From a virus, in IMG/VR virus record IMGVR_UViG_3300045988_180880, positions 64,001 through 128,000 of that record: a stretch of DNA of 64,000 nucleotides; one strand, 5' to 3'. Positions within the stretch are counted from its first letter, which is position 1. Each line of letters begins with the position of its first letter. The position numbers and the translations under genes are program-made. Positions 1 through 64,000 of this stretch are shown here, piece after piece. Under the pieces are notes generated by a model. That model was not told the origin of the DNA. It worked only from the letters and a program-made list of their open reading frames with translations, and did no database searches.

Positions 1-354
1 ACAAAGGAGCTTCCCTTATATTACACCCCTTTTCGCTACCGCTAGGGGTGTCTAAGGAAGAAACTTTGAATAGATATATAGAAAATAAACCCAGAAAATG
101 AAGATGTTATAAAGATTTTATATTATTGATTTTCGCCTCTCCAAGGAGGCGAATCTAATCTAAATATTACAACTTTTTTTTAGGATAACATATTCTTTCA
201 TTATTTGTATTTTTACTCCAATCTAAGTTGTTATTTTGCTCTTCTAATAACTTTAAACTCTAATTAATGAAAAAGGGAGACTCCTATGTCTTCATTTTTA
301 TGTAACTGGATTCTGTATTGAATTAAAAAATAACAATTAAAATATTAAATATTT
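1..354 (+). promoter_or_regulatory. Conserved structured leader, copy 1, upstream of helicase-like paralog 1
   Basis: Shares order and sequence blocks with 52863-53232. Blocks include TTGAATA-N-TATATAG, the hairpin TTCGCCTC..GAGGCGAA and TTTTATGTAACTGGATTCTGTATT. Locally GC-rich hairpins ACACCCCT..AGGGGTGT. Confidence 0.5.
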
Positions 355-2397
355 ATGATCAATAAATTACCTGATATCATAGTACCTAGAGGTATTAGAT
401 ATATTTCAGAAATGGATAGTTTATTTAGATTTTATAAACTACCTGTAAAGTGTATAATTAATAAACAATTACCTGGATGTGGATTTACAGAATATTGTTT
501 AAGAGGACCTGAAAATGTAATACTTTGTTCTCCTAGAAAGATGTTACTTAAAAATAAAAAGGATCAACATGGTAGAGACGTTTATTTAGTTATAAACGAG
601 TTGGAAAAAGAAGTACCAATTGATAAAGATCTTTCTAAAATTGATAAATCTATTAATAGAGGAGATCAATTTATGGAGAAATTAGATGAGATGGTTAATG
701 GGAAAAATACTGTCTATAACCGATTAATGAATGAAATTAAAGATTACCTAAATGAGAGAAAATACTTAGGAGATAAACCGTGTAAAATTCTAGTTACTTA
801 CGATTCATATAGAATAGTAAAAGATATATTAACATCTTTAGGTATATTTCAAAGTTTTTACACTATAATAGATGAATTTCAAACTATCTTACATGATGCT
901 AAATTTAAATCAGATACTGAATTAGATTTCTTATATCACTTACATCAATCCCATTCAGCTCTATTTGTTAGTGCAACTCCAATGTTAGAGGAATATTTAA
1001 ACATGCTGGATGAATTTGATGGTTTACCTTATATAGATATGAATTGGGGGAAAGAGGACCCATCTAGAATTCTTAAACCTGCTTTAAAAGTGTTATCTAT
1101 GATGAGTGTAGGAACTAAATTACCAGAAATTATTCAATCCTATAAATCTGGTAACTTTGAAAGTGCTATAAGGATGATTAACGGTTATCCTACTAAAATA
1201 ATTAGCGATGAAGCTGTATTTTATGTAAACTCTGTTAATCATATAGTCAGTATTATAAAGAAATGTGATCTTCAATCAGAGGAGGTTAATATATTATGTA
1301 GTAATACACCAGATAATCTCAAAAAAATTCAAAAAAGATTAGGGAAGAAATTTGTGATAGGAGAGGTACCATTGAAAGGGGTTAAACCTAAGATGTTTAC
1401 ATTTTGTACTAGGACAGTTTACCTAGGGGCAGACTTTTATAGTTTATGCGCTAGATCGTTTATCTTTAGTGATAGTAATATAGACTCTTTAGCTGTTGAT
1501 ATTTCTGAAGATTTACCTCAAATTCTGGGAAGGCAAAGATTGTTTGAAAATCCATGGAAAAACGAAGCTACTTTTTATTATAGATCTACCTGTGATTATA
1601 GAAAGGTTAGTCAGGAGGAGTTTAATAAGGAAATAGAAAGAAAAAAGAAAGCTACTAGTGACTTATTATCTGCATTTAGTACAGCTTTAGATGATGTTAA
1701 GTATAATTTAGCTAAGAAGTATCAAAGTGATGTAAAAAGTAATAATTATAAGAATGATTATATAGCTGTAAACGAACATCAGGGTGGAACTTTAGTACCT
1801 GCTCTTAATAATTTAGTATTGGTTAACGAGATTAGAGCTTTTAAGATACAGCAAATAGATTATAAAGATAGATTTACTGTATTCTCAACAGTTCATAATA
1901 CTTTATCTCCGGATGATATAGTTAATAGAAAGATATCAGATTTTTTAAAGGAATATCAAGAATTAGGTACTTTTAAAGCCAAACTTAAACTTCTTTGTGA
2001 ATATAGTTTTAATGATCAAATTATAGGAGTAGTATTAGATCAGATTGGAGAACATGATAATATTAAGTCTTACTATTTAGCACTCGGACCTCAAAAACTC
2101 AGAGCTTTAGGATATGATAAATATAAGATTGAGAAAGAACTTGGAGTAGTAACATTTAGTCAAGAACTTTTAGTTAATACTATTTATTCAGAATTTAAAG
2201 TTGGAGATAAATTGACATTAGCTAATATAAAATCTAGACTAGAGTATCTTTATCCATCAATTTCCTATACAGCTACTCCTAAGGCAAAAGATTTAGAAAA
2301 TTATTTTGAAGTTAAATTGATATATGTTACAATTTTAGATGAAACTACAGGAAAGAAGAAACAAACAAAGGGTTATGAATTATTAAAAAGAAAATAA
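355..2397 (+). CDS. SF2 helicase-like protein, paralog 1
   Basis: Has DEFQ (DExx box), FVSATP (motif III) and QILGRQR (motif VI). Motif I reads PGCGFTE, so it lacks the Walker-A lysine. Paralogous to 53233-55260 over its full length. Confidence 0.6.
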   Translation: MINKLPDIIVPRGIRYISEMDSLFRFYKLPVKCIINKQLPGCGFTEYCLRGPENVILCSPRKMLLKNKKDQHGRDVYLVINELEKEVPIDKDLSKIDKSINRGDQFMEKLDEMVNGKNTVYNRLMNEIKDYLNERKYLGDKPCKILVTYDSYRIVKDILTSLGIFQSFYTIIDEFQTILHDAKFKSDTELDFLYHLHQSHSALFVSATPMLEEYLNMLDEFDGLPYIDMNWGKEDPSRILKPALKVLSMMSVGTKLPEIIQSYKSGNFESAIRMINGYPTKIISDEAVFYVNSVNHIVSIIKKCDLQSEEVNILCSNTPDNLKKIQKRLGKKFVIGEVPLKGVKPKMFTFCTRTVYLGADFYSLCARSFIFSDSNIDSLAVDISEDLPQILGRQRLFENPWKNEATFYYRSTCDYRKVSQEEFNKEIERKKKATSDLLSAFSTALDDVKYNLAKKYQSDVKSNNYKNDYIAVNEHQGGTLVPALNNLVLVNEIRAFKIQQIDYKDRFTVFSTVHNTLSPDDIVNRKISDFLKEYQELGTFKAKLKLLCEYSFNDQIIGVVLDQIGEHDNIKSYYLALGPQKLRALGYDKYKIEKELGVVTFSQELLVNTIYSEFKVGDKLTLANIKSRLEYLYPSISYTATPKAKDLENYFEVKLIYVTILDETTGKKKQTKGYELLKRK

Positions 2398-2406
2398 ATA
2401 TAGAAA

Positions 2407-2440
2407 AAGAGGGAAATAACAAATCCCTCTTTATTTTTCT
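2407..2440 (+). terminator. Rho-independent terminator
   Basis: Hairpin AAGAGGGA..TCCCTCTT followed by TATTTTTC. Confidence 0.6.
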
Positions 2441-2556
2441 TCCTCTAAACCTCTAAAACACGTATCCCAGAAGGTGTTACCCTAATAATTGAGAGAAAAT
2501 TTCAGGTTCTCTCAAGGTTTATACTAATTAATTAAAAATAATAATGCTAATAAAGA

Positions 2557-3669
2557 ATGGAAGACGATTATTTGTTAGATGAAGAAGAAGAAGACCTAGA
2601 AAATCAAGGATATCTAGGTCCAGACGAAACAGGAGATGATTCTGACGACGATGACTCTGAAGGTTCTGATGAGAGTATTATTGGAGATGACGAGGATGAG
2701 AAGAAAATTAAAGTAGATGAGTCTCAGTATGAAGGTAAGATGACTAAGGACGAACTTTGGTTATCTACAGCATACGATGACATAATAGCAGCAGGAAAAT
2801 TGGATAAAGATAATGCAATTGAAGATGCTGTTACTACTATAGTTTGGGCTAATCCTAAACATACTTCAGTTAATACAGTCGGAAATATTATTAAAGATTT
2901 GTTTCATAAGCAAGGTCACTCTCGTATGGTTAATAGCCTCTATACACCTGATACTCCTTTACGCGGAGAAGATGTTGATATAGACTTTAAAGATGAGGAT
3001 GACTCTGGATTTAATAAGAGATATGCTGAAGAAGCGAGAAACCAAATAGCAAGATTCATAGAATTTTTGGCTACTCGTGATATTAGCAAAGACTCTATTA
3101 TATCAAAGCGAAGAAAACAAAGACAAATTCCAGCTTTTATTATTTTCTTATTCTCTTCTGGTATGTATGACTTAATTGTTGAATGTCCTACTATGCCCGA
3201 AGAATATGCAACTCAGATAAAAGAAGCAATGAGAAAAATCCTAAAAGCTAAGTATGATATCGTCGAAGAATTAGCAAAGAAGTACGAAGAAATGGGTAGA
3301 CAGGCTGTGGCAGATCGAGTTAGAAAGTTACAGTTATCATGGTTTAATAAAGAACCAGCCGAAATTAGATCATCAGCCGAATACTCTGATCTCGAACTTA
3401 CTTATGACGACGTATTGGTTTATCGTGAATATAGATCCAGATTTACTAATACATCAAGAGCTATTACTCAAGATATTATTTCAGATATGATTGAGGTAGT
3501 TATAGATAAAGAAGCAGGAGTTTATGAAAGATTAAAAGACAAGACCAGATCAGATGCAATATCAGATGTAAAACAAGTATATAAAGATTGGTCAAAAAAT
3601 AATCCTGACGATTCTGAACTAGCTACTAAGATAATTTGGAAAGATGTCGAAGGAATGGTTAAACAGTAA
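2557..3669 (+). CDS. Hypothetical protein with poly-acidic N-terminus
   Basis: Long ORF with a D/E/S-rich first ~60 aa. It ends 17 nt upstream of the beta' start. No motif recognised. Confidence 0.6.
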   Translation: MEDDYLLDEEEEDLENQGYLGPDETGDDSDDDDSEGSDESIIGDDEDEKKIKVDESQYEGKMTKDELWLSTAYDDIIAAGKLDKDNAIEDAVTTIVWANPKHTSVNTVGNIIKDLFHKQGHSRMVNSLYTPDTPLRGEDVDIDFKDEDDSGFNKRYAEEARNQIARFIEFLATRDISKDSIISKRRKQRQIPAFIIFLFSSGMYDLIVECPTMPEEYATQIKEAMRKILKAKYDIVEELAKKYEEMGRQAVADRVRKLQLSWFNKEPAEIRSSAEYSDLELTYDDVLVYREYRSRFTNTSRAITQDIISDMIEVVIDKEAGVYERLKDKTRSDAISDVKQVYKDWSKNNPDDSELATKIIWKDVEGMVKQ

Positions 3670-3685
3670 AAAATATTAAAATTTT

Positions 3686-4818
3686 ATGTCAGTATCTCTT
3701 GAGTTACTAACCGATGAAGCTATCATCGATTATACTAAAAGTGATGGAAAAGATCAAGTTCTATTTAATCATAGAGACTTGGACCTGAAGTACAATGGAA
3801 TACAACCTATCGCCGGTGGAGTCTATGATGTCGATATTTTTGGCTCACCCATGGAAGATAGATGTATTTGTGGAAAAATTCGACAACCCTCTGCTGAACC
3901 TTGTCCTCATTGCGGGGCGAGAGTATTTACAAGAGAAGAGGGATTGAGAAGATTTGCTAGAATTGAACTTCCTTTCTATTACTTGAATGATTTACGTTTT
4001 GATATCTTTAAAGAACTTTTCGAAGATATTTTTAAAGATAGTAAAATTGTATTAGATTTCTTTGGAGACGATCTTCGAAGAAATGGTTATAGTGCAAGAG
4101 GAGCGAAGAAATTAGGTATTAAAGTTTTTGATACCTGCCAGTTCGAATATAATCCAACAACAAAAGAACTAAAAATATCAGAATTTATTACTGATGAAGC
4201 TCTATGTTCTTACGAAGGATTAATTAAAATTATTGAAGAACATTTTCCCGCTCGTCTTACAGAATTTAAAAAATTAATTAATCGGTATTACCTAGTACAA
4301 CCTGCTATGATGAGACCTTTTACTCTCGGAATTAAAAACGGGAAAAAAGTAATGGGATCTCATAAACTTAGTATTTGGTACTCTATTATTATCAGACTTT
4401 GTTGCGTAGAAGATAAAAAATCTAATGACTTGAACTATGAGGAAGTTACATCTAAATTTAATACCCCTGGAGAAAGAGTTAGATATACAGCCCTTCTACG
4501 TGCTCTCCTAAATGCTGGAAAAAAAGAAGCTACAGCACTACTTAATACATCTAAAGAAAATCTAGCACGTGACTTGTATTCTGTCCGTACTAAAAATTCT
4601 GCTAGATGCCCAATTATACCTAGTACTACATTAGCTATCGATGAAATCTCTGTTCCAATACATATCGCTTATGAAATGTGTCGGGAAGGTTTCTTAGATT
4701 ACTTAATGAAAGAGCTGAATTTTACCAAAAACGAAGCACTCAAAGCAACAAAAGAAGAATATAATAATCCGGAAACTCTGAAAATGTTTAAAGAGTATGC
4801 GGAAAAACAAATCGTACT
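3686..4818 (+). CDS. rpoC: RNA polymerase beta' homologue, exon 1
   Basis: Zinc motif CICGK..CPHCG and RFARIELPFYY resemble the bacterial beta' N-terminus. The 5' splice site is set by P1 CGTACT/GGTACG with a terminal U.G. Confidence 0.85.
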
Positions 4819-4976
4819 AATGGTTTCCTAATTGGTACGTTAGGTGTGAATCCTAGAATATATAATGTGAATTATGTATTAAATTTTGTGTATTGCTGGG
4901 AGGATCTAAATATCTAATCAGCAGTTGAAGATAATTTATTTATACGAATTTATAATAATTAAAATACTAGAATATT

Positions 4977-5582
4977 ATGAAGGTACTTAGAATTAAACAC
5001 TTCTCTTCTCTAGTATCTACACAACCAATTTTTAATAGATCTGAACATATGAAGCAACTACATGCTCAAGGAAGATATCAAGGTACTTCTAAAATTGGTA
5101 TATGGAATTCTAGTGAAGAGAAGAGACAAAGAATGGCATTACTTGGAGCTAAAAATGCTTTAGATAAAAATTCTAAAGGTTATGGATCTGAGTATGCAAT
5201 GAGAGTAAATAATAGAATATTACTTGGAAATAAATTTCAAGGAGAAACTGGTTATTTATATTTTGTAAGATATCCGAAATCAATAAAAATTGGATTTTCA
5301 AAGAATTGGGAACGTAGAATTAATACCCAATTGATGAATCAATTTCAAATACTTGGTGGAAAAGTTGTAGCAATTATATCAGGACCTACCAATGAACTAG
5401 CTGATCTCGAGTTTGATACTTTTATTAAATTTCAAAAATATACTAAACTGTCTAAAGACGAAACAAGGTATACTGAATTTTTAGATGATAAAATTAGAAA
5501 AGACGTATATAACTTTTTGGATGATAAAGTAAAAAATAATAGTAATTTGAAATTTATTATACAAAATAAAATAAACCTTTGA
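4977..5582 (+). CDS. Intron-encoded T5orf172/GIY-YIG-like protein
   Basis: GYLYFVRYPKSIKIGFS...R pattern. Lies inside the intron between Q and R. Confidence 0.5.
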   Translation: MKVLRIKHFSSLVSTQPIFNRSEHMKQLHAQGRYQGTSKIGIWNSSEEKRQRMALLGAKNALDKNSKGYGSEYAMRVNNRILLGNKFQGETGYLYFVRYPKSIKIGFSKNWERRINTQLMNQFQILGGKVVAIISGPTNELADLEFDTFIKFQKYTKLSKDETRYTEFLDDKIRKDVYNFLDDKVKNNSNLKFIIQNKINL

Positions 5583-6364
5583 AATTTATGACACAAGAAG
5601 AAATTAAATACCATAATCAACTATGGTATTATAAAACATATAATCAACTTATAGATAAATGTATACAATTGGAGTCTGATGGTTATCCAGAAGATATGTA
5701 TACAGAGGTTCACCATATATTACCTAAATGTATGGGTGGAACAAATAAGGAAGATAATTTAGTAAGAATGCCTGTTAGATATCATATAATGGCTCATTTA
5801 TTACTTGTAAAAATATATCCAAATATAGGAAAAATAATATATGCAGCTAATATAATGATTGTCGGAAATAAAAATACAAGAGCTGAACGAAATCTAGCTT
5901 TAAATCAATTCTCTACAAAAACTATTAGTCAATTAAGGGAAACTATGGCAAATTATCAGAAAGGAAAACCTTTATCAGAAGAACATAAGCAGAAAATTTC
6001 TTTTGCATTAAAAGGAAAAGTACATTCTGAGGATCATAATAGAAAAGTTTCTGAATCTAAAAAAGGAAAACATTTATCAAAAGAAACGAAAGATAAGTTA
6101 AAGTTGTCCCATTTAGGTAAAAGTCTTTCTGAAAGTCATAAAAAAGCTATTGGAAACGCTCTTCGTGGAAGAAAAGGAAAACCTCTCTCTGAGGAAGTAA
6201 GAGAGAAAATTTCTAAAAATAATAAAATGTCAAAAGCTGTTCAGGATTATAATGGTGTAATTTATAATAGTATCTCTGATTGTTCTAGAAAATTAAATAT
6301 TCCAGATAGTACTATTAGTTATTGGATCAAAAAACATCCTGAAAAAGGTTTTAAATTCGTATAA
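5579..6364 (+). CDS. Intron-encoded HNH homing endonuclease
   Basis: EVHHILPKCMGGT..N..H HNH motif. Repeated SEEHKxKIS (NUMOD3-like) modules. Likely true start is the ATG at 5588. Close paralog of 13745-14629. Confidence 0.8.
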   Translation: MKFMTQEEIKYHNQLWYYKTYNQLIDKCIQLESDGYPEDMYTEVHHILPKCMGGTNKEDNLVRMPVRYHIMAHLLLVKIYPNIGKIIYAANIMIVGNKNTRAERNLALNQFSTKTISQLRETMANYQKGKPLSEEHKQKISFALKGKVHSEDHNRKVSESKKGKHLSKETKDKLKLSHLGKSLSESHKKAIGNALRGRKGKPLSEEVREKISKNNKMSKAVQDYNGVIYNSISDCSRKLNIPDSTISYWIKKHPEKGFKFV

Positions 6365-6511
6365 ATAAATTAATCACAATTCAACGACTATGGACAAAAC
6401 CAGGCTAGTGTTGTGATAACCTAGTTTTAACCATGGAAAATATAGTCTTTGCAAGATAGAATTATATCTTGGGTAATCAATATAAGTTGGCTAAAGTATT
6501 GATTATCACAG

Positions 6512-7163
6512 AGTTAATCGCCAACCCTCTTTGCACGAGTACAGTATGTTTAGCATGAAGCTCAAGCTTAATGATTCATATGCAATTGAATTTCCCATCG
6601 CTGTTTGTGAGCCTTTAAATGCTGACTTCGATGGCGATACGTGCTCCATACAACTCGTCCCTCCAGAGGCAGCAGAAGAAACATATCTTAGGATGTCGCC
6701 AAGATATGTGAATGTTTATAAGAAAAATAATGAACCTATATTTAAATTTAACCACGAAACTTTGAATGGTCTTGCAGTTGCATCAGAATACGTATTTGAT
6801 GATCAGGATGAATTAGAAAATCCTAGACACTTTTATACGGATTATGTGCAACTTCTTAAAGATGTTGAAGTAGAGAAAAAAATTAAAGTAGGTACTCCAA
6901 TTACATTCACTGGAAAAATTGGAAATGTTGAATATACCGCTAAAACAACAAGTTATGGTAGACTTCGAATTTCTAAGATTCTAGACGCAGATATGGATGA
7001 AATTGGGATTTTATCTAATAAATATGAACGTATCAGTGCTAAAGCTGCTTCGAAATTATCTTTATATCTTAATCAATTTCCTGATGGAGTTGAGAAAAGA
7101 AAAGCATTACAGAAGCTTGCCCTCAGAATTGTTACATTAGCAGGAGTAGTTACGTTTGACTAT
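6512..7163 (+). CDS. rpoC: RNA polymerase beta' exon 2 (catalytic loop)
   Basis: Contains NADFDGD. Begins NRQPSLH. Confidence 0.85.
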
Positions 7164-7350
7164 AAAATTGTAGCTTAAGAAATAAATTATCTTGAGAAAA
7201 TTCTATTAAAATGCTAGAACTATTAGAATAAAGTAGAATTAGCATCTCTATCTCTTAGATAAAATAGAGTTCAACGACTAAATATAGAACTGTATGAAGT
7301 TATATACAGATGATATAGTCTATCTAAATTAAGAAGATTTAGAATTAATG
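7164..7350 (+). mobile_element. Group I intron, type A, ORF-less
   Basis: AAATGCTAGAAC / TTAGCATC / GTTCAACGACTAA / GATATAGTCTA, then a P9 hairpin and 3' G. P1 is only 4 bp (CTAT/GTAG). Confidence 0.7.
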
Positions 7351-7464
7351 AAAACGTTATATGCTGATTGTGATACTGAGACGTATAAAAGAATATGTAA
7401 TGTTGCAGATTCAAAAGATCTTACTGATAAACAAAAACTTCTTATAATGACTGAAGAATTTCGT
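7351..7464 (+). CDS. rpoC: RNA polymerase beta' exon 3
   Basis: Open frame KTLYADCDTETYKR..TEEFR, bounded by intron cores on both sides. Confidence 0.65.
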
Positions 7465-7637
7465 TAATTATTTTTAGCGACTTAATAATTTTAATTATTA
7501 AGAAAAATAAGAGAATTGCTAGAACTATATATAAAATACTGAACTAGCATCAAGTAGTATTAACTATTTGTTCAACGACTATGTACTTATTATAAAATGA
7601 TATAGTCTACCTTTATTGATTGAATAAAGAGTTAGTG
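7465..7637 (+). mobile_element. Group I intron, type A, ORF-less
   Basis: GAATTGCTAGAAC / CTAGCATC / GTTCAACGACTAT / GATATAGTCTA. P1 TCGT/GCGA. Confidence 0.7.
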
Positions 7638-7766
7638 AAATATGAAAAAGAAGTTTCTGAAAGTTTTAGTACAGATCTTAAAAATGAATTAGCACGTGCA
7701 AATCGTGTAAAACTAAACTCGATTGTAGCAATGTCAATGCCTAAAGAAAAAATTGGGCAATATAAT
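7638..7766 (+). CDS. rpoC: RNA polymerase beta' exon 4
   Basis: Open frame KYEKEV..ANRVKLNSIVAMSMPKEKIGQYN. Confidence 0.65.
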
Positions 7767-7923
7767 GAAAATTAACTCATTATATTAAAATTATGTTAAT
7801 TGCTGGAACTGTAAGAATTATAGAATTAGCATCAAGTAAAAGCTTAAATTATTTGTTCAACGACTATATACATAATATTAAAGATATAGTCTAAACTTAT
7901 ATAAAGTAATATAAGTATCATTG
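7767..7923 (+). mobile_element. Group I intron, type A, ORF-less (about 157 nt)
   Basis: TAATTGCTGGAAC / TTAGCATC / GTTCAACGACTAT / AGATATAGTCTAA, P9 hairpin, tail ATCATTG. Confidence 0.7.
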
Positions 7924-8042
7924 CAATTTATTGTTAGTGGAGTTGATGAAAAACCTGTTATTACACGAGGAACACTTTTGTCAGGATATACAGAAAAAGA
8001 CTATCAGCTTCATTCAATCGAGAATAGATCACTACAGTCAAT
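7924..8042 (+). CDS. rpoC: RNA polymerase beta' exon 5
   Basis: QFIVSGVDEKPVITRGTLLSGYTEKDYQLHSIENRSLQS aligns with the bacterial segment ahead of the bridge helix. The 5' splice site is set by P1 AGTCAAT/GTTGACT with U.G. Confidence 0.75.
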
Positions 8043-9332
8043 TTTAGTTTACCTTTAGTTGACTATAAATTCTACTAAATGCTGGAATTCTGTGAAGAGA
8101 ATCAGCAGTTAATACAAAACTAAGTCATAAAGTTGTGAAATTATTATGGCAGGGAAATTGGAAAAATTTATATTAACAGATAAAGAAGAAATAGATTCTT
8201 TTAATAAATTAATTAGTTTAAATCCGCAACCTGGAAAATCTTTTGATAATTATTTAAAAGTTATCAATCGCGGTCATTATAAAATATGTTTATATAAATG
8301 GTTTACTGGATTAGATGAAGATATTTATGTAACTCAATCTCATTTATATAAACATTTGAATGATAATAGCAAATTTGTTAAAATAACACCTCAAATTTAT
8401 TATGATGTTATAGTATTAGGTTTGACTAATATTAATGATCGTCCTAAATGTGAAATATGTGGAAAAATATCTAGATGGGATGGATTTAAAAGAGGTTATT
8501 TAAAAACATGTTCAGAAAAGTGTTCTGAACTATTAAGAGATAGTAGAATGTCTGAACAAGGATTAAAAAATTTTCACAAATTACAGACAAAAGAGTCTAG
8601 AGAAAAGCAGAGGGAATCACATAAAGGATGGAGTCCTTCAGAAAAACAAAGAAAACAAATTTCTCAACGAATGAAAGATTTCTATAAGACACCAAAAGGA
8701 TTAGAAATGAGAAAGAATTCTAGTAGGTTATTATCTGAAAGAAATATTGAAATGATGAAAGATAAGTCTTATTATAACAAACGAACAGGAGGTAAATATA
8801 AAACAGGTATATATCATTCTAAAGTTTGGAATAAAGATTTTAATTATGATTCATCTTGGGAAATTAATTTTATAAAATTTTTTGAAAAGCAGAAATGGCA
8901 AAGTGAGATAAAAATATTTGATAGGTGTTTAGATTCTATTATTTATAAATGGGATGATGGAACTGAACATAGATATCTACCTGATTTTTACATCAAATTT
9001 AAATCAGGTCTTCAAGTTGTTATTGAGTTAAAACCAGCAAATCTAATAGAAAAAGATCCGGTGATTTTAGCCAAAAGAATAGCAGCGAAGAAATACTTTG
9101 CAAAAAGAAATATAAAATATATTATATTATCTGAAAATGAACTATTCACAACTAGATATATAAAGTATACTAAATTATCTGAAAGTTTAGGAATAGTTAA
9201 TTCATTTAATATTTATGATTACATAGTTTAATTAAGATTTAGTTTTGTATTAATTCAACGACTATATGTAGAAACTTATGTGAATAAGAAAGGTATAGTC
9301 TAAGTCTTTATGAATAAATAAAGATATCACTG
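8043..9332 (+). mobile_element. Group I intron core (type A) with endonuclease ORF; first half of a tandem insertion
   Basis: AAATGCTGGAAT (8081) / AATCAGCAG (8104) / ATTCAACGACTAT (9253) / GGTATAGTCTAA (9292), P9 hairpin, tail ATCACTG. Confidence 0.65.
8146..9231 (+). CDS. Intron-encoded PD-(D/E)xK-type endonuclease
   Basis: C-terminal PDFY..VIELKP (D..ExK). Cys-rich CEICGK..CSEKC. NUMOD-like SxxxKxKIS repeats. Confidence 0.55.
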   Translation: MAGKLEKFILTDKEEIDSFNKLISLNPQPGKSFDNYLKVINRGHYKICLYKWFTGLDEDIYVTQSHLYKHLNDNSKFVKITPQIYYDVIVLGLTNINDRPKCEICGKISRWDGFKRGYLKTCSEKCSELLRDSRMSEQGLKNFHKLQTKESREKQRESHKGWSPSEKQRKQISQRMKDFYKTPKGLEMRKNSSRLLSERNIEMMKDKSYYNKRTGGKYKTGIYHSKVWNKDFNYDSSWEINFIKFFEKQKWQSEIKIFDRCLDSIIYKWDDGTEHRYLPDFYIKFKSGLQVVIELKPANLIEKDPVILAKRIAAKKYFAKRNIKYIILSENELFTTRYIKYTKLSESLGIVNSFNIYDYIV

Positions 9333-9388
9333 AAAAGTTAGTGGAGTTAGAAATAAAACCTGAACTTTATGGTAGCCCACTATAAATA
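9333..9388 (+). pseudogene. Decayed duplicate of the 5' end of beta' exon 5 (pseudo-exon)
   Basis: AAAGTTAGTGGAGTTAGAAATAAAACCTG resembles TTGTTAGTGGAGTTGATGAAAAACCTG at 7931, with a 1-nt indel. A stop is met in the frame set by exon 5. Confidence 0.5.
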
Positions 9389-9780
9389 ACAAAGAAATGC
9401 TGGAAATAATAATAGACAGACGAAGTCAAAGTTTTTTAAAATCAGCAACTTATCAACGAGAAAAAGATGAATTATTAGTACTTTTTAAAACTTAATGTGT
9501 AGATTTGAAAAATTCTTAGAAACTCTAAGGCTTGTTGGAAGTATAGCAAGAACTATACTCTCTGGAATTGAAGAATATAGAAAAATTCAAGAAACAAAAG
9601 CTTATCGAGAGAATAAGAAAAATAATGTAAAATATCTACCAAGACCAAAAAGGTATAATAGTAGAAGAAAACAAAGATAAGATCAACGACTATGTATTGT
9701 TAGATTAAGGAAACTCTTTAATCATGATATAGTCTAATCTTACGTGAATAAGCGTAAGCAGGATAAGAGATTAGAAGACG
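9389..9780 (+). mobile_element. Group I intron core (type A); second half of the tandem insertion
   Basis: AAATGCTGGAAAT (9395) / AAATCAGCAAC (9439) / GATCAACGACTAT (9681) / GATATAGTCTAA (9726), P9 hairpin. No convincing P1 of its own. Confidence 0.55.
9495..9680 (+). CDS. Small basic ORF inside intron core
   Basis: 61-aa ORF with a K/R-rich C-terminus. No endonuclease motif. Confidence 0.3.
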   Translation: MCRFEKFLETLRLVGSIARTILSGIEEYRKIQETKAYRENKKNNVKYLPRPKRYNSRRKQR

Positions 9781-10106
9781 TCTTTTAAAAATTATAATAT
9801 CTAATCTCTTTGAATGGCCTAGTTCAGGATATTTAACACGACAAATTTCATTCCTTTTAAATAGTTTTATATATCATGAAGGAGAAGATCCAGAAAACAC
9901 AGGATTACTCATTCCACGATATAAAGCATTAGGAAGAACAGCACCGAACGGAAAGGTATACCCAGACAAACCAATAGTAAATGGTTCTGAGGATGATCTT
10001 GTTCCAGTACGTTCGATTGTTACAAAAAGAACTGGAGATTTAAGCACAATTACACCAGACCTGATTGGAAAGAAATTTAGTTTTACTGATGGAGCAGCAA
10101 TAGGAT
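9781..10106 (+). CDS. rpoC: RNA polymerase beta' exon 6 (bridge helix region)
   Basis: SSGYLTRQ matches bacterial NSGYLTRR. The frame is open only from 9767. The track lists no ORF here because there is no start codon. Confidence 0.75.
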
Positions 10107-10353
10107 AAGTTTAGAATTGTCCATAAAAGTTTGTTATAGACTTTTATTAAACTTCAAGAATTGCTGGGAGTATTATCGCTATTTATTCTTCGCCTTGTAA
10201 AATAAAAAACTTAAGGCGAAAATTATATAGCGAGAGATAATCAGCAAAAGATATAGAAAATATATCTTCTTAACGACTATGTGTGAAGGAGAGATTAAAA
10301 CACTCTTAAGATATAGTCTAGTAATCTATATAAAGTTTGTATAGGTTTAATCG
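10107..10353 (+). mobile_element. Group I intron, type A, ORF-less
   Basis: GAATTGCTGGGAG / TAATCAGCA / CTTAACGACTAT / AGATATAGTCTA. The junction gives GAAIG-L-SFATS. Confidence 0.7.
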
Positions 10354-10400
10354 TATCATTTGCTACATCATTAACTGAAGGTACTACTCAATTAAAATTG
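10354..10400 (+). CDS. rpoC: RNA polymerase beta' exon 7 (trigger-loop base); 3' end approximate
   Basis: SFATSLTEGTTQLK matches bacterial AAQSIGEPGTQLT. The 3' boundary is uncertain by about 10 nt. Confidence 0.6.
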
Positions 10401-10573
10401 GTTGCTATATAAAATAGTATTATATAGAAAATCTTTGTAAAATGCTGGAAATTAAAAAAAAATAATCAGCATCAAGGAATATATTAATAACTTGTTCAAC
10501 GACTATAAAAAAAGATCTTATTAATTTAAGAATGGTATAGTCTAAATTCATTCTAAAAGGATGAATAATCTTG
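10401..10573 (+). mobile_element. Group I intron, type A, ORF-less (boundaries approximate)
   Basis: AAATGCTGGAAAT / TAATCAGCATC / GTTCAACGACTAT / GGTATAGTCTAA, then a P9 hairpin. Confidence 0.65.
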
Positions 10574-10602
10574 CAGCATTAGGTCTGAAACATGGTGGCC
10601 AT
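10574..10602 (+). CDS. rpoC: RNA polymerase beta' exon 8 (about 29 nt)
   Basis: Encodes ALGLKHGGH (bacterial RTFHIGG). The 3' end is set by P1 GCCAT/GTGGC with U.G. Confidence 0.65.
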
Positions 10603-10762
10603 AGATTATATTTGTGGCGTATAATTTCAATAATTGCTGGAAATATTTGTAATAAAATAAATCAGCAGGGGAAAATAAAATCCCTTCAACGACTATAAAT
10701 GAAACTAGATGAATTTCTGGATGATATAGTCTAACTTATAAATTATATTATAAGAGTAATTG
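10603..10762 (+). mobile_element. Group I intron, type A, ORF-less (about 160 nt)
   Basis: TAATTGCTGGAAAT / AAATCAGCAGG / CTTCAACGACTAT / GATATAGTCTAA, 3' G at 10762. Confidence 0.75.
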
Positions 10763-11002
10763 GAACGTGTGCTTAATACAGAAGGAAATCTTAAAGCACC
10801 AAAACAATGTGAGTTTAGAGAGGAAGGCAGATGGATTTACCTAAAAGTTAGAGGAGGAGAATTAAAATATCCGAGACCTAATAATTGGGTAGGAGTAGGT
10901 AAGACAAAATTTGAGAAAGGTGACTTAATAGGGTCAGCTTATAATACTACCTCGCCTATTTACAAGTTGAACGCTCTCATAAAACTTATGCGTGCCAAAG
11001 GT
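10763..11002 (+). CDS. rpoC: RNA polymerase beta' exon 9
   Basis: Open frame ERVLNTEGN..MRAKG. Ends in AAAGGT, the type B insertion site. Confidence 0.7.
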
Positions 11003-11195
11003 GAATATAAAATTGCCGTCTAAGGAAGTAATTCTCTAGATAATTAGTAAGTAAATTTGGTGAAGCTAGTAACTAGTAATACCAAGCCTTGGATTAATAA
11101 TTAGAATCTTAAGGTATAACGAATAAAGACTTACCAACTTTTTTATAAGTTGAATTTATATTCTAAACTATAATAAGAAAATTATAGATAAATTG
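11003..11195 (+). mobile_element. Group I intron, type B, ORF-less
   Basis: GCCG guide, P2 hairpin, AGTAAGTAAATTTGGTGAAG / AATACCAAG / TATAACGAATAAAGACTTACC / AATTTATATTCT, terminal hairpin, tail ATAAATTG. Confidence 0.7.
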
Positions 11196-11804
11196 AGTGA
11201 TGGCACAAGATATTTTGAGAAGGATAATGTTATTGTATCTGATTGTTATGCTTTGAATGATGGGGTTATTCATTACAAAGAGACCAAGGAAGGTGATACT
11301 GAAGTTTGGATTGGTGATACTCAGTATGACTATAATCCAGAGTGTATGTATTATTTTCCTGATGGTACAGAGATTAAGAAATTTCAAAGAATTTCCAGCG
11401 GAGTTTGCAATATGAATCATGTTATTGCAGAGTTGGGTTCTAATATTAATGATATTTACTTAATCTTTAGAAAACAATTTTATACTTTAACAGATGGAGG
11501 ATTTGTATCAACTGGTTTATCAGATCTTCATGCTACACAGGAAGAACTTATTGAACTTTTATTCACAGGTTTAACTGATGTAGGTGTAGATCCAGAAACA
11601 CAGAAGATTGAAGACATCCAATATCTAGGTACTCAAAGTGGTGTTTTAAATAAGAAGTCATTCTATACTGTTTTGTCTTACGGTTATAGCTCTAGAGTTG
11701 TGTCTAAAGCTCTCAAAGGGGAATTAAATCTTTCTGGTGACGTAATGACAGAAACTATATTAGGATTACTTTTAAATAATAAACTTGACGAAAAACAAAA
11801 GTAA
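11196..11804 (+). CDS. rpoC: RNA polymerase beta' exon 10 (C-terminal)
   Basis: Open frame SDGTRYFEKDN.. running to the stop at 11804. Confidence 0.7.
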   Translation, partial: SDGTRYFEKDNVIVSDCYALNDGVIHYKETKEGDTEVWIGDTQYDYNPECMYYFPDGTEIKKFQRISSGVCNMNHVIAELGSNINDIYLIFRKQFYTLTDGGFVSTGLSDLHATQEELIELLFTGLTDVGVDPETQKIEDIQYLGTQSGVLNKKSFYTVLSYGYSSRVVSKALKGELNLSGDVMTETILGLLLNNKLDEKQK

Positions 11805-11813
11805 AAACAAATT

Positions 11814-12092
11814 ATGGGAACTATTAAATTTGAAATAGATCTTCCAGAATTTGAAAAAGAGTTGAGTATTAATGTAACTATTCATAGAGACGGTGAGGTG
11901 GTTTATACTACTACTACCTCATCTTCCTCTGTGGATAAATCTAATAATACTAATCTTTTATCGAGCCTTGGAAGTAAACCCGAGCAAGAAAAATGTATCT
12001 CTGTGGATGGAGATAAACAAAAAGAAGAAAAACCCAAGAAAGCATCAACTACATCTCGAAGGGGAGGAAATTTGATGAACTTGGATATATGA
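11814..12092 (+). CDS. Hypothetical protein
   Basis: ORF between beta' and beta. S/T-rich and K/E-rich low complexity. Confidence 0.45.
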   Translation: MGTIKFEIDLPEFEKELSINVTIHRDGEVVYTTTTSSSSVDKSNNTNLLSSLGSKPEQEKCISVDGDKQKEEKPKKASTTSRRGGNLMNLDI

Positions 12093-12123
12093 TGATTAAA
12101 ACCAGAGAAGAGAATTTTTTGTT

Positions 12124-12474
12124 ATGAACGATAATTATTATAAAATTATACTATCATATGAAATTCCATATAACATTTTAGACAGTCAAGATCCGAATAT
12201 TATACAGGCGAGAGAAATATTATATGAAAAACTTAGAGATGATATTTTTCCGAAGTATGAAAGATTTTCGGTAAAGCTTACATTACATCAACTTAAAGAT
12301 AACTTCAATTATCTTGTTACTTATGAAGCTTTTTTTAGATCTCTTGATGGTAAACCTATGGGAGAATATGTAGAGGCTCGTAGCTTAAAAGATAGTATTA
12401 AATCAGAATTAGAAACATTTTTTAATTCAGTAGATTGCGAATATAAGCAATTAAATATAAAACCATTAGTATAA
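12124..12474 (+). CDS. Hypothetical protein
   Basis: ORF whose stop overlaps the beta start (TAATG). Confidence 0.55.
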   Translation: MNDNYYKIILSYEIPYNILDSQDPNIIQAREILYEKLRDDIFPKYERFSVKLTLHQLKDNFNYLVTYEAFFRSLDGKPMGEYVEARSLKDSIKSELETFFNSVDCEYKQLNIKPLV

Positions 12475-13336
12475 TGAGTAATTTTAATCAATATTTCAGA
12501 AACACTGGAGCAAAAATTATAGTAGATCGATTTTTTAATAAAGTTGATGCATATAATCCTAAAGTAAAAGTTGGAAAAATTGGATATTCATTTATAGAAG
12601 AACCTCCTCAACCAGCTTCTTACTATATTGAAAATGGATTAACTGCTACACATAAAGTAAGAATTGAATATACAACTATAACGGATGGGAAAGAAGATCC
12701 TGAAATGAAGTATGCAGAGTTCGAAGTTCCTAAAGAAATTGATGGTGCATTTATTATAGAAGGCGCTTATCGTATTTCAACTAATCGAATGGGATCTGAT
12801 TATGACTGTCGTATTAAAATGTCTGGTACAGGAGATTATAAAGTTAATTTCGACTATGATAGAGTTTACGATATTCAAAAACAGATTCTGAAGATAAAAA
12901 GAATTAATCCGGAACTTGGAATTGCAGATAAACCAATTGATATAAAGTTTGAAGACATTGATAAATACTTGGAAACTGATAAAAAGGAGATCTTGAAGTT
13001 AACTGAAAGACAAACCAAGAAATTAATGATCAAACTTGACTTGGATTATAAACCTGAATATATTACACAAAAACTAATACAGGAATGTTTGGCCTTTGGA
13101 GATGATAGACTAAAAGACTTAATCATTGATAAAACATTAGAATCAGTTCCTAACAGTTTTATGCAATATATTTTTAGGAATAATAATGGACGTAACTATT
13201 TTGCAGCTAGACGAAGAATTACATCATATTTTACAAAGTATGGTAAAATTCAAGATCAAGTTACTGCAATTAGTACTTTGTGTTTTAGATTTTTTAAAGG
13301 AAGTAGCGATAACAAAGGAGATTCAGGAGTACAGGT
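12474..13336 (+). CDS. rpoB: RNA polymerase beta homologue, exon 1
   Basis: DGAFIIEGAYRISTNRM resembles bacterial GTFVINGTERVIVSQL. Ends in CAGGT ahead of the type B guide GCCG. Confidence 0.8.
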
Positions 13337-13557
13337 ACAAAATATAAAGGTGCCGTTTTATGGAGAAATCTATAAAATTATTAGTAAGTAAATTCGGTGA
13401 AGGGTAAAACCTAATACCGAACTAAGGATAATGAAAATTTTTAGTGTAACGAATAAAGACTTACTAACTTATAATTAAAATATAAGTTAAATTTATATTC
13501 TGTTCTATATAAGTAGAACTTTATTTATATAGTTAACAATAAAGCCCCCCTGGAGTA
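13337..13557 (+). mobile_element. Group I intron, type B (3' boundary unresolved)
   Basis: GCCG, P2 hairpin, AGTAAGTAAATTCGGTGAAG / AATACCGAAC / GTGTAACGAATAAAGACTTACT / AAATTTATATTCT, terminal hairpin ending at 13531. Confidence 0.6.
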
Positions 13558-13641
13558 AATTCCATTAACTTAGAGGCAATCTCCCAAAAAATTGTTATTC
13601 CTGCGAGTGTAGCCTTTAATTCGACTTTTACAGATTTAGAT
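13558..13641 (+). CDS. rpoB: RNA polymerase beta exon 2 (5' end approximate)
   Basis: The only open frame is ISINLEAISQKIVIPASVAFNSTFTDLD. The 3' end is set by P1 TTAGAT/GTCTGA. Confidence 0.5.
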
Positions 13642-14763
13642 TAAGTCTGATTATAGAATATTTTTTATAATAAAAACTTTGAGAATTGCTAGAAAACTAG
13701 TGATAGTTAATTAGCAGTATAAAATAAGTATAATTATTTATGCGTTGAGAGGAAAAATTTTTGAAAGGAATTTAAGAATGACGCATGTAAAAGAAATTAA
13801 ATACCACAATCAATTATGGTATTATAAAACGTACAATCAGTTAATAGATAAGTGTATACAGATGGAGTCTGAAGGTTATCCTGAAGATATGTATACAGAG
13901 GTTCACCACATACTACCTAAATGTATGGGTGGGACAAATGATGAGTCTAACTTAGTAAGAATGCCAGTTAGGTATCATATAATGGCACATTTATTGTTAG
14001 CACAAGTATATCCAGAAATAAATGGATTAGTTTATGCAGCACATGTTCTAGTCTCAGTGAATAATTCAGTTGTATCTACGAATACAGCTGCATTAATTAG
14101 AGAAGATTTTAAAAAGTCTAGAATAGGATCTCATCATTCAGAAGAGACAAGGAGAAAAATTTCTGAATCTAACAAAGGAAAAGTTATCCCTAGAGAACTA
14201 GTAGAGAAGTTAAGATCTATTAATTTAGGGAAGAAACATTCACTTGAAACGAGAAAGAAGATGTCAGAAGCTAGAAAAAGAGAGAATTTATCCGAGGAAA
14301 CACTAAGAAAAAGATCTCTAGCGTCCTCTGGAAGAAAACATTCTGAAGAAGTCAAGAAGAAGATTTCTATAGCTAATACTGGAAAAATTTTTAGCGAAGA
14401 ACACAGACAAAACATATCTAAAAGTAAGATGGGAAAAGGACATCCACATACTGAAAAAACAAAGAAAATGATGTCTGATACTAGCGTTAAGAGAAAAAGA
14501 GTTCAAGGCCCTGATGGAATAATTTACGAATCTATGAAACTTTGTTGTGAGAAATTTAATATTCATAGAGATACCCTTCGAAGCTGGATTAAAAATCACC
14601 CAGAAAAAGGCTTTAAATTTATTGATTAAAAAATTTATCATTACTATAAATTCCTTTCAATGTAATGAAATTTAATACTTATTTTATATTCAACGACTAT
14701 GTACAAAGAGGGAAATTCCTTAAGATATAGTCTAGTGATAAAGTAAAAAACTTTATCTATTCG
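13642..14763 (+). mobile_element. Group I intron, type A, with HNH ORF
   Basis: GAATTGCTAGAAA / TTAGCAG / ATTCAACGACTAT (14690) / AGATATAGTCTA, P9 hairpin, tail TATTCG. Confidence 0.8.
13745..14629 (+). CDS. Intron-encoded HNH homing endonuclease
   Basis: EVHHILPKCMGGTN and repeated SEETRxKIS modules. C-terminal WIKNHPEKGFKF. Likely start is the ATG at 13778. Confidence 0.8.
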   Translation: MRGKIFERNLRMTHVKEIKYHNQLWYYKTYNQLIDKCIQMESEGYPEDMYTEVHHILPKCMGGTNDESNLVRMPVRYHIMAHLLLAQVYPEINGLVYAAHVLVSVNNSVVSTNTAALIREDFKKSRIGSHHSEETRRKISESNKGKVIPRELVEKLRSINLGKKHSLETRKKMSEARKRENLSEETLRKRSLASSGRKHSEEVKKKISIANTGKIFSEEHRQNISKSKMGKGHPHTEKTKKMMSDTSVKRKRVQGPDGIIYESMKLCCEKFNIHRDTLRSWIKNHPEKGFKFID

Positions 14764-15132
14764 TTAGTCGATATTGCCGACACTCCTATAAATAATAATA
14801 CTAACCTCCAGAACTCACTTACAGTTTCATGTCATATTACAGACGATGATGTACTATTTGATGTATATGATACAAATTTCGTAAAAATAACAATAAAATA
14901 TATAGACTATCTTAATAAAAAAGTAGCTGCCAGTGAGTATGTAGATTATGAAACTAACACTTTAAAGCCAGATAAAGATGGTCAAGTGGAGGTTAAGTAT
15001 AGGATGAAAAGAAAGATGGTTCCAGTCGAAGAAGTGGAATTGATCGATTTACATCCTGATTACAGATTGTCTAGCACAACTCGAAGAATCCCATTTGTGA
15101 ATTATACAGATAGTGTCAGAATAAGCATGGGT
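14764..15132 (+). CDS. rpoB: RNA polymerase beta exon 3
   Basis: LVDIADTPINNNTNLQNSL resembles bacterial RVCPIETPEGPNIGLINSL. IPFVNYTDSVRISMG resembles IPFLEHDDANRALMG. Confidence 0.8.
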
Positions 15133-15326
15133 ACTAATTTATGTGCCGCTTAAAGTAGTAATATTTTAAGTAACCAGTAAGTAAATTCGGTGAAAGAGTG
15201 ACTGAGCTTTAATACCGAGCTAAAGATAATAGATTTCTTTAGTGTAACGAATAAAGACTTACTAACCAAAATAAAGGTTAAATTTATATTCTAAACTATA
15301 ATTAAAAGTATATTATAGAAGATTTG
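15133..15326 (+). mobile_element. Group I intron, type B, ORF-less
   Basis: Follows ATGGGT. Same conserved core as 11003-11195. The junction restores MG-TSMLKQSIPL (bacterial MGSNMQRQAVPL). Confidence 0.8.
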
Positions 15327-16266
15327 ACATCAATGCTTAAACAGAGTATACCTCTGATTAATGCGGAGCGTGCACTTGTTGACACTGGAAGGAATGAAGA
15401 GTTGAAAGATAATATATTAAATGAAAAGTTCAGTTATCCAGAGGGTAAGGTAAAGGATATAACAGAGGATGAAGTTATAATTGAATTGCCTGATGGAACT
15501 GAGACAAATATTTTACGAAGAACAGCGATTCAGAGTATAAATGACGTGGCGGTATTTACAGAGCCTAAAGTAAAAATCGGCCAAAAAGTAAAACAGGGAG
15601 ATATTATAACTGGTGCAGTTGGACATACTCCTGAAACATATAAGGCCGGCGTTAATGCTCTGGTACTTTTCCACGCCTATTATGGTTTAGTAAATGAGGA
15701 TGCTTTGGTGATATCAGAATCATTTGCAAATCGTATAGCATCTTATAGTATAATTGACTTAATGATTAATGTTAAGAGTACTAGTGCTATTAAGTGGATC
15801 GCCCCTATTGGAACAAAGGTTAAATCAAAAGATGCAGTAGTGACATTATATAAAGCTGTTCGTCTTGATGCTATAAATCAGGCACTACAAGAAAAACTCG
15901 GAGGACTTTTCGGAGAAGGACATGATCTCTCCGAATATACTATCGAGGATCATTTAGTTGTGCCTAATAATATAGACGAGGCAATAGTTTCTGATGTAAT
16001 GATACAGGAAATGAAGAAACCTAAAATTCCTAAATCAGTAAAATCACCTGACTATTCATTTACACATACCTCTCAGGATGTTATAGATGAATATGAAAAA
16101 ACAAAATCTCGAAAAATTATCTACGAGAAATACCCAGAGTATATTGCAGCTGATACATTAGATCCTATTAATATGGATCCAGAAGCGTATAAGATTGTGT
16201 ATACTGTTCGCGTGAGACTCATCAAAAGAACTGTGGGAATGATCGGAAGTAAAATTACCTCTAGAT
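15327..16266 (+). CDS. rpoB: RNA polymerase beta exon 4
   Basis: NALVLFHAYYGLVNEDALVISE resembles bacterial [22 protein letters not shown]. P1 CTAGAT/GTCTAG. Confidence 0.85.
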
Positions 16267-17666
16267 TTAATATAAGTCTAGTTAATTTTCAATAAAAGTT
16301 AACTAAATTTTGTGAATTGCTGGAAAAATCTAAATAAAATAGATGGATAGATAAATCAGCAGTATATTTATGTTTAATTATGAGTAAAATATGAGCGATA
16401 TTAATTTTTAATAATAAATTGAACAATGAGCGAAGAAGAAATATTAATACATAATCAAAATTGGTATCGCAAAGTATATTTCCAAATAATTGATCGCGCT
16501 AGATTAAGAGGTTTGGATAAAAATAAAATTGATTTTTATGTAGAAATTCATCATATACTACCTAAATGCCTAGGAGGAACTGATGAAAATGATAACTTAG
16601 TTGCATTAACTTATAGAGAACATATAGTTTGTCATAAATTATTGTGTAAATTATACCCAGATAATTACTACTTACATTCTTCTATATATTTAATGCTACA
16701 TATTAAAATAGAAAATGGGAAGAAGGTAAAAACATTTTCTAATTCTAAAGAGGCAGAAGAATATAAGCTTTTCTTGAAAACTCATAAAAAGCCTCTTTCT
16801 GAGGAATCTAGAAAAAAGATGTCAGAATCGCATAAAGGTTGGAGTCCATCTGAGGAACATAGAAGAAGAGTTTCAGAAGTACATACTGGAAAAATCGTTT
16901 CAAAAGAAACCAGAGAAAAATTAAGAAAGGTTAATCTGGGAAGACATCATACAGAAGAATCCAAAAGAAAGATATCAGAGTCACGTAGAGGAAAGAAATT
17001 ATCTTCAGAACAAAAAGAAAAAATTTCAAAATCACTAAAAGGAAAAAGATTAGGAATCTCTCCAACTAAGGAACAAGTAGAAAAAGCAAAACAAACTCGG
17101 ATACTCCATGGAGGGTGGGTACATACAGATGAAAGTAAAAGAAAAATTTCAGAATCTTTAAAGAAGACGAATTCTGTCTCTGAACATATATCAGAAGATA
17201 TAAGAAATTCTTTAAGGAAAAAGTTTGGGTTCGCTGTAAGATATACTGATATTAATACTGGTGAAATTTACGAATTTGATTCAATTACAAAAGCTGTTAG
17301 TGAACTTAAAGAGTTAAGTATTATGAATAAAAGCTTTCATTTTATAAAGCGTTCTTGTACATTAAATATTAATGGATTTGAATTTATCAATGAAACAAAT
17401 GAAATGATTCAAAAGAAAGTTCAGGGGCCTGATGGAATTATTTACAATAGTATATCTGAATGTGCTAGACAATTGAATACAGTTAGATCTGTAATTATTG
17501 ATTGGATTACTAATCATCCAGAAAAAGGATTTAAATACATTTAAAAAATCAATCGCTCATTGATATAAAAATAATTAAATAAAATATATTCAACGACTAT
17601 GTACAAAGAAGGAGTATTTCCTTAAGATATAGTCTAGACTTTACTTAATTAAGTAAAGTATTATCG
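16267..17666 (+). mobile_element. Group I intron, type A, with HNH ORF
   Basis: GAATTGCTGGAAAA / AAATCAGCAG / ATTCAACGACTAT (17589) / AGATATAGTCTA, P9 hairpin, tail ATTATCG. Confidence 0.8.
16426..17544 (+). CDS. Intron-encoded HNH homing endonuclease
   Basis: EIHHILPKCLGGTDENDN..H and repeated SEExRxKxS modules. C-terminal WITNHPEKGFKY. Confidence 0.8.
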   Translation: MSEEEILIHNQNWYRKVYFQIIDRARLRGLDKNKIDFYVEIHHILPKCLGGTDENDNLVALTYREHIVCHKLLCKLYPDNYYLHSSIYLMLHIKIENGKKVKTFSNSKEAEEYKLFLKTHKKPLSEESRKKMSESHKGWSPSEEHRRRVSEVHTGKIVSKETREKLRKVNLGRHHTEESKRKISESRRGKKLSSEQKEKISKSLKGKRLGISPTKEQVEKAKQTRILHGGWVHTDESKRKISESLKKTNSVSEHISEDIRNSLRKKFGFAVRYTDINTGEIYEFDSITKAVSELKELSIMNKSFHFIKRSCTLNINGFEFINETNEMIQKKVQGPDGIIYNSISECARQLNTVRSVIIDWITNHPEKGFKYI

Positions 17667-17680
17667 ATGGAGGCAAAGGT
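17667..17680 (+). CDS. rpoB: RNA polymerase beta exon 5, a 14-nt micro-exon
   Basis: ATGGAGGCAAAGGT. Joined to its neighbours it gives SR-Y-GGKG-VVS, matching bacterial GRHGNKGVIS with identical spacing. Confidence 0.7.
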
Positions 17681-17871
17681 CAAATTACAAGGCCGTTTAA
17701 GGTAGTAATATCTTAAATAATCAGTAAGTAAATTTGGTGAAGGAAGTAAAATTCTAATACCAAGCTAATAAAATATAATAATTTATTAGTATAACGAATA
17801 AAGACTTACTAGGTTGAAATAATACCTAAATTTATATTCTAATTTACTAGGATAATCTAGTAATAGTAATG
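17681..17871 (+). mobile_element. Group I intron, type B, ORF-less
   Basis: Follows AAAGGT. Has GGCCG, a P2 hairpin and the conserved type B core. Tail TAGTAATG. Confidence 0.75.
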
Positions 17872-18645
17872 GTTGTAAGTGCTGTGAAACCCGACGATAT
17901 GATGCCAATAATGGTAGATAAGGATGGGAAACAAAGACGTTGCGAAGTAGTGATGAATCCATACAGCACAATAAATCGTAAAATTCCGAGTGTCCTTATG
18001 GAATTACAACTCGGAAATATCGCTCACAAATTACACGATCTTGTAGATAATTATAAGAAAACAAAAACAGGGCAAAAGAAGATTAAGCCCCTTCTTGAAA
18101 CATATTACCCCGGACGTTTTACTAGTATGGATGTAGAAGAAATTATAGAACGTCATAATACTAGTAAAATCGAGGATATGTATTATTTCAATGTTGGCTG
18201 CTTCTCTACTAAATTTACTCCAGAACTTGTAAATCAATGGGCTGAAGATTTAGGTGTAGAAAGTCAGAGTAAAATTCTTATGCCTGAGACTGAATTAACA
18301 GATCTCGATGAATTAAAAGAAAATCTAGAACCAGAAGAATATGATAAATTAGTTTCTGGAATGTCTGGTAAGTTTAGAGAAGTAGATAAACCTTTGCAGG
18401 CGGGATTCATGACCCTTGAAGAGTTATACCATATACCATCATATAGTAATAAGGTTACATCAAGTCTATATGGCGTAGATATTAATGCTAAACGAGATGA
18501 ACCTATACTTGGAAAGGGACGCTATAGACAGACAGGACAGAAAATTGGTGAGATGGAATTGGCCGTATTACTTTCTAGAAATGCGGATCAATTTATCAGC
18601 GGTGCTAGAAAAGACACTGCGAAGGAAGATAATCAAATGTTCCTT
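17872..18645 (+). CDS. rpoB: RNA polymerase beta exon 6
   Basis: VVMNPYSTINRKIPS resembles IVLNPLGVPSRMNIGQ. GQKIGEMELAVL resembles GGQRFGEMEVWAL. Confidence 0.85.
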
Positions 18646-18833
18646 AAATTATTGAGGCTAGTATCAATACAAACTGATACTAGAAAATATCTTAAATTGC
18701 TGGAACAAAGTAGAAAATCAGCATCAAGCTGTTGTTTTATAATTAACAGCTTGTTCAACGACTATAGTAGATACTAAAGAATACTTATTTTAGATAATAT
18801 AGTCTTACTTTAAATAAAATTAAAGATGAATAG
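18646..18833 (+). mobile_element. Group I intron, type A, ORF-less
   Basis: AAATTGCTGGAAC / AAATCAGCATC / GTTCAACGACTAT / TAATATAGTCTTA, P9 hairpin, tail ATGAATAG. P1 CCTT/GAGG. Confidence 0.7.
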
Positions 18834-18862
18834 AATAACTTATTAGGTCTAGGATTAACCGT
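18834..18862 (+). CDS. rpoB: RNA polymerase beta exon 7 (29 nt)
   Basis: Encodes NNLLGLGLT(V). P1 AACCGT/GCGGTT with U.G. Confidence 0.6.
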
Positions 18863-19046
18863 AAACTATTTGCGGTTTTAAATTATATTAAAATGCTAGA
18901 ATATTTATAATAAATATATTAGCAAAATATCTTACCTTAGATTATATCTAAGAAAAAGATATTCTCAACGACTAAATATATAACTAAGTTTGAAATATAA
19001 TTTAGATGATATAGTCTGAACATAGATTAATAATAATCTAGTAACG
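18863..19046 (+). mobile_element. Group I intron, type A, ORF-less
   Basis: AAATGCTAGAAT / TTAGCAA / CTCAACGACTAA / GATATAGTCTGA, P9 hairpin, tail GTAACG. Confidence 0.7.
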
Positions 19047-19053
19047 TAATTGA
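19047..19053 (+). CDS. rpoB: RNA polymerase beta terminal exon (7 nt: 4 coding nt plus stop)
   Basis: GT + T AAT TGA gives ..TVN-stop. All three frames close within a few codons after the intron. Confidence 0.5.
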
Positions 19054-19165
19054 GTAGATGATAAAGGATTTAACCAAGGTGGATCAAGTCTGAAAAAGGA
19101 ATTGAATGACTTAAAGATTAAATTCCGTCGTAAAAATAACCTATTAAACATGGGAGGTAATTGAT

Positions 19166-19795
19166 ATGGAAAATAATAGCTGTTTAATGCTAAATTGCTC
19201 GCTTTATCTTCCAGTATCCTTATCTGCTATATTTAGTAGAGAAGATCTTAAAGATACTGGAATTGAAAATGAATCGCATATAACATTATTATATGCTCAA
19301 GGAAAAGAAATCCCTAAGATGAATATTCTTGGAGATATTGAAACTATTTTAGGGGAATCTGAATTTGATGATTTTATTGAATATATAAAATCTGAGAATA
19401 CTGAAAGAATCTTAGATAATTTTGAGATCGGATCTTTTGAGAATGATAGTGACTATATAGTGTTGAAAATGAAACAAACCAGTGAATTATACAAAACACT
19501 TGGATTAATTAATAAAGGATTAAGAACAAAATATGAAGTTGTTTCTGAGTATTCCTATACGCCTCATATATCCCTCGCTGAACTTCAACCAGGAACAGCA
19601 AGGAAATATCTCGAGGATCCTAAGATTAAATTAATTCTAGAAGAAAGTTTTGTATCATTCGAAGATCTTGTTATTTCCTATGGACCTAGTAATACGCCTG
19701 TAGATAGATTGAGATATAATCTAACTACATTTAATGCAATTGATTACTTCTTTCATACAGAAAATATGAGAAAAGAAAATTCAGAATTAGATTAA
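19166..19795 (+). CDS. 2H phosphoesterase superfamily protein (LigT / cyclic phosphodiesterase-like)
   Basis: Two H-x-T/S motifs: SHITLLY and TPHISLA. Confidence 0.65.
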   Translation: MENNSCLMLNCSLYLPVSLSAIFSREDLKDTGIENESHITLLYAQGKEIPKMNILGDIETILGESEFDDFIEYIKSENTERILDNFEIGSFENDSDYIVLKMKQTSELYKTLGLINKGLRTKYEVVSEYSYTPHISLAELQPGTARKYLEDPKIKLILEESFVSFEDLVISYGPSNTPVDRLRYNLTTFNAIDYFFHTENMRKENSELD

Positions 19796-19800
19796 ATTAA

Positions 19801-19866
19801 AATTCCTCAGTAAATAAATATTTTCTTCTACTTGGAGAATAATTTTGCTGAGGAATTGTTTTTATA
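19801..19866 (+). terminator. Long hairpin plus T-run (terminator-like)
   Basis: AATTCCTCAG..CTGAGGAATT followed by GTTTTTAT. Confidence 0.45.
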
Positions 19867-19875
19867 AAATTAACT

Positions 19876-20883
19876 ATGTCAAAAAAGTCAAAATGGTCAG
19901 AGTATAGTAGTATTGAAAAAGTTCAAGAATTCATAAATTCCAATAATATTAGCAGTAAAATAGATTTTAAAAATAAATATCAATCTTTATATACTAGAGC
20001 TAGACTAAATAATTGGTTAGATAATTTAAAATTTAAGATAATAAAAAGAAATGATCTATCTAAATTTGATAATATAGATTCAATAAGAGTATTTATAAAT
20101 AATAATATAAAAAGTAGAACAGAGTTTAAGAAAAAATATAATGGATTATATTGGAAATCTGTAAGAAGTGGTTGGATACATGATATAAAATTTGAAAAAG
20201 ATATGAAAGATTGGAGTTACTATGATAGTATAGTTAAGGTTCAAAATTTTATCTATTCAAATAATATTTTAAATCATGATCAATTTTCAAAAGAATATCC
20301 AGGATTATTAAGTAAATGTGATAGAAATAGATGGAGTATTTACTTAAATTATATAAATGGTAAGATTAATAACTGGAATAATATTAATTCTATTATAGAT
20401 GCACAAAATTTTATAAATATTAATAATATAAATAATAGAGAATTATTTACAAAAAACTTTAGTGGTTTATCTGATAAATGTTATAGAAATAATTGGATGA
20501 AGGATTTAATTTTCAAAGAAGATGGAATTAAATCTTGTTGGGAAATTAATCTTAAGATATTTCTAAAAAAGAATAATTATACTATAGAATCTGAAATAGT
20601 ATCATATTCAAATTATTCTAAGATTGATATTTTTATACCAGATCTAAACATAGCTATTGAAATTCAGGGTCCATACCATTTCCCAGTAATGGGAAAATTA
20701 GAGCAATATCTATTTCAAAGAAAATCTGATATAAAGAAAAATAGATGGTGTAGAGAGCAAGGAATTACTTTGTTATACTTTAGCTATGATAAACTATTAG
20801 TAGAAAAATATGGATATCCCTGGTATATTTACACATCAGAGAAAGAATTGTTGGCAGAAATAGAACGAATCAAATCCTTATAA
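19876..20883 (+). CDS. Free-standing endonuclease-like protein with four N-terminal tandem repeats
   Basis: Four ~47-aa repeats (W..Y.SI..vQ.FI..NNI....F...Y.GL......W). C-terminal IDIFIPDLNIAIEIQGPYH matches the Vsr/DUF559-type nuclease pattern. Confidence 0.55.
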   Translation: MSKKSKWSEYSSIEKVQEFINSNNISSKIDFKNKYQSLYTRARLNNWLDNLKFKIIKRNDLSKFDNIDSIRVFINNNIKSRTEFKKKYNGLYWKSVRSGWIHDIKFEKDMKDWSYYDSIVKVQNFIYSNNILNHDQFSKEYPGLLSKCDRNRWSIYLNYINGKINNWNNINSIIDAQNFININNINNRELFTKNFSGLSDKCYRNNWMKDLIFKEDGIKSCWEINLKIFLKKNNYTIESEIVSYSNYSKIDIFIPDLNIAIEIQGPYHFPVMGKLEQYLFQRKSDIKKNRWCREQGITLLYFSYDKLLVEKYGYPWYIYTSEKELLAEIERIKSL

Positions 20884-20911
20884 GTGTAGTAATAAACAAA
20901 ATATTAATATT

Positions 20912-21205
20912 ATGGAATCAGAAATTAAATTACCAAAGAAAGGAATTGTTGTTGGAGTTGAGTTAGAAAATCTTAATGAGTTTTTTAACCGAACTCAGCA
21001 TTCGATAGGAACTACAGGAAAGTTTGAGATTTTGAGTGAACTTGAAAAGAAAGTAAAGGGAGAAAAAATACGACACTTAACTGAATATGTTCTTATGAAA
21101 TATAAACCATTAGAAAGTATTGTATTTAGAATTTCTCGCTATATAAAAGGAGAAAATCAAGAGGAATACATAGTTTATTACAAATTCGAGGGATTTATTT
21201 CTTGA
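20912..21205 (+). CDS. Hypothetical protein
   Basis: ORF preceded by the CCTTATAAGTGTAG promoter-like motif. Confidence 0.5.
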   Translation: MESEIKLPKKGIVVGVELENLNEFFNRTQHSIGTTGKFEILSELEKKVKGEKIRHLTEYVLMKYKPLESIVFRISRYIKGENQEEYIVYYKFEGFIS

Positions 21206-21215
21206 AAATAAAATT

Positions 21216-21250
21216 AGAAGAAGGGATAATAATTAAATCCCTTCTTTTTT
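21216..21250 (+). terminator. Rho-independent terminator
   Basis: AGAAGAAGGGA..TCCCTTCTT followed by TTTTC. Confidence 0.65.
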
Positions 21251-21268
21251 CATGTCAAAGCCTTATAT

Positions 21269-21616
21269 GTGAATAAAAAACTTAAATATAGAAAATTTAT
21301 GAAAGCAGGAGGAGTAATAGCAACTATGATTGCTAGTTATTTAGCTGGAAAAGTTCTTTATGGAACAGGAAAAGCTATAAGTAGAGCTTTAGGTGGTTAT
21401 CCTAGTAAAGAAGTAGAAAAGAAAATTGATGCTCTTCAACCAAAACTAAATGTAATGTTTAAATTCTATGAATCAAAAAATAATACTTCTAAAGTATCAG
21501 ATCTTGAGAATCTTAATAAAAGACTCTCTAATGTTATTACTGAAGAGGATTATTTAGAAGTAGAGATTGAAGTGGAAAAGTTTTGGAATATTTATAAAAA
21601 AGAGCAGAAAAATTAA
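21269..21616 (+). CDS. Hypothetical membrane protein
   Basis: Hydrophobic segment GGVIATMIASYLAG. Probable start is the ATG at 21299, 26 nt after the CCTTATATGTGAA motif. Confidence 0.5.
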   Translation: MNKKLKYRKFMKAGGVIATMIASYLAGKVLYGTGKAISRALGGYPSKEVEKKIDALQPKLNVMFKFYESKNNTSKVSDLENLNKRLSNVITEEDYLEVEIEVEKFWNIYKKEQKN

Positions 21617-21652
21617 AAAAGAGAGGATTAATTTCCTCTCTTAATTTTTTAT
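21617..21652. terminator. Bidirectional terminator between convergent genes
   Basis: AAGAGAGGA..TCCTCTCTT flanked by an A-run and a T-run. Confidence 0.65.
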
Positions 21653-22776
21653 TTGTTTTCTATTAATTCTTTTGTTGCCTTTCTATGATAACCTTTCTTC
21701 TCAAATGCTTCAATAAAAATTCTTTTATGTATTGGATTTCCGGCCGCATCTTTTCCGTAGTATTGATTTCTCCAATGACCTCTTACACCAAAGGGACAAT
21801 CTATATTTATTTCAGTATCGTATAGTTTATCTACTATAATTACTCCTTGATTTCTTCGGCCAGTATTAGGATCTTCAAATTGTGTAGGTGGATTTTTTAC
21901 TTTTCCAGATAACACAGATTCAAATGTTTCAGTTTTTATTTCAGAAGTCATCAAAAATATAAAACTTTTAAATGATTCATAGATAAATCTGTATTTTATG
22001 CTAAATGATTCCTTAGCTTCAACCGAATATAAAGTTTGATTATAATTATTTTTAAAATATTTAATAAGATCATCTATAGTTTTATTATTTGATAATAAAT
22101 CTTCTTGACTATCTATTACCTCTTTATAGTAATCTTCTAATGTATCTGACCATCCTAATGAAGTAAACTCATTCATCATTTTTGAAGGAATACTTTTAAA
22201 AAATTTATCCAAACAATTAAACTGTTTACAAAGTTTGTATGAGTTAACAAATTCATCCATGCTATATAAACAACCTTCTAAGTTTAATTCAGAAAAATTT
22301 AATAAATCACTCTTTTTTATTACTACACTTCCTAATGAATTAAATGTTTTTTTATCATTGCCCATAATACACTTTCCAATAAATGCATATAGTATAATAT
22401 ATTCATTTGTTATACAAAAAATAGAGTGGGCATTATAGTCTGTTTCCTGTTTATCTTTCGTACTAGAATTATATATCAATCCAAATTTAGCTTTCTTTTC
22501 TGAATTTCTAAATAAGTCTTCTAAGTTCTTTTTACTGACTATATCTCTTAATTTGCTAGAAAATAGCCGTTCTTTATTAAGTGAATAAAATCGAATATAG
22601 TTTTGTATATTACTTGAAATTTTATATTTTCTTATAGGTCTGGGTTCTTTACTTACAACTTCAAAAAATACATTTTCAAATTCAGTAATATGTTTACGGT
22701 TCCTTCTAAAATTTTCTAAGCCTTCTTTTTGTAAAACATATTTTACTGCAAATAATTTCTCGTAATCTTTTTCCAT
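21649..22776 (-). CDS. Hypothetical protein
   Basis: 375-aa ORF with no motif recognised. Preceded by CCTTATTAATGTAA 25 nt upstream. Confidence 0.6.
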   Translation of the reverse strand: MEKDYEKLFAVKYVLQKEGLENFRRNRKHITEFENVFFEVVSKEPRPIRKYKISSNIQNYIRFYSLNKERLFSSKLRDIVSKKNLEDLFRNSEKKAKFGLIYNSSTKDKQETDYNAHSIFCITNEYIILYAFIGKCIMGNDKKTFNSLGSVVIKKSDLLNFSELNLEGCLYSMDEFVNSYKLCKQFNCLDKFFKSIPSKMMNEFTSLGWSDTLEDYYKEVIDSQEDLLSNNKTIDDLIKYFKNNYNQTLYSVEAKESFSIKYRFIYESFKSFIFLMTSEIKTETFESVLSGKVKNPPTQFEDPNTGRRNQGVIIVDKLYDTEINIDCPFGVRGHWRNQYYGKDAAGNPIHKRIFIEAFEKKGYHRKATKELIENK

Positions 22777-22823
22777 AATTTTTCTTTCTTTTAGTTTTTA
22801 TTACATTAATAAGGATTTTGGGG

Positions 22824-22860
22824 AAATAAAAAAAGAATATCCAAATTAATGAATATTCTT
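22824..22860 (-). terminator. Rho-independent terminator after the tRNA pair
   Basis: On the - strand: AAGAATAT..ATATTCTT followed by TTTTTTATTT. Confidence 0.6.
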
Positions 22861-22867
22861 TAAATAG

Positions 22868-22941
22868 TGGGCCCAGCCAGGCTTGAACTGACGACCTTCT
22901 GATTATGAGTCAGCTTCTCTAACCAACTGAGATATGGGCCC
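22868..22941 (-). tRNA. tRNA with CAU anticodon (Met, or Ile if lysidine-modified)
   Basis: Reverse complement GGGCCCATATCTCAGTTGGTTAGAGAAGCTGACTCATAATCAGAAGGTCGTCAGTTCAAGCCTGGCTGGGCCCA folds as a cloverleaf. The TPsiC arm is GGTCGTCAGTTCAAGCC. Confidence 0.9.
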
Positions 22942-22959
22942 TGTTATAATTATGTCTAG

Positions 22960-23050
22960 TATCGGGAGGGGAGCTCGAATCCCCACGGGTCTTATTTTTC
23001 TGCCCAAAACATTTTAAGTGTTTCTTGTCTACCTATTCCAACATCCCGAC
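22960..23050 (-). tRNA. tRNA-Leu (UAA) with long variable arm
   Basis: Reverse complement GTCGGGATGTTGGAATAGGTAGACA..CTTAAAA..GGGGATTCGAGCTCCCCTCCCGATA. Anticodon loop CTTAAAA. Extended variable arm. Confidence 0.85.
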
Positions 23051-23177
23051 ATCCTTTTTAGTTGTTATTGTGTCTTGATAGATTTTTTATTTTATTTCAG
23101 AATTTCTTCCTCCATAAAATTGATTTCCAGATTCTATAAATAATATCTTTCAATCTTTTCTATCATATATAAGAATT

Positions 23178-24566
23178 TCAGGGTTTCTGAGATTCCTCTT
23201 TTTCCTCAAGTTTAAAATTTCCTGCAGTACCATGTCCTAACGATAGTACTAACTTTACTGCCTCAGGACCTCTCATGTAGTAATATCCGTCTGGCGCAGG
23301 TTTTTCAGAATTTAAATTTTTACTAATACTTTTAGTAGAAATAACTGATTCCTTCTTTGCAGATGTAATTGAATTATATGCTCCAAGAACTCTTAATTTA
23401 TCTTTAGAAAATTTATATATTATATTCTCCATCTTTTTATGTAATTTCTCTTTGTCTCCAAGTTTAATACAAATATATTTTGTAGAAATTACATTACTAC
23501 TTAATAACCTATCTACTCTGGATCTTTTAATATTGTCTTTTCCAACTAGTTTCTGGATATCTCTCGAAAAACCAAAATTTAAAAAGTCTCCATATAGATC
23601 TGCTAATACTATTTTTTCTGATAATTTTTCCAGAGTATTTACATTATTCATATTTCCTTTTTGATCAGTAACTCTAAGATTAGAAAAACTATTATCTGTT
23701 TTTATTGTATTAATGTGATCAATTATTTCTCCCTTTTTTAAATTTCTTCTTAAGAGATATTCCATAATAACTGTATGCGCTTTAGTACTATTACTATCAA
23801 CTATAATATATCCTTTATTATTAAGTGTTCCTATTAATTTATTAAATCTATTTGATTTAATAAATCCTTCACTACACACAGACCATTGAGGATATTTCCA
23901 GTGTTCATACCAAGTATAGTCATCTAAGTTTCCAGAAAATCCTATAAGATCAAAAAACTTTTGATTATTTAATGATTCTTGTCGTTTCCAATAATATCCT
24001 TTATAGCTATATTGACTTTTTTTAGCAATCGAAGAAATGTAACGTATATCATATCCTTTACTATCTAAAGAATCTATTGTAAATAATTCATTTCCCTTTT
24101 TATCCATTGCAGTATATTTAATTCGTTTATCTTTATGAACTGGTAAGCGTCTATCTGGACTATTATTTTCACTTTTAGTAACCCATTCTAAGTTAGATAG
24201 GTTATTATTTCTTGGATTATGATCTATATGATTAACTATATTATATATTTTTGGTTCTGAATTATTATAGAAAATGGTAGCCATTATTATATGAATAGAT
24301 TTTGCTTTTCTTTTATGCTTTTCTATATATTGTGGAGAGATTGTAGTATATCCAAATTCATCTTGTTGTTGTTTTAATAGTTGTTTAGTGTATTTATTTC
24401 TAACTTCAGATTTTTTATTAATCTCATATATATCCTTAATACCTGGATATACTAATGGAATAAATTCATAGTCAGGGAGATCTGGATATTTTTGATCTTG
24501 GCGATTAAATGGTTTTTCTTTACACATAACAAAAATAGTTTCTAAATTAAACATCTTTTTCATCAC
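23178..24566 (-). CDS. Free-standing HNH endonuclease with two HNH_3-type domains
   Basis: NHIDHNPRNNNLSNLEWVT and IIDHINTIKTDNSFSNLRVT. Confidence 0.7.
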   Translation of the reverse strand: MMKKMFNLETIFVMCKEKPFNRQDQKYPDLPDYEFIPLVYPGIKDIYEINKKSEVRNKYTKQLLKQQQDEFGYTTISPQYIEKHKRKAKSIHIIMATIFYNNSEPKIYNIVNHIDHNPRNNNLSNLEWVTKSENNSPDRRLPVHKDKRIKYTAMDKKGNELFTIDSLDSKGYDIRYISSIAKKSQYSYKGYYWKRQESLNNQKFFDLIGFSGNLDDYTWYEHWKYPQWSVCSEGFIKSNRFNKLIGTLNNKGYIIVDSNSTKAHTVIMEYLLRRNLKKGEIIDHINTIKTDNSFSNLRVTDQKGNMNNVNTLEKLSEKIVLADLYGDFLNFGFSRDIQKLVGKDNIKRSRVDRLLSSNVISTKYICIKLGDKEKLHKKMENIIYKFSKDKLRVLGAYNSITSAKKESVISTKSISKNLNSEKPAPDGYYYMRGPEAVKLVLSLGHGTAGNFKLEEKEESQKP

Positions 24567-24637
24567 ACATATAAGAGAAAAAACTTAAATTTTACGTGTT
24601 TTGTAAGTTTCAAGTTTTAATAATATAAAATTCAAGT

Positions 24638-24678
24638 ATATAAAAATAAGAGAGGTAGAAAATGTATCTAACCTCTCT
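24638..24678 (-). terminator. Rho-independent terminator
   Basis: On the - strand: AGAGAGGT..ACCTCTCT followed by TATTTTTAT. Confidence 0.6.
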
Positions 24679-24686
24679 ATGTTATT

Positions 24687-24866
24687 TTACATAAAAATAT
24701 CTTGACCATTGATCTGTATTCTTATGTTTCCGAAGGGATTGCCTCCGATTATGCCGCTAGTTCCAGGGATTTCTTCAGGGATCACCTCTTCTATGACATT
24801 TTCATCATTAGTAATGATAGTTGGTAATTTTTCTTCGTCGACTGATTCTATTATTTCCTCTTCCAT
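24687..24866 (-). CDS. Small acidic protein (59 aa), missing from the ORF track
   Basis: ATG at 24866 and TAA at 24687-24689: MEEEIIESVDEEKLPTIITNDENVIEEVIPEEIPGTSGIIGGNPFGNIRIQINGQDIFM. Same strand as its neighbours, with a terminator directly after. Confidence 0.5.
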   Translation of the reverse strand: MEEEIIESVDEEKLPTIITNDENVIEEVIPEEIPGTSGIIGGNPFGNIRIQINGQDIFM

Positions 24867-24879
24867 AATTTATTCTCTA

Positions 24880-25383
24880 TTAAAACAATCCAAGTAAGTT
24901 AGTAATATCTCCTATATCTGTATTACTAATTTTTGTTCCTTCTACTTCTACTACTTCACCTTCTTGATTTACATATCTAGTGCCAGGGAAGACTATTTCT
25001 TTTTTCTGAATAGCTGCCTTGTACTCATAATTTTCAGTAGATTCTTTAAGTTTTTTTACCCAGTATTTAGCATAATCACCTTCTACTGCATCAGGATCAT
25101 ATGGTTCTTCAAATAATCCTTCTTTTGGTTGAGGGCATTCCATTTTTACTTTAATAACTGAGTCTTCATTTTCAGTATCAGTCATTTCATATTCCCAATA
25201 AAAGTAGTTTTTCTTTTTATTACTTTTATATGTACCTTCTGTCTTAAGGTCATCCCATATATTTTTAATAAGCTCCACAATATTAGTAGTACTTGCTTGT
25301 CCTGGAGTTAATAAAATCTGTTCTTGAACTAAAGCATTTTCAATAATAAATGCTTGTCCTTTAATTATTTTTGATTTACTCAT
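24880..25383 (-). CDS. Hypothetical protein
   Basis: 167-aa ORF with no motif recognised. Confidence 0.55.
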   Translation of the reverse strand: MSKSKIIKGQAFIIENALVQEQILLTPGQASTTNIVELIKNIWDDLKTEGTYKSNKKKNYFYWEYEMTDTENEDSVIKVKMECPQPKEGLFEEPYDPDAVEGDYAKYWVKKLKESTENYEYKAAIQKKEIVFPGTRYVNQEGEVVEVEGTKISNTDIGDITNLLGLF

Positions 25384-25401
25384 TGTTTATCAATTTTTTA
25401 T

Positions 25402-25497
25402 TTATTTATTTTCAGGTTCAAATTCCCAAGCTCTTCCATGACCTTGAGATAATATTAATTCAACTGCTTTATCTCCCCTATAACTTTTATGAAACAA
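25402..25497 (-). pseudogene. Remnant of an HNH endonuclease C-terminus
   Basis: The - strand reads ..HKSYRGDKAVELILSQGHGRAWEFEPENK-stop. It resembles the C-terminus of 23178-24566 (YMRGPEAVKLVLSLGHGTAGNFKLEEKE). No ATG. Confidence 0.45.
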
Positions 25498-25575
25498 TAA
25501 AAGAACACTAGATCGATCTATAAATATTTCTTTTATAAATTTTTCTAATGTTCTTTCATATATTAGGTTTTAACC
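25497..25575 (-). repeat. Promoter-like motif plus conserved hairpin element, copy 1
   Basis: The - strand reads CTAATATATGAAAGAACATTAG..loop..CTAGTGTTCTTTTATT. Copies at 36507 and 63131. Confidence 0.55.
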
Positions 25576-25595
25576 TTTCTCTAAGTGCATTTTTA

Positions 25596-26633
25596 TCATT
25601 TCATATTATCACTAGCTACTTTTTCAGCTAATCTTAAGTATGATATGCAATTATAGTATTCCGAGTCTTCCTCTGGATATACTATTTCAGATACACTAAA
25701 TATTTTATCTACTTCTTTTTCTACTTCAGGATCATGGAGATATTTTTTCATAAAATAACTTAATCCTCCTAAAACAATAATACCATCATCTAAAGCATCA
25801 AGTACCTCTCCATAATTTTTATCTAAATATTGAAAAACTTCGATAATATATTTTTTTGAAAACTCTTCAACTTGTCTAGATAAATCTATTGTTTTTCCTC
25901 TGCGTTTTAAAACTCCAGTATCTAAAATTACTTGGCCTTCTTTAATTGAAATTGATATCGAATAATTTTTATATAGATAATCAACGAGATCGTAAACTAT
26001 TCTAATTACGCCAGAATCTTTTACTCCTACAGCAGCACCTGCTGAAGAAGTACCGTTGATAATACTACAGAAATCTAAAGTTTCAAATCCTCCATCAAGT
26101 ATTAATGCATTTCTTAACTTAACATCATTACGTCTAGAAGCTTCACGAACATTTAACCCATATTCATTATAGGTATATTTACATGATAAGCCTTGGCAAA
26201 AACAATATATATAATCTTCTTTATTTATATTTAATGTTTCATATAAATAATCTAATAATTCATCTACGTTATCATTGGTATTAAAAGCCATTGATAAACC
26301 AATAGCTAATTTATCAAATGCATTTATTCCTTCATCTCCGCCATATTTTTTTATTAAATATGACAACCATGGGGCATAAACTGCTTTTAAATCTTCAAAA
26401 GTTTCGAGTTTAAGTAAATAAGATCTAGGTACTTTTAATGCTGCAGGTCCTAATACATAATAATCCCCTCCTAATGGAAATACCATATCATCATCACTTT
26501 CAAGTGGTTTTTCAGGGAGTTTTGCTGTTGCACTAATAAACTTTTCAAATTTTATTAAACCGTTGGAATCCTTAAAAGAACACTTAATAGCAGAGAAACC
26601 AACATCAACACTTAAAATTCTCAAATTGCTCAT
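25596..26633 (-). CDS. Actin-like ATPase (ParM/ASKHA family)
   Basis: LSVDVGFSAIK (phosphate 1), LILDGGFETLDF (phosphate 2, DxGxxT), IIVLGGLSYFM (adenosine). Confidence 0.65.
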   Translation of the reverse strand: MSNLRILSVDVGFSAIKCSFKDSNGLIKFEKFISATAKLPEKPLESDDDMVFPLGGDYYVLGPAALKVPRSYLLKLETFEDLKAVYAPWLSYLIKKYGGDEGINAFDKLAIGLSMAFNTNDNVDELLDYLYETLNINKEDYIYCFCQGLSCKYTYNEYGLNVREASRRNDVKLRNALILDGGFETLDFCSIINGTSSAGAAVGVKDSGVIRIVYDLVDYLYKNYSISISIKEGQVILDTGVLKRRGKTIDLSRQVEEFSKKYIIEVFQYLDKNYGEVLDALDDGIIVLGGLSYFMKKYLHDPEVEKEVDKIFSVSEIVYPEEDSEYYNCISYLRLAEKVASDNMK

Positions 26634-27037
26634 CTTTTATAATTTTCTAAAATTTGTTCGTAAGCCTTTATTATATTCTTATCAACTTTATACTTTTTAA
26701 GATCTCCTAGAACAGTATTAGTTAGGTAATCAAATGGTACATGTGGGAGAAGTGCAGTATATCCAGATGTAACCATACCAACTGAAAAGTGTTCTGTTGG
26801 TTGATTAAGTGCTACTATAACAATCTGAGTTAATCCTGACTCTCCCGTAGTATCTTTATAAGCAAATACTAAATCTCCAGCGAGTAATGAACTATGAATA
26901 CTAGCCCATAAATCATTTGCTACAGACATTGCATTATCCCATCCCCATACTCTTCTTTTCTCTAGAAATTCATAATCTTTTTCCGACATTTTTTCACTCT
27001 CCATCGGATTCGAGTTTTTCTTTGTCTTTTCCATCAC
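26630..27037 (-). CDS. Hypothetical protein
   Basis: ORF whose stop overlaps the ParM-like start. Confidence 0.5.
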   Translation of the reverse strand: MMEKTKKNSNPMESEKMSEKDYEFLEKRRVWGWDNAMSVANDLWASIHSSLLAGDLVFAYKDTTGESGLTQIVIVALNQPTEHFSVGMVTSGYTALLPHVPFDYLTNTVLGDLKKYKVDKNIIKAYEQILENYKR

Positions 27038-27437
27038 TTAAAATATAAATTAGTATATAATAATAATCTGCTTCTTCACAATCAACTTCTTGAATTCCAA
27101 CTACATCAATATTAGAATAATCTCCCCAGATCTTTACTACTTTTGACAATGACCCTAGAATATGTGCTAAATATTCAGGAGTATCTTGATATTTTCTGGC
27201 TTCGAATAGAATATTATAATAAATCCATTCACCAGCTTCTCGATTTCTTTTCTTTGTTTCTAAAAATCTCAATCCTATTCCTGGAGTTTTATCTATATAA
27301 TCATATTCTAAGATTCGTTGGGTTAATTGATTTTGAATTTCTAATCTAGTATTTCCTTTTAATCCAAGAAGTCGTTTTATATCGTTATTGTATTCCGGAA
27401 CTGCCATAACCTGATCCTCCTCGTTCTGTTTCATCAA
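26994..27437 (-). CDS. Hypothetical protein
   Basis: ORF whose 5' end overlaps the dUTPase 3' end, so its start may be internal. Confidence 0.5.
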   Translation of the reverse strand: MMKQNEEDQVMAVPEYNNDIKRLLGLKGNTRLEIQNQLTQRILEYDYIDKTPGIGLRFLETKKRNREAGEWIYYNILFEARKYQDTPEYLAHILGSLSKVVKIWGDYSNIDVVGIQEVDCEEADYYYILIYILSDGKDKEKLESDGE

Positions 27438-27816
27438 GTTTACTAACTTCCTCTAATTCCATATGAGTTACTTCTGCACAAACCATCTGAGCAATTCTTT
27501 CTCCATGTTCTACAGTTACCTCTACAGGACTAAGATTAACTAAAATTACTCCAATTTCTCCTCTATAGTTTGAATCTATAGTGGCTGGTCCATTTAAAAC
27601 TCCTAATCCTTTTTTTAAGGCTTCTCCAGATCTAGCTCTAACTTGGATTTCAGTTCTAGGGGGAAGTTGAACATATATGCCTGTAGGAACTAATTTTCTT
27701 TCTAACGGTTTTAATGTAAATTCTTCACCGATATTTCTAAGGTCCATTCCAGAATCTCCAGGCTTTGCATAACTTGGAAGTGGAAATTTTGATTTATTAA
27801 TAATTTTTACAACCAT
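27385..27816 (-). CDS. dut: dUTP diphosphatase (trimeric dUTPase)
   Basis: PGDSGMDLR, RSGEALKKG, IDSNYRGEIGVILVN, ERIAQMV, RGGSGYGSSG. Confidence 0.9.
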   Translation of the reverse strand: MVVKIINKSKFPLPSYAKPGDSGMDLRNIGEEFTLKPLERKLVPTGIYVQLPPRTEIQVRARSGEALKKGLGVLNGPATIDSNYRGEIGVILVNLSPVEVTVEHGERIAQMVCAEVTHMELEEVSKLDETERGGSGYGSSGIQ

Positions 27817-28337
27817 GATACTGTATTACTATAAAATGTTTTATTACCTATACCTAAAAAATGTTTTTGTTCACGAGAATCAGTATATACATTTACATCC
27901 CCAATAAAGTCTTTAATAATTGTATAACACCAATCTCCATGTTCTACTAAAAAATCTGGCTTATATTTTAAAACTTCGTCAAGATAAAATACTCCAAAAG
28001 TCCCAGAATCTACACAATATCTTCCAATAGTTTCCCTCTGATTAACTAATTTTTCAAGATTAATCTGATTTTCAATTGAAGGATTATCGTAAAGATTATA
28101 GTAAGCTTCTTCAATATCATCTATGAATTTTTCAAGCTCAAGTAAGCCAAGAATATTTTTTAGTTTTGATACTTTCCATCTTCCATCTCCAACTCCAGTA
28201 TCTTCCCAAATATAATTATCAGAGAATCCTACTTCTTCCGAGATAGTCATATTATTATAATTAAATCCGTTTCCCCAATCCTTATTTTCTGCAATATAGC
28301 AGGGATCTGTGATAATAATCGTTCCGTTAAAATTCAT
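27807..28337 (-). CDS. Hypothetical protein
   Basis: ORF in an operon-like overlap chain. Confidence 0.5.
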   Translation of the reverse strand: MNFNGTIIITDPCYIAENKDWGNGFNYNNMTISEEVGFSDNYIWEDTGVGDGRWKVSKLKNILGLLELEKFIDDIEEAYYNLYDNPSIENQINLEKLVNQRETIGRYCVDSGTFGVFYLDEVLKYKPDFLVEHGDWCYTIIKDFIGDVNVYTDSREQKHFLGIGNKTFYSNTVSWL

Positions 28338-28777
28338 AATTTATACTTTTTTCTTGTTCTAAACTTAAATAACCAAGATGTTCCAGAAATAAACTTTACT
28401 TGTCCAATTACATCAGGTCCTTTATACATTTCATTAATATTAGTTGAATAAACATTAAATCCATAGTTTTCAGGGCCAAGACAAGTTCTAGGTTTTATCA
28501 ATTCTCCAGATGCTATTAAAGATTGAAGAGTTGACATTAGATAATCATAATCTTCTGGTAATAGATAAGTCGGTTTTTCTAAGTCCTCCAGTGCTAAACA
28601 ATAATAAACTGGGAGACCTAGATATACCGTTTTTCCTTTCTGTTCAAATATAAGTAATCTAGTTTCTTTTTCATATCTTACTTTAATTGGAATCGGAAAG
28701 TTTGTTTTTACTGTATTATCAGAAAACTCTACTAAGGAATTATATATTTCTAGAATATCATTTTGTAGAGTAGTCAT
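28334..28777 (-). CDS. Hypothetical protein
   Basis: ORF in an operon-like overlap chain. Confidence 0.5.
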   Translation of the reverse strand: MTTLQNDILEIYNSLVEFSDNTVKTNFPIPIKVRYEKETRLLIFEQKGKTVYLGLPVYYCLALEDLEKPTYLLPEDYDYLMSTLQSLIASGELIKPRTCLGPENYGFNVYSTNINEMYKGPDVIGQVKFISGTSWLFKFRTRKKYKL

Positions 28778-28782
28778 TGTAA

Positions 28783-29406
28783 TTAATCTTCAGAAGTTGC
28801 ACAAAATACTTTAATACCCATCTGATCTAAAAGATTATAGATCTGAGTAGTAATAGCTGGTGATACAGATCCAGTAGTATTCTTAATTTTATCCATATTA
28901 TTTAACAATAATGTAAATGGATTTTTAACACCACTTAATTTATTAGGATCAAACAAACCAGACTGTTCTACAATCTGCCTAAGGATAGCTGGAATTTCAA
29001 GACCTTCACCAGGAATAATTTTAGTTGCAGTTGGGTAATCATATTGCATAAAGTTGTAATCGATTACATTCCACTCTACTACATCACCTGTCGGGATACC
29101 GGTTGCATTTTCTTCATCATCAGCTACATTTTGAATCTGAACAAGATAACCAACTTGAGCTAACCAATAATTAATGCAAGAAAAATCCTTAGTACTCATT
29201 GTAGTTTCTGAATTAATAAAGCTTACTAATTCAGCGTTACCAATACTATTTTCGAAATTTGCTAAATTATTCTTTAAAAAACCCTTAACAAATTCCATAA
29301 CACTTACGCCCATACCTTCTTTATCAAAACGGCTACGAGCAACACAACGGCCTACCATAGAATTCATTTCTTGGGCCGGAATAGAATACAAATTTACTTC
29401 AATCAT
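28783..29406 (-). CDS. Hypothetical protein
   Basis: 207-aa ORF with no motif recognised. Confidence 0.5.
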   Translation of the reverse strand: MIEVNLYSIPAQEMNSMVGRCVARSRFDKEGMGVSVMEFVKGFLKNNLANFENSIGNAELVSFINSETTMSTKDFSCINYWLAQVGYLVQIQNVADDEENATGIPTGDVVEWNVIDYNFMQYDYPTATKIIPGEGLEIPAILRQIVEQSGLFDPNKLSGVKNPFTLLLNNMDKIKNTTGSVSPAITTQIYNLLDQMGIKVFCATSED

Positions 29407-29418
29407 TTTAATGTTATT

Positions 29419-29820
29419 TTATATAATATTTAATTCGGGGCTATCAACTAATAAGAAAATAGCCCATAAACGCTCTTCAATCAGACCTGACTCAAACAAT
29501 TCTTTTTCAGATGTAGTAAAATCTCCAACAGTTAAGATAGCTTTATATATTTCTATAAAATCTATCTCCTTACCATTTTTCCAAGATATATACTGATCAA
29601 CTAACCAAGATTCGAAGGGTGCATTATTCATTTGCTGATAATCAAGAATAATAAATTCATTAATTCCAAATGCATCCTTAAGGAGTTGAAAAATATCTGA
29701 AATTCTTGCTCGGTAGGAATATTTAGATACTAAGATTTTATATACTGCTTTCACTGTATCAGTATAATCTGTATCATTTCTTGTTTTTATATAATTTTTT
29801 CTTTGCTCTAAATCAAACAT
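29419..29820 (-). CDS. Hypothetical protein
   Basis: ORF. Confidence 0.5.
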   Translation of the reverse strand: MFDLEQRKNYIKTRNDTDYTDTVKAVYKILVSKYSYRARISDIFQLLKDAFGINEFIILDYQQMNNAPFESWLVDQYISWKNGKEIDFIEIYKAILTVGDFTTSEKELFESGLIEERLWAIFLLVDSPELNII

Positions 29821-30310
29821 TTTCTATCTCTACTTCTAATGGAAATAATCTCTTAATTTCAAACAGTTTTAAATATTTATCATTATATTGATCCATAAAA
29901 TCTTTCACTTCTTTATAATGATCAAATACCCAATTTCCATTAAGACTATTTAATACCTTTGATTTATCTTCAAGTTGAAATAGGTAAGTTTCAATAGTAA
30001 TATCATTTCCTGAACCGTGATAGGATTTAGGAGTACTACTTATCCTTTCAATATCAAATATATCTCCCCAAATTGGATCTCTCCAATCTATATCGAGTAC
30101 GTAAAATATTAATTCTCGAAGAAAAGATAATTCGAATAATTTATTAAATGAGTTTCCTGATCCTTTCCATTCATACTTAAAAGAGTTAACTTTATCTTCC
30201 AAGCCCCAAGATTTTATTAAGTCTAAGAGTTCAAGATAAAGTCTATTCCATTCTTCTTTTGGTTTTTCTACAATTATTGCTTCTTGTTTAAATTCCAATA
30301 GACTTTTCAT
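29813..30310 (-). CDS. Hypothetical protein
   Basis: ORF. Confidence 0.5.
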   Translation of the reverse strand: MKSLLEFKQEAIIVEKPKEEWNRLYLELLDLIKSWGLEDKVNSFKYEWKGSGNSFNKLFELSFLRELIFYVLDIDWRDPIWGDIFDIERISSTPKSYHGSGNDITIETYLFQLEDKSKVLNSLNGNWVFDHYKEVKDFMDQYNDKYLKLFEIKRLFPLEVEIENV

Positions 30311-31811
30311 AATAACTTCTTAAGATTGTATAACTTGCTTTCCAAACTAAATCTAAATTTCTCACTTGTAAATCTGTTTTAAGGTAAGATCTTAATTGAT
30401 TATAGTAACTATTAGGATCATTTCTTTCAACACTTCCCAACAATTGATCTATATTAATCCCAGTACTTTCCCACTTAAATCGATCTATAACAAGTAATTT
30501 ATTAAGATCTAGTTGTTGTTTAATATTACTAAGAGATCCTATATAATTATTCATTCGATCTAGTCTTTCAGTACACATAGGATTTCCACATTTCAAAAGA
30601 CTTCCATAAACATCTTTTTCTGACAAATTATAACCACAGCTACAAGTTGGCCACATAAAATCTCCATTACCTTCAGTAAAAGAATCCCCTACCATTGGAA
30701 TAGTTGAATTAGCCATAATAATACTTACTATTGCTCCAGGGGTAATTTTCTTTTTTACCATTTTTCCCACACTTCCAGCACTTGGTTTTCTTACTGTACA
30801 TCCTTTTACTTGAATTGGATCGATTAGAATATTAGCTGACCAAGAATCTTTTCCTTTAGCTACTTGAGAATTCCATTGTATACCTCTTACTGTAGTTTTT
30901 AAAGCTTCAGTTCCTGATCCAGCACCAGCAAATTTTAAGGCGCCGAGACATATTCCAAATTCATCATATACTACCCAACCATCATTTAAGAAGTAACCAG
31001 TTGAAGTAACTGTTTTATCTGTTTCTGTATATTCTTTATTTCCGGCGCTCATAAGTTCTTCTATAGTCCATACATCGGCAGGGGAAAATAAGATATGTCC
31101 ATCAGTTTTTGAACATACAGTTTCAAACATTTTTAAAACTTCACGATAGTCTGTTTTTCTTAGTATTTGTCCTTCTATTGAATCATCAGTATAATATCTA
31201 TAAGCTCTAAGAGTTAATAAATTATTTACCTCAGATTCACAATACTTAGAATTTATTAGTCCATTGGCTCTTTGTCTAGCAGTTTCAGGATCAGTATCAG
31301 AAAGTCGATTAATGTCAACTAATGCCTCTGCCTGAATTGCTACTATACCTTTCGGAAATCTTTTTGGAAGGAAGTTTATTAATTTCCAAGTTTGATCTAC
31401 CCCATAGTTATCCAAATTTAAATTTCCGACTGTAACTATTCTTTTTGGAATACCAGTTGAAGAATCTAAATAAATTGCTATACTAGATCCATCATACTTT
31501 AGATCACAGTATTTTCCAGAGTTTTCATTCATAAACTCTGAAAGAGCACTTAACATAGTTTTTTCTTCAACTTTTTTCTTTTTAATTTTTTCTATATAAG
31601 AATTTTTTGTCTTAGTTCCTTTTAAGTATGTTTGATAAACATAATCTCTGACAAAAAATCCATCTTCTTGCGCTGCTCTAGCTTCTAACATATCATATAC
31701 AGCATCATCCATTCCGGTAGGTACTGAATCAATATAATAGTTTTTACATGCAAGAATAAGGTCTTTCCATTTTTCTAATGATTTTTCTGTAATATTATTT
31801 GTAACGCACAT
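30288..31811 (-). CDS. ligA: NAD-dependent DNA ligase-like protein
   Basis: N-terminal YYIDSVPTGMDDAVYDML (LigA Ia-like). Adenylation motif CDLKYDGSS (KxDG). Cys4 cluster CSCG..CGNPMC. Confidence 0.7.
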   Translation of the reverse strand: MCVTNNITEKSLEKWKDLILACKNYYIDSVPTGMDDAVYDMLEARAAQEDGFFVRDYVYQTYLKGTKTKNSYIEKIKKKKVEEKTMLSALSEFMNENSGKYCDLKYDGSSIAIYLDSSTGIPKRIVTVGNLNLDNYGVDQTWKLINFLPKRFPKGIVAIQAEALVDINRLSDTDPETARQRANGLINSKYCESEVNNLLTLRAYRYYTDDSIEGQILRKTDYREVLKMFETVCSKTDGHILFSPADVWTIEELMSAGNKEYTETDKTVTSTGYFLNDGWVVYDEFGICLGALKFAGAGSGTEALKTTVRGIQWNSQVAKGKDSWSANILIDPIQVKGCTVRKPSAGSVGKMVKKKITPGAIVSIIMANSTIPMVGDSFTEGNGDFMWPTCSCGYNLSEKDVYGSLLKCGNPMCTERLDRMNNYIGSLSNIKQQLDLNKLLVIDRFKWESTGINIDQLLGSVERNDPNSYYNQLRSYLKTDLQVRNLDLVWKASYTILRSYYEKSIGI

Positions 31812-31815
31812 AAGT

Positions 31816-32193
31816 TTATTTATTTTTTAATAGCCATCCAATCATTATATCTTGGACTTCTGAGTCAAACATTTCTTTAATATTACTAAAGTCATCTTCT
31901 GGTATAAAAGATGAATTAGGTTTTATTGCAACTTCATATTCAACTTCTCGACGATCAGAATATCTAGTAATTATCTTATATCCAAGTTTTACTAAAAATT
32001 CTTTCATTTTATCATAATCCCAGTGTATTCCGAAAGGTTTAGACATCATCATATTACTAATAACTAAATCAGTAAGAGGACAATCTGGTAAATCTTCCGG
32101 TTCAAAATCGAAATCATCTTCTTGTTCGTCAAAATTAATATTTCCTTCCTCCCCATCATAGAGAGGAAAGTCATTATCATCTTCTTTTTTCAT
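31816..32193 (-). CDS. Hypothetical protein with strongly acidic N-terminal half
   Basis: DDNDFPLYDGEEGNINFDEQEDDFDFEPEDLPD. Confidence 0.5.
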   Translation of the reverse strand: MKKEDDNDFPLYDGEEGNINFDEQEDDFDFEPEDLPDCPLTDLVISNMMMSKPFGIHWDYDKMKEFLVKLGYKIITRYSDRREVEYEVAIKPNSSFIPEDDFSNIKEMFDSEVQDIMIGWLLKNK

Positions 32194-32205
32194 AATTTTT
32201 TTATT

Positions 32206-32790
32206 TTATTTAACCTCATTAATTAGAAAATCAAGCTTTCTCGGCTGCGTATTAAGCATATAATTTATAATATAACTCACTCCAAAACGATCGATCATAT
32301 CATCTTTTGTTTTTGATAATATATTTTCTATAAAATCAGGAAAACTTATAGAAATTTTATCGGTTAATTCATAAGCTCCTTGAATTGTTCTATAGTAATA
32401 TATCTCAGATTCAGAAGAAATTCCATTAAAGTTGTATAAATCACTTTTTAAAAATTTATTAACAAATTCCACTCCAATTCTTTTATAATTATCTCCATGA
32501 GTAATTGTATAAAATAATTTCTCTCTTTTAGCTTCAAACCTATAACCTCTTAGGGAATCTTGAGAATTAATTAATTTTAGAATTTTCTCAAAATTTGGAA
32601 GTTTTGAAGTATTTGATCTATATTTTTCTCGATAAAGATATGCTAATCTAGATATATAACCTTGATATCTACCATCTGCTAAAGACATATATAACCATTC
32701 GTCACTAAATCCAATTGAAACTGAATGGGTATCACTAATTATTATCTTTGTCATAAAATAATGAAACCCCACCCTGGAAATGAAAATCAA
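32206..32790 (-). CDS. Hypothetical protein
   Basis: ORF. Confidence 0.5.
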   Translation of the reverse strand: MIFISRVGFHYFMTKIIISDTHSVSIGFSDEWLYMSLADGRYQGYISRLAYLYREKYRSNTSKLPNFEKILKLINSQDSLRGYRFEAKREKLFYTITHGDNYKRIGVEFVNKFLKSDLYNFNGISSESEIYYYRTIQGAYELTDKISISFPDFIENILSKTKDDMIDRFGVSYIINYMLNTQPRKLDFLINEVK

Positions 32791-32821
32791 AACCAGGATG
32801 AGGTGTAGTATATTATGTTTA

Positions 32822-34441
32822 TTAACCTTCTACTTTAGTTTCGGAAATATTATCATCAATGATTGTACAATCAATTAAGAGAATCATTGACGCTGCTGAA
32901 ATAGAATTTTCAAGAGCTACTCGAAGAGATTTAGAACTATCTAAGATCCCCTCCTCAAGTAAATTACCATACTTTCGAGTCTTAGCATTATATCCAATTC
33001 CTGGTTTAGATGATTTAACCTTTTCTAGAACTACTTCTCCAGAAACTCCTGAATTGTCTGCAATTGTTTTAAGAATTACTGGAAGACTTGAGAATACAAT
33101 TTCTGCACCCTCTACTTCATCTCCAACTAAAGATTTCCAGAATGTCTTATCTTTCTTCACTTCTAATGATCCTTTGTAATAGATATAACCACTTCCTAAA
33201 GAACATCCTTCAGCAATAGCACTTTTAGATGCTAGAATAGAATCTTCAATAGTTTGTTTAAGGTTCTGTTTTTCAGTTTCAGAAGCTCCTCCAGCTCTCA
33301 CTACTGCAATACCTCCACTAAGATTTGCTACTCGTTTCGCAAATTTAGTTTTATCATAATCTGATATTCCAGGATCTGTAAGTTTGGTGCTAAGAATTTC
33401 TACCCTTTCAGCAATCTCTTTAGAATCACCACCACCTTCATAGATAATACATGAATCTCTAGAAATTACAACTTTCTTAGCTACTCCAAGATCCTCTTTT
33501 GTTGCTTGTGTGACTGATAATCCGTTCTCAGGAGAAATATATTTACCGCCAGTTAAAATTGAAATATCTGCCATAATATTTTTCCTTGAATCTCCGAAAT
33601 CAATACCTTTTACAACACAACATCTAATTGCACCTTGAAGAGTATTCATAACAAGAGTTGTATTTACTACTTCATCAATATCATCTACTATAAATAAGAA
33701 TGGGCGTCCAGTAGGTACAAGCTGTTCCATTAACGGAAGAATTTGCTGTACACTAGATAATCTTTCTCCTACTACAATTACATAAGGATCTTCCATTACA
33801 CAAGTTCCATCAGTAGGATTTGTAACATACTGTGGAGAAGCCCAACCACGATCGAGTTTCATTCCAGTAGTTACATCAATAGTAGTTTCAAGACCACTAG
33901 AAAAATCAGCTGTAATAATACCAAGCATTCCAACTTTCTCCATACATTCAACTACCAGATTTCCAATGGCCGGATCATTATTGGCTGAAATAGTTGCCAC
34001 TTTTCTGATCTTTTCCATATCATCATTTACTGGAATTGAATTATTTTTGATATACTCAGCCATCCATTTTCCGGCCTTAAGCATACCAGATTTCACCTCA
34101 TTTACATTAGCTCCAGTTCGTAATGCTTTTTGTCCTTTTTCACACATTTCTTTGATTAATAGTGAAGTTGAACTTGTACCGTCACCTGCTAATCTTTCTG
34201 TTTGAGCGGCAGCATTTTTTACAAAGATAGCTCCTGTATTCTGAAGTTGATTCTTAAATGAAATCGACTTAGCAACAGTAGCTCCATCTCTTGACACCTC
34301 TGGACCTGTAAATCCTGAAATACATACGGCTTTACCTGACGGGCCGAGTGTTTTCTTAATTGCCTCTACTGATTTTTTTACACCTTCAATAATTTCGGCC
34401 TGAGTTTCAAAGCCGTGATTAATAATTTTTCCTTCTGACAT
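32822..34441 (-). CDS. groEL: Chaperonin GroEL (Cpn60) homologue
   Basis: TLGPSGK, DGATVAKSI, AGDGTSST, VVRAGGASE. About 539 aa. Confidence 0.9.
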   Translation of the reverse strand: MSEGKIINHGFETQAEIIEGVKKSVEAIKKTLGPSGKAVCISGFTGPEVSRDGATVAKSISFKNQLQNTGAIFVKNAAAQTERLAGDGTSSTSLLIKEMCEKGQKALRTGANVNEVKSGMLKAGKWMAEYIKNNSIPVNDDMEKIRKVATISANNDPAIGNLVVECMEKVGMLGIITADFSSGLETTIDVTTGMKLDRGWASPQYVTNPTDGTCVMEDPYVIVVGERLSSVQQILPLMEQLVPTGRPFLFIVDDIDEVVNTTLVMNTLQGAIRCCVVKGIDFGDSRKNIMADISILTGGKYISPENGLSVTQATKEDLGVAKKVVISRDSCIIYEGGGDSKEIAERVEILSTKLTDPGISDYDKTKFAKRVANLSGGIAVVRAGGASETEKQNLKQTIEDSILASKSAIAEGCSLGSGYIYYKGSLEVKKDKTFWKSLVGDEVEGAEIVFSSLPVILKTIADNSGVSGEVVLEKVKSSKPGIGYNAKTRKYGNLLEEGILDSSKSLRVALENSISAASMILLIDCTIIDDNISETKVEG

Positions 34442-34453
34442 GTTTCGTTTTAA

Positions 34454-34708
34454 TTAAAGTACTACAATAATTTCATTTAAAGTTATAACACGATATTCTG
34501 TTCCATCTTGAGTAAATGATTTTCCTGTGTTTGGATAAATCAAGATAGTATCACCAGGTTTTAATACTCCCTCGCTAACTTCTTCACCTACTCCAATAAC
34601 CTCAGCTTTTTCACATTCACTCGCAGGAACAACAAAATTTCCTATCTTTTGAGTCATAGTATCTTTTTTATCTACTATGACTAATACTTTAGATTGAATT
34701 ACTTTCAT
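34454..34708 (-). CDS. groES: Co-chaperonin GroES-like
   Basis: 84 aa, directly upstream of groEL. Has the VLVxxD..G..VP and GD.I.Y pattern. Confidence 0.7.
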   Translation of the reverse strand: MKVIQSKVLVIVDKKDTMTQKIGNFVVPASECEKAEVIGVGEEVSEGVLKPGDTILIYPNTGKSFTQDGTEYRVITLNEIIVVL

Positions 34709-34737
34709 TTTTATTAATTTTATTTTAAATTTTTACT

Positions 34738-34775
34738 CATATATAAGAAAATCACCCTTAGAAATCACCCTTTTT
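34738..34775 (-). promoter_or_regulatory. Promoter-like motif with adjacent tandem direct repeat upstream of groES
   Basis: The - strand reads AAGGGTGATTT-CT-AAGGGTGATTT-TCTTATATATGAG, about 30 nt before the ATG. Confidence 0.45.
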
Positions 34776-34785
34776 ATTGATTTGG

Positions 34786-34833
34786 AGAAGAAAAAAGAGC
34801 CCAACCCACTATAATCACTACAGGAGGTTGGGA
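34786..34833 (-). terminator. Rho-independent terminator
   Basis: On the - strand: CCCAACC..GGTTGGG followed by CTCTTTTTTC. Confidence 0.6.
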
Positions 34834-34902
34834 TTAATTTTATTATGAATTTATTAAATTTATTGCCTATTAACCAATTGGAGTTAATAGAAGAAATGAA
34901 AT

Positions 34903-36384
34903 TTATTTTTGCTCTTGTTGTTTGTAATATTCTTCAAGTTTATCAGGATATTTTTCTTTAAAGTCTGAAAATTTAAACCAATATGAATTATTATATAAGG
35001 ATTCAGTATTTAATTTTTTATCTTTATTTAAGATTCTCCATACATTCTGGTGAAATAACCCATCTTCTCTAACATTTCCAATACTTTTATATATTTTTAT
35101 AATCTCATGATTCCGATTAGTTCTTATTATTTCATTTCTAAATAACTTAACAACTAACTTTGGTAAATTATTTGTTTCTTTATTAAGATAGTATTCATCT
35201 AATTTATCTGGATATTCCCATTCATCTAGGCTAGTCCAATAATAATCAAAGTATTTACCTATAGCAGAATAAGATGTCCTTGTTTTATTACGATTTACTG
35301 CAGCAGATACTGAAGATTCAGAAAATCCATCTTTTATAACATCTTTTACTGAATCATAGATTTTATATATTAAATAGTCTTTATCATGACAAATAATCTT
35401 TTTACTTCTCTTAGTTTCTCTAGGAATATATTTTATTATATTAGAAATTGCTCCTTTTTCATAAAATTTTTGAATACTATTCGAATATAAATTAATAGCA
35501 TCGTTGTAATACATCCAGTAATATTCTCCATATAATGTTTTATTCTCTATACTCCTTCTAAGATACTCTGGATTAAATCCATCTATTTTAATAGAGGATA
35601 TTGTATTATATATTTTACAAACATTGAAGTTTTTATCAAAACATACTATCTTTGTTCCGGAATCATTATATTCTAATACAGTATTTCTTTCTAAAGGTGT
35701 TAAATTTAATTTTGGTAGATCTTTTAATGAATAAAATTCATTTAATTTTTCTGGATAATTAATTTTAAAATCTTCTAATAAAGAAAATTTATATCCTCTA
35801 GAAGTATTGTAATCTCCTTTTACAGTACTACTAACAGAAGTGTGATTAAAACCATCCATTTCAGTTTCTGAAATACTACTATATACTCTATAAACTTTAT
35901 TATTTAAATCATGACAAACAACAGGATATGAGATAGAACGTATATATTTTTCTCTTAACTCAGCAGAAAGGGTAATATTATATTTCTCTATTACTAATTT
36001 TCGCTCGGATGTATATACTGAATTTACATTAATCATACAAAATAGAGCAGATAATATTTTATTATTATCTGATTGAATTCTATATAATAAAACGTGTGCT
36101 ATTATATGTTCTAAAGCAGAAAGAAGTACGTAATTATAGTTCTCATCTTCACCTGACATACACCTAGGTAAAATATGATGTTTCTCTGTATAAAATTCGA
36201 TTTTTCCTCGTTTTAATCCTCTCTGAAGGGCTTGATCTATTAATTTACAGTAATCTTCTAGATATTCCTCTTCAGTTCTCCCATCTAGAATCATCTCATT
36301 AAAATCTTTTTCATCTAGGTAACTACTATACTTCATCCCTGGATTTTCGATAGATTTTATACCTTCTATTGGTTTAGATTTCAT
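34903..36384 (-). CDS. Free-standing HNH homing endonuclease with four C-terminal repeats
   Basis: TEKHHILPRCMSGEDENYN..H. Four ~60-aa repeats (I.CHD.....YKIY.S....DGF). Confidence 0.75.
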   Translation of the reverse strand: MKSKPIEGIKSIENPGMKYSSYLDEKDFNEMILDGRTEEEYLEDYCKLIDQALQRGLKRGKIEFYTEKHHILPRCMSGEDENYNYVLLSALEHIIAHVLLYRIQSDNNKILSALFCMINVNSVYTSERKLVIEKYNITLSAELREKYIRSISYPVVCHDLNNKVYRVYSSISETEMDGFNHTSVSSTVKGDYNTSRGYKFSLLEDFKINYPEKLNEFYSLKDLPKLNLTPLERNTVLEYNDSGTKIVCFDKNFNVCKIYNTISSIKIDGFNPEYLRRSIENKTLYGEYYWMYYNDAINLYSNSIQKFYEKGAISNIIKYIPRETKRSKKIICHDKDYLIYKIYDSVKDVIKDGFSESSVSAAVNRNKTRTSYSAIGKYFDYYWTSLDEWEYPDKLDEYYLNKETNNLPKLVVKLFRNEIIRTNRNHEIIKIYKSIGNVREDGLFHQNVWRILNKDKKLNTESLYNNSYWFKFSDFKEKYPDKLEEYYKQQEQK

Positions 36385-36506
36385 AATTAAAAAATATTTA
36401 AAATAATTATAAACCTCATAAGAATTTTACTAAAGGGAAATTTCAGGTCAATAAAGTTTGCAACCTTTACTAATCTTACTTTTTCCCTATTCTTATGAAA
36501 TCTAAA

Positions 36507-36580
36507 TAAAAAGAACACTAGATTAATTTATAATTTTATTTATAAATTTTTCTAATGTTCTTCATATATTAGGTTTTAAT
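36507..36580 (-). repeat. Promoter-like motif plus conserved hairpin element, copy 2
   Basis: Near-identical to 25497-25575: AACCTAATATATGAAGAACATTAGAAAAATTTATAAA..CTAGTGTTCTTTTT. Confidence 0.55.
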
Positions 36581-36605
36581 CTTCCTTAAAACGCAAAAAT
36601 TCACT

Positions 36606-37163
36606 TTAAGGTCTATTAAATGGAGTTGGTCCAGAAACAGTCTGTCGTATATTAATATTGTTTCCTTGTTGTAGCCCACTTCCATGTTTGTATATACTCT
36701 GTTGAGCTTGATTATATTGAATATTATAGTTATTAATCATTAAATCTATATCTGCCTCAGAAAAACATCTTTTCTCTTGAATCATTCTTATATCGTCATA
36801 TACTTTCTTTGGTAAACTTCTAAATCTACCATTCTGAAGTCTTATATTATAATCAATTATATTTGTTTCTCCACGTCGATTTTTCGTAATTGTTGATATT
36901 CCTAGGTTGTTAGGGTTGGGTTTCTCACCACCCTTAGAGCGTGTTATAATAAAATCTACCACATCAACCTTATGGCTAGACCCAGCTATATAAGACATAT
37001 CTAATACTTCTTGACTATATGCTCCAATTTTTAACTGAGACAATATAAATACTAACTTTCCCATTGCAGTTAACTCTGTAAGCTTATCATAAATATCTCC
37101 GAAAGATTTATACATAGATCCATCCTCTCCACCGTGAGCGTTTTTAAATCCCGCATCATACAT
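36606..37163 (-). CDS. DnaB-like replicative helicase, exon 3
   Basis: YDAGFKNAHGGEDGS..KLVFILSQL. The junction LFID-YDAG resembles DnaB MIDYLQLM. Confidence 0.7.
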   Translation of the reverse strand: MYDAGFKNAHGGEDGSMYKSFGDIYDKLTELTAMGKLVFILSQLKIGAYSQEVLDMSYIAGSSHKVDVVDFIITRSKGGEKPNPNNLGISTITKNRRGETNIIDYNIRLQNGRFRSLPKKVYDDIRMIQEKRCFSEADIDLMINNYNIQYNQAQQSIYKHGSGLQQGNNINIRQTVSGPTPFNRP

Positions 37164-37336
37164 TACTAAATTTAATATGGTATTAAATTATTAGACTATA
37201 TCATCTATTTTTCATAGTTATACATTTAGTCGTTGAACAAGTAACTAATATTCCTTGATGCTGATTTATGTCTTACATTTTCCAGCATTTTAGTATAATT
37301 TTCTTAAATTTTATTATTTAAGCGACTAAGCAATTA
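37164..37336 (-). mobile_element. Group I intron, type A, ORF-less
   Basis: The - strand reads AAATGCTGGAAAA / AAATCAGCATC / GTTCAACGACTAA / GATATAGTCTAA. P1 CGAT/GTCG. Coordinates may be off by 1-2 nt. Confidence 0.7.
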
Positions 37337-37549
37337 ATCGATAAACAGGATTTTATAATCTTTGGTTTTCATGAATTCTATATATTTATCTACTGAAATT
37401 TTTCCAGCTGGTAGTATAGTTATACTAAGATTATCTCCAATCATTTGACACATACTATTGTATATAGGTCCTATGTTTTGAGATACTTCATTAAATGACA
37501 ATCCTGTAAATTGAGCTCCTAATCTGATAATCATTATAAATTTAATTTT
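37337..37549 (-). CDS. DnaB-like helicase, exon 2
   Basis: KIKFIMIIRLGAQFTGLS..KILFID. Confidence 0.65.
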
Positions 37550-37714
37550 CATTAAACTATTAGACTATATCATCTATATTTTTATAGTTCTATATTTAGT
37601 CGTTGAACTCTATCTCTTAGATAAAAGATAGAGATGCTAATTCTATTTTATTCTAATAGTTCTAGCATTTTAATAGAATTTTCATAGATTCTTATATCTA
37701 TGCTTCATTCGTTT
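37550..37714 (-). mobile_element. Group I intron, type A, ORF-less
   Basis: The - strand reads AAATGCTAGAAC / TTAGCATC / GTTCAACGACTAA / GATATAGTCTAA. P1 CTTT/GAAG. P2 CATAGAT/ATCTATG. Confidence 0.7.
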
Positions 37715-38404
37715 AAAGTCTTTCATTTTAAGATCTCCAAGAGCTAAATAATGTACTTTATAACCTTGTAAACTCATGTTCAATGCCTCCTGCATGGATA
37801 AAAGAGACTTTCCAACTCCTGGAGGCATTGCGATAAGTCCGAGTTGTCCAAATTCATAAGCTCCGCATGAAAAGCAATTATTTATCCATTCAAATTTACT
37901 AGGTACACCACCTTCTGCCTGTTCAGCGATGATTGAATTAATATCTATTTGTGTAAATCCAATCTCACTAAAATTATCTAGATCAGCAGTAGTTTTAACA
38001 TTTATATTTTTCACAAACTTAACATATTCTTCTGGATTTTGAGAATAGAGTCTGTTTGCTTTTTGAAGATTAACTGAATATATTACATCAGTTAAAATCT
38101 TTCTGGCTGGTTCAATTTGACTTTTTGTATATTTTTTCCATTTTATAATTTCATTCATCACCTCTTGAGTCTCTTGTGGAGTTTTCTGAGATCTAAATAA
38201 GATACTCCTAAATAAAGGCTCATCTATATTTTCTAGAGGATAAGTCTTTATAGCATCCACGAGTTGAGAGACCATACCATTTCCGGCTGTTTGTGGATTA
38301 GTCTGAAAATAATATTGAAGATCTAATATATTATTTTTAGCATCCTGAAATAAATATTGATTAAAACAGCTAAAAATCAAATCAAATACACTACCATTAT
38401 CCAT
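37715..38404 (-). CDS. DnaB-like helicase, exon 1 (Walker A)
   Basis: GLIAMPPGVGKSLLSMQ. Confidence 0.75.
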
Positions 38405-38413
38405 ACTATATTT

Positions 38414-39511
38414 TTAAAGATTTTCTTCATTAATAACTATATCTTGAATATCACAATACTTATAGTAGTTATGTAATAGTTCATCTCTTTGTTCGAATCC
38501 TTTTGTATATACCGGGATTCTTTTCGGTATTTTAGGTTTTAGTGCAAGAACGTTCATATTAGTTCCTCTTGCTGTTCGTCCTAGTTGTTGAAGAACCGAT
38601 CCAGCGTTGATATTAGAAACTAGTAATATATTTTCTAATCCAGGAAGGTCTAGTGCTCTAAATCCTGCGGCGGTACTAGGAATTATATCTACCATTCCAT
38701 TTTTAATATATTCGCATGATTGTTGAAGATCTAGGTTTGTTTTATTTCCAGACAAGTCATAATAAATATATCCTTCGCCGCAAATTAAGAGCACTCTAAA
38801 TACTCCAATAAAAAAGTTATCTATCCAAGTTGAAATAATATTATTTAAATTATTTATTGGGATATATAATTTAGGATATTTTTTTGCTATCTTTACAATC
38901 AATTCACATACTCCAGGATCAACCCAAATTTTTGACATTATTGTATTATAGACATTATTATCCTCATTAAAATCCTCTTCTGTAAATTTAATATTATTTA
39001 AAGCGATAGTATTTATGTGGATACTATTTATTTTCAGACTAGTAGGCATTCTATAAACTAATGCTGGTCCGAAATATTTAATTAAGTCCTTGTTTCTTAC
39101 TACTGTTTCCGTAATTCCCTGTGCAAATGTGATCATAACTCCTGAATCTCGATCTGCAGTTCCAGAAAATCCGTACATAACTTCAGCATTCACTAGTCTA
39201 TCATATATCCATTCACCAGAAGGATTAATAGTATATTCTACTTCATCTACTAGAACCCAATCGAATTTCTTAAGTTTCTCTTCCTCTAAAATACATAGGT
39301 CTGGATCTTTTATTTTCTTTTGATTTAGAAATCCTGAAGTAATTATACATCCAAGATCTCCATCTATTGATGTAGGTAATTTACCACCAAATCTAGACTC
39401 GTATCTTTTTACAATTTCATCTTTCGCTTTTTTTCCTGGAGTTATAACTAATACTTTTTTTCCAAGTTCATTATGTGCATAGTTTATAAGAGTTGCTATA
39501 GTTTCAGTTTT
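38414..39511 (-). CDS. SF2 (DExH-type) helicase, exon 2
   Basis: KTETIATL.., VLVDEVEY (motif II), GFSGTA (III), QQLGRTARG (VI). Confidence 0.8.
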   Translation of the reverse strand, partial: KTETIATLINYAHNELGKKVLVITPGKKAKDEIVKRYESRFGGKLPTSIDGDLGCIITSGFLNQKKIKDPDLCILEEEKLKKFDWVLVDEVEYTINPSGEWIYDRLVNAEVMYGFSGTADRDSGVMITFAQGITETVVRNKDLIKYFGPALVYRMPTSLKINSIHINTIALNNIKFTEEDFNEDNNVYNTIMSKIWVDPGVCELIVKIAKKYPKLYIPINNLNNIISTWIDNFFIGVFRVLLICGEGYIYYDLSGNKTNLDLQQSCEYIKNGMVDIIPSTAAGFRALDLPGLENILLVSNINAGSVLQQLGRTARGTNMNVLALKPKIPKRIPVYTKGFEQRDELLHNYYKYCDIQDIVINEENL

Positions 39512-40539
39512 CATTTTGTTATCTCATAAGTTTTTTATCTTATAATTCTTATTTTATTTAAATAAGATCGGCATATATATTCTTCTAATTAATAGAAGTA
39601 GGACACTCATGGGAAGATTATCTCACCTCCTATGCTCTACACTACAAAATTTATATTTGTAGATCGGTATTAGATTTAACCCATCCTTCACCGAATTTGT
39701 CCTATAATAAAATTAAGTATTTTTACTTAACTCGGCAAATTTTTTATATTTTCTCTCTAAATAAACAGTTGCATTTTTATATAATAAATTTCCTACACCA
39801 ACGGCTTTACTACATTCACTAACTATTTGATAATTATTAATTCCTTTCTTAGATGATCTCGTTGATAATAATTTTCCAAACTTATTTTTAAAAATATCCT
39901 GAATTTTAGATAGAAATTCTTTTGTTCCTAAAATATCTATCCTTAATTTATTTCTACTAGTATTCGTAATACTTCCGTCTCCATCTATATATCCCCTAAT
40001 AAATGAATATACTAAATCATTATTAGAAAATATTTTTAATGATGGGAATACTAATATTAACGACTTATTAGGTACACAACCTAATTCAATTAATCTATCG
40101 TGAAAATGTTTGTCGGTTATTATACATCTACATCTAAAATACTCTTTATTATTTATAGAAGCCGCTTTACTTACCGTTATAGATCTTTTATTTTTAAGGA
40201 ATTTATTAAATTTCTCTAAATGTTCTTTATCACTAGCTTTTAATGATAACTCTACTGAATTATTATATTTACTATTAACAAATCCATCTGCATATAAAAA
40301 TCCTAACCAATAGGCTTTTTCATCAGAATCTATATTATCAAATACTGTATTATCAAAATATAATTCTTCTTTTGGAATTGTTAATTTATATTTTTTTAAA
40401 TAATTATATAAAGTACTTTTAGAAACATTTAATTCTTTAAGAAGATCTTTACATCTATAACCTTTTTCAATCAAAGAAGTAAGATCTTCTATTTTTAACT
40501 GTTTTGATTTTGTCATGTTATTTAGATTTAAAATTATTT
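39512..40539 (-). mobile_element. Group I intron, type B-like, with LAGLIDADG ORF in the P1 loop
   Basis: Follows TATGGT. The guide GCCG and P2 hairpin overlap the last ORF codons. Core ACAAATTCGGTGAAGG / AATACCGATC. The covariant stem TAGGAC..GTCCTA replaces AGTAAGT..ACTTACT. Confidence 0.7.
39713..40516 (-). CDS. LAGLIDADG homing endonuclease
   Basis: Two motifs: YWLGFLYADGFV and FIRGYIDGDGSI. N-terminal HTH-like segment. Confidence 0.85.
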   Translation of the reverse strand: MTKSKQLKIEDLTSLIEKGYRCKDLLKELNVSKSTLYNYLKKYKLTIPKEELYFDNTVFDNIDSDEKAYWLGFLYADGFVNSKYNNSVELSLKASDKEHLEKFNKFLKNKRSITVSKAASINNKEYFRCRCIITDKHFHDRLIELGCVPNKSLILVFPSLKIFSNNDLVYSFIRGYIDGDGSITNTSRNKLRIDILGTKEFLSKIQDIFKNKFGKLLSTRSSKKGINNYQIVSECSKAVGVGNLLYKNATVYLERKYKKFAELSKNT

Positions 40540-40947
40540 ACCATATCCTGTATTAGTTTGAATAATCGCTCTCTTATATTTTAACACATGCAACATATCT
40601 TCATTTTGATAATCTCTGAGATTTGGAAATGGATAGGTTCGATAATAATCTGCAAATATTGTTCTAAGAATTGTATTATAATCTGTATCACTTAAGATAG
40701 GTTTAAATACATTAGCAATATAAGCTGCCCATCCCATTCCTAAGATAAAAGTATATATTCCTTTCTTAGGTCCGCATGATCTAGGGTTATCATAAAGTTT
40801 TGCTATTTCTTCAGTTGTATTCCAAGATTTCAACCAAGGGGAATACTTAGTTACTTTTCTTTTAAATTCTAAAAGACATTTTACACTAGGGTCATCAGTT
40901 TTTATTACTATTTTATTTATAGTATTATCTATCGATGCTGTTATCAT
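40540..40947 (-). CDS. SF2 helicase, exon 1
   Basis: LRDYQNEDMLHVL...IQTNTGYG. The Walker A is completed by KT of exon 2. Confidence 0.8.
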
Positions 40948-40948
40948 T

Positions 40949-41875
40949 TTATTTAATCCATTGTAAATTATTTCCAGCCCTAAGTTTTCGTTTCATACAT
41001 TCTTCTGGATCTTCTCCATTAGATTTTATGATATTAATAGGGCAATAATCTATTCTTTTTCTTATTTTTTTAGCTACACCCATAGATTTTTCAGTATCAT
41101 CTAAGTAACATAAGATTTTTTCTGGAACGTACTCACTAAGAAAATCTAATTGATAATCTGATATAGAACTTCCCAAAACTGCAAAAGGTATATAATCAGG
41201 TGCCATAATTAAAGCAGCTATAGCATCATATACCCCTTCCACTACTATTATTTTTCTTAGACCTTGACCATGATCTATTACATAAGGAGGCTTTGCTGAT
41301 ATTTGTGGGAAAAGATATCTAATTTTTGTCTTTCCAGAAAATCTAATCTGGTAATAAAATACTTCCCCATGATATTTAAATGGCATTACTACATTTCCAT
41401 CAACAAATTTAAAGTCTAGGAGTTTATAGATGTCGTTCATAAAAGGATGTCTACTCATTAGATAATCATAGCCTCTTTGATCAAAATTATCAAATTCATT
41501 CCAGTATTTATCTAATGTCCATATAGGATCTTCTGTAAGTTTAACTACATTTGGATGACCTGAATATCCATAATACAATGACATAAAATCAGGTACTTTA
41601 AATGATGTATCAACTTCATCAGACACATGTATATAGGCTCGATTACATACAAAACAAGTACCAACAGTTAAGTCAGTTTTTATATATAATTTATGTTTTG
41701 TATGTCCAGAATCTCTACAAAATGGACAATGAATAATATAGTGTCCTGTTGAATTTGCATGAGGTTCTACTTCTTCCATACTAGATACTCCATAAAAATC
41801 TTTAAGAAGTTCTTCGAAGTTACAAAACACTAATACACGTCCATCTTTTAATTTTACTTCTTTATAGTCTACCAT
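40949..41875 (-). CDS. DNA primase (zinc finger plus TOPRIM)
   Basis: CPFCRDSGHTKHKL..CFVCNRA, VVEGVYDAIA (TOPRIM E), YLDDTEKS (DxD). Confidence 0.75.
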   Translation of the reverse strand: MVDYKEVKLKDGRVLVFCNFEELLKDFYGVSSMEEVEPHANSTGHYIIHCPFCRDSGHTKHKLYIKTDLTVGTCFVCNRAYIHVSDEVDTSFKVPDFMSLYYGYSGHPNVVKLTEDPIWTLDKYWNEFDNFDQRGYDYLMSRHPFMNDIYKLLDFKFVDGNVVMPFKYHGEVFYYQIRFSGKTKIRYLFPQISAKPPYVIDHGQGLRKIIVVEGVYDAIAALIMAPDYIPFAVLGSSISDYQLDFLSEYVPEKILCYLDDTEKSMGVAKKIRKRIDYCPINIIKSNGEDPEECMKRKLRAGNNLQWIK

Positions 41876-41880
41876 AATTT

Positions 41881-42693
41881 TTATAATGAAACTGACATGA
41901 TAAAATACTTTCCTTTCTCAGTCCATCTTCTTTGATTGTGAGGTTTTCCATCCTTCCCAACAATCATTACATCTTTTGTTAATCCAAGAGTATCGTAAGG
42001 AGATCTTAGGAACCATTTATTACCTTGATGATATATAATATTCTTTGCTTCTAGAATACTATAAATATCTTTGCTAGACTTACATAAATTTAATCCTTTC
42101 GTAATTTCAGTCATAGTATATAGACTTTCTGAGGTAGAAAGAACCAGATTTGCAAAGGTTACTAAATCCTTTTGGGAATCTAATATATTCTTAAGGTAAA
42201 TATTTTCGTTATTAGATTCAATTAATTTTTGTTGAATATCCATATAAGCTCTTTCAAACGATTCTCTAGATTGATCAATAATAGAATATCCATTAATCAT
42301 TATTTCCTTTATTCTATCATTACACCAAATAGAGAACATAGGATTTAACCATCTAGCGAATTCTAGGGCTACGTTTTCATGTAGCCAAGTTCCCTGAAAT
42401 TTTGGCACACCTCCTTGAATTTTTACAATTAAATCCGTTATGGGAATTCCCATAACGCTTTCTAATGCTTTCAGAAATTCTTTTGTAGATTTCTGTCTAT
42501 ACCAATCAGCAAATAGCTTCCCAAAAGGTTTAGCCATTTCAGTTGCATTAATCATTGTTCCCTTACCATCTCCTCTTAATGAAAAATTAATTTCATTGTT
42601 ATCAAATTTAAAGATAAAACTTCTATCTTCCATGATATTTATACTCTTGAAATAAAAATGGAATCCCTTAGATAAAATTCTATGAGATTCCAA
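41881..42693 (-). CDS. KilA-N domain DNA-binding protein
   Basis: INATEMAKPFGK...FLK...QGTWLHENVALEFARWL. Confidence 0.65.
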   Translation of the reverse strand: MESHRILSKGFHFYFKSINIMEDRSFIFKFDNNEINFSLRGDGKGTMINATEMAKPFGKLFADWYRQKSTKEFLKALESVMGIPITDLIVKIQGGVPKFQGTWLHENVALEFARWLNPMFSIWCNDRIKEIMINGYSIIDQSRESFERAYMDIQQKLIESNNENIYLKNILDSQKDLVTFANLVLSTSESLYTMTEITKGLNLCKSSKDIYSILEAKNIIYHQGNKWFLRSPYDTLGLTKDVMIVGKDGKPHNQRRWTEKGKYFIMSVSL

Positions 42694-42711
42694 TAGTTTA
42701 TAATACTTTAT

Positions 42712-43131
42712 TTATTTTTTTTCCTCTTTAGTTTCAGGTACTGATTTTTCTTTCTCTTTTTCAGCCGGTTTTGTTGGAGTTGCTGCCGGTTTTTTATCTA
42801 CTGGCTGCGGTTCTTTTTCTTTTTCCTTATTACAAACACAAGGATCTTGATTACACTTCGGACATTCTTTTGGTGCAAAACGTTCAATAGCTTCATCAAG
42901 GGATTGAACTACAAAACCTACTGATCCTGATACTCCTGCACACATATTTATTTCAAATGGTCCTGATACAATTAATGCTAGTTCATTGTAATCATAAGAA
43001 CTTACTAGTAAACTTAGAAATTCATTACTAGGCATAATATCACCAGAAACAGAATGTGCTGGGATAGTAATTCGTTGAGTACCTGATAAAGGTAAATTAA
43101 TTTGTGATTTTGTTCCGTTATAAACTCTCAT
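42712..43131 (-). CDS. Hypothetical protein with KE/P-rich tail
   Basis: ORF with a low-complexity C-terminus. Confidence 0.5.
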   Translation of the reverse strand: MRVYNGTKSQINLPLSGTQRITIPAHSVSGDIMPSNEFLSLLVSSYDYNELALIVSGPFEINMCAGVSGSVGFVVQSLDEAIERFAPKECPKCNQDPCVCNKEKEKEPQPVDKKPAATPTKPAEKEKEKSVPETKEEKK

Positions 43132-43194
43132 AATTTTTATTTATTAATGTTTTCTATTTTATTTTCCGGGGTACACAACTAACTCCGGATTTTC

Positions 43195-44439
43195 TCAATT
43201 ATTAGGGTTTGAGTTCTCAAGGACTGTGTTTTTATCATCGGGCTCTTCTATAAATACTGGAAGATCAATTTTAGGAAGTGCACAAAGAAAATGTTTAGAT
43301 TCAGTTTTTTGAGAATTTTTCTTTTTAAAGAATCTTTTCTTTTTTTCTTCGATTACTCTATGCACTAAAATTCCAGAGATTAGTTTTCCCGTATTTACTA
43401 TATGAATATTCCATCCATCAGTTTCCGGAAATTTCATTCGAAGAGCTGATAAAACTTGATACCTTACTATAGCATATTTAGATTGAAGAGTAGCATCTTT
43501 CGGAAATTCTGTAACCTCCAAAAGATCATCCACAAACATTTCTAATTCCGTTCTTAATTTCGGATCAACTCCATCAACAATATTTACTGGAGAACCTAGA
43601 TTTATATTAATATCTTCTAAAGGAAATAAATACTCAGGAGAATCTACACTTAAAACTAGATTCTTATTAAATATTAATGAAGTATCCACAACTTTCTTAA
43701 GTGGTTTATGAAGTCTAGACACATTCTTTTTAAGGGAAAATTTACTAGAACATTCAGATCCAATTATATTATCCTTTATATACAACATTGATTCTTTAGA
43801 TAAAATCAAATCACGTCCAGATAAAAATATAACAGAACAATAGTTTCCAGCAAAACCAAGAAGATAAGGAATGGTAAAGCTAGATATTACAGATGCTGAG
43901 TTAATATATCCGCCGAAAGGATTAAAGCCAAGTAAATCTATTGCATTTTCCTTACAGTAATTAACAATATCATAATTAAAATTCAAAGGACATAAATCAA
44001 GAGAGACGAATTTAATTTTCTCTTCAATAGCTTTTTCTATGGCTTTGAGATCTTCGGCGGTCTTTGGATTCTTTACCCCAAACTCTCCAATTATTTTATA
44101 TTCCCTAAGTTGTTTAATAGTTTCTTTAATAGTTTCCAGATTTTTAAGAACTACTTCAGAATCTATCAATAACAAGTCGACTTTCTTTCTTCCAAGTTCA
44201 AGAAGATGCCCAAGGAGTGCTCTTTCAGGATTATCTAAAAAATCAATAGAAGTGATTAAGCTACTTTCTGAAAAACTCTTTATAAATTCAGAAATCAAAA
44301 AATCATTATTAGCTGAGATAGATGTATGAAAATAATCAAAAGAGTATTCATCTTCAGGATCTACCCACGGTTTAATGGTCATATTCGAAGTATCTAACCC
44401 TACCCCTTGTACTTTAAATTTTGTTGATGTTGTTGTCAT
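43195..44439 (-). CDS. Hypothetical protein, possibly aldo/keto-reductase-like TIM barrel (tentative)
   Basis: VDLLLIDS..ET..L..YKIIGEFGVKN...CPLNFNYDIVNYCKENAIDLLGFNPFGG resembles the AKR layout. The catalytic tetrad is not evident. Confidence 0.3.
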   Translation of the reverse strand: MTTTSTKFKVQGVGLDTSNMTIKPWVDPEDEYSFDYFHTSISANNDFLISEFIKSFSESSLITSIDFLDNPERALLGHLLELGRKKVDLLLIDSEVVLKNLETIKETIKQLREYKIIGEFGVKNPKTAEDLKAIEKAIEEKIKFVSLDLCPLNFNYDIVNYCKENAIDLLGFNPFGGYINSASVISSFTIPYLLGFAGNYCSVIFLSGRDLILSKESMLYIKDNIIGSECSSKFSLKKNVSRLHKPLKKVVDTSLIFNKNLVLSVDSPEYLFPLEDININLGSPVNIVDGVDPKLRTELEMFVDDLLEVTEFPKDATLQSKYAIVRYQVLSALRMKFPETDGWNIHIVNTGKLISGILVHRVIEEKKKRFFKKKNSQKTESKHFLCALPKIDLPVFIEEPDDKNTVLENSNPNN

Positions 44440-45440
44440 AAAATAGATATATTAATTATGTTATTAGATAATGTTTCATTTTTCTCAGGGAGCCAAGAGA
44501 TATTAATTATTGGTTCTTTTTCAGAATTTAAATTAATACTGTTCTTAAGAAATACTGAATCCTTAAATACTTTACAAGCTCCAAGTAATTCTAAGAAAAT
44601 AGAAAATACAAATCTCATATAATTCTTATTTCTTAGAAGAATTAATTTTATTATAGTATAATCTTGATAACTTATTTCTTTTAGATTTACTGGCTCTTCT
44701 GTTTTAGTATCAATAACTTTAAATATTGATTTTGTATCATAACCTTGAGTATTGAAAAACTTAACACAATTAGGAGAATTATCTAATTTTAATCTTTTTG
44801 TTTTTCTATTTGAATTAAGATTAAGAATATTATATCTACTAAAATGTTGTTTATCGTAAGGAACGATTTCAGGGAAAAGAATTTTATAATTATTAATCTC
44901 TATATTATTCTTTCCTGATACTATTCTATATTTCTCTGATAGATTTACTATTTTTATACCAGTCAAATTCGGAATAGATATAATTTTTGGATATCCTGGT
45001 ACCCAATCTAAAAACCATATATCATTTCGATTCGGGAGATCTAGTTTACTTAGGACTTTCTTGAATTCTAAGTAATCATGAGAATAGGTAGCTAAATGGT
45101 AAATACTATCAATCAAAAATAGTTGTAAATATCTATCACTAAGAATATAATCATAAAAAGATTTTATATTCTTTATAATAGTTTTAATTAATTCTTGTTT
45201 TTCTGTCTTCTTTGTAATAGAGTTACTACATATTCTACAAGGAAGATAATAAAAATCTTTAATTAATGTAGATAATGGACCTCTATATTTATTACATCTG
45301 AAGCAAAAATTATCAAGATCTTTTTGATGTGTTAACTCAATTTCACAATACTCTTGATAACTTAAAAAATGCTCTTCGGATAGATGTTTTTCAAATTCTA
45401 TTGGATCATTACTTTTGAATCCACACCAAATACATTCCAT
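44436..45440 (-). CDS. Hypothetical protein with N-terminal C2H2-like zinc finger
   Basis: CIWCGFKSNDPIEFEKHLSEEH. Confidence 0.5.
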   Translation of the reverse strand: MECIWCGFKSNDPIEFEKHLSEEHFLSYQEYCEIELTHQKDLDNFCFRCNKYRGPLSTLIKDFYYLPCRICSNSITKKTEKQELIKTIIKNIKSFYDYILSDRYLQLFLIDSIYHLATYSHDYLEFKKVLSKLDLPNRNDIWFLDWVPGYPKIISIPNLTGIKIVNLSEKYRIVSGKNNIEINNYKILFPEIVPYDKQHFSRYNILNLNSNRKTKRLKLDNSPNCVKFFNTQGYDTKSIFKVIDTKTEEPVNLKEISYQDYTIIKLILLRNKNYMRFVFSIFLELLGACKVFKDSVFLKNSINLNSEKEPIINISWLPEKNETLSNNIINISIL

Positions 45441-45959
45441 TTATTTTAAATTATATAATCCTGTATCAATAAATTGTTGCTTTAAATCATTTGCTAAAAT
45501 TTGCATATCTGGATGAGCATCTTTAGCACACCTTAATGAAAAGAATCCAGCTTTTTCAGGAGTATCTTCAGAAGGAATATATGTAAAATCCTCAATGTAA
45601 CCAGTCATACATAGTTCGGTTTTTATATCATTTGGAAGTAATCCTCTAGCTTCTTCTGGTTTTAGTTTTTCTCCTTCGTCAGTAGAAGTTGCATATAAAT
45701 AATCGATCTCTGTATTCCTCCATGATCTATCAAAAGTTGCAATAGTTCTATCCCATACTGTAAGATCTTCCCATAATTCCTGCCCATCTATGTCATGAAT
45801 ATAACTTCGAGATAATCCTGTTTGAGAATCTATAGTTGATGCAATATCTTCTCTAACTCTATATATCCACTGAGGAAGAATAAAGGTAAGTTCCCCTCCA
45901 AATCTATCTTTTGAATAATTTACATAACGTTGAGATTCTTGAAGAAATGAAAACGCTCT
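45441..45959 (-). CDS. thyX: Flavin-dependent thymidylate synthase ThyX, exon 2
   Basis: Begins RAFSFLQESQRYV, the second half of the ThyX signature. Confidence 0.85.
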   Translation of the reverse strand, partial: RAFSFLQESQRYVNYSKDRFGGELTFILPQWIYRVREDIASTIDSQTGLSRSYIHDIDGQELWEDLTVWDRTIATFDRSWRNTEIDYLYATSTDEGEKLKPEEARGLLPNDIKTELCMTGYIEDFTYIPSEDTPEKAGFFSLRCAKDAHPDMQILANDLKQQFIDTGLYNLK

Positions 45960-46156
45960 CATTACTTATTTCTTTTTCAAGAAAAATTGGACTATATCAT
46001 CATCTTTTATTATCAATAAGATGTCTAGTACTTATTAGTCTCTGAACCATTCAATTCTATTGATTGATTTGGATGCTGGTTAGTATAATCTAATACTTTT
46101 CAGCAATTCTCTAGATTATTCTTGTAGTGTCTCCACTACTTGGCACAAAACGTTCT
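45960..46156 (-). mobile_element. Group I intron (canonical core), ORF-less
   Basis: The - strand reads GAATTGCTGAAAAG / AACCAGCATC / GGTTCAGAGACTAATA / GATATAGTCC. P1 GGCAT/GTGCC with U.G. Confidence 0.8.
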
Positions 46157-46597
46157 ATGCCGAACAAGTTCATGAGATATGCCTCTACTACAGATCCATC
46201 TAGTTGTGACTCTGTGATAATGGTTTTCAGTAGGTTCACACCAATATTTTTTCATAACTCCTTCTAGATTATGTTGATAAATAATTCTTAGATCTGTAGT
46301 AATCTCATAAGTTCCAGTTACTGAGTTATGATACCATCTAGTGTAAGGAGCAGTTTTGAAAAAGATCTCCAAGTAGTATCTATCCTCTTCTGGGATACTG
46401 AGATATACAGTTCCTGAGTTAAAAACCGCCCAATGACCTCTAGAAAAAAGCATATTGTCAAACCTTTCCCATGAATCTTCTGTGATTTTATCTTCAGATT
46501 TATAAGCCAATCTTCCAATTTTCTCTACATGTTTCATTAATCCATCCACCCCAGGTTGTTGAGGGAGAATGGATACACTTGATTTTACGATTTTCAT
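46157..46597 (-). CDS. thyX: ThyX, exon 1
   Basis: Ends ..SHELVRH. The junction gives RH-R AFSFLQESQRY. Confidence 0.85.
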
Positions 46598-46702
46598 ATT
46601 GTTTTTTATTGTTTAATGATTACATCTATAAGTTCTTCAAGGTTCTAGAAGAGCAAAAAGAAGACCTAACACCTATTTCTAAGTGCTAAGTCTTCTGAGT
46701 TT

Positions 46703-46930
46703 TTAACCTTGGTTATTACTCAATTCTGTTGTTACTTTTTGAATTTTCTCCTTAATAATTTTCTTGTAATGATAGTCAGGGAATCTCATACTTGTAATCT
46801 GAGTACCTCCCTTTTTTGTAGTGGATATAACAGCAACTGGTTCCATATATCTTGTCATTACATCGATACATTGTTTGTAAACACCAATTAATTTCTTCTT
46901 TGCCTGTTTTTCTTTTCTACTCAATTTCAT
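46703..46930 (-). CDS. Hypothetical small basic protein
   Basis: ORF with the TCTTATAAATGTAA motif 26 nt upstream. Confidence 0.5.
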   Translation of the reverse strand: MKLSRKEKQAKKKLIGVYKQCIDVMTRYMEPVAVISTTKKGGTQITSMRFPDYHYKKIIKEKIQKVTTELSNNQG

Positions 46931-47008
46931 TTTTACAAATTTTTTAAGTTATTATTACATTTATAAGATTTTTAAAGGTTTTTGAAGGAAAGAAAAAGAG
47001 AGGGAATT

Positions 47009-47719
47009 TTATTTTCCCTCCCTAGTGTCCATAATTCGCTTTCTAAGATCTTCTGTTAATTTAGAATACCCAAGTTTTTCTTCTAATTCAGTTACTTCTT
47101 TTTCTATTTCATTTAACATTTCATCTGTCCTTTCTTTATTTTCAAAAAGTAATATAAGTTTTCTCACCTCTCGTATTTCATCTACAATTTTACGATACAC
47201 ATTAAAAACAAGTCCTTGAAAAATTTTATCTCTCAATAAATTTAATCTATGATAAGCTCTTGCTCTTGACAATGTTTCTTTTTTATTGGCATTCATAAAA
47301 TCCTCAACCTGTTTTATTTCATCCAAATAAGATAATAATTGTTCTTTAGATTTTGTTTTATATTTATCTTTTTTCCCAATTTTTTGCTCTATAGAAGTAA
47401 TCTGTTTATTTAATTTTCTTCTATTAATATCTTCTATTTCTTTTTGATTTTCAATATCTTTTGAATAGCTTTGAATCATTTTATTTATCACTTTTTCTTG
47501 CTCTTCAATATCTTTTTCTTCACTAATATGAATGTTATCTTTAGAAGTAATATGCCAACCTCCACAGCATGTACAATAATAAGCTCTAGTAGGTTTCTTA
47601 TTTCCTGTAAAATCCTCTGAGTTGAATTCTATAAATCTATCAGCTTCATCTTTACTTTCAAATAACATCTTAGCTCTATTAGCTAATGGACAATAAATTC
47701 TATTCTTTTTTGGTTTCAT
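47009..47719 (-). CDS. Hypothetical zinc-ribbon plus coiled-coil protein
   Basis: CPL..(N)..YYCTCCGGWHITS, then heptad-rich K/E sequence. Confidence 0.5.
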   Translation of the reverse strand: MKPKKNRIYCPLANRAKMLFESKDEADRFIEFNSEDFTGNKKPTRAYYCTCCGGWHITSKDNIHISEEKDIEEQEKVINKMIQSYSKDIENQKEIEDINRRKLNKQITSIEQKIGKKDKYKTKSKEQLLSYLDEIKQVEDFMNANKKETLSRARAYHRLNLLRDKIFQGLVFNVYRKIVDEIREVRKLILLFENKERTDEMLNEIEKEVTELEEKLGYSKLTEDLRKRIMDTREGK

Positions 47720-47740
47720 AATATTTTAATTTATATGTTT

Positions 47741-47788
47741 TCATCATTAATAAGGCTTTTAGATTTTCCTTGAGATTCTTATATATGA
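47741..47788. promoter_or_regulatory. Divergent promoter-like motifs
   Basis: The - strand has CCTTATTAATGATGA (47741-47755). The + strand has CTTATATATGA (47778-47788). Confidence 0.45.
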
Positions 47789-47835
47789 TATAAAAATAAT
47801 AATAAAATAAAATAAATTTAAAACAAGAAAAAATT

Positions 47836-48882
47836 ATGGATCCTTTATTTGGAATGATTTTTTATTTTAGTATAGCTATAACAATTAGCTTTATTTGTAG
47901 TGTTCTTGAAGCAACATTATTAAGCACACCGACTTCATTTATTCAGTCTAAAATCGATTCTGGTTCTAAGGCAGCAATAAAATTTATGAAGCTGAAGAAT
48001 GAAAGGGTAGATGATGCTATTTCTGCTATTCTAACACTAAATACTGCTGCTCATGCAGTAGGTACGAGTTTAGCTAGTATAGAGGCAGTTGAGATTTTTG
48101 GGATGAAAAATTTTGCAATTATTTCTGGAATAATGACTTTTTTGATATTAGTACTTAGTGAATTAATACCAAAATCACTCGGAGCACATTATTGGAAAAG
48201 AATGACCTCAATTACAGCTAATATATTAACTTGGATGATTTATATAACATATCCTATAGTTTGGATGTCAAGATATATAATGGCTATATTCTCACCAAAA
48301 ACAGAAGAAGCTACTATATCTCGAGAAGAAATATCTAGTATGGCAACAATCGGAGAGCGAGAGAAGATATTTACAGGAAGAGAAAGTAAAATAATTAAAA
48401 ATCTACTTGCTCTTGATAAATTAACTGTTGGAAATATAATGACTCCTAGAACTGTTGTAAAATCTTTTGATGCTAATACTTTTCTTAAGGATTTTCCAGA
48501 TGAATTTGAATTTTCTAGAATACCAATATGGGAAGATACTGAAGATAATATAGTCGGAATAGCATATAAGTCAGATATATATCAAAATTATGATGTTTAT
48601 CAACCAGGATTAACAATAAAACATACAGATTATGATTCTGATATTATATTTATTCCAGATTCATCTAGTGTTAATGTATTGTTCGAAAAATTTCTTAAAA
48701 CTAAACAACACTTAGCAATAGTAGTAGATGAGTATGGAACATTTGTTGGAGTAGCTAGTTTCGAAGATGTTATAGAAAATTTACTCGGAATAGAAATAGT
48801 AGATGAGACTGATACTGTAGAAGATTTACAAAAATTAGCAAAAGAAAAATGGGAAGAACGAAAAAGATCTATGAATGGTTAA
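47836..48882 (+). CDS. CNNM/CorC-type membrane protein (DUF21 plus CBS pair)
   Basis: N-terminal TM helices, LIPKSLG, GNIMTPRT, FSRIPIW, HLAIVVDEYGTFVGVASFEDVIENLLG.EIVDE. Confidence 0.7.
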   Translation: MDPLFGMIFYFSIAITISFICSVLEATLLSTPTSFIQSKIDSGSKAAIKFMKLKNERVDDAISAILTLNTAAHAVGTSLASIEAVEIFGMKNFAIISGIMTFLILVLSELIPKSLGAHYWKRMTSITANILTWMIYITYPIVWMSRYIMAIFSPKTEEATISREEISSMATIGEREKIFTGRESKIIKNLLALDKLTVGNIMTPRTVVKSFDANTFLKDFPDEFEFSRIPIWEDTEDNIVGIAYKSDIYQNYDVYQPGLTIKHTDYDSDIIFIPDSSSVNVLFEKFLKTKQHLAIVVDEYGTFVGVASFEDVIENLLGIEIVDETDTVEDLQKLAKEKWEERKRSMNG

Positions 48883-49403
48883 AGGATATATTATGGATAA
48901 TAAATCGCCAGAAAGATAAGGATTATATTAAAATCAATGAAAAGATTAATATCATCAAGAAAAATATATCAACTGGAGAGATTGATTTTTATCCACAAAT
49001 AACCTATAGGATTGGTACTAAAGTTAAAGTATATATTCCTATAAATGATGCTTGGATGTTTGATTGTGCTGAATTTATTGGGACAGTACTTGGATCTTAT
49101 ATTTCTAGTAAGAAAGAAGCAATGTCTGATAACGATATAACGTACTTAATTTATGCAGAGTATTATGAAGTTGCTGGACGTCGTAAATACTTGAATAAAG
49201 TTTTTCAGATTAGTTCTCAAGATTGTACAATTTGTGGAATCAATGAAGAAAAGAAGAAAAAAGGAATATATACAATAAAAGATATGTATAATGATATAAA
49301 AACATTTTGTAATAATAGTTGCATTTTATCTGATGAATGTAGCGAAGATTGTCCATTCTACCATTATGAAGCAAATAAAACTAGGAAGAAACATTTATCC
49401 TGA
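48849..49403 (+). CDS. Hypothetical Cys-rich protein
   Basis: ORF with a C-terminal cysteine cluster. Confidence 0.45.
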   Translation: MGRTKKIYEWLKDILWIINRQKDKDYIKINEKINIIKKNISTGEIDFYPQITYRIGTKVKVYIPINDAWMFDCAEFIGTVLGSYISSKKEAMSDNDITYLIYAEYYEVAGRRKYLNKVFQISSQDCTICGINEEKKKKGIYTIKDMYNDIKTFCNNSCILSDECSEDCPFYHYEANKTRKKHLS

Positions 49404-49650
49404 TATTGAGTTATCTGAAGTTGATAAGTTCTTATTTCAGTATGGAATAAAAATGGGATTCTTATTTGATGATGGAGTAGAATTCTTTATTCCAGATCAT
49501 ATAATGACCAAAAATTATCCAGGGGACTTATCATTTTATCGGGAAGGTTTTAATAATCCAGATCTAATATTTGTAATATCTTTTGGAGAATTATTATTTC
49601 TGGATGGGGTTACAGAAAAAGAATTATTTAAAATACCAATATATGATTAG
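49366..49650 (+). CDS. Hypothetical protein
   Basis: Start trimmed to the internal ATG of track ORF 49333-49650. Confidence 0.4.
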   Translation: MKQIKLGRNIYPDIELSEVDKFLFQYGIKMGFLFDDGVEFFIPDHIMTKNYPGDLSFYREGFNNPDLIFVISFGELLFLDGVTEKELFKIPIYD

Positions 49651-50269
49651 TAAATGGTTTGAAGTTAGTGTTGATTTATTTAATATAATTTTTGATACTT
49701 ACTGGAAAAATAAAAAATCTTGGACATATGATAATATTATAGAAATTCAAAATCCAAGATCTATCCTAAGTGATCAACCATCTGAAAGATTATACTTAGG
49801 ATATAAAATAAATATAGAAGATTACAAAAATGTTTTCACTAATTTTCTTAAGATACATACTATAGAAGCTCTTAAGGAATCAGGTTGTACAGTTCCTAAT
49901 ACTTACATGTCTATATGTATGATAACTAGTTTAGGACCTGATATTATACCTCTTCAACATGTGGATAAGCACTATAAGATTGTACTAGATACATGTTATG
50001 GAGAAGATCCACATCATCAACTTGAGAGTTTTTTACAAAGACCATTAACATCTTGGTATGTAAAAGAGAATGATAAATATATAATTGGAGGAGAGTATCC
50101 AGTAGAAGATAGGTTTATAAGATTTAGGTTAATTGATTATACATCATGGAAAGAAATGATTGAAAAATATCAAAAAGAAGATGTATTATCCTATCTTTAT
50201 CCAGAAGATGATATTCCTAAAAAATTATTAATGTTATCAGATCAGAATCCCTCAAAGCCTTATATGTGA
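49643..50269 (+). CDS. Hypothetical protein
   Basis: Start trimmed to the ATG overlapping the upstream stop (ATGATTAG). Confidence 0.5.
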   Translation: MISKWFEVSVDLFNIIFDTYWKNKKSWTYDNIIEIQNPRSILSDQPSERLYLGYKINIEDYKNVFTNFLKIHTIEALKESGCTVPNTYMSICMITSLGPDIIPLQHVDKHYKIVLDTCYGEDPHHQLESFLQRPLTSWYVKENDKYIIGGEYPVEDRFIRFRLIDYTSWKEMIEKYQKEDVLSYLYPEDDIPKKLLMLSDQNPSKPYM

Positions 50270-50294
50270 AAAGATAATAGATCATAAGTGAAAT

Positions 50295-50330
50295 GTCTAC
50301 TCGAAGAAAAACTCGGGTAGACTTTTTATT
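50295..50330 (+). terminator. Rho-independent terminator
   Basis: GTCTACTCG..CGGGTAGAC followed by TTTTTATT. Confidence 0.65.
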
Positions 50331-50345
50331 TAAAAAAATAAGAAT

Positions 50346-50828
50346 ATGGAAAAAATTATTAGAAAAATTAAATTACAATTAAAGGCAACAATAACTAGGT
50401 TTATTTGTTGGTTAAGTTATGGAATGGGGTGTTATAGAAGTGTATCAAATACCCTAGAGATTTATAGAAGTTATACATTCGACAACTTAAAAAAAGAATT
50501 AAATATATTACTGGAGATATATAGCCTTACCGAACTTGATTGTGAATATCTTAAGAAAATAGTATCTGTTAGGGCGTCTTCTGGAATTCTTAGATTATTG
50601 GAAATGCATGAAAATAAGAAAATGCAAATAACCTATAATCATCTAGAATTAAAGAAGATGATTGAAGACACTTTGGGTATAAAAATTGAAGAGATGGATT
50701 GGGGTGAATATAGATATCAACAGAAACTAAGACCATTGTTTTTATGGAATATAGGAAATGGTGAGAACGAAATAAAAAGAAAGCTTGAATTGTATAACAT
50801 AGTATTATTAGTAATGGAGGAAGACTAA
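50346..50828 (+). CDS. Hypothetical protein
   Basis: ORF. Confidence 0.5.
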   Translation: MEKIIRKIKLQLKATITRFICWLSYGMGCYRSVSNTLEIYRSYTFDNLKKELNILLEIYSLTELDCEYLKKIVSVRASSGILRLLEMHENKKMQITYNHLELKKMIEDTLGIKIEEMDWGEYRYQQKLRPLFLWNIGNGENEIKRKLELYNIVLLVMEED

Positions 50829-50887
50829 GGTTTTCCTCTTCATTTTTCTCCTTGAAATTCTTATATATGAAATTTAAATTAAAAAAT

Positions 50888-51142
50888 ATGAAAAAGAAAT
50901 TATTAACATTATTAGCGTTAACAACATTATTGTTAGTAAGTTGTGAATCCGTTGAAAAGGTCGAAGATGTTAGTTCTTCAACAACAGTAACAATTAATCT
51001 TCCTAAAGGCGAAAAGTTTATAGATCTTAAACCAAATAACAACTCTTTAATAACTTCTGATACTTTAGGAAATATTAATGTATATTTATATTCCCCTACC
51101 AATAAAAATTTAATATTAATTTATAAAATAAAACAACAATGA
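50888..51142 (+). CDS. Putative lipoprotein
   Basis: MKKKLLTLLALTTLLLVSC signal peptide with a lipobox. Start trimmed from track ORF 50852. Confidence 0.6.
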   Translation: MKKKLLTLLALTTLLLVSCESVEKVEDVSSSTTVTINLPKGEKFIDLKPNNNSLITSDTLGNINVYLYSPTNKNLILIYKIKQQ

Positions 51143-51426
51143 AAAAGAGAACATTAATCTTCTGGGGAATTATAATTGTAGCTATAGCATATATAACGTT
51201 TGTATTTATTTTCCCAGAAAACAAAAGAACTATATTATTTGGAGGAACTATGGAAATTAAAGTAGAACCTGGCCAAAAAGTAATGATAGCTACGTTTAAA
51301 GGAAATAATTTATTTTATATGACTGAACCTATGGACTCTGGATATATACCTAAAACTAAAATCCTCCATGAAAAATCCGGCCGTGGTATAATCGAGTCTA
51401 AAGTTAAATTTGTAGAAAGAAGATGA
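51139..51426 (+). CDS. Hypothetical single-pass membrane protein
   Basis: N-terminal TM segment LIFWGIIIVAIAYITFVFIF. Confidence 0.5.
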   Translation: MKKRTLIFWGIIIVAIAYITFVFIFPENKRTILFGGTMEIKVEPGQKVMIATFKGNNLFYMTEPMDSGYIPKTKILHEKSGRGIIESKVKFVERR

Positions 51427-51827
51427 TGACGAGGTATAATAGTAGAAATCGAGTATTTAGTATAACTCTCTCCCAAGAAATAATGGAAAATTACTTAGAG
51501 AAACGTGGATATCAAATTTCTACGTTATCACAAATAGCTAAGGATTTTGGATATTCGGCCGGAAAACTTATGGAGGAGTTAAACCTATTTTCTAGTACGT
51601 TTGATTATAAAGTAGCATACCTCCAAGAAGAAAAAGAAAAAGTATATCAGAAGTTTATAAAAATTATAGAAGAACGAAGAGACAAAGAAGATACTAAATA
51701 TTCTTCTGGAGGAAAATGGTTTTGGTATAATTGTGCAGAACTTGATCTCCTTAGTTATATAGTAGACCTCAAAGCAAGAGCAATTATGAAGTCTGAATTT
51801 ATAGAACGTATTATAAATCATGATTGA
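51423..51827 (+). CDS. Hypothetical protein
   Basis: ORF. Confidence 0.45.
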   Translation: MMTRYNSRNRVFSITLSQEIMENYLEKRGYQISTLSQIAKDFGYSAGKLMEELNLFSSTFDYKVAYLQEEKEKVYQKFIKIIEERRDKEDTKYSSGGKWFWYNCAELDLLSYIVDLKARAIMKSEFIERIINHD

Positions 51828-51889
51828 AATTATAGAATTACTAACAAAACTAGAGTGTGAAATTGATTTATTAATTAAATTATTAGGAT

Positions 51890-52816
51890 ATGAACAGAAA
51901 TAAAAAAGCGTTAGTTATCTTTCATAGGGTAGATTTTGATGGAACATCCAGTATGTGTATAGCAGTAAAATCACTATACGATGAAGGGTACCAAGTAGAT
52001 AAAACCGGATATAATTATGGAGATGAAATTCCAGAAATGTATGTAGATAAGAATGGAAGACCCTATGACCTGATCTGTATGGTTGATATAAGTTTCCCTC
52101 CTGAAATTATGTTACAGGTTTGGGAACACTATGGAGATAACTTTATATTCATAGATCATCATGTATCATCCATCGAAAGTTCTATACAAAATAACTACAC
52201 CGGAATTAAAGGTATTCGTGAGATTGGACCAGCTGCTTGTGAATTAACTTGGAGATTTTTCTGTCCAGGTCAAGATATTCCAGAATTTATTCGACTTCTT
52301 GGAGTATATGATACTTGGAGAAAAGATGAAGTTGGAGAGGATGATTGGCAAGATGTAATACTTCCTTTACAGAGTGGTTTGAAATTTAAATATGGCTTAA
52401 ATCCTGATACGTGGCTCTATGAATTTCCTAATCTATGTTTCTGGGAAGATAGATTGACAGAAGTAATAGAACTTGGAACTATTCTTAAACAAAATCAGGA
52501 TAAAATTAATAAAGGAGTAGTTAAATCATTCTCATTTCCCGTTACTGTTGCTGGAAAATATAGAGGAGTTTGTGTAATAGGAACTGCATTTTCAAGTACA
52601 GTCTTTAATTCTGTCTTAAATGATTATGATATTTATATAGTATGTAATCGAAGAGATAAAGGAGTATATAGTATATCAATGTATAAAGAACCTGATCGAA
52701 TTCCAGAATTTAGTTGTGCTGGATATAGAGGCATTATTTTTGGACATAAAAGTGCTGGAGGTGGTACTTTAAACTTTGAACAATTCAAGACTTTAATAGA
52801 GGATTGTGAAATTTAA
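51890..52816 (+). CDS. DHH/DHHA1 family phosphoesterase (NrnA-like)
   Basis: HRVDFDG, MVD, FIDHH (DHH), and C-terminal GHKSAGGG (GGGH-type DHHA1 motif). Confidence 0.7.
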   Translation: MNRNKKALVIFHRVDFDGTSSMCIAVKSLYDEGYQVDKTGYNYGDEIPEMYVDKNGRPYDLICMVDISFPPEIMLQVWEHYGDNFIFIDHHVSSIESSIQNNYTGIKGIREIGPAACELTWRFFCPGQDIPEFIRLLGVYDTWRKDEVGEDDWQDVILPLQSGLKFKYGLNPDTWLYEFPNLCFWEDRLTEVIELGTILKQNQDKINKGVVKSFSFPVTVAGKYRGVCVIGTAFSSTVFNSVLNDYDIYIVCNRRDKGVYSISMYKEPDRIPEFSCAGYRGIIFGHKSAGGGTLNFEQFKTLIEDCEI

Positions 52817-52824
52817 AACTTATA

Positions 52825-52860
52825 AGAACCAAGGATTTTATTTCCTTGGTTTCTTTTTTC
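52825..52860 (+). terminator. Rho-independent terminator
   Basis: AAGAACCAAGGA..TCCTTGGTTTCTT followed by TTTTC. Confidence 0.7.
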
Positions 52861-52862
52861 TT

Positions 52863-53232
52863 GATACATTTTTATGAGGACTAAGGAACCCTTTATCATA
52901 CCTTCCGTTCACCACTAAAGGGTTCACTCCAGGGCCCTACGGGCTCTAGATTGAATAAACTATATAGGGAATAAATAGATTATAAGAATTCGATCTCCTC
53001 CCAAAGGGAGATCGAATATATTAAGTGGAACTTTTTTAATCGAAAATAGATTTACTTTATATATGGTCAAATATGTCCTATTTAAATGACAATTTTGCGC
53101 TTCTACTAACTTTAAATCCTTACAATTGAATGAAGATTATAAAGGGTATCCCTAGTCTTCGATTTTATGTAACTGGATTCTGTATTAAAAAGAATCTATA
53201 AATAATAAATTAATTAAAAACTTTATAAAATT
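52863..53232 (+). promoter_or_regulatory. Conserved structured leader, copy 2
   Basis: Same block order as 1-354. Hairpins GAACCCTTT..AAAGGGTTC and TTCGATCTCC..GGAGATCGAA. Identical TTTTATGTAACTGGATTCTGTATT. Confidence 0.5.
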
Positions 53233-55260
53233 ATGACTAAAGATAAAATTATTGTACCTAGAGGAATTAGGTATATAGGAGAGTGGAAAGATTTCTGCTT
53301 TTCTAATTTTCTAAGTAAATGTATTATTAATAAACAATTACCTGGATGTGGTTTTACTGAATACTGTATTAATGGTCCTGAGAATGTAATACTTTGTTCT
53401 CCTAGAAAAATGCTTTTAAAGAATAAATATGATCAACATAAAAATGATATTTATTTAGTAATTAATGAGATGGATAAAGATCCAGATGTGGATAAGGATA
53501 TTAGTAAGGATATTAAAAATCCTAATTTAGATGAAGATTATCAAGAAAAGAAAGATAATTCTGAGATCTATGAAAGATTATATAGAGAAATTGATACTTA
53601 TACCTATCAAAGATATCTAAATAATCAACCAGCTAAGATTCTAGTAACATATGATTCATATAGAATCGTTAAAGATATTCTTGAAAAAATTAGAATATTT
53701 GATAGGTTTATGACTATAGTAGATGAGTTTCAGAGTATTTTACACGATTCTAGATTTAAAAGCAATACTGAAATGGGATTTTTGGAATATCTTAAACAAT
53801 CCCCAACAGCATACTTTGTATCAGCTACTCCTATGATGGATGAATATCTAGAAATGTTAGATGAATTTAAGGATCTCCCATATTATGAATTAGATTGGTA
53901 TAGTTCAGATTCTAGTAGAGTAATCAAACCTTCATTAAAAGTACTTACAATGAAATCAGTAGGTACAAAAGCAGAAGAAGTAATTCAATCCTATCTATCA
54001 GGAGATTTTGAAGAAGTTGTTGTTCTTAGAGATAGTGTACCTACTAGAGTAATATCAGACGAAGCAGTATTTTATGTAAACAGTGTTAATCATATTATAT
54101 CTATCATCAAGAAAAATGAATTAACTCCAGAACAATGTAATATATTATGTAGCAATACTCCAGAAAATCTAAAGAGAATACAAAAGAAATTAGGAAAAGG
54201 TTTTACTATAGGAGAAGTACCTCTTAAAGGAGTTAAACCTAGGATGTTTACCTTTTGTACTAGAACGGTTTACTTAGGAGCAGATTTTTATAGTTTATGT
54301 GCACGTAGTTTTATATTCTCAGATTCTAATTCAGACTGTTTAGCAGTTGATATTGCAGAAGATCTTCCACAGATACTAGGTAGACAAAGGTTGTTTAGTA
54401 ATCCTTGGAACAATTCAGCAACTTTTTATTATCGTACTACAGCAGATTATAGAGAAATGAAAGAGTCTGATTTTCAGAAAATTTTAAATAAGAAAACAGA
54501 AACTACAGAAAACTTATTATCAGTATATAATAAAGGAACTGATGAAGAAAGATATGATTTAGCGAAAAATTATTTATATGTAGCTAAGTCAGCAAGTTAT
54601 AAAGATAATTATGTAGCAGTAAATAAAATAATTACCAGTACAGGTAATATTATTTTAAAACCTGTTATTAATCAGCTTGTAAAAGTTAATGAGATTCGAG
54701 CATTTAAAATTCAGCAAATTGATTATAAAGATAGATTTAGTGTATTTAGTAGTGTACACTCTAAACTTACTCCTGATGATATAGTAAATAGGGATGTAAC
54801 TAGATTTTTCTGTATTTATGATACTTATACTACAATTCATGATAAACTTAAAATGTTATGTGAATATCCTGTTTCTAGAGAAGTGATAGATATAGTTCTT
54901 GGACAAATAGCAGATTCTGATGAAGTTAAGTCTTATTATCTGTCATTAGGTCCTACTAAACTTAAAGCGTTATCATACAATTCTCATAAAATAAAGAAAG
55001 AGCTTGGAATAGTAACATTTAGTCCAGAATTACTTAATAATACAATTCATCAAAACTTTAATCCAGGAGAGAAATATACACTATCTAATCTTAAAGCAAA
55101 ACTAGGAGATTTATATTCTAGTATTTCTTATACTGCAGTGCCAAAAGCTAATGATATTTTAAATTACTTTGAGGTAAAAGAATATAAATCTACTGAGGTT
55201 GTAGATGGGGAAAAGAAAAGAGTAAGAGGATATGAACTATTAAAAAGAAAGGATAATTAA
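53233..55260 (+). CDS. SF2 helicase-like protein, paralog 2
   Basis: Same motifs as 355-2397: PGCGFTE, DEFQ, SATP, QILGRQR. Confidence 0.6.
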   Translation: MTKDKIIVPRGIRYIGEWKDFCFSNFLSKCIINKQLPGCGFTEYCINGPENVILCSPRKMLLKNKYDQHKNDIYLVINEMDKDPDVDKDISKDIKNPNLDEDYQEKKDNSEIYERLYREIDTYTYQRYLNNQPAKILVTYDSYRIVKDILEKIRIFDRFMTIVDEFQSILHDSRFKSNTEMGFLEYLKQSPTAYFVSATPMMDEYLEMLDEFKDLPYYELDWYSSDSSRVIKPSLKVLTMKSVGTKAEEVIQSYLSGDFEEVVVLRDSVPTRVISDEAVFYVNSVNHIISIIKKNELTPEQCNILCSNTPENLKRIQKKLGKGFTIGEVPLKGVKPRMFTFCTRTVYLGADFYSLCARSFIFSDSNSDCLAVDIAEDLPQILGRQRLFSNPWNNSATFYYRTTADYREMKESDFQKILNKKTETTENLLSVYNKGTDEERYDLAKNYLYVAKSASYKDNYVAVNKIITSTGNIILKPVINQLVKVNEIRAFKIQQIDYKDRFSVFSSVHSKLTPDDIVNRDVTRFFCIYDTYTTIHDKLKMLCEYPVSREVIDIVLGQIADSDEVKSYYLSLGPTKLKALSYNSHKIKKELGIVTFSPELLNNTIHQNFNPGEKYTLSNLKAKLGDLYSSISYTAVPKANDILNYFEVKEYKSTEVVDGEKKRVRGYELLKRKDN

Positions 55261-55262
55261 TT

Positions 55263-56294
55263 ATGATATATTTGATTAAGAGTGCAGGTTATGATGAGAA
55301 TGAAAATTTAATTCATCTTCTCAAAATAGGTTATACAGAGGATAATAATAGAGATAGAAGATTTATGTCTTACAAACTTCATAATCCTACTTGTAAAATT
55401 TTATATGAAATTCCCAGTCTTTCAGAAGATATAGAAAAGAGAATTCAATATAAGTTTAGAGATTATAAGTATAAAGAATATGGAAATGAGTGGTTTTATT
55501 ATAATGATGATGTAATAAATTTCTTTAGGGATATAGATAAAGTAGATTTGGAATCTCTTCCAAAGTCTCCTATGAGTGAAAAGAGGGATTATAAGAGATT
55601 TAGAAAAATGGTTAAAGAATTTGTTCCTTGGATTATTGCTGATATAAAGGATAGAAATGAATATGTAAAGAAGATAATAGATGAATTAGGTAGTAATTTA
55701 AATTCTATTCAGGATATATTAGATTATGTGATAAAGGATTACGGAGAGGATTCTATCTCTAAGTATCTTGAAGTTACTAAGAAAAAAGAGATGAAAGTGT
55801 ATAGTGAAGATTCAAAGATTAATAGTGAAATAATAAAGTTTATTAATACTTATGAAACTCTTACTACTATCTATGATAAACTTAAAATGTTATGTGAATA
55901 TCCAGTCTCTAAGGAAGTTATTCAGATAGTATTAGATCAAATAGCAGATAGTGATGAGATTAAGTCTTATTATTTGCTTTTAGGTCCTGATAGGTTGAAA
56001 AAATTACATTATAATATTACAAATATTAGAAGAGAATTAGGTATTGTAACCTTTAGTCCTGAATTATTAAATAATACTATTCATCAAAATTTTAATCCAG
56101 GTGAGAAGTATACATTAGCTAATTTAAAGGCTAAACTTGGAGATCTATACTCTTCTATTTCTTATACTGCAGTTCCTAAGGCCAATGATATTTTAGAGTA
56201 TTTCGAAGTAAAAGAGGTTCAAAATACTATGTTAGTAGATGGAGTAAAGAAGCGAATTCGTAGTTATGAATTATTAAAAAGAAAGGATAATTAA
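55263..56294 (+). CDS. T5orf172-like domain fused to the C-terminal domain of the helicase-like paralogs
   Basis: N-terminal IYLIKSAG....LLKIGYTED..R. The last ~150 aa are near-identical to the C-terminus of 53233-55260. Confidence 0.6.
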   Translation: MIYLIKSAGYDENENLIHLLKIGYTEDNNRDRRFMSYKLHNPTCKILYEIPSLSEDIEKRIQYKFRDYKYKEYGNEWFYYNDDVINFFRDIDKVDLESLPKSPMSEKRDYKRFRKMVKEFVPWIIADIKDRNEYVKKIIDELGSNLNSIQDILDYVIKDYGEDSISKYLEVTKKKEMKVYSEDSKINSEIIKFINTYETLTTIYDKLKMLCEYPVSKEVIQIVLDQIADSDEIKSYYLLLGPDRLKKLHYNITNIRRELGIVTFSPELLNNTIHQNFNPGEKYTLANLKAKLGDLYSSISYTAVPKANDILEYFEVKEVQNTMLVDGVKKRIRSYELLKRKDN

Positions 56295-56296
56295 TT

Positions 56297-56767
56297 ATGA
56301 AGTTAGGTAAATTAATTTCTAAAGCAATATCTTGTATAGATTCTTATATTAATCCACCAACAGAAAAAGAATTAAAAGATAAGCATAAGACTGAGTTTTA
56401 TGTCTATATATCCCAATTTCCTGGATTTATGGCAATGAATATATTAGATGAAATTGAGGAACTCGAAATGGATATTTTATCAGAGGATTATTATAATATA
56501 AGAGCTGGAAAAACGTGGAAGGTTCTTATATTATATCAAGGAACTTCAGATTGTTTGGGAAATATAAATAAAGTTCTAAAAGAAGATTTGGAATATTTTA
56601 GGAAACGAGTGATAAAATTAAATGAAACGTACTTAAATGGGGAAGTTTCAAGTATGGAAAATTATGATAGAAAAATACTTAGATGGTGTTTTCAATCAGA
56701 AGATCCAGAATTTAGTAGTAAATTTTTTAAATATTTAAATAAGTTGTTAAATGGTAATAAAACGTAA
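56297..56767 (+). CDS. Hypothetical protein
   Basis: ORF. Confidence 0.5.
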   Translation: MKLGKLISKAISCIDSYINPPTEKELKDKHKTEFYVYISQFPGFMAMNILDEIEELEMDILSEDYYNIRAGKTWKVLILYQGTSDCLGNINKVLKEDLEYFRKRVIKLNETYLNGEVSSMENYDRKILRWCFQSEDPEFSSKFFKYLNKLLNGNKT

Positions 56768-57254
56768 ATTATTCTCTAAAGAAGTAGAGAGAAAGAAATC
56801 TGATAAAGGATGGGATGCTGCTTTAGGAGCTGGTATTGGTGCTACAGCTGGAGTTGCTGGTAAAATGAAGCTTGAGAAGATTAATTCAATTAAGAAATTA
56901 AAAAATGCTACTAATGCTAGAATAAATAAAGTTCATGACTATCGAACTGAGAAAGTAGAAACAGAGATGCAAAGGAGAATTAATGCTTCTGTTGATCCTT
57001 TTGAAAAATCTGTAATAGATGAGGTTAGAAGAGGTAAACATGATATAATTAATAATAGCCGTAAAAATATGATAGAAACAGTTGGAAAGAAGAAACGAAA
57101 GCTAAAAATTGCGACAGCTGCTATCCCAATTGCTGGAGCTATTATTGGTGCAGTTTATGGTCGTGATAATAATCTCAAGAAACAAAGAGATAAAATAGAA
57201 GATGCTGCAGGAGATAGAGTTGCAGATATTGTTAGAGGAAAGAAAGAAAAATAA
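56751..57254 (+). CDS. Hypothetical protein with glycine-zipper segments
   Basis: GAGIGATAGVAG and AIPIAGAIIGAVYG. Confidence 0.45.
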   Translation: MVIKRKLFSKEVERKKSDKGWDAALGAGIGATAGVAGKMKLEKINSIKKLKNATNARINKVHDYRTEKVETEMQRRINASVDPFEKSVIDEVRRGKHDIINNSRKNMIETVGKKKRKLKIATAAIPIAGAIIGAVYGRDNNLKKQRDKIEDAAGDRVADIVRGKKEK

Positions 57255-57273
57255 ATATAAAAATTAAATTATT

Positions 57274-57831
57274 ATGTCAACAAGAAGTACTATTTCAGTT
57301 AAGATACCTACTGAAATGATTGGAAAGGTATACGAGAACATTCATGGACATCAAGTTTATCTAGGAGGAGAGTATATGGTTATTTACTGTCACTTTGACG
57401 GTTATTTAGATGGTGTTGGAGAGATTTTGCAGTGTTATTATGATTCATTTGAGAAAGCTTTTGAGTTAATTCTAGGTGGTGATATCAGTTCCATCGCAGA
57501 GTCTCTTGAGGGTTGTGACTATTATGTTCGAAGAGGTGAGAGTTGGGAGAATAGCAAACCAGCTTTTTCAGATAAACCACCTAAGAGAGTTGAAGAGTAT
57601 TTATATATCTTCGAATCAGGAAAGTGGTATGTTTATAATGGGTATAATTGTAATGGACCGCTGGAGGATTATCTCAGCCCGGAAATCTCTTCAAAAGATG
57701 ACATGATTTCGTTACCTAAGAATTTTTGTTATTATTTACATGGTTATTTATCTGGGCTGTCATCTACCCAGCGAGAAGATAAAGGACTTGATTCTATAAT
57801 TAAAACATTGGAGGGTTATTTAGATGTTTAG
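57274..57831 (+). CDS. Hypothetical protein
   Basis: ORF. Confidence 0.5.
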   Translation: MSTRSTISVKIPTEMIGKVYENIHGHQVYLGGEYMVIYCHFDGYLDGVGEILQCYYDSFEKAFELILGGDISSIAESLEGCDYYVRRGESWENSKPAFSDKPPKRVEEYLYIFESGKWYVYNGYNCNGPLEDYLSPEISSKDDMISLPKNFCYYLHGYLSGLSSTQREDKGLDSIIKTLEGYLDV

Positions 57832-58201
57832 AGTAATTATTTGTGGTTCTAGAGAATTTGATGATTACGATCTTCTTAAGGAGAAGTGTGATCTTATTTT
57901 ATCAAGAAAAGCAGCAGACCCAACGGAAAAGATTGTGATTGTTAGTGGATGTGCTAGAGGTGCTGATAGACTTGGAGAAAAATATGCTGAAGAAAAAGGT
58001 TATGAAGTTTTGCGTTATCCAGCTGATTGGGATAGATATGGAAAAAGTGCTGGGTATAGGAGAAATAAACAAATGGCAGAAGTGGCTAATGCATGTATAG
58101 CTTTCTTTAGTTCGGTTGCAGAGAATAAAGGAACTAAGAATATGGTATCTCTTGCAAGGAATATGAATCTTCTTGTAAGGGAGGTAAAAGAAGAGGATTA
58201 A
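57824..58201 (+). CDS. SLOG-superfamily / DUF2493-like protein
   Basis: VIICGSREF.D, VSGCARGADRLGE.YA, YPADWDRYGKSAGYRRNKQM. Confidence 0.6.
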   Translation: MFRVIICGSREFDDYDLLKEKCDLILSRKAADPTEKIVIVSGCARGADRLGEKYAEEKGYEVLRYPADWDRYGKSAGYRRNKQMAEVANACIAFFSSVAENKGTKNMVSLARNMNLLVREVKEED

Positions 58202-58229
58202 AAGCCTTATATATGTAATAAAAATAAAT

Positions 58230-58478
58230 GTGAGAAATAATATGAAAACAGTAAAAGTAATTGTAGGTACCTCTGTAATTATTGGAGGTATATATTTAAT
58301 ATATAAAGCAGTTAAGAAGACGAATAGTGTAATAGATGGTGTTTCAGAAGTAAAAAATAAGATGAACACTTTTATACAAGATCAAGCAATTAACTGGATG
58401 AAAGATATTAATAAGAACTTAGAAACAAAAATAAAGGAAAAAGAAGACAAGTTACTAAACGATAAAGAAAAGAATTAA
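58230..58478 (+). CDS. Small membrane protein
   Basis: TM segment VIVGTSVIIGGIYLIY. Probable start is the ATG at 58242, 24 nt after CCTTATATATGTAA. Confidence 0.5.
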   Translation: MRNNMKTVKVIVGTSVIIGGIYLIYKAVKKTNSVIDGVSEVKNKMNTFIQDQAINWMKDINKNLETKIKEKEDKLLNDKEKN

Positions 58479-58520
58479 CGGGTTCTTTTAAGTTTGTAAT
58501 ATTGTTGTACCCTATTTAGT

Positions 58521-58556
58521 CCATCGGTCTGTGAAGATAGATGGATTTTATTTTTC
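58521..58556 (+). terminator. Rho-independent terminator
   Basis: CCATCGGTCT..AGATAGATGG followed by ATTTTATTTTTC. Confidence 0.5.
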
Positions 58557-58574
58557 TTCCTTTTTGAGTCCTTT

Positions 58575-58644
58575 AAAGCCTTATTAATGTAGAGAAAGAA
58601 ACTCCTTAAGCTAACAATGAAATAGCTTAGGGAGATTTTTTATT
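58575..58644 (+). ncRNA. Candidate short transcript (promoter-like motif plus terminator)
   Basis: AAAGCCTTATTAATGTAG, then the hairpin CTCCTTAAGCT..AGCTTAGGGAG and ATTTTTTATT. No ORF between them. Confidence 0.3.
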
Positions 58645-58667
58645 AATAAACTTAAAAGAGAATAAAA

Positions 58668-59080
58668 ATGGAAACAGGAGAAATTACAAGACAAGCAAAA
58701 CAAAGCTTAACTATCTTTAAAAAAAACAACTTCATGAATGTCAGTGTAGAGAGAATCGATTAAAAGAATATTATGAAAAGAAGTGGCTGACAAAGAAAGA
58801 GTTTTTAAAGAAAATAAGAAAGCAGAGAAAGAAAAGAGCAGAATTTGCAGAAAAGTATCTCACTAAATATAATGAATTTAAGAATCTTGGAGAAAAGATG
58901 TCACTAGAGCAAGAAAATTATGCTAGGGATGCAGATATAATAGTAAGTAGTTGGTTTATAATAACTCACCAATCATTACCTAAATTATTTATCTTAGCTG
59001 GAATGGTATCTGTTATAATGAAGAAAATAACTAAAGATTTTTGGTTATTGAGTGAGAAGAAAAAAGAGAGGGAAATTTAA
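58668..59080 (+). CDS. Small membrane protein gene split by an A8 run (frameshift site or error)
   Basis: The frame starting at ATG 58668 stops at 58763. The -1 frame is open from 58721 to 59080. The frames overlap on T TTA AAA AAA at 58716-58726. Confidence 0.4.
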
Positions 59081-59100
59081 TCCCTCTCCATTTATTTTTT
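59063..59100. terminator. Bidirectional terminator between convergent genes
   Basis: AGAGAGGGA..TCCCTCTC flanked by an A-run and a T-run. Confidence 0.6.
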
Positions 59101-62100
59101 TATTTAAAGCTTACAACTGGGAACTTAGCCGCGTCATAAGATAAACAGTAATCACCTTCTGGACCAGCTACAGCATCTTGACATACCATAACTACTTGAC
59201 TTTCATTTTTAGTGCCACAAACTGAAGCAGGATCAGCTGGATTAATCTTTACTCCAGCATGAACTAAATTATTAAAGTTAACAGTAATCTTACCGTCACC
59301 AAACAAGTTATTAGCATTAACCTCTTCTTCAGTCTTATTAGTATAATCTTCGCAAATCAAGAAACCTTGCCATGGAGCTCTAGTTTCCCATTGATCTACA
59401 GTACAGTTATTAATATTAACAACTACACCAGAAGCATTAGACTTATTACTTAATCTAAGAGTATTACTGATCTTTTCGAAATAACAGTTATTCAATGTAA
59501 TAATAGCATTGTCTTGAGTACCGAATACTAAGATAGCATTATTACTGAATTCACCTTGGAATTTACAATTATCGAACAAGATATTTTTCGGAAGTACAGA
59601 ATTGCTTGCTAGACCAATCTCAATACCGTTATAAACTTCAGATGCATCAAATACCATATCTTTGAATACGATAAATTCAGCATTATTTACGCTTATTACA
59701 GTATTTCCATTAGCTTTCGGGAATGAACCTGAAATATTTAGATCTTTGGCTTCTACATCACCAGCATTCAATTTAAGTCTAGCATTATCACTTACTTTAA
59801 TTGATTTTAATGAGATAGACTTACCAACGATTTCAGCATTTTCATTAATAGATCCTGATACGATATAATCCTTAGAAGAATCTTTCAATTCACCAGCAGA
59901 ACCGTCAACACTTACAACTTCAGTATTTGTTTTAGTAAGAACATCAACTTTACTTTGAAGAATTTGAACTGTTGCATTCAAAGCTTCAAGAGTATTGCTA
60001 AGACCAGCTACATCTTCTAAGTATGCAATTTTATGAGCTTCTTCTCCTAATTGACCAGCTTCTTGTACAGTTGGACGTACATCTTTCGGAGTATTGATAT
60101 TAATCGGAGAAACAGGAGTACCAAGATCTACTATTCCCCAACGATTAAGTTGAACAAGATTATTTCCTCCGCCCAATAACATATCACCCTTAGCTAACTC
60201 AACAGCTTTACGATTAGGTAATTGTTCAGAAGGAATATCTTTATATTTTACCTGTCCTTCAATCTCCTCTTTTGTTGCATATGGGGTTAAATCTACGGGA
60301 GGAATAGCAGCAATAGCTTCTTTAATCTTACCATCTACTTGAGCTTCATTTTGGAAACCTAGATCGTTTTCAAGTTCAGATACTTTAGTAGGAACATTAC
60401 CGATCTTTTCTTCAAGTTCAGAAACTTTAGTATCAGTAGCACTCATATAAGCTTCAAGATCAGATTGAGATGCCTTAAGATTAATATTATCTTGAAGTTC
60501 GGCTGCTTTAGTTTCTAAATCTTCTGAAAGAGCAATTCCTTTAGAACCATTAAATAGAGGACGAGGTTCAGATCCAACTAAGTTAAGATCCATACCAGCA
60601 GAACCAACCTCTACTTTATCATCAGCACTTACTTTTGCCAGGTTAAATCCAGCAACACCTTCTGCATTAACACCACTCAAAGAATCACCATTAGCAAGTT
60701 CGATAGTCTTAGAACCATCTTCGAGAACTTTATAAGAAATCAATCCTTCTTTTGCAGCTTCAATATCTTCGGTAAGAGCAATTTCCTTAGTATCATTATA
60801 AGTAGGACGATCTGCAGAACCATTAAGATTCAATTCAACCCCAGGAGCACCAAAATCAGCTTTATCCCATTTAGACAACATTACTAGATTATGACCTTCT
60901 CCCTTAGTATCGATACCAGAAATATTGTCATAATTAGAAAGTTGAATTGTTTTACGACCTTCACCAAATTCTTGATACTTAACAACACCTTCAAGATCAG
61001 CAGAAATACCATCAACCTTTTCAGTAATAGCATCAACAGCAATCTTATCAGCCTTAGAATCAAGACCTTCGTTAACTGTAGCAAAACGATTATCAACACT
61101 TTCTGCATCAGCCTTAGTAGCTAATTGTTCAGTAATCGCATCAACTGCTATCTTATCCGCTTTTTGATCAAGTGCTGAATTTATATTTTCTACTGCACTA
61201 TCAACATCTGCCTTATCAGCTTTAGTTTCAAGAGCAGCCTTAACTTCTTCTATCTGTGCCGAACTAGATTCAACATCACTCAGGTACGCAATCTTATGAG
61301 CTTCTTCACCAGACTGACCTGCTTCTTGTACAGTTGGACGTACATCTTTCGGAGTATTGATATTAAATGGGACGCTAGAAGAACCAAAATCAGCTACACC
61401 CCAACGATTAAGCTGAACGAGACTAGATGTACCACCTTCTAAGTTACCACCTAAAATAACATCACCATTCTTAAGAACAATAGCTTTACGTTCTGGGAGA
61501 TTAGAGTCAGCTACATCTTCATATTTAACAGCTTTCTTATTAATAGCATCGATAGAAGAAGCAAGATTTTCATTAACTGTTACTAGGTTAGCAGCAACTT
61601 CTTGAACATTCTTCTTAATTTCATTGATACCTTCTACTTTAATACCTGCTTCAGATACACTCAAGTAAGATTCACTGGAAGGATCTAATTTAATAGAGAA
61701 TCCATTTTCAATCAATTCAATACCATTACCAGCTACGTAAGTATCAACCAAAGAGCTAAGATCAACTACTGAAGTTTGTTCTCCTTCAGAAGTGTTAAAT
61801 ACAAAGGTCAATGATTTATCTTCTGCAGAGTACTCAACAGATTTCAAGAATTGGTCTGCAGGAATATTAATAGTACCAGCAATTTTATCACCTACTTGAA
61901 GTTCATAAGTTAAGTCATCTTTCTTAACTAATGCAATAGTTTCCATATTGCCATGAACATCTTCAAGAAGGGCAATTTGTTTGGAATCGTTATAAGTAGG
62001 TCTTTCAGCAGAACCGTTTAAGTTGATTTCTACTGAACTAGAACCTAGATCTACTTTATTCCACTTAGAAACCATAGCAATATTCACAGCACTACCATCA

Positions 62101-62741
62101 GTAGTTTTTCCGCAAATATTATCATGATTGTTTAGGAAAATAGTCTTACGTCCAGGATTTTGTTCAGTTGCTGTATCTTCATATTTAACAGCTTTTTCAA
62201 GTTCTGGACGTATCTCATTATTGAGTCCTCCGTTTATGGTGCTGAAACCGTCTGCAACATTCTTATTGATATTATTAACAGCTTCAACAAGATTATTGTT
62301 TACAGTTGCAATATCAGCTGCATTTTTTTCAATTTTTCCTTCAAGTTCAGTGAGATCAGCACCTTCACCGTTTACTTTTTCAGCTAATTCATCAATAGCT
62401 GCTTGAAGTTTAGCATCGCCTTCTTCACGATTAGTTACTTCAGCTGCAATACCATTATTAATAGTTTCGATAGCCTGAACAAGATTATTATTCAGAGTTT
62501 CGATAGAAGAAGCTACATTTTCGTTGATTTGATTTACCATTCCATCAACACGAGAAGCTTCTGATTCAATTTTTTCAGATAACTTAGCGTCACCTTCTTC
62601 ACGGGCACTAGCTTCTTCAGTTACCTTATTTTCTAGAGCAGAGAGTTGTTCTTGGATATCACCTGGAACTTCTCCACCACCTGTAGACGCGATATCGTAT
62701 ACAACTCCGTCAACACTAATCTTAGAGATTTTTTCGCTCAT
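59100..62741 (-). CDS. Large repeat-containing structural protein (tail fibre / receptor-binding candidate)
   Basis: 1213 aa. Coiled-coil-like N-terminal segments, five ~75-85-aa repeats, and a C-terminal region with beta-helix-like N/V-rich periodicity. Confidence 0.6.
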   Translation of the reverse strand: MSEKISKISVDGVVYDIASTGGGEVPGDIQEQLSALENKVTEEASAREEGDAKLSEKIESEASRVDGMVNQINENVASSIETLNNNLVQAIETINNGIAAEVTNREEGDAKLQAAIDELAEKVNGEGADLTELEGKIEKNAADIATVNNNLVEAVNNINKNVADGFSTINGGLNNEIRPELEKAVKYEDTATEQNPGRKTIFLNNHDNICGKTTDGSAVNIAMVSKWNKVDLGSSSVEINLNGSAERPTYNDSKQIALLEDVHGNMETIALVKKDDLTYELQVGDKIAGTINIPADQFLKSVEYSAEDKSLTFVFNTSEGEQTSVVDLSSLVDTYVAGNGIELIENGFSIKLDPSSESYLSVSEAGIKVEGINEIKKNVQEVAANLVTVNENLASSIDAINKKAVKYEDVADSNLPERKAIVLKNGDVILGGNLEGGTSSLVQLNRWGVADFGSSSVPFNINTPKDVRPTVQEAGQSGEEAHKIAYLSDVESSSAQIEEVKAALETKADKADVDSAVENINSALDQKADKIAVDAITEQLATKADAESVDNRFATVNEGLDSKADKIAVDAITEKVDGISADLEGVVKYQEFGEGRKTIQLSNYDNISGIDTKGEGHNLVMLSKWDKADFGAPGVELNLNGSADRPTYNDTKEIALTEDIEAAKEGLISYKVLEDGSKTIELANGDSLSGVNAEGVAGFNLAKVSADDKVEVGSAGMDLNLVGSEPRPLFNGSKGIALSEDLETKAAELQDNINLKASQSDLEAYMSATDTKVSELEEKIGNVPTKVSELENDLGFQNEAQVDGKIKEAIAAIPPVDLTPYATKEEIEGQVKYKDIPSEQLPNRKAVELAKGDMLLGGGNNLVQLNRWGIVDLGTPVSPININTPKDVRPTVQEAGQLGEEAHKIAYLEDVAGLSNTLEALNATVQILQSKVDVLTKTNTEVVSVDGSAGELKDSSKDYIVSGSINENAEIVGKSISLKSIKVSDNARLKLNAGDVEAKDLNISGSFPKANGNTVISVNNAEFIVFKDMVFDASEVYNGIEIGLASNSVLPKNILFDNCKFQGEFSNNAILVFGTQDNAIITLNNCYFEKISNTLRLSNKSNASGVVVNINNCTVDQWETRAPWQGFLICEDYTNKTEEEVNANNLFGDGKITVNFNNLVHAGVKINPADPASVCGTKNESQVVMVCQDAVAGPEGDYCLSYDAAKFPVVSFK

Positions 62742-62782
62742 AATTTATTCTTTCTTTTAATTAAACGTTTAATAAAATTTTC

Positions 62783-63076
62783 TTAATCATTTACAAGACC
62801 TAGGGTAGAATCTTTGTAAGTTACTGTTTCATCGTAGATCATCAATGTATCTGGGGATTTGAAACTTGCATGATAACTATTAGGAAGGTATAATACTCCA
62901 TTCTTGACATAAATTTTATTATTTTTGTCTTGAGTATCTGGATCTGTACCATTTACTTCCTGAATAGTTTTGCAATAGATTTCATAAATCAGCGGAAGAT
63001 TGTAACCTATATCCCCGAACGCATTGTAATCACTTCCAGGGTTGAATCCACAACCACAGTTGCAAAAATCATTCAT
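62783..63076 (-). CDS. Hypothetical protein
   Basis: ORF starting MNDFCNCGCGFNPG. Confidence 0.5.
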   Translation of the reverse strand: MNDFCNCGCGFNPGSDYNAFGDIGYNLPLIYEIYCKTIQEVNGTDPDTQDKNNKIYVKNGVLYLPNSYHASFKSPDTLMIYDETVTYKDSTLGLVND

Positions 63077-63130
63077 AATATTTTAATAATTATTATATAT
63101 TAAATAAACACTACACACTTCTTAGGAAAA

Positions 63131-63200
63131 ACAAAAGAACAACTACAAAATTTCTTTTATAATTGTTCTATGTCATGTATTAGGGTTTAGGTTTCCTAGG
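63131..63200 (-). repeat. Promoter-like motif plus conserved hairpin element, copy 3
   Basis: The - strand reads CCTAATACATGACATAGAACAATT..loop..AGTTGTTCTTTTG. Confidence 0.5.
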
Positions 63201-63221
63201 AGCGCAAAAACATCATTTGGA

Positions 63222-63252
63222 GAAAGAAAAAAGAAGGGAATTAACCCTCCTT
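63222..63252 (-). terminator. Rho-independent terminator overlapping the stop codon
   Basis: On the - strand: AAGGAGGG..CCCTTCTT followed by TTTTCT. Confidence 0.55.
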
Positions 63253-63957
63253 TATTTTTACATTTACGTTTCCAGTTAAAATGAAATAATCTATATCTAT
63301 ATTCCAACAAAGACCATAATGTTCTATTACATCACTTAATTCAATATAAGTATGATAACCAAGATTATATATAGACCTTATTTCTTTTACTGTACGAGTT
63401 GCAATATCACCTAATGTTTTCATATTCTTATGTTGAATATCATAATCTACTAAAGTATTAAGTGCTCTACGAGAAAGATTTAAGTCTCTTATACTAGTTT
63501 TTAATAATCTCATTCTCTTTTCTTGCTCTTCACTTAAAGTAACATCAATATTTTCTACATTTTTGATTCTCTTAAGTTCAGCTAATTCTATGTCTTTGGT
63601 CATGTTCTCTTTTGTTAACTTTTCAAGTTTTTCGAGAACTAGTTTATTGTTATCATATAAAAATTTTATATTATCATTAATATATTTAGTAAAATCACTT
63701 TTTGTCAAACCATAAGAATCTGCTAATTTCTTAATTTCATCAACATTCTTTTCTCCTTTTCCTTTATTAATAGAGTTAAGAAAAGTTAAGTATTTCCATA
63801 AAATTTCATTGATGCGGTGAAAATCTGAGTTATCATTATAGTAATGAATATTGTCTATTAAAGATGCAATAATTAATTCTTTGCAGTGTGAGTATCTTCT
63901 ATATCCAATTCTTATAATTCTTGTAACATCTTCTACTTCTTTGATCTCTTTTTTCAT
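63241..63957 (-). CDS. Protein with RNAP alpha-CTD-like helix-hairpin-helix C-terminus
   Basis: IRDLNLSRRALNTLVDY....TLGDIATRTVKEIRSIYNLGYHTYIELSDVIEHYGL. The frame stays open upstream to the window edge, so the N-terminus may lie beyond 64000. Confidence 0.5.
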   Translation of the reverse strand: MKKEIKEVEDVTRIIRIGYRRYSHCKELIIASLIDNIHYYNDNSDFHRINEILWKYLTFLNSINKGKGEKNVDEIKKLADSYGLTKSDFTKYINDNIKFLYDNNKLVLEKLEKLTKENMTKDIELAELKRIKNVENIDVTLSEEQEKRMRLLKTSIRDLNLSRRALNTLVDYDIQHKNMKTLGDIATRTVKEIRSIYNLGYHTYIELSDVIEHYGLCWNIDIDYFILTGNVNVKIKEG

Positions 63958-64000
63958 TTTTTCGATCTTTTCATCTAGCTGGCGTTCTAATTCTCCTAAA

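Follow-up and report, generated by a model that had tools for sequence, protein, structure and literature searches.

The long multi-hairpin 5' leaders that stand directly before the plasmid replication-initiator genes pT181 repC, pIP501 repR, R1 repA/CopT and ColIb-P9 repZ rely on mutually exclusive pairings that govern a hairpin just before the start codon, which in pT181 and pIP501 is a terminator; both strands are structured there because these systems also produce an antisense RNA. In riboswitch and T-box leaders, the 3' strand of a closing helix has the alternative of a local hairpin with a U-run after it, and conserved unpaired motifs lie within variable helices. GOLLD, ROOL and HEARO (Rfam) are large, ornate, multi-helix RNA families from phage or metagenomic DNA that are tied to particular neighbour genes. 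The oriS and oriL origins of herpes simplex virus (HSV) hold inverted repeats, an AT-rich centre and potential one-strand hairpins, with conserved boxes of about 10 bp around an 18-bp AT spacer, and oriS* is a hairpin form. The origin-binding protein of this virus is UL9 (PMC12543377, PMC13261067).

The element described here resembles each of these systems in part. It occurs twice in the window, which is the whole stretch of 64,000 nucleotides that was analysed (positions 64,001 to 128,000 of virus record IMGVR_UViG_3300045988_180880). The original prediction of two look-alike regions was confirmed, as the blocks align in the same order and all of the named sequence features were found in place, and the box said to be identical in both, the 24-nt TTTTATGTAACTGGATTCTGTATT, occurs exactly twice in the window (296-319 and 53163-53186), still at only two sites with three mismatches allowed, where shuffles expect 0. 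The genes downstream are paralogous and helicase-like as proposed, their proteins being 62% identical, and copies A and B both fold much better than shuffles (z = -5.1 and -4.2). Copy A is clipped by the window edge, which falls between GAGGA and CAAAGG; its true start, known from related contigs, lies 5 nt before position 1 and is preceded there by GTAACTTATTTAT. The element proper stops at GTCTTC (window 293 and 53160), and the 24-nt box is outside it. The features of copy A are as follows.

1..16, + strand: 5' strand of the closing helix P0, ACAAAGGAGCTTCCCT, clipped by the window edge; pairs with 273-293 in the minimum-energy fold of the full L001 element
From 5 nt upstream of position 1, + strand: complete form of the P0 5' strand, GAGGACAAAGGAGCTTCCCTT, by the P0 alignment and pair counts
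23..51, + strand: hairpin P2, ACACCCCT (23-30) with AGGGGTGT (44-51); the loop holds the conserved CGCTACCGCT
56-68, + strand: segment GGAAGAAACTTTG, able to form a local alternative helix, P1, with the P0 5' strand (read from the sequence)
67-81, + strand: conserved single-stranded motif TGAATAGATATATAG, kept in all types
132..153, + strand: GC-rich hairpin P3, TTCGCCTC (132-139) with GAGGCGAA (146-153)
169..231, + strand: long-range helix P4, ACAACTT (169-175) with AAGTTGT (225-231), by a test of cognate versus non-cognate duplexes
174-181, + strand: T-run inside P4, together with an AT-rich stretch of about 45 nt
234..272, + strand: conserved TTTTGCTCTTCT motif and CTT..AAG mini-stem region; TTGCGCTTCNGAAG in distant lineages
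273..293, + strand: P0 3' strand, AAGGGAGACTCCTATGTCTTC, with an alternative self-fold of GGAGAC with GTCTTC
294..324, + strand: T-run (294-300) and 24-nt box (296-319)
309-313 with 320-324, + strand: small hairpin P6, GATTC with GAATT, loop TGTATT
355..2397, + strand: helicase-like gene, 680 aa, SF2, with a UL9 or origin-binding-protein-like fold

Those of copy B are the following.

52826..52852, + strand: terminator-like hairpin belonging to the gene upstream, 24 nt ahead of copy B
52863-52875, + strand: flank motif GATACATTTTTAT, preceding the P0 5' strand
52876..52896, + strand: P0 5' strand, GAGGACTAAGGAACCCTTTAT, by minimum-energy fold and alignment
52886-52894 with 52917-52925, + strand: first hairpin named by the original prediction, GAACCCTTT with AAAGGGTTC
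52917-52925, + strand: AAAGGGTTC, homologous to the P2 3' arm, which can pair with the P0 5' strand
52931-52947, + strand: hairpin AGGGCCC/GGGCTCT
52989..53016, + strand: hairpin P3, TTCGATCTCC (52989-52998) with GGAGATCGAA (53007-53016)
53026..53104, + strand: region equivalent to P4, with T-run (53032-53037), AT-rich stretch and TTTTGCGCTTCT (53093-53104)
53139..53160, + strand: P0 3' strand, ATAAAGGGTATCCCTAGTCTTC, by minimum-energy fold and alignment
53163..53196, + strand: box (53163-53186) and hairpin P6, GATTCT (53176-53181) with AGAATC (53191-53196)
53233..55260, + strand: paralogous helicase-like gene, 675 aa

Two hairpins had been thought to differ between the copies by compensatory change. 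The second of these, P3, is homologous in the two copies, but the first comparison sets non-homologous arms side by side and is not a clean compensatory change, because GAACCCTTT of copy B belongs to the 5' strand of P0. The description of both regions as GC-rich islands likewise applies to their 5' halves (GC 0.36 and 0.41 versus 0.29 for the window) and fails for their 3' halves, which are more AT-rich than the window average (GC 0.21-0.23).

The wider claim, a duplicated structured non-coding element that keeps its pairing despite sequence change, was borne out by many more copies. Huge-phage contigs of IMG/VR hold at least 80 distinct family sequences, all upstream of one gene family; the element, about 280-490 nt long, precedes each of the 7-9 helicase-gene copies in phage genomes of about 370-400 kb. 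Its orientation is constant, on the strand of the gene and between an upstream terminator, only 12-30 nt away, and the ORF. The box lies 44-65 nt ahead of the ATG (106 loci), and the box and the 5' start motif are found solely before the helicase-like gene family, in the window and at 131 loci. These two motifs were considered and rejected as a general phage promoter or operator motif, being not above chance elsewhere in the window. Tandem elements with no gene between them also occur (L094/L010). Homologues at 48-57% protein identity retain long upstream non-coding regions, in which the closing helix is unrelated in sequence and a helix resembling P4 is present together with the TTGCGCTTC and CTGTATT motifs.

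P0 is a helix of about 20 bp (5' strand GAGGACAAAGGAGCTTCCC, 3' strand GGGAGACTCCTATGTCTTC) that joins both ends of the element and is found in 39 of 39 minimum-energy folds of representative elements. Alignment of further copies for covariation, as the original prediction had proposed, gave 28 sequences in which 5 of the 15 P0 pairs have changes on both sides and 95.2% of cells are paired, versus 88.5% in shuffles (0 of 500 reach the observed value) and 42-56% in slid-partner controls. GAGGAC and GAAGAC alternate opposite the invariant GTCTTC, the sense strand has 40 G.U cells versus 8 A.C cells, and RNAalifold recovers P0 from both the full-length and the arm-only alignments. One position (GACA[A/C]AGG with CCT[A/G]TGTC) was rejected as a covarying pair, since all four combinations are present. 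This long-range closing helix, the main architectural feature of the element, had been missed by the original prediction.

The P0 arms are also, formally, inverted repeats of about 20 bp that end a unit of 280-490 bp, with TTTATG and GTAAC flanking it on either side in types A and B, and could be taken for the terminal repeats of a MITE or the edge of a selfish module whose copies are alike through transposition. This is highly improbable, as the element is confined to positions before one gene family, always in the same orientation and at the same distance, its internal helices covary, and its association with the gene holds in lineages at 40-57% protein identity. The flanks do not covary, the 5' flank varying and the 3' flank being constant, and there is thus no target-site duplication; nor was any element copy seen away from the gene. 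The module boundary put forward earlier is thus unsupported, and a packaging signal, also put forward, found no support; from the same list of candidates, a structured 5' UTR or riboregulator and a replication signal are both retained.

The interior of the element consists of GC-rich hairpins, whose loops are conserved while their stems vary, together with conserved unpaired motifs. P2 occurs across the family as four stem variants around one conserved loop (CGCTACCGCT), and tool pair counts understate it because MAFFT shifts its register between types. At the position of P3, at least five unrelated stem sequences are found. The alternative helix P1 covaries between type A and L035 (TCTCC/GGAGA and CAGG/CCTG) and is degraded in the L008, L010 and L022 variants. 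The 24-nt box supplies the 5' arm and loop of P6, just past P0, and the P6 arms covary (GAACTC..GAGTTC, ACTGGATT..AATCCAGT) around the conserved loop TGTATT. A pairing of the box with an upstream GGGAATCC-like segment was rejected because the partner does not track the GAACTC box variant. Varying stems around conserved loops, as in P2 and P6, are the signature of a folded strand and not of duplex binding sites. The cognate arms of P4 reach -6.9 kcal/mol versus -3.8 when permuted (0 of 5000 permutations reach the observed value). However, these arms are hypervariable, shuffled between paralogue types and missing as a pairing in about a quarter of copies, including the class of copy B (GTGGAAC ... 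AAATGACA), and hence are not conserved recognition boxes. Two further candidates were rejected: a conserved leader peptide, as the frame beginning ATGAGGAC... in copies A and B is open for 14-16 codons and other types have TCG or TTG there, and a TGAATAAGATATAT motif, which is not distinctive against AT-rich background DNA.

We tentatively prefer, at somewhat below even likelihood, a model in which the sense strand gives a structured RNA leader whose pairing can alternate in the manner of a riboswitch. The 5' leader of each UL9-like helicase gene copy would be one folded single-stranded domain, 280-490 nt in length and most probably sense RNA; P0 is followed by the U-run, the small box hairpin, 45-65 AU-rich bases and the start codon. 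This domain would work in cis, as a switch or as a module for processing: the 5' strand of P0 may turn to local pairing (P1), and the 3' strand may fold back into a self-hairpin that looks terminator-like because a U-run follows in most types. Formation of P0 would therefore permit read-through or expression of the helicase-like gene, and the local alternatives would turn it off, much as a closing helix and an expression platform work together in a riboswitch. The long imperfect P0 duplex would in addition be a natural RNase III site, and the encoded helicase-like protein is itself a candidate effector, as feedback. A terminator-like local hairpin, GGAGAC/GTCTTC followed by ATTTTTAT, was called by a terminator scan in type A, and the scan did not call the 3' local hairpin in copy B. 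The L019 and L022 types have CTATGTCTT/AAGACATAG in place of this hairpin, with no U-tract behind it, and analogous self-hairpins are present in further types, the distant L135 among them. When only the 3' segment was given to RNAalifold, no consensus local hairpin emerged, and the local hairpins P5a and P5 are therefore not claimed as conserved. The RNA leader is made less likely by the weakness of this hairpin, by the copies that lack P4 and by the upstream gap of 12-30 nt, in which no convincing promoter is seen.

Paired ends followed by a U-run also resemble a processed or terminated RNA, and the element might be a separate stable non-coding RNA, cut out at the P0 duplex or terminated by the U-run, that forms an RNP with the helicase-like protein, the gene itself starting at the box. 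The invariant box hairpin would then become the 5' end of the mRNA, and a further start site might conceivably lie directly ahead of the box, given that T(T/A)TTTATG is present on both P0 flanks. The tandem elements that lack an intervening gene (L094/L010) would agree with an RNA of this kind, as would the presence, among the structural matches of the protein, of DbpA and Mss116, two DEAD-box RNA helicases with specific structured RNAs as their targets. However, we consider this improbable, as the U-run hairpin is weak and not universal, the window holds no element copy apart from the gene, the nearest folds of the protein are DNA origin binders, and the promoter scan gave no enrichment, with no convincing promoter upstream and sigma-70-like matches not enriched over shuffles.

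The SF2 motifs DEFQ, SATP and QILGRQR are invariant across the family of the helicase-like protein, whereas motif I reads PGCGFTE family-wide in place of SF2 GxGKT, the Walker-A lysine being absent. Its best fold match in the PDB is herpesvirus UL9 (E 1e-7, TM about 0.3), and matches in BFVD are dominated by "replication origin-binding protein", with helicase-primase proteins also present (herpesviruses, giant viruses), so that its closest fold relatives, judged from structural matches, appear to be DNA origin binders and not RNA helicases. Neither window protein has a match in Pfam or PHROGs, Pfam Herpes_ori_bp matches neither the window proteins nor their relatives, PDB sequence-profile searches gave chance-level matches only, and a single-sequence AF2 model was unusable (pLDDT 37). 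Some relatives match Pfam DEAD and ResIII, and the AEP-primase domains BT4734-like_N and PriCT_1 are found in distant sequence relatives, a family described in PMC5862659. The protein family counts 1790 representatives at 50% identity, at present annotated "hypothetical" or "RNA helicase".

It is possible, although doubtful, that a replication origin coincides with the element or lies within it, and that the adjacent gene encodes its cognate origin-binding helicase, with 7-9 even cassettes per genome. The inverted repeats, hairpins and AT-rich T-tract would then serve as binding sites, as extruded or single-stranded hairpins (compare oriS*) and as an unwinding element; in a variant of this scenario, the transcript would be a structured primer or activator RNA, as for ColE1 RNA II and the T4 origins. 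Cassettes are spaced much more evenly than chance: 7 cassettes on a 368-kb contig are nowhere closer together than 34 kb (P about 0.002), and 9 cassettes on a 376-kb contig from a diverged lineage have a gap CV of 0.21 (P about 4e-5). To this spacing may be added the UL9 and origin-binding fold matches in the PDB and BFVD, the distant relatives with AEP-primase domains, and the UL9 relatives in phage T5 that have been proposed as initiators (PMC3632103). The element itself has an AT-rich 3' half with a T-tract and flanking inverted repeats, and the homologue in Phab24 is preceded, at a divergent junction, by a 930-nt non-coding region with repeated palindromes inside. Inside the element, the motif conserved most deeply, CTTCNGAAG, is palindromic over 9 bp yet unable to fold into an RNA hairpin, a hint that it is recognised as DNA. 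Whole-element folding is also without strand bias, which is consistent with an origin: beyond P0 there is none, the mean MFE being -92.4 kcal/mol on both strands, and neither the G.U counts by strand (344 vs 358) nor P4 (-8.47 vs -8.42) is asymmetric. The protein resembling a replication origin binder and the even spacing fit an origin better, and the RNA-leader reading is weakened by them. However, conserved loops with free stems, a 20-bp helix spanning 280-490 nt and the one-strand G.U excess of P0 are traits of folded RNA that duplex binding boxes lack. In addition, the window copies (0.3 and 53 kb) lie away from the orientation and GC-skew switches (about 22, 48 and 59 kb), and the protein has neither a Herpes_ori_bp match nor the Walker-A lysine. 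That phage chromosomes of about 370-400 kb are replicated from 7-9 evenly spaced origins in a eukaryotic or archaeal manner, each with a paralogous UL9-like helicase and with the folded element as the origin itself, in the form of strand-specific hairpins or of a structured primer or activator RNA, is a proposal that we regard as plausible yet on balance unlikely.

As regards HSV, the adjacent protein shares the UL9-like SF2 fold, and inverted repeats, an AT-rich centre and potential one-strand hairpins recur in the element. However, conserved inverted boxes flanking an AT spacer, of herpes type, were not found, since P4 is hypervariable and the P0 arms stand 280-490 nt apart; the HSV origins are not adjacent to UL9, whereas the phage element adjoins its UL9-like gene; and, unlike HSV UL9, the phage protein is without the Walker-A lysine.

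The preferred RNA leader is comparable with the plasmid rep leaders, as it too is a long multi-hairpin 5' leader directly before a gene of replication-initiator type. An antisense RNA such as theirs would explain the absence of overall strand bias here, although minus-strand promoter-like matches are at chance level (one weak sigma-70-like match per copy, as in shuffles). The element is, moreover, 3-5 times larger and closed by a long-range helix, and it precedes an SF2 UL9-like gene and no plasmid Rep, in 7-9 cassettes per genome. With riboswitch and T-box leaders it shares the closing helix (P0) whose 3' strand can instead fold locally into a hairpin ahead of a U-run, and the conserved unpaired motifs within variable helices. 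However, no Rfam riboswitch or T-box model matches it, its terminator is weak or missing in some types, and, unlike small-molecule aptamers, it is 282-494 nt long and modular, with hairpins gained and lost. It is large and ornate, and tied to a particular neighbour gene, in the manner of GOLLD, ROOL and HEARO, but it differs from these in architecture and gene association and in having multiple diverged copies per genome, and their covariance models gave no match to it even at E up to 10. The search of Rfam that had been proposed, run on the window with Rfam 15 at the gathering threshold, returned one tRNA only and nothing on the element; permissive Rfam scans of the L001 and L049 leaders gave chance matches of 12-19 bits versus gathering scores of 39-103, and a DNA search of GenBank phages gave no match. 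The folded element is previously undescribed.

In either case, the UL9-like proteins that lack the Walker-A lysine, each accompanied by a cognate element upstream, constitute a defined and widespread module. If the element acts as RNA, it would represent a new class of large structured RNA, 280-490 nt in length and closed by a helix, that Rfam lacks and whose natural variation would suffice for modelling; it would be tied to the expression of a replication-type helicase in huge phages from the microbiomes of gut and rumen. If the elements are instead origins, they would give the first indication of a phage genome with many regular origins, each with its own paralogous initiator, and how huge phages copy 400 kb quickly would become directly testable.

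The window is AT-rich (29% GC) DNA of a large phage, with genes that include those for a GroEL-like protein, an NAD-ligase-like protein, a DHH phosphoesterase, an HNH endonuclease and two tRNAs. Upstream of two ORFs whose products are 62% identical, the paralogous helicase-like genes of the original prediction, the non-coding regions align in shared block order as it had proposed, and the box said to be identical in both is indeed so, with no third site in the window at ≤3 mismatches and none in shuffles. As synonymous sites are saturated at 62% protein identity, non-coding DNA that still aligns and shares a perfect 24-mer is likely to be selected or gene-converted. All four hairpins that had been named are present; however, the first cited pair sets non-homologous 5′ arms side by side, since GAACCCTTT of copy B (52886-52894) belongs to the 5′ strand of a helix closing the whole element (P0), and the homologue of its partner, AAAGGGTTC, in copy A is the 3′ arm of hairpin P2. 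That copy B hairpin reveals a local alternative partner for the P0 5′ strand.

Features of the window
1-354, leader copy A, cut by the window edge
296-319 and 53163-53186, box, TTTTATGTAACTGGATTCTGTATT
355-2397, helicase-like ORF, 680 aa
3686-4831 (+), 381-aa ORF with weak sub-threshold matches to a zinc ribbon and to Rpb1 domain 2 of RNA polymerase (both E ~0.01); could be a phage RNA-polymerase fragment
22867-23050 (-), tRNA-Met(CAT) adjoining tRNA-Leu(TAA), where gene orientation and GC skew switch
32822-34441 (-), GroEL-like chaperonin gene (PHROG 5725, E 9e-120)
34903-36384 (-), 493-aa HNH/homing-endonuclease-like ORF adjoining the GroEL-like gene
52863-53232, leader copy B
53233-55260, helicase-like ORF, 675 aa
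55263-56294 (+), T5orf172 (GIY-YIG-like) domain protein, starting 3 nt past the stop codon of the copy B gene; the copy A gene has a different downstream neighbour

A protein-guided IMG/VR scan recovered relatives of 63-100% identity at 73 loci, several per contig on contigs of 230-378 kb, and the box alone as query matched at least 58 stretches. The leader set comprised 80 distinct upstream regions, with 39 representatives at <96% identity. All leaders start with G(T/A)(A/C)(A/C)C-N7-8-(T/C)G|GA(G/A)GAC(A/T)(A/C)AGGA, a motif in which window position 1 falls 5 nt inside, and end with ...TCC(T/C)(T/A)(A/T)GTCTTC, followed by a T-run and then the box core, AACTG(G/A)A(T/C)TCT(G/C/T)TATT, 44-65 nt upstream of an ATG before which no Shine-Dalgarno sequence was found. 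Neither terminal motif occurred elsewhere in the window, and the element is missing from Rfam, where no family matches it. Its linkage, orientation and distance to the UL9-like gene are invariant; that it is a separate ncRNA is improbable, and that it is a MITE very improbable indeed.

The element is conserved, covarying and multi-helical, with its ends paired. In the minimum-energy folds of both window copies the first ~20 nt pair with the last ~20 nt (z = -5.1 and -4.2 vs. shuffles), and P0 was found in 39/39 representative folds, 282-494 nt long, and recovered by RNAalifold on 26 full-length sequences. On a two-arm alignment of 28 distinct leaders, RNAalifold gave 15 P0 pairs, five with double-sided changes; standard pairs filled 95.2% of cells as opposed to 88.5 ± 0.9% in shuffles (0/500 reached 95.2%) and only 42-56% when partners were slid, and the covariation score was 0.295 vs. 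0.182. For inner P0 there are six or more distinct complementary versions, and for P2 four stem variants, all around the conserved loop CGCTACCGCT. P3 keeps its position, with GC-rich stems unrelated between leader types. The arms of the long-range helix P4, of more than a dozen kinds, lie immediately 5′ of the T-run and immediately 5′ of a conserved TTTTGC, separated by an AT-rich stretch of ~50 nt; the duplex energy of cognate arms was -6.9 kcal/mol, compared with -3.8 ± 0.3 for permuted arms (0/5000 permutations reached the cognate value), and about one quarter of leaders, copy B among them, lack P4. The box supplies the loop and 5′ arm of P6, a small hairpin whose arms also covary, in a manner not countable on a fixed alignment because loop length varies.

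Complementary versions of helix arms among the leaders
Inner P0: GAGCTTCCC / GGGAGACTC; GA-ACCCTTTAT / ATAAAGGGTATC; GA-ACCT / AGGTATC; GATACC / GGTATC; ACCCATGTG / (T)ATGTGGGT; GAGC-TTCCC / GGGAATCCTC
P2 stems: ACACCCCT/AGGGGTGT; ACACCTCT/AGAGGTGT; ATCCCCTC/GAGGGGAT; CACCCCTCT/AGAGGGGT
P4 arms (examples): ACAACTT, GATACAT, TTGATTACTT, AACAGAACTTT, TGTCACTTT, TTTCACATTT, ATGAGAACTT, GCACTTT
P6 arms: GGATTC..GAATC; GAACTC..GAGTTC; ACTGGATT..AATCCAGT; CTG-CTCT..AGAGCAG

Leaders are mosaics, one P4 class being combined with different 5′ domains; some are internally duplicated in tandem, and in one case two entire elements stand in tandem. At locus L094 (10371-10824; = L010 1873-2330) a B-type element and box are followed directly by an A-type element, box and gene, two tandem leaders without an intervening gene; in loci L053 and L067 (~2650-2950) the leaders contain a tandem duplication of the module that spans the P4 region, TTTTGC and CCTTTCAAT.

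Both strands of P0 have other options. In type A leaders P1 can form between CAAAG.GAG.CTTCC (window 6-18) and GGAAG.AAA.CTTTG (56-68); it covaries in locus L035 (CAGG.AG.TCTCC with GGAGA.AAAA.CCTG) and is degraded in other variants. The 3′ strand can fold on itself, in type A as GGAGAC/GTCTTC followed by ATTTTTAT (scored terminator-like), in type B as GAAGAT..AGGG-TAT-CCCT..GTCTTC, and in the L019 and L022 types as CTATGTCTT/AAGACATAG, without a U-run. Within P0 the sense strand holds 40 G.U cells vs. eight A.C cells, GAGGAC and GAAGAC are repeatedly swapped opposite an invariant GTCTTC with the reciprocal change never seen, and ~88% of pairs are standard when read on the other strand. Outside P0 no strand asymmetry was found in MFE (mean -92.4 kcal/mol on either strand, sense more stable in 20/39 representatives), whole-element G.U counts (344 vs. 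358) or P4 scores (-8.47 vs. -8.42). Loops that stay constant while their stems vary freely point to a single strand that folds more than to protein-binding sites on a duplex. The reading we prefer, held at slightly below an even chance, is an RNA leader, read from the sense strand, whose P0 helix would compete with local pairings of its own two strands, a competition that could gate the hairpin and U-run immediately before the gene or, alternatively, create an RNase III site. The effector may be the gene's own product; an antisense RNA, the arrangement of plasmid rep leaders, is another candidate.

The main rival, held as somewhat less likely, is that the element is the cognate replication origin, or the primer or activator RNA of that origin. 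This would account for the fold of the protein, whose best PDB match is the herpesvirus origin-binding protein UL9 (E 1e-7, TM ~0.3), ahead of DEAD-box, RecQ/WRN and Hel308 helicases, and for its primase-fused relatives. In BFVD the matches to the AF2 model (22-sequence alignment, pLDDT 72) were mainly to "replication origin-binding protein" and helicase-primase entries from herpesviruses and giant viruses, and phage UL9-like helicases have been proposed as initiators, as for T5 D2 (PMC3632103). Clustered at 50%, the family numbers 1790 representatives. Of 24 diverse members, some match Pfam DEAD or ResIII; the AEP-primase domain BT4734-like_N is present in four and PriCT_1 in one, domains of a described AEP family (PMC5862659). 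The SF2 motifs SPRK, DEFQ, SATP and QILGRQR are invariant; however, motif I reads PGCGFTE (residues 40-46 of both window proteins), with Phe for the Walker-A lysine throughout the family, which places ATPase competence in doubt.

What an origin would explain above all is the even spacing of the cassettes (leader plus gene). The 368-kb IMG/VR contig 3300045988_180413 carries seven (loci L003, L033, L062, L068, L077, L092 and L099), on both strands, at ~29, 107, 155, 224, 269, 322 and 363 kb, with a minimum gap of 34 kb that is as large in 0.2% of random placements (P ~0.002). On the 376-kb GenBank contig JAGAYY010000025.1 (L141-L152), placed in the bin of a deer-omasum Bacilli MAG and encoding proteins 39-45% identical to those of the window, nine cassettes, again on both strands, lie at intervals of 26-60 kb (gap CV 0.21; random placements are equally regular at a frequency of 4e-5). 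At least four are present on a 371-kb contig of a Mycoplasmatota bin. That such ~370-kb multi-cassette contigs (L136-L152) were deposited in MAGs labelled Mycoplasmatota or Bacilli either points towards the host or reflects misbinning of low-GC phage DNA. Bacteroidales genomes hold remoter relatives, in single copy (26-34% identity).

The AT-rich T-tract half and a DNA palindrome would likewise suit an origin. The most deeply conserved motif, TTGCGCTTC(N)GAAG, is a 9-bp palindrome in distant lineages and a stem with a 14-nt loop in that of the window, and in Acinetobacter phage Phab24 divergent genes are separated by 930 nt of non-coding DNA, directly upstream of the distant homologue, which looks origin-like in its repeated palindromes (ATATTGTT-N6-AACAATGGATA; L133 1453-2383, 39208-40138). 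However, hairpins with conserved loops and variable stems, and a helix closing 280-490 nt, are less well explained by an origin, and the window copies lie off strand-switch points. The RNA leader and the origin are not mutually exclusive.

The association of leader and gene runs deep. The complete architecture is present at L147 (57% identity). Homologues at L134 and L135 (48-50% identity) have upstream non-coding regions of 940 and 533 nt; in L135 a helix resembling P4 is retained, GTCGTAT-Tn ... ATACGA with AATTTGCGCTTC behind it, and the MFE fold is closed by a helix, GGGAGGCG/CGCCTCCC, whose sequence is unrelated (z = -3.7), and L134 retains ATTTTGCTG, CTGTATT and a GGGAGG/CCTCCC closure, with an overall z of only -1.6. 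In L134 the 600-nt structured region comes immediately after a terminator and a sequence resembling a tRNA T-arm, GGGTTCGAGTCCCGC (~1730-1800). The duplicated leader of the original prediction is genuine and more interesting than stated: it belongs to a new family of structured elements tied to origin-binding-type helicase paralogues of huge phages.

Follow-up and report, generated by a model that had tools for sequence, protein, structure and literature searches.

The segment 3686-11804 on the plus strand of the window analysed here, a 64-kb stretch of an IMG/VR virus record, is almost certainly a single bacterial-type RNA polymerase beta' gene interrupted by ten group I introns, in a human-gut jumbo phage with an AT-rich genome of roughly 370 kb. 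The limits of this gene are exact. Its eleven exons add up to 3345 nt and encode 1114 amino acids, and its ten introns represent 59% of its length (Table 1). The ten introns proposed in the preliminary description are borne out by colinear homologues, intron-less alleles, the conserved U(-1) and terminal (omega) G, the pairing of P1 with the internal guide sequence (IGS), covariation and homing-endonuclease ORFs. No higher number of introns per gene than ten turned up in the phage literature searched, and the preliminary description had placed it far above the one to three per gene of T4, Twort, SPO1 or AR9-type phages. The same gene, however, holds up to 15 cores in other strains.

Table 1. 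Exons and introns of the beta' gene, in gene order (a slash within an exon sequence or protein marks a splice junction, here and in the text)
Feature	Positions	Strand	Description
Exon 1	3686..4818	+	Zn finger CICGK..CPHCG; ends in codon phase 2 (CT/A); 100% identical in many assemblies
Intron 1	4819..6511	+	class A group I, 1693 nt; P/Q/R/S at intron nt 75/99/1562/1622
Exon 2	6512..7163	+	VNRQPSLH, NADFDGD; Pfam PF00623
Intron 2	7164..7350	+	class A, 187 nt; P1-P9 complete
Exon 3	7351..7464	+	114 nt
Intron 3	7465..7637	+	class A, 173 nt; minimal P8
Exon 4	7638..7742	+	105 nt
Intron 4	7743..7923	+	class A, 181 nt
Exon 5	7924..8042	+	119 nt
Intron 5	8043..9332	+	class A, 1290 nt; P1 AGUCAAU with GUUGACU, 7 bp with U.G
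Exon 6	9333..9348	+	16-nt microexon, A AAA GTT AGT GGA GTT = ..I KVSGV
Intron 6	9349..9817	+	class A, 469 nt; P6-loop insertion
Exon 7	9818..10106	+	PSSGYLTRQ...AAIG; ends in phase 1
Intron 7	10107..10353	+	class A, 247 nt; extended P5; R variant TTAACGACTA
Exon 8	10354..10392	+	39-nt microexon, LSFATSLTEGTTQ, trigger-loop region
Intron 8	10393..10573	+	class A, 181 nt
Exon 9	10574..10602	+	29-nt microexon, SALGLKHGGH
Intron 9	10603..10762	+	class A, 160 nt, smallest
Exon 10	10763..11002	+	240 nt
Intron 10	11003..11195	+	class B group I core, 193 nt; after GGU, IGS GCC
Exon 11	11196..11804	+	C-terminal 202 codons and stop

Once concatenated, the exons are covered at 100% by unsplit homologous proteins of 1113-1126 amino acids, one of which (P0003) is 71% identical to the spliced product over its full length with 5 gap positions. 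The frame is open in each of the eleven exons and continues across all their junctions, and every catalytic motif is kept. The beta' hallmarks are CICGK..CPHCG in exon 1, NRQPSLH and NADFDGD in exon 2, SSGYLTR in exon 7 and TEGTTQ in exon 8. These five do follow one another in the expected order, in distinct frames that stops close, as first described, but the final LK of the reported EGTTQLK is intronic read-through, the predicted spliced protein reading TEGTTQ/SALGLKHGG across exons 8 and 9. The predicted junctions J6 and J8 are AAGTTAGTGGAGTT/CCTAGTTCAGGATA and AGGTACTACTCAAT/CAGCATTAGGTCTG, respectively; the region of exon 6 reads LQSIKVSGVPSSGY in relatives, and the last T of exon 7 is the first base of an apparent TAA stop. 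Many stops and frame changes across 8 kb of metagenomic origin could also point to a decaying pseudogene, or to an assembly or chimera artefact. This is highly improbable in view of the in-frame, catalytically complete protein. Moreover, an independent IMG/VR assembly (L010) matches all 8119 nt with 99% identity, the intron pattern is the same in L018 and L029, and the exact protein sequence of exon 1 is indexed in 4689 blocks of a public collection.

The RNA polymerase subunits of jumbo phages are known to occur as several separate polypeptides each, and the ORF callers used for public data report exon 1 and the region from exon 2 onward as separate proteins. Both observations would fit a split gene whose fragments are translated separately and assemble, with no splicing, to form a beta' of several pieces, as in jumbo phages of the phiKZ/AR9 type. 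The exon structure makes such an arrangement very hard to sustain. As originally noted, three exons are shorter than 60 nt (16, 39 and 29 nt), and a start codon is missing from these as well as from several larger ones. The breaks interrupt codons (phases 1 and 2) as well as invariant motifs, the trigger loop among them; the relatives encode one unbroken protein, and a group I core lies on the sense strand in every gap. Finally, near-identical strains differ solely in that the intervening sequences are precisely present in some and absent from others.

Where particular introns are missing in near-identical strains, the junction sequence is exactly the one predicted. The locus L011, devoid of introns at the sites of introns 2 to 4, reads ..TFDYKTLY.., ..TEEFKKYEKEV.. 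and ..AMSMPQFITSGV.. at these positions, with an unbroken MTEEFKKYEKEV at the intron 3 site, where the 3' splice site was set at 7637 (previously 7631) for colinearity of EEFR/KYEKE. L022, which has no introns at the sites of introns 7 to 10, is residue-identical over 4/4 predicted junctions. The beta' intron count varies from 0 to 15 across strains, and among strains whose exon 1 is identical the number of cores in this gene ranges from 2 to 15, with sites that differ in part. Unrelated genes also contain near-identical copies of introns, the core of intron 2 being about 90% identical to that of intron m1 of another gene. The beta' introns are mobile or recently mobile.

The gene contains exactly ten gaps. 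The P/Q/R/S elements, initially attributed to every gap, are present in order in nine of them, which share a single core type (class A: P, TGCTRG; Q, YAGCA; R, TCAACGACTA; S, ATAGTCT), while the tenth holds another group I-type core. The four motifs are ordered in 15/15 class A introns of the window, where the R motif occurs 16 times against 2.9 expected (about 5.5-fold), a number reached in 0/100 shuffles. Intron 10 matches the class A model weakly (23.6 bits). Its class B core, with helices P3 (AGUAAGU with ACUUACC), P4 (UUUGGU with ACCAAG) and P7 (GAAUA with UAUUC), recurs in three introns of the beta gene next to it; class B introns are always inserted after GGU, and the P1 of intron 10 has only 3-5 bp. 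The adjacent beta gene contains 7 introns in all, a helicase-like gene 2 and thyX 1, and the whole window at least 20. A U at position -1 of the 5' exon and a terminal intron G are observed at 10/10 beta' junctions and 7/7 beta-gene junctions; the chance estimate of this rule, about 8e-20, is partly circular and not fully independent, since the rule was used in choosing among candidate junctions.

The cognate pairing of P1 with the IGS places a U.G wobble at the splice site. In intron 1, this pairing was read from the sequence as CGUACU/AAU with AUUGGUACG, the automated scan having scored another one (UCGUACU with GGUGUGA). Intron 6 is atypical in that its splice-site U.G requires a 1-nt bulge; at the same site, the U.G is canonical in L028 and L030, and L026 covaries (GUGUU with AAUAU versus GAGUU with AACUU in the window). 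The comparison of cognate with non-cognate permutations gave 0/20000 for P1, 7/20000 for P3 and 0/20000 for P6, and RNAalifold alone predicts P4, P6 and P7. In an alignment of 60 distinct sequences from 27 loci, which was fitted to the model, 100% of the cells are paired, compensatory changes affect 4/4 P6 pairs, and pair 5 of P4 is GC in 36 sequences and AU in 21. Covariation supports helices P1, P3, P4, P6 and P7. All model matches in related loci (163/163) lie on the gene's own strand. The suggested search with the Rfam model RF00028 returned no match at the curated threshold, nor at E<=10 on 17.5 kb; when single introns were searched, full-length matches below the cut-off of 50 were obtained for intron 2 (19.9 bits) and intron 10 (10.8 bits), and the helix assignment of both alignments agrees with the present one.

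Introns of about 160-250 nt resemble in size the cleavage ribozymes of the GIR1 type (PMC12880540), and the elements could be such group I-like lariat-capping ribozymes or other RNA-processing elements. There is very little to recommend this reading, given that the elements combine a P1 formed with the 5' exon, a U.G at the junction, a terminal G and a P9 hairpin with a 3' tail, that the exons are exactly colinear once they are removed, all of these being typical of splicing introns, and that cleavage alone would leave the sole beta' mRNA destroyed.

By extension of established group I chemistry to the present cores, all ten introns would be catalytic and capable of autonomous splicing. The whole beta' gene would be transcribed as one precursor in which every intron folds into a P4-P6 domain and a P3-P8 domain with the guanosine pocket of P7. 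The IGS would pair with the final 3-7 nt of the exon upstream, the U.G wobble defining the 5' splice site, and two transesterifications, ending at the terminal G, would release each intron. The ten excisions combined would produce a single 3345-nt reading frame.

Seven of the ten introns are miniature and devoid of ORFs (160-247 nt). The other three carry ORFs in the P6 region. Intron 1 contains, between Q and R, ORF 4977-5582 (a weak homing-endonuclease match) and ORF 5579-6364 (an HNH/NUMOD3 homing endonuclease); intron 5 contains, also between Q and R, ORF 8146-9231 with a TnsA-like or PD-(D/E)xK-type nuclease domain; and the P6 insertion of intron 6 contains a 61-codon ORF (9495-9680) of no recognised family. 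The classical phage group I introns (T4 td, nrdB and nrdD, Twort ORF142, SPO1 pol, AR9) number 1-3 per gene and measure about 250-1000 nt. They share with the beta' introns the catalytic core with R/S-type P7 sequences, the in-frame stops just past the 5' splice site, the endonuclease ORFs in peripheral loops and the targeting of conserved parts of nucleotide-metabolism and polymerase genes; thyX of the window is split as T4 td is. The difference lies in the presence of ten introns in one gene and in the very small size of seven of them. In fungal mitochondria, the organellar cox1 gene is likewise a single conserved gene with numerous group I introns, some with endonucleases and others without, and with short exons and presence/absence polymorphism between strains. 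Those introns, however, are mostly longer than 1 kb and usually depend on protein maturases, whereas the beta' gene belongs to a virus and has miniature introns. The jumbo phage PhiPA3 also has a group I intron with an HNH homing endonuclease in an RNA polymerase subunit gene, gp210, and this endonuclease was proposed to attack the intron-less alleles of co-infecting relatives (PMC11620839). In this nucleus-forming Pseudomonas phage, however, the intron is single and the polymerase split, as opposed to ten mostly ORF-less introns in an unsplit beta' gene.

The T4, Twort, SPO1 and AR9 phages, to which the gene had been compared at first, are an outdated reference, the crAss-like Zeta phages and the Jug phages being already described as rich in introns (PMC7886860; PMC12880540). 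[quoted passage not shown] The beta' gene differs from these in having 10 introns by itself (up to 15) and by the absence of inteins and of an alternative genetic code. The phage of the window very probably belongs to the "Jug" jumbo phages of the human gut. Its type agrees with that of the Jug reports, with human-gut contigs of 363-401 kb that have about 30% G+C and encode RpoC; about 18.5 group I introns per genome, with a mean of about 206 nt, are reported there (PMC12880540; PMC12363816). Small group I introns, HNH and PD-(D/E)xK endonucleases and fragmented essential genes are further points in common, the examples shown being terL (2-3 fragments), nrdD (4 fragments) and DNA polymerase (PMC12880540). 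The same paper states that metatranscriptome reads confirm splicing for 37/76 predicted group I introns, which bears on the window only if the latter belongs to a Jug phage. Since at least 20 introns are found in this 64-kb window alone, the E<=1e-4 model scan used there probably undercounts introns. The accessible Jug text and supplements contain no description of an 11-exon rpoC, of a beta gene with 7 introns or of microexons of 14-39 nt (PMC12880540), and no description of this beta' architecture was found in the crAss-like Zeta paper or in the accessible part of the Jug paper (PMC7886860; PMC12880540). As the heavy group I load of Jug-type phages was already published in 2025-26, the beta' gene is a striking new instance of it and not a new mechanism.

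A possible, if rather unlikely, variant of the preferred reading accepts the ten group I introns as real but supposes that some of the miniature AT-rich cores splice inefficiently or depend on a protein, such as a phage or host maturase or chaperone. The G+C content of the beta' introns is only 0.20-0.28, and those of 160-190 nt, at about 22%, may need a protein or high Mg2+ for folding. P8 is almost absent in introns 3 and 4, P1 helices can be as short as 3-5 bp, and that of intron 6 is atypical. The frame of the exon upstream of intron 9 continues into the core for 31 codons without a stop, so that ribosomes could disturb its folding, and just 37 of the 76 introns predicted in the Jug study have read support (PMC12880540). 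On the other hand, the core pairs are perfectly kept in the 60 distinct copies, and the recurrence of the same arrangement in L010 and of the exon 1 protein in the 4689 blocks suggests that beta' is made efficiently enough. Should splicing nevertheless be protein-dependent or inefficient, the output of beta' would be limited or timed by splicing.

The hallmarks of an RNA polymerase beta' (RpoC-type) subunit follow one another in order on the plus strand between 3686 and 11804, in differing frames each closed by stops, as the preliminary description had it. Rpb1 domain 2 (Pfam PF00623) is recognised in the first two large ORFs of this gene. Once spliced in silico, the polypeptide contains, in order, the Zn-binding N-terminal motif, NRxPxLH, NADFDGD, SGYLTR and the trigger-loop TQ..HxGG, and its more distant matches are bacterial RpoC proteins. 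A rough concatenation of the open segments, searched against a collection of 5.8 billion proteins, retrieved many uninterrupted proteins of 1113-1126 aa at 100% query coverage and 52-68% identity; a one-piece form of the gene therefore exists among relatives. Among the GenBank phages of INPHARED, megablast and tblastn found no close relative, only Rhizobium and Vibrio phage beta' sequences at about 30% identity.

The splice sites were set by alignment to eight intact homologues, an in-frame join, a U at exon position -1 and a G as the last intron nucleotide. The resulting eleven exons (E1-E11), separated by ten gaps with group I sequence hallmarks (I1-I10), bear out in substance both what had been observed and how it had been interpreted, including three exons shorter than 60 nt (E6, E8 and E9). 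The exons total 3345 nt (1114 codons and a stop) and the introns account for 59% of the 8119-nt gene. The spliced protein, in a version predating a revision of the I3 3' site, aligned end-to-end with an uninterrupted homologue of 1113 aa (P0003) at 71% identity with five gap positions, two of which stemmed from the superseded site. That site, at 7631 (EEFR^LVKYEKE, the caret marking the splice point), gave a 2-residue excess in BLASTP and was dropped for 7637, with which a natural intron-less allele (locus L011) agrees. Alignment to the intact homologues also ruled out longer versions of several exons and a putative 23-codon exon at 9314-9382, the real exon in this place being the much shorter E6. 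The introns are inserted in the most conserved parts of the protein: immediately before NRQPSLH, around SGV^PSSGYLTR, and within the trigger loop.

Features of the beta', beta, helicase-like and thyX genes in the window (J1-J10, predicted exon junctions of the beta' gene; ^, splice point)
Feature	Position	Strand	Length	Remarks	Predicted junction
E1	3686-4818	+			
I1	4819-6511	+	1693 nt	class A	J1 AAACAAATCGTACT^AGTTAATCGCCAAC
I1 ORF	4977-5582	+		weak homing-endonuclease PHROG match	
I1 ORF	5579-6364	+		HNH/NUMOD3 endonuclease (phrog_655, E 1e-39)	
E2	6512-7163	+			
I2	7164-7350	+	187 nt	class A	J2 TTACGTTTGACTAT^AAAACGTTATATGC
E3	7351-7464	+			
I3	7465-7637	+	173 nt	class A	J3 CTGAAGAATTTCGT^AAATATGAAAAAGA
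E4	7638-7742	+			
I4	7743-7923	+	181 nt	class A	J4 CAATGTCAATGCCT^CAATTTATTGTTAG
E5	7924-8042	+			
I5	8043-9332	+	1290 nt	class A	J5 TCACTACAGTCAAT^AAAAGTTAGTGGAG
I5 ORF	8146-9231	+		TnsA-like PD-(D/E)xK-type nuclease	
E6	9333-9348	+	16 nt		
I6	9349-9817	+	469 nt	class A	J6 AAGTTAGTGGAGTT^CCTAGTTCAGGATA
E7	9818-10106	+			
I7	10107-10353	+	247 nt	class A	J7 AGCAGCAATAGGAT^TATCATTTGCTACA
E8	10354-10392	+	39 nt		
I8	10393-10573	+	181 nt	class A	J8 AGGTACTACTCAAT^CAGCATTAGGTCTG
E9	10574-10602	+	29 nt		
I9	10603-10762	+	160 nt	class A	J9 AACATGGTGGCCAT^GAACGTGTGCTTAA
E10	10763-11002	+			
I10	11003-11195	+	193 nt	class B; 5' splice site AAAGGT^	J10 TGCGTGCCAAAGGT^AGTGATGGCACAAG
E11	11196-11804	+			
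beta gene	12474 to ~19163	+			
beta intron	13337-13544	+		class B; 5' splice site ACAGGT^	
beta intron	13636-14763	+		class A, HNH ORF	
beta intron	15133-15326	+		class B; 5' splice site ATGGGT^	
beta intron	16267-17666	+		class A, HNH ORF	
beta microexon	17667-17680	+	14 nt		
beta intron	17681-17871	+		class B; 5' splice site AAAGGT^	
beta intron	18646-18833	+		class A	
beta microexon	18834-18862	+	29 nt		
beta intron	18863-19052	+		class A	
m2	37161-37336	-		class A, helicase-like gene	
m1	37532-37693	-		class A, helicase-like gene; 5' splice site approximate	
thyX (flavin-dependent thymidylate synthase)	45441-46597	-		Pfam Thy1 over two ORFs	
thyX intron	~45963-46135	-		approximate junctions; class A model 40.3 bits at 45987-46119	

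Natural variation provides a direct view of the gene with fewer introns. In IMG/VR, 25 loci with an identical or similar exon 1 were found, and their intron sets differ. The L011 allele, which is devoid of I2, I3 and I4, reads AGVVTFDYKTLYADCD, LLIMTEEFKKYEKEV and AMSMPQFITSGV uninterrupted. A second allele (L022), devoid of I7-I10, encodes residues identical to the spliced prediction at the four corresponding junctions (AAIG^LSFATSLTEGTTQ^SALGLKHGGH^ERVLN; RAKG^SDGTRY). The predicted junctions of the beta' gene are confirmed, at the level of their sequence, by these natural intron-less alleles. A U at exon position -1 and a terminal omega-G are present in 10/10 beta' introns and 7/7 introns of the adjacent beta gene; this rule was also used in choosing candidate junctions, and it is the intron-less alleles that confirm the junction sequences. 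The structure is not an assembly artefact, since an independent assembly (L010) matches all 8119 nt at 99% identity.

The nature of the gaps was established from their cores. The motifs P (TGCTRG), Q (YAGCA), R (TCAACGACTA, or TTAACGACTA in I7) and S (ATAGTCT), which match the classical group I P, Q, R and S elements, occur in this order in I1-I9. The preliminary description had placed such elements in every gap; this stands, as a single ordered set, for I1-I9 (class A), but I10 has a second type of group I core (class B). The R decamer is present 16 times in the window for 2.9 expected; an R-like match at 38582-38591 (-) was taken as chance because it lies within an ORF and has no S partner. 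Folding I2 by hand produced a full P1-P9 structure in 187 nt, and RNAalifold recovered P4, P6 and P7 independently from nine ORF-less introns. A covariance model built from nine cores retrieved every class A intron of the window, including both halves of the ORF-bearing ones, matched three of the four class B introns weakly, and detected 163 copies in 27 related loci, none of them on the antisense strand. Among 60 distinct sequences, in an alignment fitted to the model, standard pairs occupy 100% of the modelled-pair cells, each of the four P6 pairs occurs in all four Watson-Crick types, pair 5 of P4 is G-C in 36 copies versus A-U in 21, and the G-C of the P7 guanosine pocket (columns 143/197) is invariant.

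The register of P3 shifts by one column between introns in the MAFFT alignment, and helices lacking common columns (P1, P3 and P6) were examined instead by comparing the pairing of each strand with its own partner to its pairing with the strands of other introns. The observed mean was reached in 0/20000 permutations for P1 (exon end and internal guide, with the U.G forced at the splice site), 7/20000 for P3 and 0/20000 for P6. In each intron, the 5-7 bp complement proper to its P3 lies immediately 3' of R, as expected of the P3/P7 pseudoknot. A U.G-closed P1 helix of 4-7 bp is found in eight of the nine class A introns of the beta' gene, I6 scoring 3 bp.

The class B core was resolved by hand on the alignment of I10 with the three beta-gene introns sharing it. 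It comprises P3 (AGUAAGU/ACUUACY), P4 (UUYGGU/ACCRAR), a P7 (GAAUA/UAUUC) with a G-C equivalent to the guanosine-binding pair, and a P8 and P9 of its own. The P1 of I10, also read by hand, is GGU/GCC, and all four class B introns lie directly after GGU with GCC as guide. As few as about 3-5 nt seem to be enough for target recognition by class B, a requirement that would fit a spread by reverse splicing.

The ten interruptions of the beta' gene carry every sequence-level hallmark of group I introns, and catalysis by them is predicted on that basis. A gene can also be interrupted by inteins, which are in-frame insertions with Hint domains, by group II introns, which have domains V/VI and an RT ORF, or by translational bypass, in which a gap of about 50 nt separates take-off and landing codons. 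All three were rejected: frames change and stops close every gap, the gaps extend over 160-1693 nt and each contains a group I core, neither Hint nor RT domains were detected, and Rfam gave no group II match over the whole window or, at E<=10, over 17.5 kb. Readings in which the stops are recoded, or in which the ORFs encode the pieces of a split subunit, were discarded as well: the frames change from exon to exon, and neither domains nor RNA matches fitting these readings were found.

The group I assignment had been expected to be verifiable with the Rfam model RF00028, which returned no match at its gathering score of 50 bits over the whole window, or at E<=10 in 17.5 kb. When I2 was searched alone, the full model (1-253) aligned with 19.9 bits, and I10 alone reached 10.8 bits, for the same cut-off of 50; the helices assigned by RF00028 in both introns agree with those described here. 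The gathering score is a criterion of detection, not a biochemical one, and these introns escape it because they are very short and very AT-rich (G+C 0.20-0.28). Subgroup-specific group I models were used in the study of the Jug phages, a jumbo clade of the human gut (PMC12880540).

The ORFs of I1 and I5 are placed between Q and R, in the P6 region. An in-frame stop is found 0-10 codons past the 5' splice site in nine of the ten beta' introns; T4 introns have such early stops too, and their presumed role is to keep ribosomes off the core. The exception is I9, where the frame of the upstream exon remains open for 31 codons (10603-10698), through P4-P7 of the core. In I6, P1 (GGAGUU/AACUUU) requires a 1-nt bulge to place the U.G at the splice site; this helix covaries in locus L026 (GUGUU/AAUAU), and textbook U.G helices occupy the same site in L028 and L030. 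P8 is nearly absent from I3 and I4, and m1, in a helicase-like gene, has neither P2 nor a convincing U.G-containing P1. These four introns (I6, I3, I4 and m1) may be weak or helper-dependent.

The beta' gene is not the only one affected, and at least 20 group I introns are present in the 64 kb: ten in beta', seven in beta, two (m1 and m2) in the helicase-like gene and one in thyX. The seven introns of the beta gene were mapped with the beta proteins of two relatives. In one of them (L006) beta is uninterrupted (982 aa). The other (L001), a 293.7-kb scaffold from wolf gut, has an intact beta' gene and a single beta intron, at the site named Ib3; this 250-nt intron (L001:15365-15614) is of class A type where the window has class B, and different intron types thus hold one site across lineages. 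On the minus strand, the gene containing m1 and m2 has an upstream neighbour (38414-39514) in which helicase-like domains are recognised. Between m1 and I2, which lie in different genes, the cores are about 90% identical, and this is evidence of a recent spread within the genome. In the thyX intron, R and S have the variant forms GTTCAGAGACTAA and ATATAGTCC, and this split gene echoes the td intron of T4. An endonuclease gene also occurs outside the recognised introns: a free-standing 462-aa ORF (23178-24566, -) has two HNH_3 domains and adjoins two neighbouring tRNA genes, tRNA-Met (CAT) and tRNA-Leu (TAA) (22867-23050, -). A Cpn60/GroEL-type chaperonin is encoded at 32822-34441 (-) (Pfam PF00118, E 1e-54).

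The number of cores in beta' varies widely from strain to strain: none in L001, two in L026 and L030, ten in the window, L010, L018 and L029, and 15 in L014, L017 and L027. Additional insertion sites in other strains are located near aa 72, 403, 425, 451, 466, 700, 719, 824-836 and 898. Among strains whose exon 1 is 100% identical, identity can be as low as 68-84% at aa 379-466, a stretch in which they carry different intron sets; mosaic alleles, with recombination or co-conversion linked to the introns, are suggested by this pattern. Introns number 10-15 in beta' and seven in beta, and the strains taken together have at least 15 different sites of insertion. One tentative explanation, judged rather unlikely, is that the miniature ORF-less introns (160-190 nt) are a proliferating repeat family and that their pile-up in the polymerase genes results from an arms race between co-infecting strains. 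The idea of a proliferating family is drawn from the invariable position of class B after GGU and from the near-identity of I2 and m1 in different genes; a new site would need only 3-6 nt of complementarity to the guide. In the arms race, intron-borne or free-standing endonucleases would cut intron-less alleles, and the introns, together with the diverged exon sequence flanking them, would confer immunity. In this scenario, the output of polymerase may depend on how efficiently 17 splicing events proceed together.

The phage itself appears to be widespread. The exact protein of exon 1 is found in 4689 blocks of a public collection, on contigs of 240-395 kb, and the contigs of IMG/VR that share this exon are up to 375-401 kb long. 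Among the related loci, L033 (CASEGV010000001.1, 370,971 bp) is a species-representative contig of GTDB that bears the label 'uncultured Mycoplasmatota bacterium'; it has the beta' gene of this phage, with an exon 1 that is 93% identical, and the size of the entire phage genome. A phage genome has probably been misbinned here as a bacterial MAG. In the huge-phage collection table of the Jug study, at least three UViGs sharing exon 1 are listed, from human gut, with a G+C of 0.297-0.313 and sizes of 292-378 kb (363 and 378 kb for two of them). The Jug clade, for which TerL, MCP and genome similarity are the formal criteria, groups gut phages of 360-402 kb and 27-30% G+C that encode RpoC and have numerous small group I introns (PMC12880540), which infect Bacteroides/Phocaeicola (PMC12880540; preprint PMC12363816). 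The G+C of the window is 0.292, and the window appears to derive from a Jug-type phage, which would make its source one of the most prevalent phages of the human gut.

Both this kind of element and the intron-richness of the Jug clade are already published. In its genomes, 2513 group I introns were predicted (136/139 genomes, averaging 18.5 per genome and about 206 nt in length), accompanied by HNH, PDDEXK and GIY-YIG endonucleases and splitting terL, nrdD and the DNA polymerase gene, with metatranscriptome support for the splicing of 37/76 (PMC12880540). In the parts of that article and its supplements that were available, RpoC serves as a marker only, and no description of the rpoC exon-intron structure was found (PMC12880540). 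Earlier, the crAss-like Zeta phages were called unprecedented, with as many as 14 introns in a genome and the MCP gene broken into five fragments (PMC7886860). A single HNH-bearing intron, situated in the RNA polymerase gene of a jumbo phage, has been shown to mediate competition between co-infecting phages (PMC11620839). What is new here is the scale, a single gene containing ten introns (up to 15) and the pair of polymerase genes 17, as well as microexons as short as 14-16 nt, two families of miniature introns (160-250 nt) missed by standard models, and an extensive polymorphism between strains.

This organization has practical consequences. ORF callers, which cannot see microexons of 14-39 nt, shred this essential gene, and public databases list the pieces as separate 'hypothetical proteins'. 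Given this shredding and the Rfam misses, intron counts and RpoB/RpoC phylogenies of such phages are likely to be in error unless in silico splicing is applied to the genes. The cores of 160-190 nt are also attractive as candidate minimal ribozymes. Complete at 160-190 nt (about 22% G+C), they are, to our knowledge, no larger than the smallest well-studied self-splicing introns, such as that of Azoarcus (about 205 nt). If the phage is indeed of Jug type, 17 introns in two polymerase genes would represent a new scale of self-splicing elements tolerated by a viral gene. Strains with 0-15 introns at partly different sites constitute a natural experiment on intron gain and loss, homing and phage-phage competition.

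What the first reader, a model, noticed from the sequence alone, without database searches (positions are those of the whole stretch)
7767..7923. ORF-less type A introns are unusually small (about 157-190 nt)
Seven ORF-less type A copies measure only 157-188 nt yet keep P, Q, R, S and a P9 hairpin. They start at 7164, 7465, 7767, 10603, 18646, 18863 and 37550. To my knowledge, the ~205-nt Azoarcus tRNA-Ile intron is usually cited as the smallest natural self-splicing group I intron. If these are active, they would be smaller minimal ribozymes.
Basis: partly seen in the sequence, partly recalled or inferred. Interest (0 to 1): 0.7.

Follow-up and report, generated by a model that had tools for sequence, protein, structure and literature searches.

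The report
Very small phage group I introns

Summary
The repeated element is real. It is a family of ORF-less group I introns that split the RNA polymerase beta'/beta, DnaB and ThyX genes of an AT-rich jumbo phage.

Splice sites were fixed against intron-less homologues. The ten copies measure 187, 173, 181, 181, 160, 188, 190, 176, 183 and 197 nt.

The flagged copy (7767-7923, "157 nt") is wrong. Its 5' splice site lies 24 nt upstream, so it spans 7743-7923 and is 181 nt. The smallest copy in the window is 10603-10762 (160 nt).

Every copy has a U(-1)·G pair in P1, a terminal G, and P3, P4, P6, P7 and P9. Covariation across 54 distinct relatives supports the fold.

- Two copies lack P2.
- Two copies lack P8, which is replaced by a 5-nt linker.
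- P8-less forms make up about 10% of the family.

Relatives go lower: 146 nt in a metagenomic phage, and 150 nt (no P2, no P8) inside the ADFDGD motif of cultured Staphylococcus phage Machias.

All are shorter than the 205-nt Azoarcus intron. Rfam scores them at 20 bits or less against a threshold of 50.

Small introns in such phages have been reported in passing, but this minimal architecture has not. Self-splicing remains untested.

The parts
7164..7350 (+). I1, 187-nt ORF-less group I intron in the RNAP beta' gene (P1 CUAU/GUAG; P2 7 bp; P8 6 bp)
   Evidence: The junction FDY|KTLY is collinear with 12 intron-less homologues and with L001. Segmentation was checked by script. CM R2 scores 56 bits. 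Rfam RF00028 scores 19.9 bits.
7465..7637 (+). I2, 173-nt intron with no P8. P3' (7586-7591) is joined to J8/7 (7597-7602) by the 5-nt linker AUAAA. P1 is UCGU/GCGA and P2 is 9 bp.
   Evidence: The junction TEEFR|KYEKE is collinear with homologues. Only 21 nt separate P7 from P7'. The MFE fold recovers P1, P2, P4, P5, P6, P7 and P9, z = -3.7.
7743..7923 (+). I3, the flagged copy: 181 nt, not 157.
   Evidence: Homologues lack KEKIGQYN. The collinearity formula gives 181 nt. The empty-site allele in L025 reads ATG CCC|CAA TTT. The L062 orthologue (83% identical) keeps the fold through compensatory changes in P2 and P6 and also lacks P8.
10393..10573 (+). I4, 181-nt intron in the beta' trigger-loop region (P1 CAAU/GUUG; P2 8 bp; P8 5 bp).
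   Evidence: The exon order LSFATSLTEGTTQ | SALGLKHGGH | ERV is collinear with the contiguous L001 protein. CM R2 scores 43.7 bits.
10603..10762 (+). I5, 160 nt, the smallest copy in the window. It has no P2. P1 is GCCAU (10598-10602) with GUGGC (10614-10618). P8 is 5 bp and P9 is 7 bp.
   Evidence: The junction HGGH|ERV is collinear with L001. The MFE fold recovers P1, P4, P5, P6, P7, P8 and P9, z = -4.9. In the 94%-identical L051 orthologue, every difference lies in a loop or joining region except one G·U to A-U change in P8.
10574..10602 (+). 29-nt micro-exon (SALGLKHGGH) between I4 and I5. A 39-nt exon (10354-10392) lies between a 247-nt type A intron (10107-10353) and I4.
   Evidence: Collinearity with L001 residues 85-107, read directly from the sequence. 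These exons are too short and lack start codons, so they cannot be expressed unless the introns are spliced out.
18646..18833 (+). I6, 188-nt intron in the RNAP beta gene (P1 CCUU/GAGG; P2 9 bp; P5 almost absent)
   Evidence: The junction NQMFL|NNLLGLGLTV is collinear with the contiguous 1055-aa L001 beta protein. CM R2 scores 45.2 bits.
18863..19052 (+). I7, 190-nt intron in the beta gene with no P2 (P1 ACCGU/GCGGU)
   Evidence: The junction LTV|VDDKGFNQGG is collinear with L001 LTVTDSKGYNQGG. CM R2 gives a weak hit of 20.2 bits.
37161..37336 (-). I8, 176-nt intron in the DnaB-like helicase gene (P1 CGAU/GUCG).
   Evidence: The 94%-identical intron-less relative P0125 reads KILFIDYDAGF without a gap. 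The spliced protein gives a single DnaB_C stretch.
37532..37714 (-). P1 is CUUU/GAAG, P2 is 7 bp, and L9 is GAAA.
   Evidence: The 3' splice site is supported by relatives whose gene call starts at (M)IIRLGAQ. The 5' splice site is inferred from the U·G-containing P1, frame preservation and one continuous DnaB_C alignment. No intron-less allele was found for this site.
45960..46156 (-). I10, 197-nt intron in thyX with a slightly different core (R GUUCAGAGACUA; S ...UAGUCC)
   Evidence: Splicing restores the ThyX motif RHRAFSFLQESQRY. The spliced protein gives one Thy1 hit, E = 4.7e-22.

Best explanation
These are genuine, currently functional group I introns stripped to a near-minimal architecture. 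The window comes from an AT-rich jumbo phage (about 28% GC). Its relatives sit on 270-400 kb contigs.

**Shown.**
- Each element interrupts an essential gene. The genes are the multisubunit RNA polymerase beta' and beta, a DnaB-like helicase, and ThyX.
- Removing each element exactly restores the conserved reading frame.

**Inferred mechanism.** They splice by the canonical two-step guanosine-initiated pathway.
1. The 5' exon pairs with an internal guide sequence to form a 4-6 bp P1. P1 ends in the U(-1)·G wobble that marks the 5' splice site.
2. The invariant G-C pair at the start of P7 (GACUA/UAGUC) supplies the guanosine-binding site.
3. The P3-P7 pseudoknot and the small P4-P5-P6 stack build the active site, together with the A-rich J3/4, J4/5, J6/7 and J8/7 strands.
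4. The terminal G then replaces the cofactor for exon ligation.

**Which helices are optional.**
- There are no peripheral domains.
- P2 is optional (absent in I5 and I7).
- P5 can shrink to almost nothing (I6).
- P8 can be replaced by a 2-6 nt linker (I2, I3, and about 10% of family members).

**Spread (inferred).** Presence/absence polymorphism among 95%-identical phages shows the introns are mobile. They probably move through the HNH and GIY-YIG endonucleases encoded by sister introns or by free-standing genes.

**Open.** Whether the smallest copies fold and splice without protein help is unknown. I rate that at about even odds.
For: **Motif excess.** R and S motifs each occur 17 times against 3.6 expected.

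**Exon junctions.**
- Junctions for I1-I7 are collinear with intron-less homologues.
- I8 is confirmed by the intron-less relative P0125.
- The I3 empty site is present in L025.
- The spliced ThyX and DnaB proteins each give one continuous Pfam stretch.

**Splice-site anatomy.**
- All ten copies have U(-1)·G and a terminal G.
- Each guide sequence pairs with its own exon: mean 4.5 bp against 2.4 bp for permuted exons, 0 of 5000 permutations as good.

**Covariation over 54 distinct sequences.**
- 90.7% of cells are paired, against 61.2% when shuffled (0 of 500) and 33-47% for slid partners.
- The covariation score is 0.524 against 0.128.
- Double-sided changes occur in P1, P2, P3, P5, P6, P8 and P9.
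- P7 is invariant, apart from a GACUG/CAGUC variant.

**Unbiased folding.** MFE folds recover the helices, with z = -4.9 and -3.7.

**Rfam.** The group I model aligns I1-I3 end to end, but at only 14-20 bits.

**Orthologue comparisons.** Substitutions sit in loops or are compensatory.

**P8-less class.**
- The P7-to-P7' spacing is bimodal: 18-21 nt in 22 of 219 distinct cores, against 24 nt or more in the rest.
- The 17 distinct P8-less introns found by a separate scan each keep a P3 of different sequence.

**In vivo function.**
- The 29-nt and 39-nt exons cannot be expressed without splicing.
- The cultured phage Machias has 183-nt and 150-nt introns in its virion RNAP beta' gene. The 150-nt one lies within ADFDG|D. 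Removing both gives the 499-aa ORF that GenBank annotates as a 3-piece join.
- Metatranscriptomes supported splicing for 37 of 76 predicted introns in similar gut jumbo phages (PMC12880540).
Against: - There are no RNA data for this phage and no biochemical assay of any of these copies.
- Scores against the curated Rfam group I model are far below threshold (20 bits or less against 50). Nothing is reported in whole-window scans.
- The introns are 19-29% G+C. P1 is only 4-6 bp, and most L2 and L9 loops are not GNRA tetraloops. The tertiary clamps that stabilise the Azoarcus intron are therefore mostly absent.
- P8, normally counted as part of the conserved core, is missing in I2 and I3.
- The covariation alignment was fitted to the model, and the model was built from pruned seeds. 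Pair counts therefore lean towards the proposed structure.
- The 5' splice site of I9 rests on inference only.
Confidence: 0.85

Rival explanations
1. They are group I introns that are spliced in vivo but are not autonomous ribozymes. The reduced scaffold (no peripheral domains, weak AT-rich helices, sometimes no P2 or P8) would need a protein or other helper to fold. Candidates are a phage-encoded maturase-like factor, one of the many intron-encoded HNH/NUMOD proteins, a host RNA chaperone, or the translating ribosome.
For: - G+C is 19-29% and P1 is only 4-6 bp.
- GNRA loops are present in only two of ten L9 loops.
- P8, the usual receptor for L2, is missing in I2 and I3.
- Many endonuclease ORFs sit in sister introns.
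- From general knowledge: many reduced mitochondrial group I introns depend on CYT-18, Mrs1 or maturases (PMC2813881).
Against: - Classical AT-rich phage introns (T4 td, nrdB and sunY; Twort) self-splice in vitro (my knowledge).
- The unbiased MFE folds already recover nearly all helices, with z down to -4.9.
- No dedicated maturase was identified.
Confidence: 0.4
2. They are decayed, inactive intron relics. On this reading the interrupted genes are pseudogenes or are expressed as separate small polypeptides.
For: - Rfam scores are below threshold.
- Jumbo-phage RNA polymerase subunits are naturally split into several genes (bioRxiv 10.1101/2020.12.14.422802).
Against: - Exons of 29, 39, 114 and 129 nt have no start codon and carry essential motifs such as the trigger loop.
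- Frames are preserved at all ten sites.
- Identical copies persist in several independent metagenomes.
- Orthologues show compensatory rather than random substitutions.
- A viable cultured phage carries a 150-nt homologue inside the catalytic ADFDGD motif.
Confidence: 0.03
3. They are small 'group I-like' ribozymes of the GIR1 lariat-capping kind, as suggested for the roughly 206-nt elements of Jug phages in PMC12880540.
For: The size range (about 160-190 nt) is similar, and the suggestion appears in the literature.
Against: - The copies have a P1 with U·G at an exon border and a terminal G.
- They sit directly in coding sequence.
- Their removal restores the ORF.
- From my knowledge, GIR1 lies inside a larger twin-ribozyme intron, lacks a 5'-splice-site P1, and catalyses branching rather than splicing.
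Confidence: 0.01
4. One reading: a 157-nt intron at 7767-7923 whose P1 is AUAUAAU/AUUAUAU and which has no P2.
For: The 7-bp complementarity is real, and U precedes position 7767.
Against: - It would leave 8 residues (KEKIGQYN) that are absent from all 12 homologues and from the empty-site allele.
- The splice-site U would pair with A, not G.
- The upstream site gives UGCCU/GGGCA with U·G, and turns the 9-bp helix into a normal P2.
- The collinearity formula gives 181 nt.
Confidence: 0.02

Closest known systems
[quoted passage not shown]
   Same: - A natural group I intron without peripheral domains.
- The same core plan: P1-P2, P4-P6 and P3-P7-P8-P9.
- U·G at the 5' splice site and a terminal G.
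- It is the usual benchmark for a compact group I intron (205 nt, PMC13168695).
   Different: - The phage introns are 8-45 nt shorter in this window, and up to 59 nt shorter in relatives (146 nt).
- They lie in protein-coding genes, not in a tRNA anticodon loop.
- They are 19-29% G+C rather than G+C-rich.
- They mostly lack the GNRA tetraloop/receptor clamps (L2-P8, L9-P5).
- Some lack P2 or P8 altogether.
- Azoarcus self-splicing is proven. Here it is untested.
Classical phage group I introns (T4 td/nrdB/sunY, SPO1, Staphylococcus phage Twort; mostly subgroup IA2)
   Same: - Located in phage genes for nucleotide and DNA/RNA metabolism.
- AT-rich.
- Nearly the same R and S core sequences (UUCAACGACUA ... 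GAUAUAGUC).
- Sister copies carry HNH or GIY-YIG homing endonuclease ORFs.
- Over half of viral group I introns are IA2 (PMC11835236).
   Different: - The classical introns are about 250-1000 nt and carry P7.1/P7.2 and other extensions (my knowledge).
- The present copies have nothing between P7, P3' and P8.
- The subgroup was not assigned here.
Introns of AR9-like Staphylococcus jumbo phages (Machias, Madawaska, MarsHill) and of gut 'Jug' jumbo phages
   Same: - Homologous cores: I5 matches Machias, AH12 and PB50 at about 70-72% identity over 110-124 nt.
- The same target genes (RNAP subunits).
- Machias has 183-nt and 150-nt introns.
- Jug phages match in genome size (360-402 kb) and G+C (27-30%), and their introns average about 206 nt, with RNA-seq support.
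   Different: - Those papers predicted exons by protein alignment or by covariance-model hits. They did not describe the RNA architecture, the sub-205-nt size as such, or the P2-less and P8-less forms.
- The Jug paper interpreted the elements as GIR1-like.
- I could not show that the window itself is a Jug phage.
Engineered mini-ribozymes (sunY 'miniribozymes', Tetrahymena deletion variants)
   Same: They show that a group I core of about 180 nt without peripheral helices can catalyse the reaction (my knowledge: Doudna & Szostak 1989; Beaudry & Joyce 1990).
   Different: - Those are laboratory truncations, usually with reduced activity and acting in trans.
- The present elements are natural cis-splicing introns kept in essential genes.
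- They also remove P8, which I do not recall being dispensable in the engineered versions.

Membership tests
Group I intron | Interrupts a gene, and exact removal restores a conserved, collinear product | tested here: met
   Nine of ten junction pairs are collinear with intron-less homologues or a conserved motif. The 5' site of I9 is inferred only.
Group I intron | P1 formed by the 5' exon and an internal guide sequence, with U(-1)·G at the splice site | tested here: met
   Met in 10 of 10 copies. Pairing with the intron's own exon averages 4.5 bp against 2.4 bp for permuted exons, 0 of 5000. U·G is the commonest pair at that column in relatives (28 of 44).
Group I intron | Terminal (omega) G at the 3' splice site | tested here: met
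   Met in 10 of 10 copies.
Group I intron | P3-P7 pseudoknot with the conserved P/Q/R/S elements and a G-C guanosine-binding pair in P7 | tested here: met
   P3 covaries: 5 of 5 pairs show double-sided changes and 92.7% of cells are paired. P7 GACUA/UAGUC is 100% paired and its G-C pair is invariant.
Group I intron | P4-P5-P6 domain | tested here: met
   Cells paired: P4 99.7%, P6 97.2% with 4 of 4 covarying pairs, P5 84%. P5 is reduced to about 1 bp in I6.
Group I intron | P8 hairpin between P3' and J8/7 (part of the textbook conserved core) | tested here: not met
   P8 is present (4-7 bp) in eight copies. It is absent in I2 and I3, where only 20-21 nt separate P7 from P7'. This does not remove the copies from the family, because all catalytic landmarks are kept. 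It defines a variant.
Group I intron | Reaches the curated Rfam RF00028 gathering score (50 bits) | tested here: not met
   There is no hit in the whole-window or 14-kb scans. Scores are 19.9, 16.8 and 14.0 bits on an 821-nt slice.
Group I intron | Guanosine-dependent self-splicing in vitro | not testable with these tools
   This needs transcription and splicing assays.
Subgroup IA2 (typical phage introns) | P7.1/P7.2 extension between P3' and P8 | tested here: not met
   P3' abuts P8 directly, with 0 nt between them, in all eight copies that have P8. The subgroup was not otherwise assigned.
GIR1 lariat-capping ribozyme | Lies inside a twin-ribozyme intron, has no exon-pairing P1, and catalyses branching rather than exon ligation | tested here: not met
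   The elements lie directly in coding sequence and have P1 with U·G and a terminal G at ORF-restoring borders. The chemistry was not tested.

The most novel reading that the evidence does not exclude
Natural group I introns of 146-173 nt that lack P2 and/or the 'core' P8 hairpin are fully autonomous self-splicing ribozymes. That would make them the smallest natural group I ribozymes known. It would also show that P8 is dispensable for folding and catalysis.
Probability: 0.4. Interest if true: 0.8.

Novelty: new variant of a known kind. Interest (0 to 1): 0.6.

Why it matters
1. **Ribozyme structure.** If active on their own, these introns redefine the minimal natural group I ribozyme at about 146-173 nt instead of 205 nt. 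They would also show that helices counted as core (P8) or near-universal (P2) can be dropped. This bears on ribozyme structure, folding and RNA-world arguments.
2. **Engineering.** Compact, ORF-less introns are sought for permuted-intron circular-RNA production and for other RNA tools.
3. **Annotation.** The curated Rfam model misses them. Gene callers therefore shred essential phage genes into fragments and start ORFs at the intron-terminal AUG, so intron load in huge phages is under-counted.
4. **Intron density.** About 19 introns lie in this 64-kb window, by my hand tally of two families. About 16 of them are in the two RNA polymerase genes, with exons as short as 29 nt. This is an extreme case of intron load in a virus.

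Tried and rejected
- **First reading of I3.** The protein alignment showed 8 extra residues, so I moved the splice site to 7742/7743.
- **Model R1.** It was built with a nested dot-bracket string that wrongly paired P3 with P7' and P7 with P3', because I overlooked the pseudoknot. I discarded it. R2 leaves P7 unpaired.
- **Seed construction.** MAFFT on the full introns misaligned P1, P2 and P9. The model seeds are therefore pruned versions, with loops shortened and N for missing helices. This is a device for search and alignment, not data.
- **Covariance-model hit lengths.** Hits of 125-150 nt in relatives looked like even smaller introns. Most were truncated alignments:
  - L031:1506 is really 167 nt.
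  - The nrdD intron of L019, L067, L040 and L083 is about 178 nt.
  - Only lengths fixed by protein collinearity are reported.
- **Database searches.**
  - Megablast and tblastn against the phage collection found nothing for the host genes.
  - Cluster names gave only 'MAG: hypothetical protein [Bacilli bacterium]'.
- **Literature.**
  - Searches for sub-205-nt or P8-less natural group I introns found nothing relevant.
  - The AR9 genome paper and the supplementary tables of the Jug paper were not available.
- **Madawaska hit.** It is the 3' part of an endonuclease-containing terL intron, not a small intron.

Full report
**What the window is.** The 64-kb window is 25-36% G+C and is organised in long same-strand gene blocks. 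It encodes a multisubunit RNA polymerase (the NADFDGD motif lies in the ORF at 6531-7178), a DnaB-like helicase, ThyX, GroEL and many HNH-type endonucleases.
- It has no close match among 50,697 deposited phage genomes.
- It is 92-99.5% identical to pieces of IMG/VR contigs of 232-378 kb.
- Homologues of its beta' subunit sit on contigs of up to 394 kb.
- It is therefore a fragment of an uncultured jumbo phage.
- Its size class, G+C content and intron richness match the gut 'Jug' phages described in Sci Adv 2026 (PMC12880540). I could not prove that it belongs to them.

- The R-like motif GTTCAACGACTA and the S-like motif GATATAGTCTA each occur 17 times against about 3.6 expected.
- They occur in the right order and spacing, preceded by P (AAUUGCUGGAA) and Q (AAUCAGCA) elements.
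- Rfam reports nothing except one tRNA at its gathering thresholds, and no group I hit at E up to 10 over 14 kb.
- Only when given an 821-nt slice does RF00028 align I1, I3 and I2 end to end. The scores are 19.9, 16.8 and 14.0 bits against a threshold of 50.

**Boundaries.** I spliced the beta' exons conceptually and searched for homologues. More than 200 proteins (55-78% identical) run straight through the junctions.
- In the alignment, junctions 1 (FDY|KTLY) and 2 (TEEFR|KYEKE) are gap-free. This confirms 7164-7350 (187 nt) and 7465-7637 (173 nt).
The 5' splice site is therefore 24 nt upstream, after AUGCCU.
  - A 95%-identical relative (L025) has the empty site ATG CCC|CAA TTT at exactly this place.
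  - An indel-free collinearity formula gives 181 nt.
- The flagged element is 7743-7923, 181 nt.
- A relative whose beta gene is uninterrupted and whose beta' gene carries fewer introns (L001) fixed the remaining sites by tblastn:
  - 10393-10573 (181 nt)
  - 10603-10762 (160 nt)
  - 18646-18833 (188 nt)
  - 18863-19052 (190 nt)
- On the minus strand:
  - 37336-37161 (176 nt) is confirmed by a 94%-identical intron-less protein.
  - 37714-37532 (183 nt) has its 3' site supported and its 5' site inferred.
  - 46156-45960 (197 nt) restores the ThyX motif RHRAFSFLQESQRY on removal.
- The true range is 160-197 nt for ten ORF-less copies.

**Anatomy.** A hand segmentation of all ten copies was verified base by base by script.
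- Every copy has:
  - a 4-6 bp P1 ending in U(-1)·G;
  - J4/5 and J5/4 rich in A;
  - a 6-bp P4;
  - a P6 hairpin;
  - J6/7 of UUCAAC;
  - P7 of GACUA/UAGUC;
  - a 5-6 bp P3 that closes the pseudoknot;
  - J8/7 of AUGAUA;
  - a 6-9 bp P9;
  - a 7-12 nt tail ending in G.
- No copy has peripheral domains.
- I5 and I7 have no P2.
- I6 has almost no P5.
- I2 and I3 have no P8. Only 20-21 nt lie between the two P7 strands. Of these, 3-4 are J7/3, 6 are P3' and 6 are J8/7, which leaves a 5-nt linker.

**Tests of the fold.**
- Each guide sequence pairs with its own 5' exon: mean 4.5 bp including U·G, against 2.4 for permuted exons, 0 of 5000.
- A core pattern scan of IMG/VR returned 89 loci, mostly from 100-400 kb phage contigs.
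- A covariance model (R2) found 73 hits, 54 of them distinct. It was built from pruned seeds and leaves P7 unpaired because of the pseudoknot.
- On that alignment:
  - 90.7% of pair cells are standard pairs, against 61.2% in shuffles (0 of 500) and 33-47% when partners are slid;
  - the covariation score is 0.524 against 0.128;
  - all pairs of P1, P2, P3, P5, P6, P8 and P9 show double-sided changes.
- The alignment is model-fitted, which inflates these numbers somewhat. Two independent checks agree with it:
  - Plain MFE folding recovers P1, P4, P5, P6, P7, P8 and P9 for I5 (z = -4.9), and P1, P2, P4, P5, P6, P7 and P9 for I2 (z = -3.7).
  - Orthologue pairs behave as selected structures. In the 94%-identical copy of I5, all nine differences fall in loops or joining regions except one G·U to A-U change in P8. 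The 83%-identical copy of I3 has G-C to A-U in P2 and a rebuilt but still paired P6, and it still has no P8.

**The P8-less class.**
- Among 219 distinct P7...P7' cores in the collected loci, the spacing is bimodal. It is 18-21 nt in 22 cores and 24 nt or more in the rest, mostly 28-53 nt.
- A separate scan found 17 distinct short-spacing introns. They keep 4-7 bp P3 helices of quite different sequence: AAGCUU, CACUU, CUCUA, UACCU, UUGUU and others. The mean is 5.6 bp against 4.45 ± 0.21 for permuted partners.
- After P3', 8-12 nt remain before P7'. Six of these are J8/7, so a hairpin cannot fit.
- These introns sit at many different sites, in beta', beta and nrdD, and in several phage lineages.
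- I know of no described natural group I intron without P8, and my literature searches found none. Those searches are not exhaustive.

**How small does the family get?** Covariance-model hit lengths proved unreliable because the alignments were truncated. I therefore accept only lengths fixed by protein collinearity.
- 146 nt in L003 (17990-18135): the junction is STI|NRKI, P1 is UACUAU/GUAGUA, there is no P2, and P8 is 3 bp.
- 161 nt in L025: no P2 and no P8, with junction HAI|ENR.
- 167 nt in L031: no P8.
- 183 nt and 150 nt in the cultured Staphylococcus phage Machias.
  - GenBank annotates its virion RNAP beta'-N gene as a three-piece join.
  - Exons 1169-2319, 2503-2704 and 2855-3001 of locus L094 give an uninterrupted 499-aa ORF.
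  - The 150-nt Machias intron lacks both P2 and P8 and lies within ADFDG|D.
  - Because this phage is viable, the intron must be removed in vivo. This is the best available evidence that the most reduced forms work.

**Function in this window.**
- The beta' trigger-loop region is cut by three introns within 660 nt, leaving exons of 39 and 29 nt. Exons of 114 and 129 nt lie between I1, I2 and I3.
- None of these exons can be translated on its own, so splicing is required for an essential enzyme.
- Identical copies occur in several independent metagenome assemblies.
- Closely related phages differ in which sites are occupied. This is the signature of mobile but tolerated, and therefore splicing-competent, introns.

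**Comparison with what is known.**
- The Azoarcus tRNA-Ile intron is 205 nt (PMC13168695). To my knowledge it is the usual 'smallest self-splicing' reference (Tanner & Cech 1996, from memory).
- All ten copies here are shorter, and verified relatives are up to 59 nt shorter.
- Small introns in such phages are not entirely new:
  - the Jug-phage paper reports 2513 group I introns averaging about 206 nt, with RNA-seq support for 37 of 76, but reads them as GIR1-like;
  - the Staphylococcus jumbo-phage paper predicted exons by protein alignment only.
- Neither paper describes the RNA architecture.
- The GIR1 reading fails here. These elements have an exon-pairing P1, a terminal G and ORF-restoring borders.

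**Verdict.**
The flagship length and two coordinates are wrong.
These are real, very small group I introns, but their activity is untested.
- I rate in vivo splicing by group I chemistry at about 0.85-0.9. I rate protein-independent self-splicing of the smallest copies at roughly 0.4-0.5.

Noticed in passing
window 11003-11190, 13338-13545, 15142-15326 (+): A second family of short insertions (roughly 190-208 nt) splits the beta' and beta genes. It has its own conserved core: UAGUAAGUAAAUUCGGUGAA ... UAAUACCGA ... GUGUAACGAAUAAAGACUUACUAAC ... GUUAAAUUUAUAUUCU. It lacks the type A R and S motifs, and Rfam finds nothing even on a 301-nt slice. It is probably another group I subtype. Boundaries were not worked out.
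   Followed up: partly
window 3686-19140 (+): Intron density is extreme. By my hand count the two RNA polymerase genes carry about 16 introns over about 15 kb. This counts type A with and without ORFs, plus type B. Exons are as short as 29 and 39 nt (10574-10602 and 10354-10392).
   Followed up: partly
window 4819 to about 6504 (+): One type A intron appears to carry two ORFs: a GIY-YIG/T5orf172-like ORF (4977-5582) and an HNH ORF (5579-6364). Its P1 is CGUACU/GGUACG. The relative L001 has only the first ORF at this site.
   Followed up: partly
window 45441-45962, 36606-37163 (-); protein P0125: Most of these introns end in ...AAUG. ORF finders and gene callers therefore start the downstream exon at the intron's own last three bases (MRAFSF..., MYDAGF..., MIIRLG...). 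This is a systematic source of mis-annotated fragment genes.
   Followed up: yes
window 46147-46156 vs 45950-45959 (-): The first 10 nt of the thyX intron (AGAACGUUUU) nearly duplicate the first 10 nt of the 3' exon (AGAGCGUUUU). This may be a footprint of homing or co-conversion, or it may be relevant to P10. It misled my first attempt to place the splice site.
   Followed up: no
L094 (Staphylococcus phage Machias MW349128) 2705-2854: In the 150-nt intron, the nucleotide before the 5' splice site is C. It is paired with A in P1 (UGAUGGC/ACCAUCA). This gives a C·A rather than the near-universal U·G wobble.
   Followed up: partly
L094 2998 to about 3122: Directly after the annotated stop codon of the Machias beta'-N gene lies a third type A core (P3 through P9, about 125 nt). 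It leaves no room for a guide sequence between the putative splice site and P3. A short ORF (VQALYSLTKE*) follows. It could be a missed terminal mini-exon or an intron remnant.
   Followed up: no
window 355-2397, 53233-55260, 55263-56294 (+): Two paralogous proteins of about 680 aa share long identical stretches. A third ORF shares their C-terminal roughly 150 residues. This indicates a duplicated gene family at both ends of the window.
   Followed up: no
window 57902-58369 and 50590-51102 (-): Long ORFs of low-complexity, hydrophobic translation lie antisense to coding regions. They are probably spurious products of AT-rich sequence rather than genes.
   Followed up: no
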